Shown in pieces: positions 1 through 37,032 of a stretch of 37,032 nucleotides of DNA. Position numbers and translations under genes: made by a program. The stretch lies in the IMG/VR virus record IMGVR_UViG_3300047548_001872; one strand, 5' to 3'. The notes under the pieces were generated by a model. It did not search any database. It was not told the origin of the DNA and saw only the letters and a program-made list of their open reading frames with translations. Numbering within the stretch: position 1 is the stretch's first letter; the number at the start of each line of letters is the position of its first letter. Source of the stretch: a virus. Lineage: Duplodnaviria > Heunggongvirae > Uroviricota > Caudoviricetes.

Positions 1-1
1 T

Positions 2-1234
2 AAGAATGTCAGCTTGTTCTTGTGTGAATAATGCGAAGAATTCCTCCATACTGTCTTCAACTGTCTTCACGGTTTGTGATTGAACAGCATTGTAAGCTAA
101 CCCTATTGGTGCTGGTGTAAATGACACATCTGCATCTGATTCAAAAGTTAGTGATTTCGGGTCTTTTGCCTTGATGCTTCTGAACACATTGTAAGTCTTT
201 TGAACCGACAACATTAAACGAATAGATACAAAGGCTTTGGCTGTGAATCCTTCTTCTTGAATTGCTTTTCTTAATTTTGTTAAATACAAAAAGATAAATG
301 CCCATTTTTGGTTCATGATGTTTTCCCATTCGAATTTTTCATCAACTACCAACTTATAGGTAGAACCTACAAATCGGTCTTGCAAAGACAAGTCTTGTTT
401 AAAGTTTGCCTCGTACTCAGTATCTTTAGTGTTCAATAAGCTATTACCCGTGGCAATGATAAAACACTCTCCTCTACTAATGATGTCGCCTTTTGCATTT
501 TGAATTGTTTTTGGCGTTCCATCATCCTCGAATTCTCCAATAGTGGCTAAAACAGAGTTTAAAATACCTGCCGTGTTTGGGTCAAGTTTTGGCAACTCAT
601 CCAACAACAAAATACAACCTTTTCCCATAGGCGTTCCATCAGCATTAAGATTTCCATATGCACGGATAACCTTACCTTCTTGATAACCATCAATAGTTTG
701 CCCTCCAATCAACTCTAATGCTGAAGTAAATTGGTTGCAATTAACGGTGATTACATTCCAACCCAAGAAAGACTTGAGTGTGTTTGTTGCGATGTACGTT
801 TTTCCAGTACCTGCTCCTCCATACAAATAGACGTTATTTCTCGCCAACAAATCACTTAAAATCTTTTGAACGATAGGTCTTGTTACAGATGGGCTTAAAG
901 TTGTTTTTACCGTCTTTGTTGTAGCCCCTTGCTTTATGGTTAGACTAATTGAAGCAGGTTGATTTGACAACATTTGCTTAATTGATTCATCTAAGTTTTC
1001 AAACTTGATTTTCTCGGTCTCTAACTCTTCACGAATGATTCTTTTGAGTTCTTTTTCGTCAAGATTCATTCCTTGATTTCTATTGGCAAGCAATTGCGAA
1101 AGCTGTATCATTTTTTGAGCAACAACATCACCCTGAAACTCCTCTTGCATTTTTTGTTTTGCAAGCTGCTTAATTAATGGATTACCTGTATTTTCAGCAA
1201 TATCCATCAAATCTTTTTTTGTTACGTTTTCCAT
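2..1234 (-). CDS. AAA+ ATPase, MoxR/CobS/AAA_5-like (3' end runs off the window)
   Basis: Not in the ORF track; translated by hand. ATG at 1234 overlaps the upstream stop (TAATG) and the frame is open to the edge. Walker A YGGAGTGKT, Walker B ILLLDE, sensor-like IIATGN, arginine-finger-like LQDRF. Confidence 0.85.
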   Translation of the reverse strand, partial: MENVTKKDLMDIAENTGNPLIKQLAKQKMQEEFQGDVVAQKMIQLSQLLANRNQGMNLDEKELKRIIREELETEKIKFENLDESIKQMLSNQPASISLTIKQGATTKTVKTTLSPSVTRPIVQKILSDLLARNNVYLYGGAGTGKTYIATNTLKSFLGWNVITVNCNQFTSALELIGGQTIDGYQEGKVIRAYGNLNADGTPMGKGCILLLDELPKLDPNTAGILNSVLATIGEFEDDGTPKTIQNAKGDIISRGECFIIATGNSLLNTKDTEYEANFKQDLSLQDRFVGSTYKLVVDEKFEWENIMNQKWAFIFLYLTKLRKAIQEEGFTAKAFVSIRLMLSVQKTYNVFRSIKAKDPKSLTFESDADVSFTPAPIGLAYNAVQSQTVKTVEDSMEEFFALFTQEQADIL

Positions 1235-2148
1235 TATTTAAAAATTTCGTTTAGAACATTGTTTATTCTGGTTTGATTATCAGTTGAAAATAGGTTAGTA
1301 TTCCCAATAGCACTTTTTGCCAAGCTCATTGTTTTGAAAGTTTGCTTGATTCGGTCTTTAGGCAAAGAAAAGAAATTTTCTATGACTTGCATATCATTTT
1401 CGGCTTGAATTGTTTCACCCGACTTACCTTGTGAGAATGCTTCATTTGCTTTTCGTAAAATTTCCTCAAAATCAACTTCGTCATCGGCTGTACCTCCGAA
1501 ATCGCCTTCGCCTTCGCCTTTGCCCTGACCTTCGCCCTGACCTTCGCCTTCGCCTTGACCTTCACCTTCGCTTTCGCCTTGACCTTCGCCCTGACCTTCG
1601 CCCTGACCTTCGCCTTCGCCTTGACCTTGACCTTCGCCTTCGCCTTGACCTTGACCTTCACCCTGACCTTCGCCTTCACCTTGACCATTTTCGTTTTGAA
1701 ATGGGTCTTCAATGTTTTTAGGAACTTCTTGTTCTTCTTGGTCTTGAGGATTGTCCGACTCAGGCATTTGTGGCATATTTGGACTTGGGTAATTCACTCT
1801 CAAAATGATTATTGCATCTTCGTTCAAATCGTATTCCGAGAACGAACTTGGTAATTGGTCTTTTCTTGATGGAGTTGGCTCAAATGTATATGGAGAAACC
1901 AATTCCAAGTCTTTACCTTCCCAACTTTGACCATTACTTAAAACATATATCAAACCTGTTGGATTTTCAGGTCGCATTGCTCCATTCTGAGCAAATGGTT
2001 TTGTTAGAGAAGTGTCAATTTTGACAATTTTATGAGTTTTTTCAGTATCGAAATTGTTAAAGTCAACTCTAATTTTAACTTTATCTCCTACTTTATACAC
2101 GGCATCCCATACGCTTGGGTCTGTCGATGGAATTCTAATATTATCCAT
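1234..2148 (-). CDS. Hypothetical protein with KOW/SH3-like N-terminus and acidic Gly-Gln-Glu linker
   Basis: 304-aa ORF coupled to both neighbours; YKVGDKVKIR motif; long (GQGEGE)n tract. Confidence 0.7.
   Translation of the reverse strand: MDNIRIPSTDPSVWDAVYKVGDKVKIRVDFNNFDTEKTHKIVKIDTSLTKPFAQNGAMRPENPTGLIYVLSNGQSWEGKDLELVSPYTFEPTPSRKDQLPSSFSEYDLNEDAIIILRVNYPSPNMPQMPESDNPQDQEEQEVPKNIEDPFQNENGQGEGEGQGEGQGQGEGEGQGQGEGEGQGEGQGEGQGESEGEGQGEGEGQGEGQGKGEGEGDFGGTADDEVDFEEILRKANEAFSQGKSGETIQAENDMQVIENFFSLPKDRIKQTFKTMSLAKSAIGNTNLFSTDNQTRINNVLNEIFK
1504..1686 (-). repeat. Low-complexity coding tandem repeat encoding (GQGEGE)n
   Basis: Recurring ccttcg/ccttga/ccctga 6-nt units on the + strand. Confidence 0.9.
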
Positions 2149-2836
2149 TTTTGTTTTGTTTTAAAATTCTTAAAGCGTCTTCCTTGCTAATATTTTTTGT
2201 TTCAATTTTTGAACCATAGATGTCAGTAACCAGACCGTAATTTCCGTTTACACGAACTACATCACCGATTGCTGGTTTTTGATGCAAAACACCACCTTTT
2301 TTAAACTGTGTGGGATTTTCTTCAACCGCATCAATGTCCGCTCTTGCTATTGATATTTGAGCATTTTGCTTCGCTCTTAGCAATGATAAAGCCTCTTCTT
2401 TGGTTAAGTTTCGTGTAATTACTTTACTCCCGACTACATCCGTTACAATACCATAATTTTTGCCAACACGGATGACATCATTTACTTCAGGCGGAACGAC
2501 AACCTGTTTGGCAGGCGTTTGATTGTTTGGAGCTTGTGCTTGAGGTGGTTTTTCATTGAGCGATTTAAAGATGTTATCTTCAAAAAAATCAATTGCCATT
2601 TCAAAAGTCTCTTTTAAGTTCTTGCCTAATTTTTTAGGCAAAAACTCTTTGTAAATTGTGTAGACTCCATCGACTTCTTTGAAAACCTTGTATGGATGTT
2701 CCTCCTTAACGTCCAAAGGGTTGAATTTAACCTCAATATTCATTCCACTTGATTCGTGGGTAAGCCTATAAATCACCTCTCTTTCGGAGATGATAATTGG
2801 GTCTTGTCTTAGTTTTCCTTTTTTATAAACGAACAT
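2141..2836 (-). CDS. Hypothetical protein with duplicated ~40-aa KOW-like C-terminal domain
   Basis: PEVNDVIRVGKNYGIVTDVVGSK..TKEEALSLLR and PAIGDVVRVNGNYGLVTDIYGSK..SKEDALRILK, separated by an FKKGG motif. Confidence 0.7.
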   Translation of the reverse strand: MFVYKKGKLRQDPIIISEREVIYRLTHESSGMNIEVKFNPLDVKEEHPYKVFKEVDGVYTIYKEFLPKKLGKNLKETFEMAIDFFEDNIFKSLNEKPPQAQAPNNQTPAKQVVVPPEVNDVIRVGKNYGIVTDVVGSKVITRNLTKEEALSLLRAKQNAQISIARADIDAVEENPTQFKKGGVLHQKPAIGDVVRVNGNYGLVTDIYGSKIETKNISKEDALRILKQNKNG

Positions 2837-5800
2837 ATCCTCCTTTATTAAATCTTATGTCTTTGAAGAAATCAAAATAGAAACTCTTCAGAACCGTTGC
2901 ACTCTTAACTTGGCTTGGGAAGAACGTCAAATATTCTTCTTCTTGGATGAATTTGCTTCTATCCGAAACCACATTACCATCACTATCAAAGGTAGGAATG
3001 TCACCGATTTGAATTAAAGCATCGTAGCCATATTCTTTTATTGTTTCCAATAAAGAAATATCATTTCTAACATAAACCCAAACTGGGTGCTGCCCAGTCA
3101 TATTGTTGTTGATTCTATTCAATACATTTGCGCTTGGCAGTTTTTTAATACCGTACACAACCAACAAGTAATCCAATAAGTCTTGGTAGCTTGCCTCAAA
3201 CCCCAAAGGTATTAAACTTAATGGGTTTTTAGCCGACAAAAACACTTTGTATATGAATGGCTCATAGTCATCCGAAGGTTTTGGCATATTTGGAGCAATT
3301 CCCCCGTAAAACTTAGCATAATCCTCATTGTCTGAAAAGTATGAAGCAGGGAAAGCCGTAGGTGGCTCAAACGAGCCATATGGTCTTACAACTCCTTGAC
3401 CCATGTTCGAAAAGTTTCCGAAATTAGGAACATACTTTCTTACACCATGAAAAAATATTTTTGGTTCTTTAGTCTCTTCATCAATCATTTTTGAACAATT
3501 GAAATAGTTCCCAGTTTCATAAGCCATTTCCCAATCGCCAAACCAATTTTTAAATTGTTTGGTTCTAATGTTGAAGTATGCACTTAAAGGTAGTTTGCTT
3601 TCCTTTCCGTTAGGCGTTGGAAGTTTACAAGCATCTTCAAGTTTTGCCGTAGGATTTTGAGTTGTTTGGTCAAAATAATACTTCAACATACCTTGTGGAG
3701 TAAACAATGAATCAGATGTCGCCATTAGTTGATTGGTGAAAATGAATCCATCGTTTGTTATTTTTTCATGCAACCTTTTCATTTCCTTTAAAATCATCGC
3801 CTTCTCTTTAGCAAATCTTGCTTCTTGAAACGATGGCAAGAGTCTTTTCAAATCCTCAAGGTCAATTTTGTCTTTTGTCAAATCAGCCTCTAATTTTTCA
3901 AAATCTCTTGTGTAAAGTTTTCTTTCATCCGCAAGATACTTATTCAATGATTCGTTTAGCTTTTTCTTCATAAAAGAAGTGAACTCTTTCTGAAATGCTA
4001 AAAAATCAAATAGTAATTTACTTGATGCTTCGTCTTTTGGATACAATCCCCCATCTCTTTCAGAAAATTGAAACATCTTATTAGTTTGCTCATCAATAAA
4101 ATGAACAAACACTGTGGCATCACTTTCAATGTTTGCTGGATAAACGGTCAATGATTTTGAATCAACGAAATCTTTTATTTGCATAAGCATTTTAAGTCTT
4201 GATTCGGTTAAATCATCATTTTTACTACTCGTTGATACAACACCAAATTGGTCTACATTAATTCCTAATTCAGAAGGAAGAATTTGTTTTTCACTAAGTC
4301 CATAAAAACCACTTAATGTGTTGTCAAATTGAGCAAAATCTTTACTGTAAATCCCTATAATTTCCCCATTTGTAAATGATTCTTTCGAATATCTTGGGTC
4401 AATATAAAGACCTAAAGCGTTTAATTTTTCCTGAACCGACTTTGACAATTCAGGATTAAATCCAATCCATATCTTTGTGCCTACCAAATCCTCTTTTGTC
4501 AAGATTTTAGTCGGAGCAGTTAGTTGTGGTTGTGCTTGTGCTTGCGTTTGCGCTGACCCACCAAGGTTATTTACATCAATTCCTAATTGTTTTGGAAAAA
4601 TCTCCTTCCCAGAAATAATATCAAATCCTGACTTTGAGGTTGAAGGGTTAAAGAATATTTCATTTTTAGTAAATACTAAAATTTGTCTCTCAACATGACT
4701 AATAGTTTTTCCTCCTAATGCCCAAGCCCATCCCAACTCGAATGCTTTTTCTTGAACCGCTTTAGAAAGCTCAGGGTTATCGCCAATCCATATTTTTGTA
4801 TCGGTCAAATCAGTTATTAATCCCCTTGCCTGAGATGCACCTACATTTTTAGATTGATTTGAACCAATACCTAAAATAGAATCCACATCAATACCTAAAT
4901 CAATGGGTTTAATTTCTTTATTAAGGTCGTTGTTAAATTCTGAAATTTGTAAAACTAAAATACTGTTGTTAAGTATTTTTAACGCCTGAACATCATCATC
5001 ATTCAAATATTTAGGCTCTTTATCTCCACTTGCCCAATAGAAACCCTTGTCGAACAAATTTCTTTGAACGGCTGCTTTCAATTTAGGGTTACTACCCATA
5101 AATATCTTAGAGTTTTTTATTTCCTCTCTTGTCAACGTCCTAATTGGAACATTTGTTGGGGTTGTGTTTGTAGAAGAACCCGTAGAGGATGCAGAAGCAC
5201 CGCTATTACTAATCACATCAATACCCAAATCTGAAGGGAATATTTCTGTGCCACTAAGTTGATAAAAAGCTAATTTATCCCCATCAAGTCGTGTAAAATC
5301 TCTGGTATAAACTTTAATTATTTCTCCATTAATAAACGAAGAAGAAGAAGCACTTGAATCTAAAGGGAAGCCTAAAGAGGTTAGTGTTGTTCTGACAGCC
5401 AAAGACAAATCAGGGTCATCACCAATCCATATTTTAGAATTCTTAATTTCTTCAGGTGTTAATGTTTTTTTATTTGACGAAGGTTGTGCAGCTACAGAAT
5501 TGTTTTTTTCAAAAAAATTAGTAAAATCCAATTTGTCAAACCAAATTTGACAAACTTCTTTTAAATTATCAATGCTATAATTACTTGGAACAAAACCTTC
5601 TCTTCCTATAGAAACTGTTCGTTCTTTTGAATAAATTCTACCCGTATCATCAGTTACTTCAGCAATAATTTTTACATCTATAACCCCTGATTTTGGTTGC
5701 ATTCTTTCAAATGAATCAATATCTTTTAAATGCTCTAAAAGTCGTTCACCATTTCTTGAAAAGCGTTTTTGAAAAGAATTGTTAAAATTAAATTCAAGCC

Positions 5801-7340
5801 TCACCACATCTACCATAACACTTTTGTGTTGAGTAGAAATAGTTCTCGAATTCAACCAATCATTCCAATCGTATTTTTTGAATAAGAATGGACTGCTGTT
5901 CAATAAACTTTTTTCAAGATTTAAATAAGTTCCAGTAAATGGATTGTAATTTTTAACAGTGTTTTTTTGGTCTGAAATGTTTGTAAAAACCCTAACTAAA
6001 AAGGTATCATTACCATCATAAGCGTCCAAATAAATCCAGCTTCTAACTTTTTTCCCAATATTTTCGTAAGCATATTTAATGCTTTCGGCAAACTCAATAT
6101 AAGAGGTATATAAATTTCCTTTTATGCCTGCTAATGAAGCACCTGTCTCGAAAACTTTAACATAAGCAACTTTAGTTAATCCGACACTACCGCCATCGTC
6201 AAAGGCTTTTTCTGCTTCACCAAGCAAATCATCAATAGAACTTTCCCCGAAATCTTTTTTTGAAGACACCAAAACTAAGTCTTTCTTTTCAATAAGTTGT
6301 TTCAAAGTAGTTTTAGAAATAGAGACAATAGCCTTTTCTTCTTGATTTTTTAAATTAAAAATCTTATAGTCTTCATCTCCGTTTGAATCTAATTTTGACA
6401 AAGTTAATTTTGTGCCATTAGGGAAAAAATTTGTGGCATCATCGGCTATATCGTAAAGCAGTAAGCCTTTATACTTACCCTCGTTGTTAATAACAAATAC
6501 TTCGCCAACTTTCAGGTTTTCAACAGAACCACCATCTTCAAAAGCCAAACCGCTATCTCCTCCTACAACACCATCTGCTCCTAAATCAAGCACATCATTG
6601 TAATTATTCAAATCACGGGCAGGCGTGTTTCCATCTTTTGCATCCTTAACTAAATCTTGTTTTTTTGTTTCACCACCATTCTCTAATCCAACTTTGTTTA
6701 AAATTGTATAGTAGTCTGGGTTTTCAACTAAGTGGTCTTTAACTATTTGCATTTGCTCCAAGTAGTTACTTGTATGCTCGCTTTCCACCTTCAATCCCAT
6801 TTCAACTTGCTCATTTATATGCGCTAATGAAACATTGTGCATTTTAGCTATGTCAGACAAAGATTTACCTCTTGATTTACCATCTTCAAAATCATCGTGA
6901 GAACAACCGCATTTGCTAATTTCTTGCATAATCTCATAGTCGGTCATGGTCTTGCCTCCAAAGTTGTAAGAACTGCCTCTATAAGACATTTCGCTTGGAA
7001 TATCTCCTCCTTGCTCGAAGGAAACACCGCCACCATCTGAATTGATTTTAGAGAGGATTTCACGGTTGGTCATCATCTTACCTTCAAATTCTCTTAATTT
7101 AGGGTCGTTAACAGCAGGAGCAGTTATAATTACCTCCGACCCTTGCACCTCCAATGGTTGACCTGTGGACTTATTAATCATCTTAATACCTCCATCTCGG
7201 TGAAGCCTGCCTACAAAATATCCTCCAAGAGATGCGTCGCTATATATCATAGTTTGACCCTCTCTTTTTCCTACAACAACACCACCTGCTGGAGTATTTT
7301 CAGCATCTTTTTGCGTTAATTTTATTTTGCCTTTTTGCAT
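2823..7340 (-). CDS. Large polyvalent protein: N-terminal GxxHxxGG module, DUF5661-like domain, four internal repeats, C-terminal ART-PolyVal-like ADP-ribosyltransferase
   Basis: 1505 aa. GRLHRDGGI..EVQGSEVII; GLKVESEH..DHLVENPDYY (~6690-6870); repeats at ~4253-5470; TPNGKESKL..IRTKQFKNWFGDWE..SKMIDEETKEPKIFFHG..YFS..LSAKNP..GYDALI..EEEYLTFFPSQVKSAT (~2870-3630). Confidence 0.8.
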   Translation of the reverse strand: MQKGKIKLTQKDAENTPAGGVVVGKREGQTMIYSDASLGGYFVGRLHRDGGIKMINKSTGQPLEVQGSEVIITAPAVNDPKLREFEGKMMTNREILSKINSDGGGVSFEQGGDIPSEMSYRGSSYNFGGKTMTDYEIMQEISKCGCSHDDFEDGKSRGKSLSDIAKMHNVSLAHINEQVEMGLKVESEHTSNYLEQMQIVKDHLVENPDYYTILNKVGLENGGETKKQDLVKDAKDGNTPARDLNNYNDVLDLGADGVVGGDSGLAFEDGGSVENLKVGEVFVINNEGKYKGLLLYDIADDATNFFPNGTKLTLSKLDSNGDEDYKIFNLKNQEEKAIVSISKTTLKQLIEKKDLVLVSSKKDFGESSIDDLLGEAEKAFDDGGSVGLTKVAYVKVFETGASLAGIKGNLYTSYIEFAESIKYAYENIGKKVRSWIYLDAYDGNDTFLVRVFTNISDQKNTVKNYNPFTGTYLNLEKSLLNSSPFLFKKYDWNDWLNSRTISTQHKSVMVDVVRLEFNFNNSFQKRFSRNGERLLEHLKDIDSFERMQPKSGVIDVKIIAEVTDDTGRIYSKERTVSIGREGFVPSNYSIDNLKEVCQIWFDKLDFTNFFEKNNSVAAQPSSNKKTLTPEEIKNSKIWIGDDPDLSLAVRTTLTSLGFPLDSSASSSSFINGEIIKVYTRDFTRLDGDKLAFYQLSGTEIFPSDLGIDVISNSGASASSTGSSTNTTPTNVPIRTLTREEIKNSKIFMGSNPKLKAAVQRNLFDKGFYWASGDKEPKYLNDDDVQALKILNNSILVLQISEFNNDLNKEIKPIDLGIDVDSILGIGSNQSKNVGASQARGLITDLTDTKIWIGDNPELSKAVQEKAFELGWAWALGGKTISHVERQILVFTKNEIFFNPSTSKSGFDIISGKEIFPKQLGIDVNNLGGSAQTQAQAQPQLTAPTKILTKEDLVGTKIWIGFNPELSKSVQEKLNALGLYIDPRYSKESFTNGEIIGIYSKDFAQFDNTLSGFYGLSEKQILPSELGINVDQFGVVSTSSKNDDLTESRLKMLMQIKDFVDSKSLTVYPANIESDATVFVHFIDEQTNKMFQFSERDGGLYPKDEASSKLLFDFLAFQKEFTSFMKKKLNESLNKYLADERKLYTRDFEKLEADLTKDKIDLEDLKRLLPSFQEARFAKEKAMILKEMKRLHEKITNDGFIFTNQLMATSDSLFTPQGMLKYYFDQTTQNPTAKLEDACKLPTPNGKESKLPLSAYFNIRTKQFKNWFGDWEMAYETGNYFNCSKMIDEETKEPKIFFHGVRKYVPNFGNFSNMGQGVVRPYGSFEPPTAFPASYFSDNEDYAKFYGGIAPNMPKPSDDYEPFIYKVFLSAKNPLSLIPLGFEASYQDLLDYLLVVYGIKKLPSANVLNRINNNMTGQHPVWVYVRNDISLLETIKEYGYDALIQIGDIPTFDSDGNVVSDRSKFIQEEEYLTFFPSQVKSATVLKSFYFDFFKDIRFNKGGYVRL

Positions 7341-7353
7341 TATAAATTATTTT

Positions 7354-7893
7354 TTAAACGTGATTCCAAATTTTATTTAACAAAATTAAACTAATTAGTG
7401 TCGAATCAACATTGTATATTTTAGCAATCTCTTTCAATGTTTTTGTTCTACCAATTCTTCTTATTTCTAAAACTTGAATTTCGGTTAGTTTTGACATTCC
7501 GTGTTCAGAACCTTTTTGCGGTATTTTTAAATTATTTTTTAAAGAATGTACAACATTTTCAGATGAAGTTACCCACTCTAAATTGCCTACCCAATTGTCA
7601 TCTTTTATTCCATTTATATGGTTTACTTGTGGTTTATAAAATGGATTATCTATAAATTCAGCAGCCACTAATCTATGTGAAGCAAAAGATTTCTCAACTC
7701 CATTTTTAGATAGTTTGTACTTTAAATAACCATCTTGGTTTTTAAATGGAATCAAAATTCTTTCTTTTTTATTTAGAAAGACCCCCTTTCTGGATTCAAC
7801 TATACGAGCTATAGATTTTATCCTACCAATGTTTGAAACTTGGTAATGACCTTCATATCCCTTAATATCTCTCCATTCCTCAATTCTTTCCAT
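7354..7893 (-). CDS. NUMOD4-HNH homing endonuclease
   Basis: EEWRDIKGYEGHYQVSNIGRIKS (NUMOD4); HRLVA..F..QVNHINGIKDDNWVGNLEWVT..EN (HNH); C-terminal HTH-like tail. Confidence 0.92.
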   Translation of the reverse strand: MERIEEWRDIKGYEGHYQVSNIGRIKSIARIVESRKGVFLNKKERILIPFKNQDGYLKYKLSKNGVEKSFASHRLVAAEFIDNPFYKPQVNHINGIKDDNWVGNLEWVTSSENVVHSLKNNLKIPQKGSEHGMSKLTEIQVLEIRRIGRTKTLKEIAKIYNVDSTLISLILLNKIWNHV

Positions 7894-7948
7894 AATTGTT
7901 TAAACGTAATAAAGAAACAATGTATTACTAATTTATATTTTTATCATA

Positions 7949-8884
7949 TTACCACTTAAACAACAATCTAACATAGTCAGGACAACAAGGCGTTACATCC
8001 CCTCCGTTTTCCATTAATTTTAATTGGTTGATAGGTACGCCTAATTTAGAGTAATTCCTGTTTTTAGGCAGCTTCATACCTCCTCTTTCAATGATTTCGT
8101 ACTTATCGTTTGAACCATCGATAACCATGTACCCATCAATATCTTCCTTGAGTTTATTAAAAGCAGACTTCCCTTTGGCAAAAAAATCATCAATAACTGC
8201 CATTGGCACAAATCGACCACTTTTTTTGTAACGCTCTAAGGCTCTTTGCTTGATAGTTGCTTCAGGAACTTTGTCCATGTAAACAATAAATATTTTATAC
8301 CCCAACTCTTTTAGCAATTTAACCAAAGGCTCATAGCTCTTAACGCTATTCATAGTGCCATCATAAATGATGTCATACTTACAGGGAATGCCAATAACTC
8401 TATCTGACAAAAGCGTATTGACAATATCCTTTGTCTCTAAATGCGTAGAGGTAGCGTTCCAACCCTTGTATTCGGGTAATTTTGCTCTGATTTCGTCGGC
8501 ATCTACTCTTAGAATATCTTCTTCAAGAAGATAAGGAGCATACTTTTTTAAGAAAGTACTTTTGCCACTTGCTGGACTCCCACCCATAAGTATGGCTATT
8601 GGCTTGTCGTTTTCAACGCAAATCAAGTCTTTTTTAAATCCATCGATTATGGTTTGGTGAAATTTAGTTCTTTCAGGGGTGTATTTCCCCGTAGATTCAT
8701 TGAAGTATTTTGATTTAGTTTGAGGAAGATTCTCGGCATAGTCAGTTAAGGCTTTGATTGCCTCATCATCAATTCTTCTCTCTCCATTTTTGTCGTATAT
8801 TTTATCTCGAACTTGCTTTGGTATAGAAGTATCAATAGCACCGCCATTCTCGTAGAACTCGGAATAATTGATTTTGTTTTTCAT
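7949..8884 (-). CDS. Zeta-toxin-family P-loop kinase
   Basis: ILMGGSPASGKST, RVDADEIRAKLPEY, IIYDGTM, GYKIFIVYM, RALERYKKSGRFVP. Confidence 0.85.
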   Translation of the reverse strand: MKNKINYSEFYENGGAIDTSIPKQVRDKIYDKNGERRIDDEAIKALTDYAENLPQTKSKYFNESTGKYTPERTKFHQTIIDGFKKDLICVENDKPIAILMGGSPASGKSTFLKKYAPYLLEEDILRVDADEIRAKLPEYKGWNATSTHLETKDIVNTLLSDRVIGIPCKYDIIYDGTMNSVKSYEPLVKLLKELGYKIFIVYMDKVPEATIKQRALERYKKSGRFVPMAVIDDFFAKGKSAFNKLKEDIDGYMVIDGSNDKYEIIERGGMKLPKNRNYSKLGVPINQLKLMENGGDVTPCCPDYVRLLFKW

Positions 8885-8906
8885 AGGGGTATTTTATTTA
8901 ATTAAA

Positions 8907-8937
8907 CAAATGTACTTTTATTAAATGAAATTTCAAA
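8907..8937 (-). promoter_or_regulatory. Bacteroidota sigma-A-type promoter upstream of the zeta kinase
   Basis: Minus strand TTTG-N19-TACATTTG, about 22 nt before the ATG. Confidence 0.65.
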
Positions 8938-8947
8938 AAATTATTAT

Positions 8948-9328
8948 TTATAATAAGTCATTGTCCTGCGTGTACTTTGGGTTGTTGTTTTTGTTAAGTT
9001 TCTTTAATAAAAAGGCATCCAATCGGGCTAAACCCCAAGCCACTCTTGCATTAGGCTTGCCTCCAGATATAGTCGGTCTATGGGTTTGTGAGTATGCCCC
9101 CATCCCTCTTCTAACTACGGCTTTTGCCGTGTTGATAGAAACTTTTTTGTTAGGGTGACTATCGTTGTGGGTTTTTACTTTATTTGAAATCGCCTTCAAT
9201 GTAGAGTCTGAAAAAGAGATGCTTTTAGCTGCGGAAGATGAACTTGCGCTTTTCGGCTTATTTACCTTACTTCCATAAATTTTGTCTTTTTTAGGAGCAG
9301 GCGTTTTAGATAGTTTTTTCAAAGCCAT
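8948..9328 (-). CDS. Basic hypothetical protein, DUF5824-like phage family
   Basis: KAVVRRGMGAYSQTHRP..AWGLARLDAFL resembles a motif recalled from large-phage proteins; family name uncertain. Confidence 0.55.
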   Translation of the reverse strand: MALKKLSKTPAPKKDKIYGSKVNKPKSASSSSAAKSISFSDSTLKAISNKVKTHNDSHPNKKVSINTAKAVVRRGMGAYSQTHRPTISGGKPNARVAWGLARLDAFLLKKLNKNNNPKYTQDNDLL

Positions 9329-9403
9329 AACTTTTTTTTGGTAAATTTAGAAAATTATTGTTTACTTTTGTTTTCTAACATATTAAAACTAAAATTTTTA
9401 GCT

Positions 9404-9532
9404 ATGATGACAGGTGTATTCGACATTAAGAGTCCAAACTGGCTTTTTGGTAACAACGTACACAATACAGTTCAGATTGTGTTGTTGGGATTGATTGCTT
9501 ACAAAGTAGGTGCTTTGACTTTCAAAAAGTAA
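9404..9532 (+). CDS. Small (42-aa) single-pass membrane protein
   Basis: ATGATG at 9404 after an A/T-rich leader; hydrophobic TVQIVLLGLIAYKVGALTF; followed by a terminator. Confidence 0.55.
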   Translation: MMTGVFDIKSPNWLFGNNVHNTVQIVLLGLIAYKVGALTFKK

Positions 9533-9552
9533 TTCAAAGTTTTTAAAAGGAC

Positions 9553-9586
9553 AAAAAAAAGCCACCCTATTTAGAGTGGCTTTTTT
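9553..9586. terminator. Bidirectional intrinsic terminator
   Basis: A8-GCCAC-cctatttaga-GTGGC-T6 between convergent genes. Confidence 0.85.
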
Positions 9587-9624
9587 ATTTTGTTACAAGA
9601 TTTTAGCTTTAAAATTTATGCCTT

Positions 9625-9900
9625 TTAGTTTTTCCAAGTAATCTACTTAACTAATGACATTTGAGCGTCAACTATCTTGTTGAAAGCATTGGTTCTAAAA
9701 ACATTTGCCTCCCAACTTTGCATAGCCTTGCCGTTGTCAGTTTTCTCCATTTCGGTTTCTTTAAGCAAGTCTAAGGCTTCAGCCATAAGTTGTTTTGCCT
9801 TGTTTACTTTTTCATCGCCTGAAGGGTTAAAAGTTAAACCTACTGCTTTTTCGCCAAAAGTCAGTTCTCTTTGTGCTTGTGTTTCTACTTGATTTTACAT
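9625..9900 (-). pseudogene. Acb2/Acb4/Tad1-like helical-hairpin nucleotide sponge, interrupted by two in-frame stops
   Basis: M*NQVETQAQRELTFGEKAVGLTFNPSGDEKVNKAKQLMAEALDLL...NAFNKIVDAQMSLVK*ITWKN; TAA at codon 2 (9895-9897) and TAG at codon 86 (9643-9645). Confidence 0.55.
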
Positions 9901-9913
9901 AGTTGTTGCAGCA

Positions 9914-9937
9914 AATACCCTTGCAATCGGGGTTTTA
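9914..9937 (-). repeat. Intergenic hairpin, copy 1 (ACCC-CGATTGCAA-GGGT)
   Basis: Shares ccttgcaatcggg with 10507-10526; lies just past the lipoprotein stop codon. Confidence 0.6.
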
Positions 9938-9945
9938 ATTTTATT

Positions 9946-10488
9946 TTACCATTGATACGTGAGATAAACCTCAGCTTCAAAACCGTTTGCTGGTTGAGAT
10001 ATTGTAATTTTAGGTGGGAAACCTCCTGTTTGTGAGTAAATTGAAAAGCTAATTGAACTCATTAATTCTGGATTAGAGTTGTTTCCGTCAAAATCCCATA
10101 TTCCTAAAACATAATTTTGCTGAAAATTTGTGATTTCTACATTAGGCGTTAAGTTGAATGTGTAAGGAGTTAAATTAGAGCCAAAGGCGTTACTGTAATA
10201 TACATTACTAAAATATACTACATCACCACTCGCTGTTGAAATAACGGGGAAGATGTCAGCATATTCATTAGGAATATCATCCCAATAAGAATTGTTCGGC
10301 TTCAAATTCGGAAAAGACTTCACGACAATTTTAGTGATTAAAATTTTCGATGGGGTAATTTGTGTTGAACAATTATTGCCCGTAAATCCTTGTGGGCAAC
10401 CGCTTTCGGAATCTGAACTACATGAAAATAATAGCATAGCTAAAATTAGCATTCCGAAGATTAACAATAGGCTTTTTGTTGATTTCAT
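9946..10488 (-). CDS. Lipoprotein with EGF-like Cys motif
   Basis: Preferred ATG at 10488; signal peptide ending LLFS-C; CPQGFTGNNC motif. Confidence 0.75.
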   Translation of the reverse strand: MKSTKSLLLIFGMLILAMLLFSCSSDSESGCPQGFTGNNCSTQITPSKILITKIVVKSFPNLKPNNSYWDDIPNEYADIFPVISTASGDVVYFSNVYYSNAFGSNLTPYTFNLTPNVEITNFQQNYVLGIWDFDGNNSNPELMSSISFSIYSQTGGFPPKITISQPANGFEAEVYLTYQW

Positions 10489-10506
10489 GATTTTATTTAG
10501 CACTTA

Positions 10507-10526
10507 ACCTTGCAATCGGGTTTTTA
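10507..10526 (-). repeat. Intergenic hairpin, copy 2 (AACC-CGATTGCAA-GGTT)
   Basis: Same 9-nt loop as copy 1; lies just past the GT4 stop codon. Confidence 0.6.
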
Positions 10527-10539
10527 AGGGTTTGATTAT

Positions 10540-11802
10540 TTAAGAAAGTTTGTCAATGATGGTTTTGAATTGACTTGCGGTGTTCTTCCAACTCAAGGTG
10601 CTTACTCTTTGAAAAGCACTTTCGATTTTTTGATTCAAAATTTCTTTCAAATCGTCAGGCTCGTTTTTGAAGTTGTAGGCATACCCCATGACTTGTGTGA
10701 CTTCGTTAGGATTGGTTGTAAATCGAATTTTTTCAAAATCATTTACAAAGACGGTTCTTTGTGAAAACTTGAATGAAATACAATTTTCCCCATAATTTGT
10801 AATTTCAGGTAGTGAAGTGTGTTGTGGGCAAATCACAAGGGTTTTTGTTGCCATAGCCTCACAAATTGATAATCCCCAACCTTCTGCCGTAGTTGTGGTT
10901 ATGAAAATATCAAATGCGTTGTAAATTCGGTTCAATTGCCCCTCTGAAACCCCTTTGTTTTCATTAAAGTTTTTCGGAGTAATTACATCTTTGCTAAAAT
11001 CCAATCCAACCCTTTCGCAAAGTCTTGGGATGTTTATACCCATAGGGTCTAACGGGTTAGAGTGAAGGTACAAGGCAGCATCAACATCGGGATTGGTATG
11101 TTTGAACATAGCAAATCCAATAATTAGACTTGCCAAGTCCTTTCTGGCTGAATTTCTATTGACAGTTCCGAACAAGAAAGTATCTTTTCTTTCCTCACCA
11201 AGAATATCAATTTTTGATTGGATTTTTTCTTCTTCAGATAAAGGGAAAAAGTCGGTTGTGTTGCACCCGTGCGGAATGACCTTTATTTTTTTGAAATTGG
11301 ATTCCGAAGTCAATACTTTCATTGAGTTTTTGCCGTATTCGGTATATGTTACTACGGCATCAAAGAATGACAAAATATTTAAGTCGGATGGTCTTGGTTC
11401 ACTATCAATTGGAAAGTAAACAATAGACTTGAAATTTGGCTTGTTTTCCTTCTTTTTAGCCAACTTCACGTTTTTAAGATGCTCACCCATTTCGTTGAAA
11501 ATTTCAATGTCGTTCAGACAAAAAACCACATCAAAATCATTTTGGTACAACAAGTTCAAAAATTCAAGTCTACAATACACATCTTTTTTTGATTCCGATG
11601 TTGACAAGGCTGGGATTACAAACACGTTTGGCTTGTAGTTGTAATGCTTTTCCGAAAAGTCGTTTATTGCAAAGACTGTAATCTTTAAATTTGAGTCCTT
11701 GCTCCAATTGTCAATTAAGTTTTTCGATACGTGACCGAATCCAGTTGTGCATCCGAAATCTCCGAAAAAAAGTAAGTTTGTTTGTTTATTTTTTTTTGCC
11801 AT
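10540..11802 (-). CDS. Glycosyltransferase family 4 (GT-B)
   Basis: FFGDFGCTTGFGHVSKNL; VIPHG; DIFITTTTAEGWGLSICEAMA. ATG at 11802 abuts the upstream stop. Confidence 0.88.
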   Translation of the reverse strand: MAKKNKQTNLLFFGDFGCTTGFGHVSKNLIDNWSKDSNLKITVFAINDFSEKHYNYKPNVFVIPALSTSESKKDVYCRLEFLNLLYQNDFDVVFCLNDIEIFNEMGEHLKNVKLAKKKENKPNFKSIVYFPIDSEPRPSDLNILSFFDAVVTYTEYGKNSMKVLTSESNFKKIKVIPHGCNTTDFFPLSEEEKIQSKIDILGEERKDTFLFGTVNRNSARKDLASLIIGFAMFKHTNPDVDAALYLHSNPLDPMGINIPRLCERVGLDFSKDVITPKNFNENKGVSEGQLNRIYNAFDIFITTTTAEGWGLSICEAMATKTLVICPQHTSLPEITNYGENCISFKFSQRTVFVNDFEKIRFTTNPNEVTQVMGYAYNFKNEPDDLKEILNQKIESAFQRVSTLSWKNTASQFKTIIDKLS

Positions 11803-11803
11803 T

Positions 11804-12148
11804 TTATATTTTTTTGCCATTAATTTTAATCCAAAACACGCCATCCTTCAGCACCAATACATCGCTATAAGAAGTGCAATTAAACGCAATTCCTTCGTGC
11901 TTTCCTGTGTCGCCAATCAAAGGGATAACTCTATCAAAAAACTCGCCTTTATTTGACAACTCAATCTTCCAATCACCATCGTAGGTAATTTTGCCTTTTG
12001 TGCCATCAGAACACTCAAAAGGAATGCCCCTTTGGGCTAATGTCCAATTCGTATATTCTCCTGAATTTTGACCTTCAATTTCGATGCAATCGTCAGAAGA
12101 GCCATAAAGCAAAGTGTGGTTTTTTTTACTTTGGTATTCCATATCCAA
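11804..12148 (-). CDS. Hypothetical phage protein
   Basis: 114-aa ORF with YGSSDDCIEIEG motif; coupled to neighbours. Confidence 0.6.
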   Translation of the reverse strand: MDMEYQSKKNHTLLYGSSDDCIEIEGQNSGEYTNWTLAQRGIPFECSDGTKGKITYDGDWKIELSNKGEFFDRVIPLIGDTGKHEGIAFNCTSYSDVLVLKDGVFWIKINGKKI

Positions 12149-12299
12149 TCATTTTTTTGTTTTTGTCAAAAACGGGGTAGAAATAACCCACTTTTGAAGT
12201 TAATTTTTCTGCTTCAGATTTTGTCTCGACGAAAGTAGACCTGTTCATTTGAAAGAAGACCGTGACTTCCACGCCACAATCATTAAATAGTCGTTCCAT
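12126..12299 (-). CDS. Small hypothetical protein (57 aa)
   Basis: Hand-translated MERLFNDCGVEVTVFFQ...GYGIPK, directly behind the 12326 promoter. Confidence 0.65.
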   Translation of the reverse strand: MERLFNDCGVEVTVFFQMNRSTFVETKSEAEKLTSKVGYFYPVFDKNKKMIGYGIPK

Positions 12300-12325
12300 T
12301 TTTTAATTTTTAGTGTTTGTTAGTA

Positions 12326-12355
12326 CAAATATAAAATTAATATTTTATAGTACAA
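12326..12355 (-). promoter_or_regulatory. Early-type promoter with conserved leader
   Basis: TTG-N19-TATATTTG followed by TACTAACAAACACT. Confidence 0.8.
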
Positions 12356-12373
12356 CAAAAAATTGATTTTTTT

Positions 12374-13093
12374 TTAGTGGTTTTCATAATCGTGAATACA
12401 AGTAACTTCACGGACAACATAGCACTTTAGTCCATGTGCTTGGGAATGAAGCCTAATTCGCTCCCACATATCGCCATCGCTCGGAAAATAGCGTTCTTCT
12501 TCTTCCCACAAGTCTCGGTATTCGAAAGGTATTTGATTAAAGTCGATATAAGCCGAACTGTGAATTAAAGAAGCGTAGGCAGGATAATGCTCAACAACTT
12601 GACCATCGCAAACCATTTCAGGAAATACAGGGTTGTTTATGTATCGTGAAAGCGTATGAATAAAGGCAGGATTGCTTTTTGACTGAATAGCCTTGCTGAT
12701 TACTTCTAAGTGATTCGGAAGCCAAACATCGTCATGGTCTAAATGGCACATTTTACTAAACCCTCTATTTTTTGCCATTCGGATAGCGAAATTTAGTGCA
12801 TTTGCGCCTCCACAATTCCACAAGGCTACGTTATTCACTCCTAAATATTTGTCACGCTCTTTAGCGTAAGTCAAGTTTAGATGATACAGTCTTCCCTTCA
12901 TGGATGGGTATGTTTGCAAAAACCACTTTATAATTTCTGAAAACTCAGAACTATCCTCATATTTGTCACCAACAATAAACAAGGAAAAGTCTTGATATGA
13001 CTGGGTTGCGATGCTAATCAATGCACGTTTTATAAAATCAGGCGTTTGACCATCGGTTCTTTGGTAGGTGTGTAGTGTTACTGCGAGTTTCAT
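12374..13093 (-). CDS. Glycosyltransferase family 2 (GT-A)
   Basis: ALISIATQSYQDFSLFIVGD; HLDHDDVWLPNHL. Confidence 0.82.
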   Translation of the reverse strand: MKLAVTLHTYQRTDGQTPDFIKRALISIATQSYQDFSLFIVGDKYEDSSEFSEIIKWFLQTYPSMKGRLYHLNLTYAKERDKYLGVNNVALWNCGGANALNFAIRMAKNRGFSKMCHLDHDDVWLPNHLEVISKAIQSKSNPAFIHTLSRYINNPVFPEMVCDGQVVEHYPAYASLIHSSAYIDFNQIPFEYRDLWEEEERYFPSDGDMWERIRLHSQAHGLKCYVVREVTCIHDYENH

Positions 13094-13740
13094 TTTTTTC
13101 TAATTACAAAACAATTTCCTTCTTTCAATTCACTTGGATATGCCCCTAAATTGTTTTCGAGAGTGCCAATAACTTCATAATCATCAAGGGTCAGAAGCAA
13201 TTCGTTAACGACTTTCTTTACATCAGGACTATGGATGCTATCATTGTAATCGTCAAAAACGATGTAACCCCCAGACTTAACCAAATCAGAGTACATAACA
13301 AAGTCAGCCATTACCCCTTCAAAAGAATGGTCTCCGTCTATAAATAGAACATCAATTCTATTTGAATAACCTAAAACACTTGAATTGCTAAGTGCCTCAA
13401 TTACTTGATTCTTGGTTGCAATTTCTCGTGAATTACCCTGAATATATTTATAATAATTATTATTATTTTTATACTTTATTACATTTTCTAATACTTCTAC
13501 TTTTGGTATGGGTTCTCCTAAGTCAATGCTTATGACGGTTGTGTTTGACCTTTGCAGCATTAAACAAGAACTTCCACCTGCGTATGCTCCTATTTCAACG
13601 TAGTTTATAGGCTTTTCTCCAAAGCTTTCGGCTATATCAAAAAGGATGTGGTAATGATGGTGAAAAGTTGGCAAATTTGAAGAAATGCCTCTAACCAAGT
13701 CAAGTGATTTTTGGGTCGGTTTTATTGATTGTTTGCTCAT
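13090..13740 (-). CDS. Class I SAM-dependent methyltransferase (Methyltransf_24-like)
   Basis: YVEIGAYAGGS; IDVLFIDGDHSFEGV..D..LVKSGGYIVFDDY. Start at 13740 by ATGA overlap. Confidence 0.88.
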   Translation of the reverse strand: MSKQSIKPTQKSLDLVRGISSNLPTFHHHYHILFDIAESFGEKPINYVEIGAYAGGSSCLMLQRSNTTVISIDLGEPIPKVEVLENVIKYKNNNNYYKYIQGNSREIATKNQVIEALSNSSVLGYSNRIDVLFIDGDHSFEGVMADFVMYSDLVKSGGYIVFDDYNDSIHSPDVKKVVNELLLTLDDYEVIGTLENNLGAYPSELKEGNCFVIRKK

Positions 13741-14240
13741 TTTTTTAAATCGTTTTTTGTTTTTATTTTGTGGTGTTCTTCGCAAAGATACTGGTAGTTC
13801 GACAACCAACAACCACCACCTCCTTTGTGTACTGGAATAATGTGGTCTTTATGTATTGCTGAATAGCTTAATCCGTTCTTCATCATCTTGTACTCATCGG
13901 TTAAACCGCACTCAATACATGCAACTACACCATGATATAATTTTAAATAACTTGAAATTACTTCTGAATAGCCATTGATTATTGCCCAAATAGCTTGAGC
14001 AAAATATTTACACTCATCATTTGCCCAACGCTTTTTTTTGCCTTCCAATTTAGCACCGCAACCACAAGCACATGTATTTTCAATATTAGGGAACATTTCA
14101 ATAATTGACACTCCTTGAACTCTCAAGTAAGGATTAATTTTAATCCTATCGTAAATTGGTTTTGGGTCAAAAAAAAGAACTCTCTTTTGATAGTCCTTAC
14201 ATTCACGAACTTCCTTAATAGATAATTGATTATACAACAT
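13737..14240 (-). CDS. HNH endonuclease (zinc-binding)
   Basis: CIECG..HKDHIIPVHKGGG..NYQYLCEEHHKIKT; start uncertain. Confidence 0.8.
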   Translation of the reverse strand: MLYNQLSIKEVRECKDYQKRVLFFDPKPIYDRIKINPYLRVQGVSIIEMFPNIENTCACGCGAKLEGKKKRWANDECKYFAQAIWAIINGYSEVISSYLKLYHGVVACIECGLTDEYKMMKNGLSYSAIHKDHIIPVHKGGGGCWLSNYQYLCEEHHKIKTKNDLKK

Positions 14241-14841
14241 TTTTCTTGATAATTTTTGCAGGCGTTCCGACATAAACACCGCTTTCAGATAGATGAGAAA
14301 CAACCCCAGCGTTTAGCCCCACAACGATGTCTTTTTCAATAGTTATTTTCTCCTTAACAACCGCATTAGTGCCTAAATAAACGGATTCCTTTACGTGTAC
14401 ATTACCGCTGATATTTACATTTGGTGCGGTTGTAACAAAATCTTCTAAAATTGAATCATGACCAACGGTAGTATTCAGGTTTAAATGTACGTGATTGCCT
14501 AACTTTATGTTGGTTGTTAGAATACATCCAGCGCAAATTATAACTCCGTGTCCGACTTGTATTTTATATTTATCAATAATTTTGGCATCAGGTGAAATGA
14601 AGCTCCAAAACGCAATATTTTTAGGTAATTTTCTCAAAATTGACTCTTTGCTTTTAGGGTCTCCTACGGCAATCAAAGCAATATGCTCCATAAAATTAAG
14701 TTCAGTAATTCGGTGCAATCCGTCTTCTTCACGGTAATATTCATCATCGACAAACATTTTTAGATTTTTACCAAATTGGTCGTTATATGCTGCTCTTATC
14801 TCACGAGCAAAACCTCCAGCTCCTATTAATACTTTTTCCAT
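14230..14841 (-). CDS. NeuD/PglD-family sugar acetyltransferase (hexapeptide repeat)
   Basis: VLIGAGGFAREI; IAVGDP; left-handed beta-helix repeats with VGHD. TAATG overlap at 14841. Confidence 0.9.
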   Translation of the reverse strand: MEKVLIGAGGFAREIRAAYNDQFGKNLKMFVDDEYYREEDGLHRITELNFMEHIALIAVGDPKSKESILRKLPKNIAFWSFISPDAKIIDKYKIQVGHGVIICAGCILTTNIKLGNHVHLNLNTTVGHDSILEDFVTTAPNVNISGNVHVKESVYLGTNAVVKEKITIEKDIVVGLNAGVVSHLSESGVYVGTPAKIIKKNVV

Positions 14842-15026
14842 TATTTCTTTGATTTTAATGATTGCCATTTAGCCTTTTCCGATTCAGCCAATTCTTGTTT
14901 TGTCATCTCAGATTTGATTCTTGGCTTGTCATTTTTATAATCCCAAGCCCACAAAACTGACTTTCCTTCTGAATTTGCGATTTTCATTTCGCCATACGCT
15001 TTCAATAATCTTTGTAGACCACTCAT
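14841..15026 (-). CDS. Hypothetical protein (61 aa)
   Basis: Fills the gap with coupled start and stop. Confidence 0.55.
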   Translation of the reverse strand: MSGLQRLLKAYGEMKIANSEGKSVLWAWDYKNDKPRIKSEMTKQELAESEKAKWQSLKSKK

Positions 15027-15770
15027 TTATTTGATTTTTTGATAGTTAGAAAATTGTTCTTTAAACCATATTTTATCAAAAACTTGCTTTTTATATTCGA
15101 AATATGGATTGCCATCTCTATACAAATCCCAAGTTTCGTGATACGCAAGGTTTTTAGTTGTGTGAACCCATAATTTACCTCTTTGGCTTACCTCTTGAGC
15201 AATGTAGGAATCAACGTAAATTATGTTGTCAAAAAGGTTTAAGTTTTCATTTTTTACGGTCAATAGGAAGTTTCCAGTATGACCAACAGTGCATTGCCTT
15301 TTTTTGTCAGAATTATGCTTTATAGCGTGTGATTCATGCACATATTGCTCAACACTTAACGGATTTTCGTTACGATAATCATTTCCACCCCACAAATCAC
15401 AAGTTGATACTACAACATCGGGAAGCTCTAAACCCTCGAATATTTCCAAAAAGGTGTCTTCGATATTATAAACAAACAAATCTCCATCAGTAATTGTTAT
15501 GTATTGGTATTCGGAGAGAAGTTCTTTGTAGTCTTTCAAGAAAATGTTTATAGCTGAATTCGCTACATTTTCATCAAAGATAATATACCCCTTGAGCCAT
15601 TCATCATCAAGATATTCCGAGAAATAACTTCTGATTTTCTCTGTGTTTTCGGATGGATTTTCAACAACAAAAATGTCTGCTCCTTCCTTGCCAAAAATAG
15701 ATTGGAAACTATTTTGAATAATTTCAGGATGTTGATAAGCCAAAAAAACTATGATGTGATTGTTTTTCAT
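15027..15770 (-). CDS. Putative GT-A-fold glycosyltransferase
   Basis: IFVVEN, YITITDGDL (DxD-like); located in the glycan cluster. Confidence 0.55.
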   Translation of the reverse strand: MKNNHIIVFLAYQHPEIIQNSFQSIFGKEGADIFVVENPSENTEKIRSYFSEYLDDEWLKGYIIFDENVANSAINIFLKDYKELLSEYQYITITDGDLFVYNIEDTFLEIFEGLELPDVVVSTCDLWGGNDYRNENPLSVEQYVHESHAIKHNSDKKRQCTVGHTGNFLLTVKNENLNLFDNIIYVDSYIAQEVSQRGKLWVHTTKNLAYHETWDLYRDGNPYFEYKKQVFDKIWFKEQFSNYQKIK

Positions 15771-15771
15771 G

Positions 15772-16098
15772 TCAACCAGTGCTTTCTATAAATTCAATGC
15801 TTTTTTTACTAATTTTAAGAGGGCTTGGAAACGACTTGCTTCTTGCTCTATGTGTATAGACAAAAAAACCTTCTTTATCTGCACCCATAGAACACCCGTT
15901 TATCTTGGAAGATATTTTAAGCATCCCCGAAGGCTTTGTTAGACCAAAAACAGAACCATTGTTATATCTACTTGAAGAAGTAGCATATTTGAGTATTTCT
16001 TCTTTCATTTTAGAAGATAACTTTCGGCTTCCCTTAATTTGTTTTATAACATCAGGTTTTTGCTGACCTAAATTTGATTTTGCTTTCATTGTTTCCAA
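15772..16098 (-). CDS. Basic hypothetical protein
   Basis: 108-aa ORF coupled to neighbours. Confidence 0.55.
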   Translation of the reverse strand: METMKAKSNLGQQKPDVIKQIKGSRKLSSKMKEEILKYATSSSRYNNGSVFGLTKPSGMLKISSKINGCSMGADKEGFFVYTHRARSKSFPSPLKISKKSIEFIESTG

Positions 16099-16765
16099 AG
16101 TTTAAATTTGCTTAAATCAGGATAAGGCAACTCCAAATCCTCGTTATGCTTCTTACTCCCATCAGGATTATAAAATTGGTTCATCAACAACAAGCCTCTT
16201 GTAGCTAATTCAGGCATCATATAAAAGTTCCAACCAATAACTGGGTTGTCGTCAAAGTTGTCGTCGTGATAACTACACTCGCTTCTTCCGCTAAAACGGG
16301 CTTTTTTAGCCATTTGTAGGCTTCTTCGTCATCAAGTAGTATTGCGCCTCCTTTTGATAGCTTAAAATGCTTGTATGCTCCCGTAAAGGAAATACACATC
16401 ATTGATTCAGGAATGTACATATCTGCTGTAAATCGAAGTGCGCTATCCCAAACGTTTGTAGGTGTTAATTGATACGCCCCTTTTATGGTTTCGCCTTGAA
16501 CTTCGGTAAAATTAACCTTGCACCCAGCGTGAATGACTTCGCAAGGTACAGAGGGATAAGTTCTTTGCGGAACATCGACGATTGGCTTTAATTCCAAAAG
16601 ACTTGGGTAATCATTTAATTTTTTATGCTCTTTCATTTTCCAATAAGTCAAACAAAGAAACAAAGCATTACTTTGATTGTCCACGCACACAACGTATGGT
16701 GCGCCTGTGTATTTTGCCAATTCTTTCTCGAATTCAGCCGTAGTTTTATGTACTCCTTGTGCCAT
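16086..16765 (-). CDS. DegT/DnrJ/EryC1/StrS-family aminotransferase, split by a -1 frameshift at 16301-16307
   Basis: N-part EFEKELAKYTGAPY..NALFLCL..VWDSA..CISFTGAYKHFKLSKGGAILLDD; C-part ARFSGR..GWNFYMMPELATRGL in the -1 frame; junction CTA AAA AAG. Confidence 0.8.
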
Positions 16766-16767
16766 AA

Positions 16768-17511
16768 TTATTCTGATATTAAATAGTAAATATCAAACCC
16801 TTTAATTTTAATTAAACATCCGAAAATTCGCTCTAAATGATGAGCAATAGACCCATCTCCAATGTATCCTTCTTGAAACTGCGGATAGAACCTTTCATAA
16901 ATTTCATTTTCCTTCATCCATGAAGTCAATATTTCAAAATCAACCATAAACATTGTCCCAGCGACAAAAGAATATTCATCAAAATAGATTGATTGATGGA
17001 AGTACTCTTGCTCATATCCTAACAAATTTTGTGGCAAAATCCAAATACCCGAACCTGCCATTTTGAAGATGGGGTTTTCAACTATTGAATTAAAACAAAG
17101 TTGAAACTTTTCTGGTGAAGACAATAATGCTGAAACAAGATTATATCTCCATCTATTGCCTAATTCTGCTCCGTGAGCCAAACTCTTTTTTCCGTGCAAC
17201 TTTAATACACAATCGTAGGTTTTCCCTGATTGAATGATTTGATTTATAGTATCCAAGAAAGGGGCAACATCCAAGCCTCGATTCGGATATTTTTTAAAAT
17301 AGGCGTTTGGATATGTTGATTTTACTTTTTGCTCCAAATCGAAGTCTTGTGAACCTTCATTTGTTGTTACAAACAAATCGAAATCAGTAGTGATGTTTTT
17401 CAAATATGGAACAAACCATTCCCATAAATCTTGATAGTACAAGTGTAGTATAACGCAAACCGATTTTTTTTCGGCTATGGATTGCTGATGAAGAGAATGA
17501 AAACTATTCAT
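16768..17511 (-). CDS. Rhamnan synthesis F (RgpF)-like glycosyltransferase
   Basis: LHLYYQDLW; PNRGLDVAPFL; LKLHGKKS; FVAGTMF; HHLERIFG. Confidence 0.8.
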   Translation of the reverse strand: MNSFHSLHQQSIAEKKSVCVILHLYYQDLWEWFVPYLKNITTDFDLFVTTNEGSQDFDLEQKVKSTYPNAYFKKYPNRGLDVAPFLDTINQIIQSGKTYDCVLKLHGKKSLAHGAELGNRWRYNLVSALLSSPEKFQLCFNSIVENPIFKMAGSGIWILPQNLLGYEQEYFHQSIYFDEYSFVAGTMFMVDFEILTSWMKENEIYERFYPQFQEGYIGDGSIAHHLERIFGCLIKIKGFDIYYLISE

Positions 17512-17513
17512 GA

Positions 17514-18152
17514 CTATTGATTGAAAGGTGTTGAAAAGGTTTCCGAGTTCGGCATACCTCCCCACTTTGAAATGTAGTATTGTCTATTTTTTTCAAAACC
17601 TTGATTTAATTCTGGTTGCAAAGCAATTGTCATACTATTGCGGTAGATTTCAGGGTTTAAAAAAGCCGTGTAGACTATGTTTATATTGGACAACATCATC
17701 CTTCTGAAGTAATCATTATCCTCGAAATATGCAGGGAAGAATGATTCGTCAAAAGCCCCTACTTTTTTATATGTTTCGACGGGCAAAATGAAGCTGCACC
17801 AATTAAGTTCGCTATTGAAAAATTCAGCATCTTTCCATAGCCTAATCAATGTCATAATTTGAGATTCATCTTTGCCTAAATAAATGTCGTCGTTAAGCAT
17901 TAATACATGGGTTGCATCGGTGCGGATAGCATAATCCATAATCATATTCCAAGAACCCGAAACACCCAAGTTTTTTTCAGGTCTATAGACGACCATTTTG
18001 TTCTCTCTGGAAATAATGTTTTGGTTGCCATTATCGCAAATTACGATTTCTGTATTCTTGAAATCTTCGTAGTATTTTGATAAAGCATCATTGAGTAAAT
18101 CGGCTCTATTAATTGTAGGAATACCGATTATTAGTTTTGTTGGTTTTTCCAT
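17514..18152 (-). CDS. Glycosyltransferase family 2
   Basis: IGIPTINR; NLGVSGSWN; LMLNDDI; FDESFFPAYFEDNDYFRRM. Confidence 0.88.
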   Translation of the reverse strand: MEKPTKLIIGIPTINRADLLNDALSKYYEDFKNTEIVICDNGNQNIISRENKMVVYRPEKNLGVSGSWNMIMDYAIRTDATHVLMLNDDIYLGKDESQIMTLIRLWKDAEFFNSELNWCSFILPVETYKKVGAFDESFFPAYFEDNDYFRRMMLSNINIVYTAFLNPEIYRNSMTIALQPELNQGFEKNRQYYISKWGGMPNSETFSTPFNQ

Positions 18153-18163
18153 AAATGTTGTTG

Positions 18164-18397
18164 TTATTTTTGAGTTTCTTGCTCCCACTCGCCTTTTGGA
18201 CAAGACTCGTCGGCATATTTTGTTTTTTGGTTTACGAAGCATCCGCAAAGTTTACATCTCCCATTTCCCGATACAGTCCATTCCCCATCGGTTACACAAT
18301 CCCTACACTTTTCTAATCTTGATTTCCAAATATCTTTGGAAACCTTTTCAATAGAATCACCTTTGACTATCTTGAACGCATCAAAAAATACTGACAT
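18164..18397 (-). CDS. Small Cys-rich putative metal-binding protein
   Basis: RLEKCRDC..CKLCGCFV..K..CPKGEW. Confidence 0.7.
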   Translation of the reverse strand: MSVFFDAFKIVKGDSIEKVSKDIWKSRLEKCRDCVTDGEWTVSGNGRCKLCGCFVNQKTKYADESCPKGEWEQETQK

Positions 18398-18398
18398 A

Positions 18399-18704
18399 CT
18401 AAACCATTTCTAAGACTTCAACTTCTTGTTCAACCAAAACTTCTTGGTTTTTAATCTTCCTGAATCTCCATTTAGCAAAAGCAGGCTCTTGATAGATATT
18501 AATTAACGGAATGAAAACGGGGGTGTTATAAACCCCTTCAAGTAAAATTCCTTGCACAATCCCGTCATTCTCTAAAATATCCCTGACTTTGTATTCTTCA
18601 TCTTTTACAACCCAATTATTGTAAGTTCTTTGGACATATTCTTTTCGCTCTAAAGGTATTGAATCATCAATACAAACAACAGTATCTCCAATGTAAAATG
18701 CCAT
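18399..18704 (-). CDS. Hypothetical phage protein (SH3-like)
   Basis: FYIGDTVVCIDD..YKVRDI..FRK. Confidence 0.6.
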   Translation of the reverse strand: MAFYIGDTVVCIDDSIPLERKEYVQRTYNNWVVKDEEYKVRDILENDGIVQGILLEGVYNTPVFIPLINIYQEPAFAKWRFRKIKNQEVLVEQEVEVLEMV

Positions 18705-18705
18705 A

Positions 18706-19011
18706 TTATCTAAGTATTTCTCCAGTTTCCATGTCAATCATCAACTGAGGTGATTTCTTAGCCATCAAGCAAATTTTTTCGATGATGGCTGATGTGGAAT
18801 ATTGGTTTTCGAATTTTTTTGATTTTAAGTAGTAATCGATTTTAACGGCATCTCCCTTCTCCATGTTTACTTGTTTGATAAGAACCATCTTGGAACTAAA
18901 AGCAGTAAACGCAACAGGTAAATAAATATCGTCTTTCTTGACTTTTATTACTACCTGAAGTGCCACATCTTTTATGGGAATAATGTCCATTATGATACCT
19001 CTACAAACCAT
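18706..19011 (-). CDS. Putative OB-fold ssDNA-binding protein (DUF3127-like)
   Basis: Beta-rich 101 aa, GDAVKIDYYLKSK, acidic tail; adjacent to replication genes. Confidence 0.4.
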   Translation of the reverse strand: MVCRGIIMDIIPIKDVALQVVIKVKKDDIYLPVAFTAFSSKMVLIKQVNMEKGDAVKIDYYLKSKKFENQYSTSAIIEKICLMAKKSPQLMIDMETGEILR

Positions 19012-19047
19012 ATTAAAAAATATTATTTGTAAAAGTAATTATTATTT

Positions 19048-19899
19048 TTAATATTCCAACATTTGTAGGGTTAATTTATCATGAACCTCTTTAATGTCCT
19101 TAGTCCTTAGCCACTCATTAACAACATATTGTCTTGCCTCTCTTTTGATAATGTCTTCTTTTTTTAGCTTCGAGAACGATACATCTTTAATTACCGCTTG
19201 TAGTGCGCTTGTTGACTTTGCTTTTTCGTAAGCCTTATTCCCGTATTCTAATGCATTATTGATTAGGTTTTCGTCAATATTTGGCTTCGATATAGGCATT
19301 AGCTTGTTGTGCTTAATGAAGTTGTATAAAACATCGCCTGAATCAAAATAAACTTCCTTTTTAATCATTACAACATCATAAGCCTGACGAATCAATTTTT
19401 TGAAGTTTAGCATCCTTTCTTCAGGAGATATTTGCTTGACTTGCATTGATTCTAACTTTTGTATTTCGTCACTAACTTTAAAGATAGAGTTATTTCGAAA
19501 AGACAAATAAGCCTTCAATACTTTCGAAACGTATATGAAACTGAGTTTTCCATAATGTTCGGCATCAGTTTCAATTAAATCTGAATTTGTTGTGATTAAT
19601 TTCACGCATGCTTTCAAGTCAAAAATGTTGAGGTTGCCAAAGTTTTCTCGGATGAAATCATTTACCAAAATAATGTCTTGAGCATCTATGGATATTCCTA
19701 ATCCATAAGCCCATTGCGCAACTATTTTGTCGATTTCCTGAAGCTCTGATTTGTCGCTATTAAGGATATTGGAGAGTTTATTTTCGGTTTGTTTTTTATT
19801 GTAAAGGATGATGTCGTTTTGATTCACGTTGGGGAGTTTTCCTACAACGATATTATCCTTGACTATCACGGAGTTTTGAAGCGTTACTAACTTGCTCAT
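19048..19899 (-). CDS. Putative replication accessory protein / helicase loader
   Basis: Overlaps the initiator-like gene; HYGKLSFIYVSKVLKAY motif; function inferred from position. Confidence 0.4.
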   Translation of the reverse strand: MSKLVTLQNSVIVKDNIVVGKLPNVNQNDIILYNKKQTENKLSNILNSDKSELQEIDKIVAQWAYGLGISIDAQDIILVNDFIRENFGNLNIFDLKACVKLITTNSDLIETDAEHYGKLSFIYVSKVLKAYLSFRNNSIFKVSDEIQKLESMQVKQISPEERMLNFKKLIRQAYDVVMIKKEVYFDSGDVLYNFIKHNKLMPISKPNIDENLINNALEYGNKAYEKAKSTSALQAVIKDVSFSKLKKEDIIKREARQYVVNEWLRTKDIKEVHDKLTLQMLEY

Positions 19900-20557
19900 A
19901 AGCTTTGCCTAAATTTGTTTTTGGTGCAACATAGGTTTCATTAAGGTAGCCTTGAAATTTATTGGAAAACAAGGTGTCTGGTCGAAGAAAATCTTCGAAT
20001 CTGGTGTTAAGCCATTTCTGAGATTTTATAGCAATTACTTTTTTGAAGTCTTCAACAGTAAACCCATCAGCAAGCCTTGAATTAATAAGTGTCCTATAGG
20101 ATTTTGTTGACGCTAAAAACTTCCTTCCAGAACACTCGTTTAAGAAATCTATAATTTCTTGATAAACTTCGTCAGGAGTTTGGTTTTTAGAAGACTTTTT
20201 CGATGGCTTTGTAGATTTTGGTAAAACATTTTCAGTCAATTCTTCTTGACCAATAACATCCGCTTGGATTATTTCGGCTTTTGGTAGTTCTTCAACTGAT
20301 TTTACAACTCCTAAAACCCTCTTCAGTTCAAAACCGCTATGGCATTTAGACAAAGAGAAATCTTGCACGTGATTGTTAAATATGCTCAGTCCAAAGTTTA
20401 TTGCTGCATAATATTTGTTTTTTGAAATAGCCAAAGGCAAAGAAACCTTAATTTTCTTGGTTTCTACATTTTCAAATTGCAAGATTATGGGCATCCAAAC
20501 CTCGTAATATAGCTTGTTTTTATCACGTAGAGCCTTAATAAATCCAATTATTTCCAT
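19853..20557 (-). CDS. Replisome organizer/initiator with conserved phage C-terminal domain (Phg_2220_C-like)
   Basis: EIIDFLN..SGRKF..INSRLADGFTVEDFKKVI..W..FLRPDTLFSNKFQGYLNE. Confidence 0.75.
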   Translation of the reverse strand: MEIIGFIKALRDKNKLYYEVWMPIILQFENVETKKIKVSLPLAISKNKYYAAINFGLSIFNNHVQDFSLSKCHSGFELKRVLGVVKSVEELPKAEIIQADVIGQEELTENVLPKSTKPSKKSSKNQTPDEVYQEIIDFLNECSGRKFLASTKSYRTLINSRLADGFTVEDFKKVIAIKSQKWLNTRFEDFLRPDTLFSNKFQGYLNETYVAPKTNLGKAYEQVSNASKLRDSQG

Positions 20558-20784
20558 TAATCTACAATATCGTCAATTGGCAAATTTAATGCTTTAGAAA
20601 TCATGATAGCCGTTGTGATGTTGTAATTTTTACGGCTACCATTAACGATGCCATTTAAAATGTACATCGAAATGACCTTTCCTTCATTGGTCTCTTTTAT
20701 GAGGTTATAAAGGTCTTTTTGAGTCAAGCCTCTTTCTTGAAGAATGGCTTGAAGTTTAGTTACTTCTACGGTTACTTTGGGCAT
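20557..20784 (-). CDS. XRE-family HTH regulator
   Basis: LQAILQERGLTQKDL..ISKALNLPIDDIV. Confidence 0.8.
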   Translation of the reverse strand: MPKVTVEVTKLQAILQERGLTQKDLYNLIKETNEGKVISMYILNGIVNGSRKNYNITTAIMISKALNLPIDDIVD

Positions 20785-20786
20785 AA

Positions 20787-21494
20787 TTATTTTTGTAAAA
20801 TGTAGTTTGAAAATTTTTTACCGCTGACTTTTTCTTTCGTAATCTTGACCCCCTTCAACCTAAGTCTGTAAATTTTCTTTTTTAGATTTCCAAAAGGGGA
20901 TACTTCTTGGTTTACAAAACCATGCTCCAGCATATATTTAAAAACTTGACCCGTTTCAGAGTCTTTGTGGAATTTTATTTTAGAATAGTCTAAGGCAAGC
21001 GGTTCTTTGATTGTGGTATTTTCCTCGACTGGATTTGTGATTGTCGGGTTTTGGTTTATAACCTCATTATTAGGTGCTAAATCAATTGATTGTTGAGACT
21101 TTTCTTCTCGATAAGCTAAAAATTCTTCCTCGCTTATCAAGTCTTCAATTTCAAGTTTTTTATATTTTTCAAAGTGAAAATACTCTCGCTTAAAAACAGT
21201 AAAAATGAGTCCACCTGAGCGAGTAAACAACAAATGAACTTCTTCCTCGAATTTAATAAATTCTCCCTTAGTAAAAGCCCAATTGTATCCGTAATTGAAT
21301 GCCTTTTGCTGAAGGATATCAAGCTCCTCTTGGCTTGTTACCAAAACGCTGAAATACCCTTTTAAAAAAGGGTTTTCCAAAGCGTTTGAAGTTGAATTCA
21401 AATCTTGTGATTTGTACGTTTTATTGTCGCTCAACACAAAAGCATACAATGCAAGTGCTGCAAGAATCAAAAGTATTAAAATTTGCGTTCCCAT
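20787..21494 (-). CDS. Membrane-anchored hypothetical protein with possible C-terminal winged helix
   Basis: N-terminal hydrophobic helix; LQQKAFNYGYNWA segment resembles the repeats of the 1505-aa protein; KKKIYRLRLKG tail. Confidence 0.6.
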   Translation of the reverse strand: MGTQILILLILAALALYAFVLSDNKTYKSQDLNSTSNALENPFLKGYFSVLVTSQEELDILQQKAFNYGYNWAFTKGEFIKFEEEVHLLFTRSGGLIFTVFKREYFHFEKYKKLEIEDLISEEEFLAYREEKSQQSIDLAPNNEVINQNPTITNPVEENTTIKEPLALDYSKIKFHKDSETGQVFKYMLEHGFVNQEVSPFGNLKKKIYRLRLKGVKITKEKVSGKKFSNYILQK

Positions 21495-21505
21495 GATATG
21501 TCGTT

Positions 21506-22042
21506 TTAGTCATTACACTCTATTTCTACAATAGTGTAATTGGTTAGCATTTTCACAAAATAAGAGCGTTCAGAGGCGGATAATGTATGAGTATAGGAGT
21601 CATACTTATAGCCGTTTTCAAATCTAATAGTCTTGATGTTTTTAGTCTTCAGTAATTGCAAGGTAGTTTCATCGATTTCGAAATAACTTGTGCCATCGCA
21701 ATTGAATTTATTCCATGACTTCAAAGTAATTACTTGGTCATTTTCCAATAAGAAATACAACTTACAATTTTCTTGGCATGACCCGATACCATATTGCTTG
21801 ATGATGATGCTTTGTAGTTTGATAGAGTCGGACTCCATAACCAATCTTGGTTGCAAAGCCATCCCTTTCTCTTTGTCCTTTGCAAGCATAACCAAACGCT
21901 GTGGCATGTAGTAGTGCCGTTGAGTGATTTTATCGACGCAATGTTCGATTTTTACTTTGTCGGATTGCCCTAAAGCAAAGTTAGAGATTAAGAAAATTGC
22001 ACATAATGCAAGTGCAGAAAATAAGTTTTTGATTGTTTTCAT
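21506..22042 (-). CDS. Secreted hypothetical protein
   Basis: Signal peptide MKTIKNLFSALALCAIFLISNFALG. Confidence 0.65.
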   Translation of the reverse strand: MKTIKNLFSALALCAIFLISNFALGQSDKVKIEHCVDKITQRHYYMPQRLVMLAKDKEKGMALQPRLVMESDSIKLQSIIIKQYGIGSCQENCKLYFLLENDQVITLKSWNKFNCDGTSYFEIDETTLQLLKTKNIKTIRFENGYKYDSYTHTLSASERSYFVKMLTNYTIVEIECND

Positions 22043-22082
22043 TTTTTTGATTTTTTGTTGTTGTTAATGATTAAATTGATTT

Positions 22083-22090
22083 CAAATATA
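22083..22090 (-). promoter_or_regulatory. -7 promoter element TATATTTG
   Basis: In the AT-rich gap 40 nt upstream of ATG 22042; no clear -33 box. Confidence 0.5.
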
Positions 22091-22131
22091 GGAATATTAT
22101 TTTTAATATTTATTATTTTAAATAATATTTT

Positions 22132-23049
22132 TTATTTTTTCACAGCCCTTAATGTTTCAGCTATTTTTAGTCGGCAATCATCATGTATAATGTACTTGTT
22201 GATGAACTCTAATGCCTCTACACACAAGGAGAGCTTTGCCTTCAATGAATCGATGTCTTCTACAGGCGTTTGTTCAACTTGTTTTTTTAGAACGTTGATT
22301 GTTTTCTTGCTAACAGTTACTTCTTTCTTGAGGTTTTTTAGTTCTTCGTCTTTTTGTTTTTTTCTGGCAACCAAGACCGAAAGAATTTCCTGATATTCTT
22401 CCTCCGATGTATCTAAAGTCAAGGCTTTATCTGCTTTGTCAAAAAACTCATGATATCCACGCAACTCAAAACTCCTTGTGTTGAATAGTTCTCTTTGCTT
22501 TTGGATTCGTTGTCTCTCCTCCTCCTCTTCTCTTATCCTTTGCTGCTCTTGCTCAAACCTTGCCTTGCTTCCGTACAAAATGGTTTGAAAAGCATCATCT
22601 GAAATGATGTCCAACTGAAGCTCGTTAAAGTTGATTACAGAAGCATAAGGCATAAGCTGCTCGGCTCTATTCTTTTTCAACTCTTGTTTACGCAACCACG
22701 CTTGGGTTTCGGCATACTTAGCTTGGATTTCAAGGTGTTTTTCGGCAGGCTCAATAATTGCAGCAAGCTCTTTAGCTACTGAATCTATAAAGCGACCTTC
22801 GGCAAGAGATTTTTCTTTGAGTGATTTCCTTGTTTTTTCCAAATCAAGGCGTTTAGCCTTCAGGAATTTGTGAGCTTCCTTAGCCACTTGTATTTGCTCC
22901 TCTTGTTCCTCAGAGGTAACTTTGATTTCATACGCTTTTGTTGCCCATTCATTAGCAACATTTAGGTAATCGACAAATGAATTTGAAATTTCATTTTTTC
23001 TCGATTGCTCGATAATTTCGAATTCTTGGTTTTTTGCTACTTCGCTCAT
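22132..23049 (-). CDS. Coiled-coil phage protein
   Basis: Charged helical sequence, KRLDLEKTRKSLKE..IDSVAKEL..IIEPAEKHL. Confidence 0.65.
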   Translation of the reverse strand: MSEVAKNQEFEIIEQSRKNEISNSFVDYLNVANEWATKAYEIKVTSEEQEEQIQVAKEAHKFLKAKRLDLEKTRKSLKEKSLAEGRFIDSVAKELAAIIEPAEKHLEIQAKYAETQAWLRKQELKKNRAEQLMPYASVINFNELQLDIISDDAFQTILYGSKARFEQEQQRIREEEEERQRIQKQRELFNTRSFELRGYHEFFDKADKALTLDTSEEEYQEILSVLVARKKQKDEELKNLKKEVTVSKKTINVLKKQVEQTPVEDIDSLKAKLSLCVEALEFINKYIIHDDCRLKIAETLRAVKK

Positions 23050-23050
23050 A

Positions 23051-23314
23051 CTATTCGGTTTTTTTGGTTGGACTGCTTAGAACAACTCGCTCTAAATCTG
23101 AAAAGGTTTTGATTCTTTCAATATCATCATCAGAAATAATAATGTTGAATTTTTTCTCCAATTCCAAAGTAAGCTCTACTACATCAAGGCTATCAAGACC
23201 GAATTCTTCGACAAGATTTGTGTCGTCATTAATGGCAACTTTGTTTGGGTCAAAAATAGCAACATTTTCAATTGCTTTGATAGCGGTTTTACGTTGTTGT
23301 TCTGTGAATTTCAT
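23051..23314 (-). CDS. acpP: Acyl carrier protein
   Basis: 87 aa, acidic; phosphopantetheine site GLDSLDVVEL..ELEKKFNIIISDDD. Confidence 0.9.
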   Translation of the reverse strand: MKFTEQQRKTAIKAIENVAIFDPNKVAINDDTNLVEEFGLDSLDVVELTLELEKKFNIIISDDDIERIKTFSDLERVVLSSPTKKTE

Positions 23315-23315
23315 C

Positions 23316-24059
23316 TTAATTATTAGTGTTTAAAAGTGATTTGATTTTTTGTTTGGTTTCTTCGGGAAAATCGGATTTTAAAACCCAATCCAAGTAAGGC
23401 ATATCGGCAAATACCGACTTGTGAGCATTTTTGCCTATTGCCCAACACACCACACCTTCTTTATTAATATAAAGTTTCCCATTTAGGTCAAACCTTTTAC
23501 GCTCGCCTTGACAAAGCAAGTCGATGTCTTCGGGAGTGATGTCTTCATTGCCATCGGTTTGATGCATTAGAATTTCAAGTGTAGCCCGAACATCATTTAA
23601 AGCATCATGCGCACCTTCAAGGGTTTTGCCCGTGTACCTTTTGTAAACTTCTGACAAGTTGTTTGGCTTGAGTAATTTTTCGTACTTTAAAACATCGACA
23701 AGGTTGAAATCCCAATTCGGAAAATCAACGATTCCACAACGATTAAACTCTTTGATAAGCAAAGGGAAGTCGAAGTAATCTGAGTTAAACCCAGCAATAT
23801 CGCACCCGTGCATATAATCGGCTAATGACTTAGCATATTGGGTAAAAAATGGTGCGCCTTGTACCATTTCATCGGTAATACCGTGAACGGCTGATGCTTC
23901 GGGAGAAATTAGAATTTGTGGATTGAAAAGGTACTTTTTTTCTTCAGTACTTCCATCCATAAGTAACTTGATTGTTGCGATTTGTACGATTCTGTCTTTT
24001 TGAATGTCTAACCCTGTTGTTTCAAGGTCAAAGAACAAAATTGGTCTTGAAATTTTCAT
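23316..24059 (-). CDS. DEDDh 3'-5' exonuclease (DNA polymerase III epsilon-like)
   Basis: FFDLETTG; HGIT; GFNSDYFD; HDALNDV. Confidence 0.92.
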   Translation of the reverse strand: MKISRPILFFDLETTGLDIQKDRIVQIATIKLLMDGSTEEKKYLFNPQILISPEASAVHGITDEMVQGAPFFTQYAKSLADYMHGCDIAGFNSDYFDFPLLIKEFNRCGIVDFPNWDFNLVDVLKYEKLLKPNNLSEVYKRYTGKTLEGAHDALNDVRATLEILMHQTDGNEDITPEDIDLLCQGERKRFDLNGKLYINKEGVVCWAIGKNAHKSVFADMPYLDWVLKSDFPEETKQKIKSLLNTNN

Positions 24060-24108
24060 TATTGTTGATTTAAGTTTCTTGGTCTAAATTTACTATTTTT
24101 TTATTATA

Positions 24109-24699
24109 CTACAACATAACTTTACAATTATTTGTCTCAGCAATCCACTTGGCAGTACGGATAACTTTTTCTTCCTTTCCATTAAAATATCTGGTTTCAA
24201 GTTCTGATATTTTTTTTGGAAACCAAACTAATCGACTTGCTGAAGTTATTTGGTTTTGTTCGTTCAAAAAAACATCTACCAAGCAACCATAACTTTTGAT
24301 TGTCTCGTTAAAAAGAACAACCCGAACCTCAACAGTTTCAAATTGCCCCAAGTCAAATTTCTTGTTGAACAAGTTGTTGGCGTTTAAAATTGCATCTTCC
24401 AAATGAGTGTACTTTACTGAAAGGATGTAATTGTTCATGTCATCACCATATTGCTCGTCTGCTTCGTAAAACCACTCCGTACCTGTTTTGTAAAAACTTA
24501 CACCCATTTCTTCAAACCAAAGCATAATAAGCCCGTATTGCATTTCTTTTGGATAAGAAGTGAAGGGAACTTTATACAAAACCAAAGTGTCTTTTTCAAA
24601 CTCAAAACGATAGTCTTTGGTAGCCTTGTTTTTAGGATTTACACACCAATTTGAAAACATTCGTTTTGCTTTCTTGTTCAATAATTCGCTCATGGTCAA
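24109..24699 (-). CDS. Hypothetical protein
   Basis: 196-aa ORF within the operon. Confidence 0.6.
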   Translation of the reverse strand: MTMSELLNKKAKRMFSNWCVNPKNKATKDYRFEFEKDTLVLYKVPFTSYPKEMQYGLIMLWFEEMGVSFYKTGTEWFYEADEQYGDDMNNYILSVKYTHLEDAILNANNLFNKKFDLGQFETVEVRVVLFNETIKSYGCLVDVFLNEQNQITSASRLVWFPKKISELETRYFNGKEEKVIRTAKWIAETNNCKVML

Positions 24700-25005
24700 C
24701 TATTCTTGGGTGTTGATTTTAGTTAATTTTTTCTTGGCTTCTTTTGCAGCTTGCTCCGATTTCAACTTGACATAGGCAGCTTGCATAAGTGCCATTTTTC
24801 TTATGTCATAGTTAAAACCACCATTGATGTATTTGGTGTATTCTCTTGGGCTAATTTCCAAAAGGTTACAAAATTCCTCTTTACTCAAATTGAACTCTTG
24901 GATAATGGTTCTTGCGTCTTTAGCCATAGATAATTGTATTGTCAAATATCTATAATCTAAATCGCTCAAGCCTGATAAAAATCGTCTAATTAAAAGTGCT
25001 TTCAT
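24700..25005 (-). CDS. Putative HTH DNA-binding protein
   Basis: FNLSKEEFCNLLEISPREYTKYING. Confidence 0.6.
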   Translation of the reverse strand: MKALLIRRFLSGLSDLDYRYLTIQLSMAKDARTIIQEFNLSKEEFCNLLEISPREYTKYINGGFNYDIRKMALMQAAYVKLKSEQAAKEAKKKLTKINTQE

Positions 25006-25006
25006 T

Positions 25007-25438
25007 TTATTTTTGGATTAAAATTTTTTCTGATAATTTCCAAGCATGCTGAACCCACTTTGACATAGAAGACCTATTGACATCCTCATGTTTTGATTTG
25101 AATTCTTTTAATTTTTCAGCATCGGTAATTGCTTCCAAAGCAGCGTCATAAGTTTTTCTTTCAGAAGGTTTTCCGTAAGCGAAAGTTGAAAATGATTCGG
25201 AAACTGACTTTAGATGGTCTTTCATAAACACATCAATAGCTGAACCTAAAAAATCCTCGATTTCCTTTTCTGGATTTGTTGAAAAAATCAAAAGGCTTGG
25301 TATTGATTCGCCTGAATCAACATTGGTGCAACAAGCTTTTCCTGAACCTAAAATCAAGGCACAACAAAAAGCAATTTTATCATTTTCAGCTTTGAAAGTA
25401 ATAGGGTCGCTTGGCGTTACAAATTCATACAAAAACAT
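25007..25438 (-). CDS. Hypothetical protein
   Basis: 143-aa coupled ORF. Confidence 0.6.
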   Translation of the reverse strand: MFLYEFVTPSDPITFKAENDKIAFCCALILGSGKACCTNVDSGESIPSLLIFSTNPEKEIEDFLGSAIDVFMKDHLKSVSESFSTFAYGKPSERKTYDAALEAITDAEKLKEFKSKHEDVNRSSMSKWVQHAWKLSEKILIQK

Positions 25439-25441
25439 AGC

Positions 25442-25792
25442 TTAAATATTTACAGTTAAATTGTGATACTTGTTCAAAACACACTCCACTTCATAAACCA
25501 TAATAGCCCCCACTCCACGATATCCTTTAAAAACATGAATTGGCAATTTAAGTAAGTGAGAGATTCGGATTATTTCATATTTGTCTTGAATTATTTTCTC
25601 ATTTAGCATCACTTCAGTAATTCGATTGATGCATCGTCGATTCAAACCAGCTTCTTTCAAGTTCAATTGCAAATACTCATCGCTAATGATATAATTGTCT
25701 TTATGAGGGTCTGGGTTAGAAATTTGTTTCTTGTACGCTTTCACGATTTTAAGGGCATCGAAAAACTCTTGGGATGAGATTGTCTTTGTCAT
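25442..25792 (-). CDS. Protein with RNA polymerase alpha-CTD-like (HhH) domain
   Basis: LKEAGLNRRCINRI..ISHLLKL..FKGYRGVGAIMVYEVE resembles the alpha-CTD pattern. Confidence 0.5.
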   Translation of the reverse strand: MTKTISSQEFFDALKIVKAYKKQISNPDPHKDNYIISDEYLQLNLKEAGLNRRCINRITEVMLNEKIIQDKYEIIRISHLLKLPIHVFKGYRGVGAIMVYEVECVLNKYHNLTVNI

Positions 25793-26097
25793 AGTAAAGA
25801 TTGTTGCTTATTTGTGTCTTGATTGTTGTTGGGTGAATTTCTACGACCTATCGACTTTAAAGTATAGGTAGTAGTTTGATAATTATCATCGGCTCTGGTA
25901 AGCTCATATCCGTTTTCTCGTGCCTTTTGTACAACCATTTCAAATTCAAAATCATTTAATTCGGGGCATCTATCAAATGCTGAATTCATGGTGTTTTTTC
26001 TATTCAACAATAAGTTGTTGAATATTGTAATGAATTGGTCTATCTTTTGATGACTTACTGGCTTCATTACCTCGTTAATATCAACGAAATCTTTCAT
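25789..26097 (-). CDS. Hypothetical protein
   Basis: 102-aa coupled ORF. Confidence 0.6.
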   Translation of the reverse strand: MKDFVDINEVMKPVSHQKIDQFITIFNNLLLNRKNTMNSAFDRCPELNDFEFEMVVQKARENGYELTRADDNYQTTTYTLKSIGRRNSPNNNQDTNKQQSLL

Positions 26098-26368
26098 TTT
26101 TTATCTCTTTTTGAATTAAGTAATCTTCGCAAAATATTACCTTATGCTGAACGCTTTTTTTACTATTATAAACTTTGTTGTAAAAGTGTTCTTCGGGTGA
26201 TTCGATTTTCTTGTTTTTAGAAAGGATTTTGATGCATTTTTTTGTGGAATAGATTAACCTATCGGAAATTACATCGAACCCAAGTATTGCATCGTCAAAA
26301 CCTTTCAGCACAAATATTTCATTCTTGTGAAATGATTTTAGGGATGCCAAATATTTACTTCCTTTCAT
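26081..26368 (-). CDS. Conserved hypothetical phage protein
   Basis: GFDDAILG..RLIYSTKKCIKIL motif. Confidence 0.65.
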   Translation of the reverse strand: MKGSKYLASLKSFHKNEIFVLKGFDDAILGFDVISDRLIYSTKKCIKILSKNKKIESPEEHFYNKVYNSKKSVQHKVIFCEDYLIQKEIKNERFR

Positions 26369-26415
26369 GATTTTTTTTAATCCTTATGCGAATGCATAGG
26401 CTATGGTTTGAAATA

Positions 26416-26440
26416 GCCCCAAGACCTTTATACTTGGGGC
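26416..26440 (-). terminator. GC-rich hairpin, possible terminator after the DUF932-like gene
   Basis: GCCCCAAG-N9-CTTGGGGC; U-tract weak. Confidence 0.5.
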
Positions 26441-26450
26441 ATATTTGAGT

Positions 26451-27338
26451 TTAAACTTTCGTAGGTAAGCAATCTACAAGTATTTTGTATGCTTGAAGAT
26501 TTTTGGTGTATCCTGCCCCATACATAACATTGTCGAGTCTTTTCCCCTCTTTGCCATCCTCATGGTTAGTTTTGTATGTGACGGCATTAAATAACCCCCA
26601 CAAGGTTTTTCCGTGAGAATCGAGTTCGGAATCAAGGATTTTTGCAAAATTCTTCATTTGATTAACCTTTTTTGTCGAGAACTCAGTCTCTTCTTTTCCT
26701 AAATCTTCCTCTTCAATGTCAAAAAGGTTTGCTATGATTTTTTTCTTAGCGTTAGAGGTGATTTTTGTATCAGCCATTCTCTTGAAGTTGTCCATAACGA
26801 TATTTTCGGCTTCCAAGATGATTTTGATTTCTTTACGAGCAATTTCAATTCTTTCGTTAGCTGATTTTGCATGGCGTATTTTCTGAACCTCTCTCATTGC
26901 CATGTGGAAGGTGTTTTGGCATATTACTACCTTGTTGGTGAATCCGAATCCAATAGAAGAAGTCGAATCATGTGAATTCAAGATAGTAACATACCGCTTG
27001 ATAGTGTCGTTAGCAATTTGCTCATTTTCGATTTCCGCTTGGTAATAAATCTTTCTACCTGAATCGAGCAAGCCACCTCTAAACTTCTTGGAAACATCTA
27101 TTGATGCTTCGATAAGGTTTTCGGCTAAAGTTGCATTTTGCATTACTACATAGTTTTTTGTAACCGTACCAAGCCATAAATTATTATCATTTCTGAAGTT
27201 CCCATAAGAACCTGTTGGGAGACCGCATTCCGAGAACAAAGGTTTTTTTTCAACCGACCAATTGGTTTTGGTTTTTTCAAGTAATTCGAATGTTTCTTCG
27301 AAGATTGTTTGCTTGTTTGTTGCCATTAAAGTTTCCAT
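26451..27338 (-). CDS. DUF932/DUF945-family phage protein
   Basis: NWSVEKKPL; RNDNNLWLGTVTKNYVVMQN; LNSHDSTSS; VVICQNTF; TLWGLFNAVT. Confidence 0.82.
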   Translation of the reverse strand: METLMATNKQTIFEETFELLEKTKTNWSVEKKPLFSECGLPTGSYGNFRNDNNLWLGTVTKNYVVMQNATLAENLIEASIDVSKKFRGGLLDSGRKIYYQAEIENEQIANDTIKRYVTILNSHDSTSSIGFGFTNKVVICQNTFHMAMREVQKIRHAKSANERIEIARKEIKIILEAENIVMDNFKRMADTKITSNAKKKIIANLFDIEEEDLGKEETEFSTKKVNQMKNFAKILDSELDSHGKTLWGLFNAVTYKTNHEDGKEGKRLDNVMYGAGYTKNLQAYKILVDCLPTKV

Positions 27339-27366
27339 AAAAAAGTGTTGTTAAGTTTTAATGGTG

Positions 27367-27397
27367 TAAACTTACAAAATATTATTTATAATACAAA
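27367..27397 (-). promoter_or_regulatory. Near-consensus early promoter
   Basis: TTTG-N19-TAAGTTTA; leader ACTTAACAACACTT. Confidence 0.55.
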
Positions 27398-27425
27398 TTA
27401 TTTTATATAATATTTTTTATTGTTA

Positions 27426-28262
27426 TTAATTTTCTTGCTTCTTTTTAAATTGTTCAAACCATTGCGCAAATTTTTCTTTAGCCATATCCTTTTCACTTAT
27501 CCCCCAAGTATTAAACAAGTCTGTTAATGCTCCTTGTACGAAGGCACTTTCTAAATCTTCTTTGCTATATAATTCCTTTTTTTGTTCCTGTTGCCATTTA
27601 GCACCTGCAATAAAAGTTTTTTCATGTAATTTCTGCCAAGTAGTTCTTTCATAAGATAAATTATAAGTTCTATCTAAATAATTCATAGCAGCTTCTTCAA
27701 GTGTTTCTTGTTTTGGTTTAGAATTATGCCATCTCAAATGTGATGGTATATCAAGTTCTTGTTCTAACTCAAACATTTCTTTTTTTAAATCTTGTTTAGG
27801 TTCTTCTTTTGGAAATACCAACACCCATCTATTACCCCAAGTGTCAGGATTTCCTATTGGAGATTTATCGTTATCAAATCTTTCAGAATACTTTTCTTTT
27901 CTAGCCTCAACAATATCAATAGGCTTACCGCTATCATTTGCTTTTGATACAAACCATTCTAAAAACTCATCATCAATAGCTTGTACACCATCTGTGATAA
28001 GGTCTTGGTCTGTTGTTAGGATGATTTTTTTAATAATTGGTTGTATTCCATAAAAACCTTTTACAAAATATACTTCATTTGTGTAAATGTTTAAAACCCA
28101 ACAATCTTTAATTTCTTCATCAGAAGATGTGATGTAGATGTTTTGATTTTCTACCCAACCTCCTTGAGATAATATTTTATTACTAAAAGCGTAACACTTT
28201 CCTTTTGTATTATAATACAACCTACTCGGTTTGTCCGTTGGTAATACGTGTATGTTTTTCAT
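27426..28262 (-). CDS. Mosaic hypothetical early protein (paralog of 29084-29896)
   Basis: KKIILTTDQDLITDGVQAIDDEFL; modules KQETLEEAA, FIAGAKW, WFEQFKK. Confidence 0.75.
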   Translation of the reverse strand: MKNIHVLPTDKPSRLYYNTKGKCYAFSNKILSQGGWVENQNIYITSSDEEIKDCWVLNIYTNEVYFVKGFYGIQPIIKKIILTTDQDLITDGVQAIDDEFLEWFVSKANDSGKPIDIVEARKEKYSERFDNDKSPIGNPDTWGNRWVLVFPKEEPKQDLKKEMFELEQELDIPSHLRWHNSKPKQETLEEAAMNYLDRTYNLSYERTTWQKLHEKTFIAGAKWQQEQKKELYSKEDLESAFVQGALTDLFNTWGISEKDMAKEKFAQWFEQFKKKQEN

Positions 28263-28264
28263 AA

Positions 28265-28537
28265 TTATTCTTCTTTTATTTCTTCGTATTTTTCAATTAT
28301 TAATAAACAACTATCTCCTACATTCCATCTTCCTTCGTATTCAAAAGGAATTGCAACTTCTCTTGTGGTAGTTGGCGTTTGAATCCAAATCTTAGGAGAT
28401 GTTGCCACTCTACCGCTATGCCCTTCAGCAGTAGCAGACACTTTACCATCAACAACTTCTTGACCTATGTATTTGTATTTAGGCGTTTGACAAGAAATAA
28501 GCAACAACATTAGTGTTGTTAAAAATATTTTTTTCAT
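28265..28537 (-). CDS. Small lipoprotein
   Basis: MKKIFLTTLMLLLIS-C lipobox. Confidence 0.7.
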   Translation of the reverse strand: MKKIFLTTLMLLLISCQTPKYKYIGQEVVDGKVSATAEGHSGRVATSPKIWIQTPTTTREVAIPFEYEGRWNVGDSCLLIIEKYEEIKEE

Positions 28538-28935
28538 TCTTCTTTTAGTTTAATGGTTACTGATTCTTTTTTTAATTCTTTTAAAGTTTTTTCTGCTTGT
28601 TCTATTTTGTATAATCTTTCTCTTTCTTCTTTTTCTTCTTTATTTTTTAAGAATGCCTCATTAGATTTAGTAACTTTTTCGGTAATTAATTCTAACCAAT
28701 TATCGGAGGTGAATATTTCCATTTCAATACTTATGTCATGATAATCATAACCACCGTATGCCCAAGTTTCATATAATGTTACAATTATTTTATCATCATA
28801 GATTTCAAATTTATCTATACTACCTCTAATATCTCTTGATTTATCATTTGATATTATGTAATCGCAAATATTATATGCTCTTTCTTTTATTTTTTCTTCA
28901 ATAATTTCATATTGCTTAATTTCTTCTAATTTCAT
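28534..28935 (-). CDS. Hypothetical protein
   Basis: 133-aa coupled ORF. Confidence 0.6.
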   Translation of the reverse strand: MKLEEIKQYEIIEEKIKERAYNICDYIISNDKSRDIRGSIDKFEIYDDKIIVTLYETWAYGGYDYHDISIEMEIFTSDNWLELITEKVTKSNEAFLKNKEEKEERERLYKIEQAEKTLKELKKESVTIKLKEE

Positions 28936-28985
28936 AATTTATAGTTTTTATTTTTGATTAATAGGTAAAATGATAATATTTTTAC

Positions 28986-29087
28986 TTACATTAAGATTAT
29001 GCCCAAATCAAAACAAGGCTCATCAAATTCTAAATCCCTTAACGCTAATGCTTCATTGTATGGTACAAATTCTTTTTCTATGCTCAT
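28986..29087 (-). pseudogene. 33-aa probable gene remnant
   Basis: MSIEKEFVPYNEALALKDLEFDEPCF then stop; ATGA-coupled; resembles the N-terminus of longer phage proteins such as 31042-31422. Confidence 0.45.
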
Positions 29088-29896
29088 AACCCTTTTTCTT
29101 TTTTGTAGATTTCTAATAGTTGGGTTCCTGTTTTCCCTATGTACTTTATATCAATTTTTGACATTATTCCCATATACCACTCCACAAACCCAATTGCAAA
29201 ATCATCTACTATTCTTGTAGCAATGTTCACATCCACCTCTGTCTTCTCATCAGATAGGTGTCCTGTTAACTCTTGTCTCAGTCGTTCTTTAAGCGTAAGA
29301 TTGATTTTTTGGGAATTCTGATTTGGAATGATTATTTCGTAAGTATTTTTTGTATAATCACCTTTTTCCATAGCATACTCTATTTTTCTATTTTGCTCGT
29401 CAAAAGCTTTTAATGTTGATTCAACTTCCACAAAATCACAAATCGGATTCTTTATGAAATAATCCAAAAAGACATCGTTAATTTTTTGCACTCCATCTTT
29501 TATTAAGGCTGGGTTTGTTGTCAAAATTACTTTGAAAACTTCTGCTTTTTTACGACCTCCAAGTTCTTCCATTGCAGTTCTTTGCGAGGCATTCATTTTA
29601 AATACCGCTTGATGCGATTTGAAGCCCTCTCTCACTAAATTAAGACAAATCCCATACTCCCCATCTTTTACTTCTGAATCCTCCAAAATGTACATGTCTT
29701 GAAGTTTAAAAGAAGAAGGTACATCTCTGAAACTTCCATTTAGCGTGGTGTATTGAACAAGCCCACCAAATGACATTGTGCGACTATATCTCCACCATGA
29801 TTTACACTCATTTGAAGTTCCTTTCCAAAGATGGCGTAATAACAAATCTCCTTTGATTGGCTCTCTATCCGTTGCGACAGTAATGACGTTTTTCAT
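29084..29896 (-). CDS. Hypothetical early protein (paralog of 27426-28262)
   Basis: KVILTTNPALIKDGVQKINDVFL. Confidence 0.72.
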   Translation of the reverse strand: MKNVITVATDREPIKGDLLLRHLWKGTSNECKSWWRYSRTMSFGGLVQYTTLNGSFRDVPSSFKLQDMYILEDSEVKDGEYGICLNLVREGFKSHQAVFKMNASQRTAMEELGGRKKAEVFKVILTTNPALIKDGVQKINDVFLDYFIKNPICDFVEVESTLKAFDEQNRKIEYAMEKGDYTKNTYEIIIPNQNSQKINLTLKERLRQELTGHLSDEKTEVDVNIATRIVDDFAIGFVEWYMGIMSKIDIKYIGKTGTQLLEIYKKEKGL

Positions 29897-30123
29897 GATT
29901 CACATATTTTTTTGATTAGAAACCTATTGTAATTTGGATTGGTTAATCCTTGAATGTGCCAAAGCTTTTGATTCAGTCCTAAGAAGTCATATTTCTTGGT
30001 TTGTAAAATATGCTTCCATTTCTTTTTAAACTTTCTTGGAACACGTTTGCAATAAAACCCCATATTTTTTGGAGCTATGAAATGCTTGTCCAAATTTTGA
30101 TATAAAATATTATTCATCATCAC
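29893..30123 (-). CDS. Small basic hypothetical protein
   Basis: KRVPRKFKKKWK; coupled ORF. Confidence 0.55.
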   Translation of the reverse strand: MMMNNILYQNLDKHFIAPKNMGFYCKRVPRKFKKKWKHILQTKKYDFLGLNQKLWHIQGLTNPNYNRFLIKKICES

Positions 30124-30415
30124 TAAGAATTAAATCAACATCTTTGAATTCTCCCTTTAGAAAAGCCATAACCCAATCATATAGGTTTTCGTAATCTTTA
30201 GTAACAAAGCTATTTGTTGCGAAAGCGTATTTTTGCCCGAAGCTTCTAAATGATACATACCAAACTTTTAAAGTTCGCATGTCAAAACAATTGTCAACAT
30301 ATTTGATAAAATATTTAACGGGCAACTCATTTTTACTATTAGAAGAACCAAATCTATGGTTGTCTCTTACAAAACTTAATATTTCAGCATATTGCTGCAA
30401 AGTCATTCCTTCCAT
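30110..30415 (-). CDS. Hypothetical protein
   Basis: 101-aa coupled ORF. Confidence 0.6.
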   Translation of the reverse strand: MEGMTLQQYAEILSFVRDNHRFGSSNSKNELPVKYFIKYVDNCFDMRTLKVWYVSFRSFGQKYAFATNSFVTKDYENLYDWVMAFLKGEFKDVDLILSDDE

Positions 30416-30417
30416 AA

Positions 30418-30705
30418 TTACGATATTTCCTCGATTGAATAGGCGTTCAGTATTGAATTATTGTCGATTTTTGGCATTATACCATTAATTCCGTCAGACC
30501 ATGTGGCACGAGGCTTTAATTTCGCTTTCCGACTGGCTTCCTCTAATGCTTTCTTTGCATGAATTTTAGCAAATCCTACCATCAATCGAATAATTTCGTC
30601 TTCTTGCTCAGAAGACCATTCTCTTTCTCTTAAATTATAAGAAATGCCATCACGCTCATACTTGAATGAGTCTATAAATTCTTCTGCGGTTAGTGATTTA
30701 CTCAT
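30418..30705 (-). CDS. Hypothetical protein
   Basis: FAKIHAKKALEEAS..SILNAYSIEEI. Confidence 0.62.
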   Translation of the reverse strand: MSKSLTAEEFIDSFKYERDGISYNLREREWSSEQEDEIIRLMVGFAKIHAKKALEEASRKAKLKPRATWSDGINGIMPKIDNNSILNAYSIEEIS

Positions 30706-31036
30706 TTTGTTTTATTGATTGAAGTTGGTCTAATATTTCTTTCATTTTTTTTATGACAAACAAATAGGCTTTGTGCTTACTCAATTTTGCTCCCCACATT
30801 TCTTCAACTTGTGACAAAGCTCTATATTGTGCTTTTAACTCTACCTCTTTTATTTTTTCTTTCTCAAATCGTTTATACCAATATTCTTTTGCGGAATCGC
30901 TTGTTGCTCCTGACACAAAAGCATCCCTTTGGCTCTTAAACTCATCATACAATCTTGCTGAATCACCACTACCTATCCAAAATGGTTTTTTAGGATAAAC
31001 TTTTTCTGCTTCTAATTCAAGCTCTTCTTTTGTCAT
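30698..31036 (-). CDS. Mosaic hypothetical protein
   Basis: Shares AFVSGATSDSAKEYWYK with the FIAGAKSNAARDYWFK module of 36099-36476. Confidence 0.65.
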   Translation of the reverse strand: MTKEELELEAEKVYPKKPFWIGSGDSARLYDEFKSQRDAFVSGATSDSAKEYWYKRFEKEKIKEVELKAQYRALSQVEEMWGAKLSKHKAYLFVIKKMKEILDQLQSIKQNE

Positions 31037-31041
31037 GTTTT

Positions 31042-31422
31042 TTAAATCAAATTAGTTAAACAATATTCAATAGCAGCTTCATAAGCTTTTGTTGGAGACA
31101 TATAGTCTTGCTCTTTCTTCCATTTTAAACTTCTGGTAGAATAATTAGTTGAGATATGTTCCCATCTCCAATGTGTTAGATTGTCAGAATAAGGAATAGG
31201 AGTCACTCTAATCCAAATCCTATGCTTCTCATACAACCATTCTAAAACCTCACCAATGGTCGGAGCTGAAAAACCAAAATTTTCAGAATTTTTATTAGGC
31301 ATTTCTATACAATCAGACCCATTGAAGTGCCATAAGTTTTGAGAAATTTTATCATACCCCTTATCTTTCAAAATTTTTGCAGTAGGGTAATCAACTGGTT
31401 TACTAAAAATAGTGTTTGCCAT
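31042..31422 (-). CDS. Hypothetical early protein
   Basis: TAKILKDKGY..SAPTIGEVLEWLYEKHRIWI..YEAAIEYCL. Confidence 0.7.
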   Translation of the reverse strand: MANTIFSKPVDYPTAKILKDKGYDKISQNLWHFNGSDCIEMPNKNSENFGFSAPTIGEVLEWLYEKHRIWIRVTPIPYSDNLTHWRWEHISTNYSTRSLKWKKEQDYMSPTKAYEAAIEYCLTNLI

Positions 31423-31456
31423 TTTTTAATGTTTTTGCGTTAAGTGTTTGTTAGTA

Positions 31457-31486
31457 CAAATATATAATAATAATTATTATAAACAA
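31457..31486 (-). promoter_or_regulatory. Early-type promoter with conserved leader
   Basis: TTG-N19-TATATTTG then TACTAACAAACACTTAA. Confidence 0.82.
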
Positions 31487-31503
31487 TACATTTGAAAATA
31501 TTT

Positions 31504-31533
31504 TTTGATTCAATTAAAATATGCCTATATTTG
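31504..31533 (+). promoter_or_regulatory. Plus-strand promoter for the candidate sRNA
   Basis: TTTG-N18-TATATTTG; a second TACATTTG at 31487-31494. Confidence 0.7.
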
Positions 31534-31539
31534 CAATGC

Positions 31540-31700
31540 ATTCAGGGTTTCTGTGTCTACTTGTTTGCTCTCTTCATTCCGTCAATCTATTTAGCTACTT
31601 TGCTAACTACAAAAAAAACGGATTCGCCATAAGACACAAGTTGGTTTTAAGTGTTTGTTAAGTATTACCAACAAAAAAAGGGGGTTTTGCCCCCTTTTTT
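31540..31700 (+). ncRNA. Candidate ~160-nt structured small RNA
   Basis: Bounded by a promoter and a terminator; nested stems 31552-58/31632-38, 31578-82/31618-22, 31591-95/31602-06, 31641-45/31667-71; no convincing ORF. Confidence 0.55.
31673..31700. terminator. Bidirectional intrinsic terminator
   Basis: A7-GGGGG-ttttg-CCCCC-T6. Confidence 0.88.
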
Positions 31701-31707
31701 ATTTCTA

Positions 31708-32049
31708 TCAATTTGAGTGATGTTTTATACAATCTTCTTTGCTTTGAAATACTAAATCATGCCCTTTTAAACCTAAATCCAAATTCATCACGGTAGCAAG
31801 CCTTACAAAAATAGATTCTTGGTTTTTTAGAATCATAAATCCTGCGCATTGCAACCTTTTTAAATCCTCATGATTGTCTTTAGAATAATCAACGGTCTTA
31901 TGGCATACGAAGGAATCTTGATTCAATATTTCAGTAATCCTTTCTTTGCCTAACCACCCTTTTATCGAGTCGGTTCTAAAAGGACAATTACTGCAAGGCG
32001 TTTTTTTGCAAGGAATGAAGGATTGTTTTTTTTTCACTGGTTTATTCAA
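31708..32049 (-). CDS. Cys/His-rich protein (DUF6283-like)
   Basis: PCSNCPFR..GWLG..FVCHKT..CAG. Confidence 0.65.
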   Translation of the reverse strand: MNKPVKKKQSFIPCKKTPCSNCPFRTDSIKGWLGKERITEILNQDSFVCHKTVDYSKDNHEDLKRLQCAGFMILKNQESIFVRLATVMNLDLGLKGHDLVFQSKEDCIKHHSN

Positions 32050-32719
32050 TTGAAATTGATTGTATTTCCTCTAACTTTTCGGAAACCCACTCATCTTCGA
32101 GTTCTTCTCGTTTTTCATCAAGTTGGTCAGAAGTGATTTCTTCTTCCCAACCATCATCATCGGTATCAATACCTTCCTCTTCGGCAATGATTTCTTTTAT
32201 TTCCGAATCTTCCTTTTCCTCGAAGTCTAAATCCAAAGACTCAAATTCGCTAATAGCTGATTCCAAAGAATCAATACGCTCTTGTAGTAATTCCCCCGTT
32301 GGAGAATACTGAAGCGATTCAGGCATATTGTCTAAAGAATCTTGAGTAGTATCTCTTAATTCTTCAAGGTTAGAAACAATGTCGTCTCTGAAAGACTGAA
32401 CTTCTTCCGCTGAATTAGGGCTAAAATCTTCGATTTGTTCCATAATCTGATAAAGGGAAGAAAGATATGCACTTTGAGTCAATTCAGATTGTCTTGGCTT
32501 TTCTTTGCTATATCGCTTCGGGGAATTTTGAAATTGCCACCACCAATAGCTTTCGCCTTTTGCAATGAAGATTGGGTCATTTTCGTCTTTTGGAATTGTT
32601 CGGTCAATTTTAGTTAGCGTTTGACCTTCTCTCTTTCCTTTTTGACTTACATATTCAACTCTTTTCCCGTTTTGGTAAATGTCTTTTTGGGCTTTGTTTA
32701 CAAATGTTGCTCTTGCCAT
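32042..32719 (-). CDS. Hypothetical protein with acidic coiled-coil C-terminus
   Basis: KGESYWWWQF..PRQSELTQS; D/E-rich tail. Confidence 0.7.
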   Translation of the reverse strand: MARATFVNKAQKDIYQNGKRVEYVSQKGKREGQTLTKIDRTIPKDENDPIFIAKGESYWWWQFQNSPKRYSKEKPRQSELTQSAYLSSLYQIMEQIEDFSPNSAEEVQSFRDDIVSNLEELRDTTQDSLDNMPESLQYSPTGELLQERIDSLESAISEFESLDLDFEEKEDSEIKEIIAEEEGIDTDDDGWEEEITSDQLDEKREELEDEWVSEKLEEIQSISIE

Positions 32720-32744
32720 AGTTTTAATTGTTAATTGTTATATG

Positions 32745-33110
32745 TTAATTTTCTTGAATTTCTATGATTCCGTTTTGATACTCTATTTTTTTATAGGTTA
32801 TTGATATTGTCTTTATTTTGCCTTCACCTTTTTGAATATGAATTACACCATATACCTTTGCATTTTCTAATTCCAATACTACAAAACCTTCTTTCAACTG
32901 TTTAGCCTCATACCTTTTAACTAACAAGGCAATAACCTCGTCTTTTATGTTTGGTCTTGCTTTAGAATTACAAAAGATAATGGTTGAATCTTTTTTTGTG
33001 TAGACTTGCTCTATACCCTCGTTCCCGTGTTTATAGTAAACAATTTTCTGAGAGCATATTGTACAACACCATAAAAACAAGGATGTAGTATGTATTAGCT
33101 TGATTTTCAT
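32745..33110 (-). CDS. Putative secreted hypothetical protein
   Basis: N-terminal signal-like segment; own promoter. Confidence 0.6.
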   Translation of the reverse strand: MKIKLIHTTSLFLWCCTICSQKIVYYKHGNEGIEQVYTKKDSTIIFCNSKARPNIKDEVIALLVKRYEAKQLKEGFVVLELENAKVYGVIHIQKGEGKIKTISITYKKIEYQNGIIEIQEN

Positions 33111-33136
33111 TTTTTCGGGTTAAGTGTTTGTCAATA

Positions 33137-33144
33137 CAAATATA
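33137..33144 (-). promoter_or_regulatory. Early-type -7 element with conserved leader
   Basis: TATATTTG then TATTGACAAACACTTAA. Confidence 0.7.
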
Positions 33145-33191
33145 AAATAAAAAATATTATAAATAATAATTTTTTACTAAAAAAATCAAAT

Positions 33192-33218
33192 AAAAAAGCC
33201 CCGATAAGTATGGGGCTT
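33192..33218 (-). terminator. Intrinsic terminator
   Basis: AAGCCCC-N9-GGGGCTT followed by a T-run on the minus strand. Confidence 0.8.
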
Positions 33219-33248
33219 GTTGTTAGTGGTATGCACCTTGTTTTGGGT

Positions 33249-33312
33249 GTATAAGTCTGATAAATGGTTGTATAAGTCGGTAAAATATGCTCTTAGCGAT
33301 GAGTTAGCACTT
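33249..33312 (+). other. Possible attI-like recombination site
   Basis: GTATAAGTC direct repeats at 33249 and 33270; GTTAGCACTT at 33303 is the exact inverted complement of AAGTGCTAAC at 34104. Confidence 0.3.
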
Positions 33313-33733
33313 ATTTTCGAGAACGAGTGCTGATATAAAGTTTGTCTTTTCTAATTATACAAACATCATTCTCAAAAGGTTTGTCAAAATCCCACTTTTC
33401 TAAATAGGACTTTGATATTTTTAATACCTCACACCAAGCATTAAAAAGCAAAGTCAAATCACCATAATAGAAATTAAAACAACTTTCCTTAAATTCTAAA
33501 TGATATATTTTTCTTTTTTTATTTAAACTATCTAAATAATCATCAATTTCTTCTTGAGATGGTTTTTCAGAAAAATAACCTTTATAATAAAGTTCTTTAA
33601 TTTGATTTTCGGTCAAATCACCACCTTTTAAAGTAGTGTTTTCTTTTACTTTAGTTCCATTTTGTTTAATTGTATATGTAACAGGATATAGTAAATTTTC
33701 TTCTACTAACAAAGCAAAGTTTATATATTTCAT
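33311..33733 (-). CDS. Hypothetical protein (putative cassette A)
   Basis: 140-aa ORF; stop codon abuts GTGCTAAC. Confidence 0.62.
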   Translation of the reverse strand: MKYINFALLVEENLLYPVTYTIKQNGTKVKENTTLKGGDLTENQIKELYYKGYFSEKPSQEEIDDYLDSLNKKRKIYHLEFKESCFNFYYGDLTLLFNAWCEVLKISKSYLEKWDFDKPFENDVCIIRKDKLYISTRSRK

Positions 33734-33737
33734 TTTA

Positions 33738-33995
33738 TTAAAAATTTAAAGATTTTACAAAACACCATTTTTTCATTAACTTTTTAGATAATAAATTATT
33801 TTTCCAGGTTTTTCCGTTTTTTACAACTCTATTTTTATCTACTAAAAAATTAGCTTTAGCCGTTTCAATTTCGTTATCTTTAAAAACAACAACACCGTTT
33901 GCAATTTCATCATCATAGTATTTCATTAGATAAATACCTTTAAATCGTAAATTTCCGTTTACAGTTTTATTAAAAGAATAAATGTGAGCTTCCAT
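33738..33995 (-). CDS. Hypothetical protein (putative cassette A)
   Basis: 85-aa ORF behind the promoter at 34024. Confidence 0.58.
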   Translation of the reverse strand: MEAHIYSFNKTVNGNLRFKGIYLMKYYDDEIANGVVVFKDNEIETAKANFLVDKNRVVKNGKTWKNNLLSKKLMKKWCFVKSLNF

Positions 33996-34023
33996 ATTTT
34001 TATAGTTTTAAAATTTATATATG

Positions 34024-34031
34024 CAAATATA
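34024..34031 (-). promoter_or_regulatory. -7 promoter element TATATTTG
   Basis: In the AT-rich gap 28 nt upstream of ATG 33995. Confidence 0.6.
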
Positions 34032-34106
34032 AACATTAATATTATCAACTTCCAAATAAAAATGCAATTATTATAAATAAAAATATCATTTAATAATAAA
34101 AACAAG

Positions 34107-34237
34107 TGCTAACACTCGCTTTGTGCTATTGCAAATCTTGTGGTTTAATCACATTTACGTTTCGCATCACGTTTATTTGTAACCGAAAATACTCGTTTAC
34201 GAACTTTGCAACAGCACAAAGCGTGAAACCGTTATAG
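34107..34237 (+). mobile_element. attC-like site 1
   Basis: TGCTAAC-act-CGCTTTGTGCT.TTGCAAA ... TTTGCAA.AGCACAAAGCG-tgaaacc-GTTATAG. Confidence 0.72.
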
Positions 34238-34267
34238 GTAATTGTTTTAAAAATTCCTACCGCACAG

Positions 34268-34480
34268 TTACGTTTTCAAATTGAAATTACTACCATCAAA
34301 TGTGAACCTATTGTTGTTGTCTATAGCATCGCGTAATTGACGTTTTGTTTCGATTTTTTGATATTCACCTTCATTGTTAATGAAATATTCAAAATGTGTT
34401 TCATCTAACCAATTTCTTCCAAACATCGGTCTGTCATCATCTACTGGTTCATCTAACCAGCTACTTCCAAATAGTGCCAT
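34268..34480 (-). CDS. Hypothetical protein (putative cassette B) with internal WLDE repeat
   Basis: FGSSWLDE / FGRNWLDE; flanked by 22-bp inverted repeats. Confidence 0.65.
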   Translation of the reverse strand: MALFGSSWLDEPVDDDRPMFGRNWLDETHFEYFINNEGEYQKIETKRQLRDAIDNNNRFTFDGSNFNLKT

Positions 34481-34525
34481 AACAATTTAGTTTTTAATGC
34501 CAACGCTAATTTTTAAAACAACTAC

Positions 34526-34618
34526 CTATAACATAGTATTGGCAAAATGCCACAGATAGTTTGTGCCTTGAATTTAAGTTTGTACTGGTGGCACTTCGCC
34601 AATACTCAACCGTTATGC
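34526..34618 (+). mobile_element. attC-like site 2
   Basis: CTATAAC-at-AGTATTGGC.aaaa.TGCCAC ... GTGGCA.cttc.GCCAATACT-caacc-GTTATGC. Confidence 0.75.
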
Positions 34619-34619
34619 C

Positions 34620-34835
34620 TCATTTTACCAAACGACATAAAACACTTGTTGCTTTATAATAATCGTTTAACCACCAAAAACCTTTGTCGAAATTTACTTT
34701 ACCTTTATAAATCATGCCGAATGTGTTTATGAATTCATATTCTGAATGCTCATTGAAGTATGAACTATCTCTATATAAGAAGCTCTCACTAACATCGGCT
34801 TTGCAAGATTGTTCTTGTTGGTCTAAATTGTTCAT
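34620..34835 (-). CDS. Hypothetical protein (putative cassette C), starting inside attC3
   Basis: MNNLDQQEQSCKADVSES: the CKADV codons form one arm and core box of attC3; stop TGA abuts GGCATAAC. Confidence 0.62.
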   Translation of the reverse strand: MNNLDQQEQSCKADVSESFLYRDSSYFNEHSEYEFINTFGMIYKGKVNFDKGFWWLNDYYKATSVLCRLVK

Positions 34836-34918
34836 TTTTTTGTATTTTATAGTTAGACAATAATTTTGAGGCTTGGTTATCGCTTAACCCAACCTTGCCA
34901 AGCCCCGAACCGTTACCA
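34787..34918 (+). mobile_element. attC-like site 3
   Basis: CACTAAC-atc-GGCTT.GCAAG ... CTTGC.AAGCC-ccgaacc-GTTACCA. Confidence 0.62.
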
Positions 34919-34924
34919 TACAAT

Positions 34925-35164
34925 TTAAAAAGCACCTACTTCTACAACATTAAAACAAATTTCTTCATAAACGGAACATAGACCTTCTAAGTCAGTTGGG
35001 TAATCGGGTGAGTTTTGCCAATCGATTTCGGCTTGTTTACTTTTGGGGGCTGTAAACTCAATCATCCCCTTTTTCACCGCTTCATATTCGTTTTCAGCGA
35101 CTACTTTAAAAAGTTTTAAATCATTCTCAAACATCGAGAGAATACCAACTACGTAATTTTTCAT
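34925..35164 (-). CDS. Hypothetical protein
   Basis: 79 aa; stop lies a few nt before the TGGTAAC box of attC3. Confidence 0.62.
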   Translation of the reverse strand: MKNYVVGILSMFENDLKLFKVVAENEYEAVKKGMIEFTAPKSKQAEIDWQNSPDYPTDLEGLCSVYEEICFNVVEVGAF

Positions 35165-35185
35165 ATCTTATTTCTTTAAACTGAT

Positions 35186-35347
35186 TTAAACTATTTTAGC
35201 TTCTAATTTTTTACGACGTGCTTCAATGAATTTTTGTTTAGATATACGTTGTTTGGCGATGAGTTTCAACTCGTCTAACAATTCCAATTGAAGTTGGACA
35301 AGAACAACTAATTTGTGGGATAGTTGGGATTTTCGGTTGGGTGTCAT
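35186..35347 (-). CDS. Small basic hypothetical protein (53 aa)
   Basis: Hand-translated MTPNRKSQLSHKLVV...KLEAKIV; ATGA overlap with the YopX-family stop. Confidence 0.55.
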   Translation of the reverse strand: MTPNRKSQLSHKLVVLVQLQLELLDELKLIAKQRISKQKFIEARRKKLEAKIV

Positions 35348-35793
35348 AGTCGTTCGGGATTTTCGTGGATGTTTCCTATAACTTCCATTTCTGACTGTAT
35401 TCGTGTACCATCTTGTTTTTTACCGTAATGACCCCACAAATTAAATCCAACTCCTTCAAAAGCATCAACTCCTTGAATACCGTAAGAAACTACAATTTTT
35501 TCATAGTCCCAAAAAACAACATCCCCCTCATAAATCTCCTTGCCGTTTTTATCGTGGAGGTCTATGAATTGACCCACAGATTCAGACTTTACGGATATAA
35601 AACCACCTAATGCTAAAAAATTATTCTCAATAATTGGATTTCCATTGTCGTCTTCTTCGCCAAAATCCCTTGTTCCAAAAAAGCAATAAGGCATAATATA
35701 AGGCATTTCTTTATTATTAAAAAGATACGCTAATTGACCATAAACCCATCCTTTACCGTCGGCTCTTAAACCTCTAAACTTAATTTCTCTCAT
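35344..35793 (-). CDS. YopX-family protein
   Basis: MREIKFRG..WVYG..VGQFIDLHDKNGKEIYEGDVV..EVIGNIHENPE. Confidence 0.92.
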   Translation of the reverse strand: MREIKFRGLRADGKGWVYGQLAYLFNNKEMPYIMPYCFFGTRDFGEEDDNGNPIIENNFLALGGFISVKSESVGQFIDLHDKNGKEIYEGDVVFWDYEKIVVSYGIQGVDAFEGVGFNLWGHYGKKQDGTRIQSEMEVIGNIHENPERL

Positions 35794-35810
35794 AACTTTT
35801 CTATTTCTTT

Positions 35811-35900
35811 TCAAATAGTTTTTTTATAAAACCACACTGATGTTCGTAATAAATTACACCACACTACAATTATTAGACAAGAGATAATAAAGGTTTCCAT
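35811..35900 (-). CDS. Small hydrophobic peptide (29 aa)
   Basis: METFIISCLIIVVWCNLLRTSVWFYKKTI fills the operon gap. Confidence 0.45.
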   Translation of the reverse strand: METFIISCLIIVVWCNLLRTSVWFYKKTI

Positions 35901-35905
35901 AGTTG

Positions 35906-36091
35906 TTATTTTTTAAATTGTTCAAACCATTTATTAAATACTCCTATAAGAATGTTGTTTCTGCCCATAGTATAAGCATCTTTAGCTATCTTTTCAACTT
36001 CTTCCTCACTATAACTTGAATCTAAAGATTTTCTAAGTTCCTTGATTTCTTCATCTTTTAGTTGTTCTATTTGTTTTTGAGATTTCCACAT
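35906..36091 (-). CDS. Mosaic hypothetical protein
   Basis: YSEEEVEK..KWFEQFKK modules. Confidence 0.65.
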   Translation of the reverse strand: MWKSQKQIEQLKDEEIKELRKSLDSSYSEEEVEKIAKDAYTMGRNNILIGVFNKWFEQFKK

Positions 36092-36098
36092 ATCTTAT

Positions 36099-36476
36099 TT
36101 ATTTTTTAAATTGGTTAAACCATTTCATTGTCACCATTTCTTCATCATTTGTGAATTTATCTAATTTAGAAGAGGGCATCATAATTAAATGATTTAGATG
36201 TTCTAAAACCTCTTCCTCACTATACTTATTCTTGTCTTGTTCTTGTTGAAATATTTTAAACCAATAATCTCTTGCTGCGTTTGATTTAGCACCTGCGATA
36301 AAATCTTCTATTGTTATTTCTCCTTGTGTTTGTGTTATTGATACATCAGGATGAATGTCGTTAAAATAAACCCCCCACATTTTTTTCGAATGTTTCTCTG
36401 CAGCCTCCTCAACCGTTTCTTGTTTTGGTTCTTCTCGGTTGAAATACCACTTCCCTTTAGTTCCTTTAAATTCCAT
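36099..36476 (-). CDS. Mosaic hypothetical protein
   Basis: KQETVEEAA, FIAGAK, YSEEEV and WFNQFKK modules. Confidence 0.7.
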   Translation of the reverse strand: MEFKGTKGKWYFNREEPKQETVEEAAEKHSKKMWGVYFNDIHPDVSITQTQGEITIEDFIAGAKSNAARDYWFKIFQQEQDKNKYSEEEVLEHLNHLIMMPSSKLDKFTNDEEMVTMKWFNQFKK

Positions 36477-36505
36477 AATTTGAGTTTTTTAAGTATTTGT
36501 TAGTA

Positions 36506-36535
36506 CAAATGTAGTAAATATATTTTTTGCTACAA
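36506..36535 (-). promoter_or_regulatory. Early-type promoter with conserved leader
   Basis: TTG-N19-TACATTTG then TACTAACAAATACTTAA. Confidence 0.82.
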
Positions 36536-36575
36536 CAAAAAAGTGTTAAAATTATTTTTATTTTTTGTTTTATGG

Positions 36576-37032
36576 TTTTCATTTTCCCGTTATACTAAGT
36601 AAATGCTTGATAATTAGGAATCTAATTTCTGATTTTGGTTAATGAATATCCTTGGAAACCCTCCTAAATCCACCCTACACCCCTCTATTCCCGACAAAAT
36701 ACCTTTTCATTTTCCCGTTATACTAAGTAAATGCTTGATAATTAGGAATCTAATTTCTGATTTTTGTTTGGTAATTGGGTTAAAAGTGGGTGTTTTTGGC
36801 TGATTCCCTCTATTCCCGACAAAATTCCCTTTTCATTTTCCCGTTATACTAAGTAAATGCTTGATAATTAGGCATCTAATTTCTGATTTTGGTTTGTGAA
36901 TTTCCCCAAAACCCACCCTACACCCCTCTATTCCCTACAAAATTCCTTTTCATTTTCCCGTTATACTAAGTAAATGCTTGATAATTAGGAATCTAATTTC
37001 TGATTTTGGTTAATGAATATCCTTGGAAACCC
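36576..37032. repeat. Non-coding tandem array: ~90-bp conserved block plus ~28-40-bp variable segment (runs off the window)
   Basis: Core TTTTCATTTTCCCGTTATACTAAGTAAATGCTTGATAATTAGGAATCTAATTTCTGATTTT starts at 36576, 36704, 36830 and 36947 (periods 128, 126, 117). Confidence 0.92.

Follow-up and report, generated by a model that had tools for sequence, protein, structure and literature searches.

A probable integron-like cassette array in a Flavobacterium-type phage

The attC sites of integrons are recombined as folded bottom strands, at G/TT, by tyrosine recombinases of the IntI type, and their R and L boxes lie ~5–6 nt apart. To our knowledge, integrons are regarded as almost absent from the Bacteroidota and as dependent on an IntI-specific domain for folded sites. 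Xer-dependent elements include the CTX-type phages, with a folded single-stranded attP, and the dif modules of Acinetobacter plasmids. In phages, clusters of attC-like sites without an integrase (CALINs) have been described from both virulent and temperate types, with methyltransferase cargo (Qi et al., 2023; PMC9892861). Its examples include the flavobacterial Polaribacter phage P12002L, whose published CALIN holds two methyltransferases (PMC9892861). P12002L_attC1 gave no verified junctions with IntI1, in what is apparently the only published IntI1 test of the site layout considered below, and the text consulted does not describe Flavobacterium phages, a reversed orientation or an Xer-like recombinase (PMC9892861).

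The window analysed here is the whole of a 37,032-nucleotide (37-kb) stretch of DNA from a Flavobacterium-type phage. Its region 33303–34921 is likely to be a three-cassette array, part of an integron-like site-specific recombination system of the Bacteroidota and their phages. The array behaves like an integron, yet it is not a classical one.

Layout and folding of the array

Three imperfect palindromes (S1, S2 and S3) alternate with small minus-strand ORFs in this region, and all share the layout TAAC, short spacer, arm...arm, (R)AAC(C), GTTA, as in the original prediction (Table 1). Exact copies of AACCGTTA occur three times in the 37 kb, all on the plus strand and all inside the same 700 bp. 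The flanking 10-nt boxes are exact inverse complements in two of the three units (cassettes 1 and 2), as they are at integron cassette junctions. The inverted repeat around ORF 34268..34480, which takes in the core boxes and had been noted as 21/22 bp, was found to be slightly longer, at 25 nt with 24 matches (96%). In cassette 3, agreement between the boxes (GTTATGCCTC vs ..CTCACTAAC) is confined to the 4-nt core. Chance produces few such chains, with 1–4 site-plus-box links in mononucleotide shuffles of ~1 Mb of DNA vs hundreds in real arrays. A hairpin just outside the fixed boundary is read as a putative intrinsic terminator for the minus strand, from a T run on that strand seen by eye; the terminator scan listed this stem solely as a plus-strand terminator-like site.

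Table 1. Features of the cassette array and its left flank in the window.
Feature	Position	Strand	Remarks
Hairpin just outside the fixed boundary	33196..33218	-	Stem visible in sequence
Fixed left boundary of array (attI-like junction), box GTTAGCACTT	33303..33312	+	Opens cassette 1; no hairpin on its left; exact inverse complement of AAGTGCTAAC (34104-34113)
Cassette 1 cargo, 140-aa ORF	33311..33733	-	No Pfam family; weak match to PHROG 10608 (function unknown)
Cassette 1 cargo, 85-aa ORF	33738..33995	-	Pfam and PHROG uninformative
S1 with its two 10-nt boxes	34104..34240	-	Core to core 34110-34234 (TAAC 34110-34113, GTTA 34231-34234); travels with cassette 1
Start of cassette 2, box GTTATAGGTA	34231..34255	+	Then A facing C (A-C on +, G-T on -), after which pairing continues; left arm of 25-nt inverted repeat
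Cassette 2 cargo, 70-aa ORF (ORF70)	34268..34480	-	Exact protein and S2 also in a different array, on metagenome scaffold L096
End of cassette 2 body, closing with box TACCTATAAC	34508..34532	+	Right arm of 25-nt inverted repeat
S2 with boxes	34523..34621	-	Core to core 34529-34615; travels with cassette 2
Cassette 3 cargo, 71-aa ORF	34620..34835	-	~14 first codons inside S3
S3 with boxes, last site	34784..34921	-	Core to core 34790-34915; right box GTTACCATAC without downstream partner

The sites differ in how well they fold. The arms of S1 and S2 are both 19 nt long (95% and 89% complementary), and those of S3 are just 11 nt, with 10 of 11 positions paired. Against shuffles, the fold of S1 gave a z of -4.1, and that of S3 was no better than the shuffles (z -0.5 to -0.7). 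Cassette 3 departs from the box rule and the fold of S3 is weak; part of the window array may be decayed or fixed. Arm mismatches (one in S1, two in S2) are A-C on the plus strand and G-T on the minus strand, and the minus-strand fold is better by 2–3 kcal/mol at all three sites, which bears out the strand preference proposed originally.

A covariance model was among the checks suggested for these sites. The model used (R1) is family-specific, built from relatives rather than taken from IntegronFinder, with S1 and S3 among its seeds and S2 outside them. At E < 0.01 it matched S1, S2 and S3 and nothing else in the window, scoring 79.9 bits for S1 and 87.1 bits for S3 (both seeds) and 39.9 bits (E 8e-7) for the non-seed S2. 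Rfam at gathering thresholds gave nothing in the window. In the alignment of relatives' sites, compensatory changes are seen at 10 of the 11 pairs in the stem, and 28 of 29 sites conserve one G-U/G-T pair; the conserved G-T wobbles sit on the coding strand, and at box position 11 an A stands opposite C in 134/143 cassettes elsewhere. The palindromes contain two covarying pairs, TAAC/GTTA on the outside and ATTGC/GCAAC on the inside; the 7-nt attC consensus is absent beyond its 4-nt core, and the box spacing differs.

The window sites fit a hairpin cassette family of the Bacteroidota defined by TAAC, 1–3 nt, arm...arm, (R)AAC(C), GTTA on the non-coding strand, and the array fits the same family by its chained 10-nt boxes, its inner GTTGC/GCAAT box and its G-T wobble on the coding strand. 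S1 is 71–84% identical to sites of Unahavirus phages and of Flavobacterium chromosomal arrays. Its interior is 84% identical to that of phage 2A, with compensatory changes in the arms, and S1-like sites (71–79% identical) occur in 52/301 Flavobacterium genomes.

Movement of cassettes among relatives

A natural relative of the phage, the metagenome scaffold L096, carries an exact ORF70 together with S2, identical at 116/116 nt through GTTA and unrelated beyond it. This scaffold is a chain of at least five cassettes in which gene order differs from that of the window. Eight phages of Flavobacterium psychrophilum (the Unahavirus set) carry homologous sites and are at least 98.5% identical, and what distinguishes them is entire cassettes, many of the breakpoints falling at one shared core. 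Both a changing cassette order and breakpoints at the core had been expected if the array is shuffled, and both are seen in L096 and in the Unahavirus set, the breakpoints at GTTA. Within the latter, 17 of 40 homology ends fall 4–5 nt past the start of GTTA, and 17 of 37 homology starts fall 1–2 nt ahead of it. A given site keeps its left box while its right box varies, and a given right box occurs after different sites. At the fixed boundary of these phages, the counterpart of that in the window, five different cassettes follow the junction between ...ATCTATAC and GTTA; D35 is the same as D17 apart from one additional unit, which sits exactly at this boundary.

Megablast of the array region against phage records returned nothing, and in a distant blastn search the interior of S1 was the sole match. 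Relatives found via YopX and a 225-aa ORF are 30–50% identical, with a chained site pair in one of 82 loci (L010). Separately, the ends of two Logan contigs seem to coincide with cassette junctions, which is a hint at most.

In the Unahavirus phages, the interior of a site and its left box are kept together with the left-hand ORF, and the right box changes. On the coding strand, each site thus precedes the ORF with which it moves, and the ORFs are therefore antisense to the classical integron layout. All window ORFs lie on the strand opposite the top strand of the site, where an integron would have an ORF on the top strand followed by attC. The antisense orientation, part of the original prediction, extends to other phages: of 241 chained cassettes, 201 have an ORF antisense to the top strand of the site, 12 have a sense ORF and 28 show no clear ORF, so that 201 of the 213 that can be oriented are antisense. 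Taking the minus strand as the integron 'top' strand would make the ORFs canonical; this reading was rejected because the site interiors remain linked to the left box and left ORF. A further suggestion, that ORF 34620..34835 gains a new N-terminus by recombination, is unsupported: this site and its ORF travel together.

The cargo of the window array gives little indication of function, with no informative Pfam or PHROG match for any of its ORFs. At the DNA level it is absent from the 301 Flavobacterium genomes, where S1-like sites alone were matched, and exact-protein look-ups for ORF71, ORF79 and ORF125 returned contigs collinear with the window and nothing else. The commonest cargo in other arrays is orphan DNA methyltransferases, as expected of often-swapped phage counter-defence genes.

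We propose that the mobile unit, read on the coding (minus) strand, would be an imperfect palindrome of 90–130 nt followed by its ORF or ORFs, ending in the inverse-complement 10-nt boxes nnnnnnTAAC and GTTAnnnnnn. The two boxes may be the halves of one stem, separated by recombination of a circular cassette inside the AAC/GTT core. Crossover would occur where the site faces away from its own ORF, at the right end of the site on the plus strand, between (R)AAC(C) and GTTA, so that cassettes could be excised, inserted at the 33303 boundary or swapped between arrays. The substrate would be a folded single strand. The coding-strand hairpin is predicted to fold best, and its G-T wobbles, set against A-C mismatches on the opposite strand, may favour the use of one strand, a role played in attC by extrahelical bases. 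The system may still be active in the window phage.

The candidate recombinase and the wider family

No recombinase was found in the 37-kb window, in a Pfam scan that covered part of the ORFs. The best candidate for the enzyme would be an Xer-like tyrosine recombinase of ~300 aa, whose gene stands at the fixed end of homologous arrays both in Flavobacterium chromosomes and in some phages; its place in the chromosomal arrays suggests that it is supplied by the host. This gene is present in 37 of 61 Flavobacterium genomes, of which 36 have sites, and every genome with at least 25 sites carries it. In 9/9 oriented loci and in 12/12 further genomes it is found on the side of the array where the fixed boundary is. 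The array-linked protein is distinct from the two weaker XerC/D-like matches per genome, and its best solved relative is XerA (4a8e). On the integron integrase model TIGR02249 it scores 154.8 bits vs a cut-off of 265, in two stretches that skip ~27 positions at the IntI insertion, and the IntI-specific insertion is missing.

The original prediction held that an IntI-type integrase acts in trans. Supply in trans is plausible, with dedicated recombinase genes adjoining the Flavobacterium chromosomal arrays; judging by the sequence of the array-linked recombinase, however, the enzyme is probably not of the IntI type. Two array-bearing viral genomes rated 100% complete contain no PF00589 recombinase, so activity in phages rests on the putative host enzyme. 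The Unahavirus integrase was considered as the cassette recombinase and is not favoured: it is of the arm-binding phage type, scores 45 bits on TIGR02249 and adjoins the array only in the shortened FPSV-F7 genome. One point weighs against the array-linked enzyme itself, namely that it lacks the insertion which IntI needs for folded attC sites.

Homologous arrays were found in 52/61 sampled Flavobacterium genomes. Among 120 IMG/VR loci, ~75 hold chained sites vs 4 links in shuffles; these loci had been retrieved with a site pattern that represents a single arm subfamily, which biases any prevalence drawn from them, and the box rule and ORF orientation lay outside the pattern. The system is apparently widespread in the Bacteroidota and their phages and tied to a small Xer-like recombinase, and we found no published description of it except for the phage 'CALINs'. 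On balance, we lean towards a second, IntI-independent lineage of integron-type gene capture, with an Xer-like recombinase, that would be pervasive in the chromosomes of Flavobacterium and other Bacteroidota and shared with phages. Phage arrays would then be recombinase-less and use the host enzyme to swap counter-defence and accessory genes, and the hairpin upstream of each gene would double as an RNA element.

The same cassette logic would thus occur with a different recombinase and a reversed gene orientation, in most sampled Flavobacterium genomes and many of their phages. If true, this would explain accessory-gene change between otherwise identical phages, including 6H-type temperate phages of the fish pathogen F. 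psychrophilum. It would also provide a direct channel for phage-host gene exchange between arrays, and a natural experiment on the minimal requirements of a tyrosine recombinase for recombining hairpin substrates.

Alternative explanations and known systems

It is unlikely that the palindromes act at the RNA level alone, as processing sites, stabilisers or attenuators of a polycistronic transcript, with shuffling as a side effect of ordinary recombination. The transcribed strand does fold better, with G-U-compatible wobbles conserved, and such coding-strand wobbles would be expected from a purely RNA-level hairpin as much as from a recombination site; the sites also lie upstream of ORFs, some of them (S3; L096) enclosing the start codon. 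However, a role in RNA leaves unexplained the exact core breakpoints between unrelated sites, the 10-nt inverse-complement boxes 200–1300 nt apart and the fixed position of a dedicated recombinase gene. A dual role for the palindromes, in recombination and as RNA, is possible.

Homologous or microhomology-mediated shuffling between repeated regulatory motifs would account for some of the same features. In T4-type phages, small non-essential early genes are flanked by promoter-early stem-loops (PeSLs), through which modules are exchanged and mini-circles arise (PMC2839356), and several near-identical sites can occur within one array, such as the Sg copies in Unahavirus phages. We nevertheless hold this to be decidedly improbable, as exchanges join sites that have an 8–9-nt core alone in common, the inverse-complement box rule is unexpected from homologous exchange and a recombinase is linked to the arrays. 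A PeSL combines a strong sigma-70-type early promoter with a terminator stem-loop, but no T-tract follows the site stems, and promoter-like sites between 32900 and 35400 numbered 12 vs 13.0 in shuffles, as judged by the E. coli consensus and not the Bacteroidota one.

A classical CALIN, in which genuine attC sites are recombined by a host integron integrase of the IntI type, is very unlikely. The AAC/GTT core, the palindromic sites and the integron-type cassette junctions agree with it; phage CALINs are published, and some of their sites recombined with IntI1 (PMC9892861). The three sites in 810 bp, if accepted as attC-like, fit the definition of a CALIN (at least two close sites, no integrase nearby). 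On the other hand, the fit to RYYYAAC/GTTRRRY is limited to the 4-nt core, the R-to-L box distance is 14–18 nt rather than that of attC, the ORFs are reversed and the linked recombinase falls short of the TIGR02249 cut-off with its match split at the IntI insertion. P12002L_attC1, the one published site of this layout, was alone in giving no IntI1 junctions (PMC9892861). IntegronFinder 2.0 found almost no integrons in Bacteroidetes (PMC9024848), yet sites of the present type are found in most of the 61 Flavobacterium genomes.

Miniature transposable hairpin elements inserted between genes (REP/RAYT or IS200/IS605-like ends) would also be imperfect palindromes with a conserved tetranucleotide beside the stem and many copies per genome, but the head-to-tail sites with single ORFs and chained boxes, flanks that co-vary with neighbouring cassettes, the lack of target duplications and the lack of an HUH/Y1 transposase among the commonest neighbouring gene clusters make them a most improbable source.

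An integron-like recombination system is thus the preferred reading, and it shares features with several known systems. Like Xer-dependent elements, it would employ an Xer-family recombinase to move discrete modules via hairpin-folded or short paired sites; unlike them, it shows no evident 28-bp dif-like site and has instead palindromes of 90–130 nt, long tandem arrays and a dedicated recombinase paralogue. Its stem-loops bracket small accessory genes as do those of the T4-type PeSL cassettes, which lie in hyperplastic regions and show gain, loss and mini-circles (PMC2839356, PMC4122927). PeSLs are promoter and terminator motifs that recombine by homology, whereas junctions in the present system fall specifically at a 4-nt core, the boxes are inverse complements and a recombinase is linked. 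Among the phage CALINs, P12002L_attC1 has the TAAC-G...T-GTTA layout seen in the window, although that study treated the sites as classical attC for IntI1 (PMC9892861).

The likeness to classical and sedentary chromosomal integrons extends furthest. In both, cassettes of one gene each, seemingly without promoters, follow one another in tandem, and the sites are imperfect palindromes with an AAC/GTT core and two pairs of boxes, an outer (R) and an inner (L). Crossover in both is placed at one extremity of the site, which makes the opening bases of a cassette complementary to those with which its own site begins. Both have a fixed array boundary where new cassettes appear, with a tyrosine recombinase gene there, one strand that folds better and chromosomal arrays of tens of cassettes. 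In contrast to integrons, the boxes here have only GTTA/TAAC in common with GTTRRRY/RYYYAAC and a wider R-L spacing, the strand bias comes from conserved A-C/G-T positions and not from extrahelical bases, the recombinase is Xer-like without the IntI insertion, and the ORFs lie on the folding strand, each site standing upstream of the gene with which it travels.

Palindromic sites and their boxes in the window

The original prediction had described three imperfect palindromes (S1, S2 and S3) in the array at 33303-34921, and all are present where it placed them. They share a + strand layout of nnnnnnTAAC, 3 nt, arm...arm, 6-7 nt ending in AACC, and GTTAnnnnnn, and AACCGTTA occurs three times in the 37 kb, every copy lying within the array and on a single strand. 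Its account of strandedness also held, as every mismatch in the S1 and S2 arms reads A-C on + but G-T on -, and the minus-strand fold is 2-3 kcal/mol more stable for S1, S2 and S3 alike. The loop of S1-type sites is 71-84% conserved between phages and Flavobacterium chromosomes. S3 overlaps the start of ORF 34620..34835, behaviour also seen in the metagenome scaffold L096, where an 85-aa cassette ORF (1404-1661, +) begins within its own site and has a lipoprotein-type signal peptide partly encoded by a hairpin arm and GTTA box; the site sequence there is thus under coding and structural constraint at once.

The 10-nt sequences at cassette ends (boxes) are paired between neighbouring positions. 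GTTAGCACTT (33303, the fixed boundary) is the inverse complement of AAGTGCTAAC at the start of S1, and GTTATAGGTA at the end of S1 is that of TACCTATAAC at the start of S2, a pair which extends into an inverted repeat of 25 nt that has a single mismatch. The two boxes of any single site are complementary in TAAC/GTTA only. This is precisely the pattern expected if a circular unit had recombined within a stem that was paired along its whole length. The third unit violates the rule (GTTATGCCTC vs ..CTCACTAAC); the three-cassette array, imperfect in this unit, may still be active.

Features of the window and of array-bearing contig IMGVR_UViG_3300043411_001575
Feature	Position	Strand	Details
S1	core 34110-34234		arms 19 nt; fold z -4.1 vs shuffles
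S2	core 34529-34615		arms 19 nt
S3	core 34790-34915		arms only 11 nt; fold no better than shuffles
Loop of S1-type sites	34128-34200		contains its own inner 8-bp hairpin (GTAACCGA/TCGGTTAC); also in L340-L345
AAA_5/MoxR-type ATPase gene	2-1234	minus	window starts inside it
HNH homing-type endonuclease	7354..7893	minus	NUMOD4 motif; among structural genes
Zeta-toxin-family kinase	7949..8884	minus	adjoins HNH endonuclease
Weak model match	13713-13818	minus	17.8 bits
Weak model match	16047-16146	minus	16.8 bits
Tandem 65-86-nt units	36704-37032		95-100% identity; upstream of small-ORF region; detected as repeated matches of contig L095; window stops inside repeat
Contig array L217	about 107.7-115.7 kb		>8 kb; probably runs on through adjacent L212
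Contig probable array continuation L212	98-108 kb		
Contig arrayed segment L145	79-85 kb		

Exchange of cassettes between arrays

Phage records and IMG/VR contain no close relatives of the window phage. An exact-protein look-up found its 70-aa ORF in L096, where at least five cassettes are chained through complementary boxes of 9-10 nt. Its ORF and S2 match the window at 116/116 nt through ...TCAACCGTTA and the sequences directly beyond are unrelated, hence one window cassette is naturally present in another array, joined to it at the core. Cassette junctions also seem to mark the start or stop of two Logan contigs.

Flavobacterium psychrophilum phages have an intergenic site that matches the S1 interior at 84% identity, with compensatory arm changes and unrelated flanking ORFs. 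Eight Unahavirus phages (2A, 6H, 23T, 1H, FPSV-F7, D15, D17 and D35) are at least 98.5% identical, with only 25-100% of the array region common between them, and each carries 5-10 sites of the window layout with chained boxes. Cassette content and order in the 3-5-kb array are the main difference among these near-identical temperate phages; 6H and 23T have two copies each of the same 265-nt cassette. For a given site interior the left box and left-hand ORF are constant while the right box varies from phage to phage, and a single right box recurs after unrelated sites. Five different cassettes follow the constant boundary between ...ATCTATAC and GTTA, and D35 matches D17 apart from a single additional unit inserted precisely there. 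Pairwise homology blocks end 4-5 nt past the start of a GTTA in 17/40 cases and start 1-2 nt ahead of one in 17/37, so the crossover lies at each site's right end as read on the + strand.

Read from these alignments, the mobile unit is ordered box, ORF (minus strand), box, site, with each gene preceded on the coding strand by the site that moves with it. This co-travel bears out the proposal that the ORFs run antisense to the classical integron layout; a misread orientation is ruled out by sites staying with the left box and left ORF. The companion suggestion that recombination fuses a new N-terminus to ORF 34620..34835 falls because a site and its gene travel together.

The wider site family and its candidate recombinase

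Sites were chained by box complementarity in ~75 of 120 IMG/VR loci fetched by a 17-base pattern from one arm subfamily, where shuffles gave 4 links. The median cassette body is 412 nt (n=241), and 201 of these cassettes have an ORF antisense to the site and 12 a sense ORF, with no clear ORF in 28. Box position 11 is A facing C in 134/143 (a G-T wobble on the coding strand), therefore perfect box complementarity never exceeds 10 nt. Among 29 diverse aligned sites, compensatory changes occur in 10/11 predicted stem pairs, and one G-U/G-T pair within the inner GTTGC/GCAAT box is conserved in 28/29. The proposed covariance-model check, made with a family-specific model from this alignment (S1 and S3 among the seeds, S2 not), matched all three sites, S2 at 39.9 bits (E 8e-7), and found no further window sites at E <0.01. 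Two weaker matches (E 0.04-0.08) fall inside a glycosyltransferase cluster; that at 16047-16146, where two ORFs meet, has a GTTGC box and TAAC-G...T-GTTA ends and may be either a decayed site or a chance match. Orphan N6/N4 DNA methyltransferases are the commonest cargo (28/53 loci, up to five per array), followed by C5 methyltransferases; for cassette cargo in the window there was no informative match.

Pfam scans of larger ORFs and tblastn found no tyrosine recombinase in the window, as the original prediction had stated, and two array-bearing viral genomes rated complete likewise have none. Since the window starts inside an ATPase gene, it probably belongs to a larger genome, which may encode a recombinase beyond the window. 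The Unahavirus phages encode an integrase of the arm-binding phage type, which in most genomes is several kb away from the array. On IMGVR_UViG_3300043411_001575 (169.7 kb), the fixed boundary of an array that extends for at least 8 kb has a 298-aa recombinase 20 nt away. This enzyme is Xer-like, with 206 bits on the XerA model and 4a8e as its best solved relative, and scores 154.8 bits on the IntI model against a cut-off of 265, the match being split at the IntI insertion. In 9/9 loci with orientable cassettes, homologues of 38-50% identity are on the array side that carries the fixed boundary, and likewise in 12/12 further Flavobacterium genomes for which both coordinates are listed. The contig itself, which could derive from a giant phage or a chromosome, has its arrayed segments within about 79-117 kb, with at least five N6/N4 methyltransferase cassettes in one stretch.

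Of 61 sampled Flavobacterium species, 52 have covariance-model matches (up to >50 per genome) and 37 the recombinase, 36 of the latter also with sites; all genomes with at least 25 sites encode it. Five array-bearing genomes each have one strong copy and one or two weaker XerC/D-like matches. S1-like sites (71-79% identity) occur in 52/301 Flavobacterium genomes, some within chromosomal arrays. These findings make Flavobacterium the likely host genus and suggest a shared pool of sites.

Relation to integrons and other cassette systems

The original observation is confirmed and its integron-like interpretation supported with one correction: the cassette-type working stands, but classical membership fails on integrase and gene orientation. 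Circular intermediates, a single-stranded substrate and the Xer-like recombinase as the enzyme are putative parts of the model. Searches of the literature, with the original Unahavirus genome papers outside their reach, found no description of such arrays, of the reversed orientation or of the Xer-like recombinase, and integrons are nearly absent from Bacteroidetes according to IntegronFinder 2.0 (PMC9024848). The nearest phage analogue is the promoter-early stem-loop (PeSL) cassettes of T4-type phages, in which recombination is by homology (PMC2839356). Qi et al., 2023 describes 17 CALINs (attC clusters without an integrase) in phages, among them Polaribacter phage P12002L with two methyltransferases, and gives its attC1 as the sole tested site without verified IntI1 junctions; this attC1 has the layout of the window sites (PMC9892861). 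Where one strand of the site family has the inner GTTGC/GCAAT box, the other reads ATTGC...GCAAC, the analogue of the attC L boxes, and classical integron cassettes show the same box pattern as window cassettes 1 and 2.

Follow-up and report, generated by a model that had tools for sequence, protein, structure and literature searches.

Gene cassettes in integrons lack a promoter, each gene has a start codon of its own, and the recombination site is regarded as non-coding. The coupling peptide of ORF-11, which is 11 codons long and located at the one attI site, stops in the cassette core without fusion to the cassette protein, and fused integron cassettes arise by attC deletion (PMC8876359; PMC4670013). 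Virulent phages, Polaribacter phage P12002L among them, have been reported to carry clusters of attC sites without an integrase (CALINs) (PMC9892861), and the PeSLs of T4-type phages combine an early sigma-70 promoter with a terminator stem-loop, are repeated at the borders of cassettes and act via homologous recombination between repeats (PMC2839356; PMC4122927). In the Muminvirus phages, methyltransferase content differs and tracks plating efficiency on hosts including strain LMO6, and the report of this work makes no mention of hairpins, cassettes or a recombinase (PMC7077304). The literature that we searched covers CALINs, attI1 ORF-11, fused cassettes and PeSLs, and we did not find in it any recombination hairpin that encodes the start of a gene.

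Here we describe a phage locus with hairpins of this kind. The window (the whole stretch of DNA analyzed, 37,032 nucleotides) is an early region of the phage, with all genes on the minus strand. We estimate at roughly 0.7 the probability that the phage carries an integron-like array of three gene cassettes, with the ORF at 34620-34835 as the first, and that the hairpin of this ORF is both a recombination site and a portable translation start.

Layout of the hairpin array

Three intergenic elements in the window (hairpins A, B and C, Table 1) have one layout, consisting of TAAC, a 5-7 nt spacer that opens with GGTT, an arm, a loop, a second arm, 2-3 nt, and GTTA. The sequence TAACGGTT is present in 3 copies in 37 kb, compared with 0.9 expected, and all three are in the array, each just past a stop codon; the TAACGGT foot of hairpin A is 10 nt past the stop of the upstream gene (34925-35164). 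One of the pairs formed by the arms of hairpin A is G.T, and the single mismatch is G/A. A homologous hairpin at locus L015 matches hairpin C exactly from TAAC to GTTA.

Table 1. Positions of the hairpins, feet and first gene of the array in the window
Feature	Position	Strand	Details
ORF, 71 aa	34620-34835	minus	Residues 1-18 hairpin-encoded; conserved ~55-aa family core from ~residue 19
Hairpin A, whole	34915-34790	minus	Imperfect, 126 nt
Hairpin A, TAAC	34915-34912	minus	
5' foot core TAAC with conserved spacer start (TAACGGT)	34909-34915	minus	Three copies, all in this array
Hairpin A, spacer GGTTCGG	34911-34905	minus	
Hairpin A, 5' arm GGCTTGGCAAGGTTG	34904-34890	minus	Non-coding; 14/15 pairs; alignment A5 columns 25-39, covary with 3' arm
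Competing local hairpin, 9 bp	34868-34906	minus	Uses the same 5' arm; favoured in RNA and 151-nt DNA folds
Hairpin A, loop, 78 nt	34889-34812	minus	A-rich leader, ATG (34835-34833) and codons 1-8
Hairpin A, 3' arm CAATCTTGCAAAGCC	34811-34797	minus	Codons 9-13 (Q-S-C-K-A)
Hairpin A, GAT	34796-34794	minus	D14, 3' spacer codon
Hairpin A, GTTA	34793-34790	minus	V15 (GTT, codon 15), then S16
3' core GTTA with foot GTTAGTGAGAGC	34782-34793	minus	Codons 15-18 (V-S-E-S); core/body junction in relatives
Cassette A, closing foot TGAGGCATAAC	34612-34622	minus	Includes stop TGA; doubles as 5' foot of hairpin B
Hairpin B, 87 nt	34529-34615	minus	Short class; loop without ATG; leads ORF 34268-34480
Cassette B, closing foot, 25 nt	34231-34255	minus	96% complementary to foot 34508-34532
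Hairpin C, 125 nt	34110-34234	minus	Long class; leads ORFs 33738-33995 and 33311-33733
Cassette C, closing foot AGTGCTAAC, 9 nt	33303-33311	minus	Complement of foot GTTAGCACT at 34113-34105; array end

An earlier note on this DNA had placed the ATG at 34835 and its A-rich leader in the loop of a hairpin, had read the codons for C-K-A-D-V as hairpin arm and GTT core, and had predicted a crossover within the reading frame after about 14 residues. The description proved accurate to the base, with codons 9-13 in the 3' arm, codon 14 in the spacer and codon 15 as GTT, and the predicted position of the crossover, after about 14 residues, is correct as well. The same note recognized that a true start downstream of the GTT would refute it. 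This is not the case, as neither ATG nor GTG nor TTG is present between codon 1 and codon 41 of the 71-aa ORF; the loop ATG is its obligatory start. The ORF has no match in Pfam or PHROGs, and an exact search with the window's own 3' arm and foot returned nothing. The window contains no tRNA or RNA family detectable by ARAGORN and Rfam, and blastn of positions 33000-36500 against the phage collection found no relative.

In the arrays that we examined, each body is entered by a foot after GTTA and closed by the exact complement of that foot before the next TAAC, and the foot pairs covary (at least 7 pairs, including GTGGCA/TGCCAC, GCCACA/TGTGGC, GCCGCA/TGCGGC and TGCGTT/AACGCA). Cassette A of the window is excepted, since its closing foot (GAGGCATAAC) mismatches its own 3' foot (GTTAGTGAGA). 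This closing foot, TGAGGCATAAC, is also found at L002, L015, L073, L074, L078 and L087. Both TGAGGCATAAC and its complement GTTATGCCTC recur across many unrelated cassettes, and the complement carries a frame-0 ATG that could be a body's own start (MPR..). In cassette B, the 70-aa ORF at 34268-34480 lies between 25-nt inverted repeats (34231-34255 and 34508-34532), which are the longest cassette feet seen, and circularisation would lengthen the stem of hairpin B by 25 bp.

The two cassette feet must pair, and consequently the N- and C-terminal residues of the encoded proteins covary. In a methyltransferase family (L133-L212) the ends are linked, VSGS being found with ..CH-stop, and VSHS and VSRS with ..CG-stop. 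N-terminal residue 3 (G, H or R) covaries with the last residue (H or G), and the codons for both are in the complementary feet. A universal junction peptide was considered and rejected, since there are cassettes in which the foot is translated in frame 1 or frame 2. The foot pattern GAGGCATAACGGTT matched 94 viral loci, mostly by chance, and arrays were present in only six.

Several other features of the window were recorded. At the upstream end of the early region (36535-37011) are four tandem units of ~106 nt, spaced 117-128 nt apart and each with TTTTCCCGTTATACTAA; these could be an origin, iterons or a regulatory array. A 70-nt repeat with TTAAGTGTTTGT and AGTACAAATAT is located upstream of blocks of minus-strand genes (31424-31493, 33104-33173 and 36473-36542), and may represent an early promoter or leader of the Bacteroidota type. 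The products of the ORFs at 2823-7340, 7354-7893 and 7949-8884 are a polyvalent protein of 1505 aa, which has an ART-PolyVal domain at its C-terminus, a NUMOD4/HNH endonuclease and a zeta-toxin-like kinase, and these ORFs are followed by a block of glycosyltransferase and sugar-modifying genes (10540-18248).

Reassortment of cores and bodies

The 71-aa protein has three close homologs (P0002-4) with the same architecture, and the gene is also carried by a second contig of 2.2 kb. A profile search identified 29 relatives, nearly all of 54-64 aa and alignable only from about residue 19, and at L004 the body directly follows the preceding gene, with no hairpin. On the strength of these alignments, the first 18 residues of the window protein are a hairpin-encoded addition. 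Another homolog (P0006) has a different 15-aa extension, distant homologs at L005 and L006 have no hairpin context, and an alignment of the small protein against viral contigs gave no related locus.

At L001-L003, a common unit extends from the T of TAAC to the stop codon within the next TAAC, and the flanks on both sides are unrelated. The window body is 82% identical to the bodies in these loci (65-70% at third codon positions), and the window core is at background similarity, ~50-59%. Its identity to each of the other core types is 45-59%. These values fit a core swap in the window gene without proving it, and from the sequences a swap cannot be distinguished from plain divergence. We rejected a closest relationship to the Hh type (L191), given the same 45-59% identity to all core types.

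We then used the arms of the L001-type core, termed H1, to search viral and metagenome contigs. H1 cores that are 70-99% identical precede nine body families without mutual blastp similarity, one of them being the family of the window gene (L001-L003). All nine bodies start in the loop, with a leader ending ..PESCLAS(-VSGS), are joined in frame, and diverge right past GTTA. Core identity across unrelated bodies reaches 94.6-99.2%, and is 94.6% between the small-protein cassette of L001 and the cassette of an unrelated 139-aa protein. Seven different foot sequences follow the H1 core, and in one of these (L102, GTTA followed by TGCGTT) only 4-8 nt of sequence are shared. In a further pair, L015 and L073, the cores are 86% identical and have a common leader, after which one locus encodes a C5-methyltransferase and the other a DPPY-type methyltransferase. 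The loop ATG is the only workable start at L015, since motif I of the C5-methyltransferase begins two residues past the foot. A body resembling PP-loop ATPases is fused directly to a hairpin leader at L074 (95-997), and has its own start at L015 (reverse strand, 4966-6085), where it comes after a 56-aa hairpin-led ORF; the two loci differ by ~130 nt right past a common 18-nt foot.

The reverse comparison started from one DNA methyltransferase body, at 80 homologous loci that were not biased by the hairpin. A hairpin-type leader was present in ~64 of the 80, and our scanner found a long-class hairpin (117-128 nt) in ~60 of those. At all loci but one, which extends further upstream, the ATG is 39-72 nt before GTTA, and its frame is 0 throughout. 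At least 11 unrelated cores and leaders precede this body, each joined to it at GTTA in frame 0, whereas the homolog at L206 lacks a hairpin and begins at a start of its own. The body tree is incongruent with core type, requiring 30 label changes compared with a possible minimum of 12; even if only well-supported branches are counted, the commonest core type must change at least 8 times. Identical methyltransferase proteins are encoded behind H1 and behind Ha cores. In one such pair with identical proteins and different cores, L142 and L143, DNA identity is 98.6% between the G of GTTAG and the stop codon, with background similarity upstream, and the sequences are unrelated after the TAA of the following TAAC. 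The breakpoint between L157 and L193 is inside the body, ~24 nt past GTTA, and in-body breakpoints of this type look like ordinary homologous recombination.

Movement of core and body together was seen in two cultured Flavobacterium phages, mumin9-1 and mumin6-4, that are 99.8% identical over the region compared. A 506-nt segment, present only in mumin9-1 and bounded by the 7-nt repeat TAACGTT, contains a hairpin core, a gene annotated as starting within the loop, and a closing foot that complements the one following the hairpin, indicating that a hairpin and its downstream gene move as one cassette. This event, the only direct gain or loss found, was cut at TAACGTT and not at GTTA. In both phages (L213, NC_048837.1 1-5824, and L214) the Muminvirus left end is an array of hairpin cassettes, with four methyltransferase genes and several small ORFs; in mumin9-1, gp06 and gp08 have loop-encoded leaders. 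Cores bounded by TAAC and GTTA occur with unrelated flanks on both sides, always within arrays.

Two other layouts were considered and rejected. The canonical integron arrangement, in which the hairpin belongs to the upstream gene, does not fit, because orthologous bodies have unrelated downstream hairpins and because the mumin indel takes the upstream hairpin along with its gene. Crossover at TAAC only, with start and body always together, would have made the idea of fusion wrong, and was set aside in view of the reassortment seen at GTTA.

Taken together, the comparisons demonstrate that cores and bodies reassort as modules, and establish the positions of their junctions. The earlier note had inferred that the hairpin supplies the start and an N-terminal peptide while a swapped segment supplies the body, and this is supported by the nine body families behind the H1 core and the at least 11 cores in front of one methyltransferase body. 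Its suggested search for unrelated bodies past a shared VSxS-type junction with a hairpin was positive (H1, nine families), and homologs that were collinear across the junction without body swapping, which it said would count against it, are not what we found, as the bodies are swapped. We infer site-specific use of the GTTA junction from the fact that it recurs at a single nucleotide between partners with little sequence in common.

Folding, recombinases and competing explanations

The window copy of the hairpin, taken alone, folds no better than shuffled sequence (z -0.3 to -1.1), and support for the hairpin must therefore come from relatives. A 151-nt window stretch gave z -0.8 as RNA and z -0.9 as DNA, and the long hairpin forms when the copy is cut to TAAC..GTTA (z -1.1). 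The scanner score of hairpin A, 12, is within the range of the shuffled controls, and only 4 bp of foot pair. With its weak arms and mismatched feet, the window copy is probably a fixed, decaying cassette. By comparison, the homologous cassettes at L002 and L003 gave z -7.2 and -3.6 as single-stranded DNA, and the contigs of the close homologs have the same architecture with 20-bp arms. Between L003 and L001/L002, two C-G pairs are replaced by A-T pairs, with both arms changed in step and the protein changed from SCLAS to SFLSS.

For covariation we aligned 14 different core types, including the window copy (alignment A5). Paired cells made up 87.5% of the alignment, compared with 65.7% after shuffling and 29-47% with the partner slid, changes on both sides were found in 16 of the 20 arm pairs, and 96% of foot pairs were paired. 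The structure and its covariation are thus real across relatives. One G.U pair (A5 columns 36-125) is kept in 13 of the 14 cores, which identifies the coding strand as the folding strand. An in-frame loop ATG that is open to GTTA is present in 13 of the 14 core types, compared with ~0.115 expected per core by chance.

We found no tyrosine recombinase among the window ORFs scanned, which represent 37 kb of a ~101-kb phage, and none in the complete mumin9-1 genome, indicating that many arrays are orphans. In the contigs of L087 and L073, however, recombinase ORFs of 267 and 276 aa are directly downstream of the arrays, on the same strand. These array-linked enzymes (267 aa, L215, 1465-2268, minus strand; 276 aa, L216, 1450-2280, minus strand) scored 161-166 bits, in two stretches, against TIGR02249, for which the cut-off is 265, and their best match was the XerA type, at 189-200 bits compared with a cut-off of 220. 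The likely enzyme of the system is a Xer-like tyrosine recombinase of ~270 aa, whose catalytic role is inferred. The earlier note had called the sites attC, and this holds only in part: they are attC-like and bounded by AAC and GTT, but they are not classical attC sites, there is no IntI, and they are linked to an enzyme that is Xer-like. We infer that the sites fold as single-stranded DNA, that the recombinase is the catalyst, and that the GTTA junction has a site-specific origin.

In the mechanism that we propose, cassettes would be separated by hairpins composed of TAAC, a 5-7 nt spacer, an arm, a loop, an arm, a 0-3 nt spacer and GTTA, and the hairpin of the window gene would belong to a long class (~120-130 nt). 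The loop of long-class hairpins would be a translation start that is portable between genes, made up of a leader rich in A, the ATG itself and 8-18 codons. From there the ribosome would continue across the 3' arm and the foot at GTTA and on into the body, and the hairpin would thus give the start codon and the first 14-24 residues. Two modules reassort across relatives, namely the hairpin core (spacer, arms and loop) and a foot-body-foot unit with mutually complementary feet, and two junctions recur. At the TAAC/GTT junction, core and body would move as one cassette, and at the GTTA/foot junction, within the reading frame, a body would be paired with a new core and leader. A stronger version of this proposal makes the long-class core a mobile start module, with a Xer-like system of Bacteroidota phages using two crossovers (TAAC/GTT and GTTA/foot) on one folded site to shuffle start/leader modules and start-less bodies in frame. 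We hold this version only tentatively, at a little under even odds.

It is possible, although in our judgment unlikely, that hairpin and gene form a fixed unit whose sole site-specific crossover is TAAC/GTT, and that reassortment results from homologous or microhomology recombination of co-infecting phages, at feet of 10-14 nt that cassettes have in common and where the 5' ends of bodies are conserved, which would make the leader a passive by-product. Such a unit would accommodate the mumin indel, cut at TAACGTT, the exact extent of the L001-L003 unit from TAAC to the next TAAC, and the breakpoint within the body in L157 versus L193, and the few foot types, common to many cassettes, offer the necessary microhomology. 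It is harder to reconcile with an H1 core that joins seven foot sequences and switches immediately past GTTA, even where 4-8 nt are shared (L102), or with a single body to which at least 11 cores are joined at an identical nucleotide position, all in one frame, since recurrence of this kind is unexpected from homology-driven exchange.

Cassette presence or absence between phages that are 99.8% identical, cut exactly at a hairpin foot, together with the same cassette in unrelated flanks and a tyrosine recombinase at array ends, also makes it very improbable that the hairpins are mainly RNA elements instead of recombination sites. They would in that case be processing sites, stabilisers or start presenters in a polycistronic early transcript, with feet that bracket ORFs for RNase III-type cutting, as could be suggested by their intergenic position, by the translation start in the loop, and by the better folding of the coding strand, which is indicated by the conserved G.U pair (13/14 cores) and by the plus-versus-minus scores. 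An RNA role may well coexist with recombination. Hardly tenable is the idea that the true start is downstream of the hairpin and that the loop ATG is a chance extension of the frame. The extension is missing from most members of the family, which are 54-64 aa long, and some cassettes have a second ATG past the foot or in a GTTATG foot, but the idea is already contradicted in the window, where the ORF has no alternative start codon before codon 41, and it leaves unexplained the in-frame ATG in 13 of 14 core types (0.115 expected per core), as well as L015, where a later start would truncate motif I of the C5-methyltransferase.

Comparison with known systems

If the array is integron-like with a portable start, as we favor, the site holds the start codon and the first 14-24 codons of a gene, and one recurrent junction falls within the frame. 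Exchange of cassettes then produces chimeric proteins, and can provide a start-less body with a start. Pairing of the feet represents an unusual overlap of a structural DNA code with the protein code. Should the long-class core prove to be a mobile start module, recombination would determine if a cassette gene is translated and in what manner, and the site would dictate both protein ends (a VSGS N-terminus with CH-stop, VSHS with CG-stop). Many of the cargo genes found are DNA methyltransferases and, in view of the link between methyltransferase content and plating efficiency in Muminvirus (PMC7077304), the system probably drives quick change in anti-restriction equipment. By our comparison, the Muminvirus phages of Flavobacterium sp. 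LMO6/LMO9 (PMC7077304) have the same methyltransferase cassettes with hairpin-encoded leaders, at 64% identity over the whole protein including the leader, and differ from each other by whole cassettes. Their cultured phage-host pairs make the mechanism testable at the bench.

Like the hairpins described here, the short structured repeats of PeSL cassettes in T4-type phages (PMC2839356; PMC4122927) are found on either side of small accessory genes in hyperplastic regions, at the boundaries where close relatives have gained, lost or replaced genes. PeSLs differ in lacking AAC/GTT feet, complementary ends specific to each cassette, a linked tyrosine recombinase (found here at some arrays) and any coding of an N-terminus; our hairpins, from a phage with a host of Bacteroidota type, are 80-130 nt with cassette-specific feet. 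Elements of the MITE or Correia type are non-coding, have terminal inverted repeats and a target-site duplication, and are inserted at gene starts. A core with unrelated flanks would fit a mobile core of that sort, yet the 7-nt TAACGTT bounds a whole gene cassette, and cores are always in arrays.

The closest likeness is to integrons (PMC8618304; PMC8876359), in which one-gene cassettes are also located between imperfect palindromes ending in ..AAC and GTT.., an arrangement of inverse core and core found in all three window hairpins and in all relatives. As in integrons, the cassette ends complement each other, which is what completion of the site in an excised circle would require, and in the window this applies to cassettes B (25 nt) and C (9 nt) and not to A. 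Stop codons in the ..TAAC foot, near-identical sites beside unrelated genes, a tyrosine recombinase adjoining the array and orphan arrays in phages are further common features. A classical integron would have an IntI-type integrase with its family-specific extra domain, whereas the enzymes here are Xer-like, 267-276 aa long and below the integron-integrase cut-off. The spacers are also asymmetric, with a conserved 5-7 nt bulge (GKTnn) by TAAC, 0-3 nt by GTTA and a conserved G.T pair, a layout unlike that of attC, where an unpaired central spacer and extrahelical bases set strand choice, although an equivalent role is conceivable. Further, the hairpin travels with the downstream gene, as seen in the mumin indel and the L001-L003 unit, and in integrons it travels with the upstream gene, the crossover being at G|TT downstream of that gene. 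Unlike in integrons, the loop of the long class holds the start codon and leader of the gene. The nearest parallels for this are ORF-11 and ORF-17 in attI1 and the fused cassettes (PMC8876359; PMC4670013), where a frame starts within the site and crosses the crossover point, and the incoming cassette supplies the rest; the attI1 ORFs likewise give translation signals to genes without their own. Compared with ORF-11, however, every long-class hairpin has its own start, and the frame runs on into the protein.
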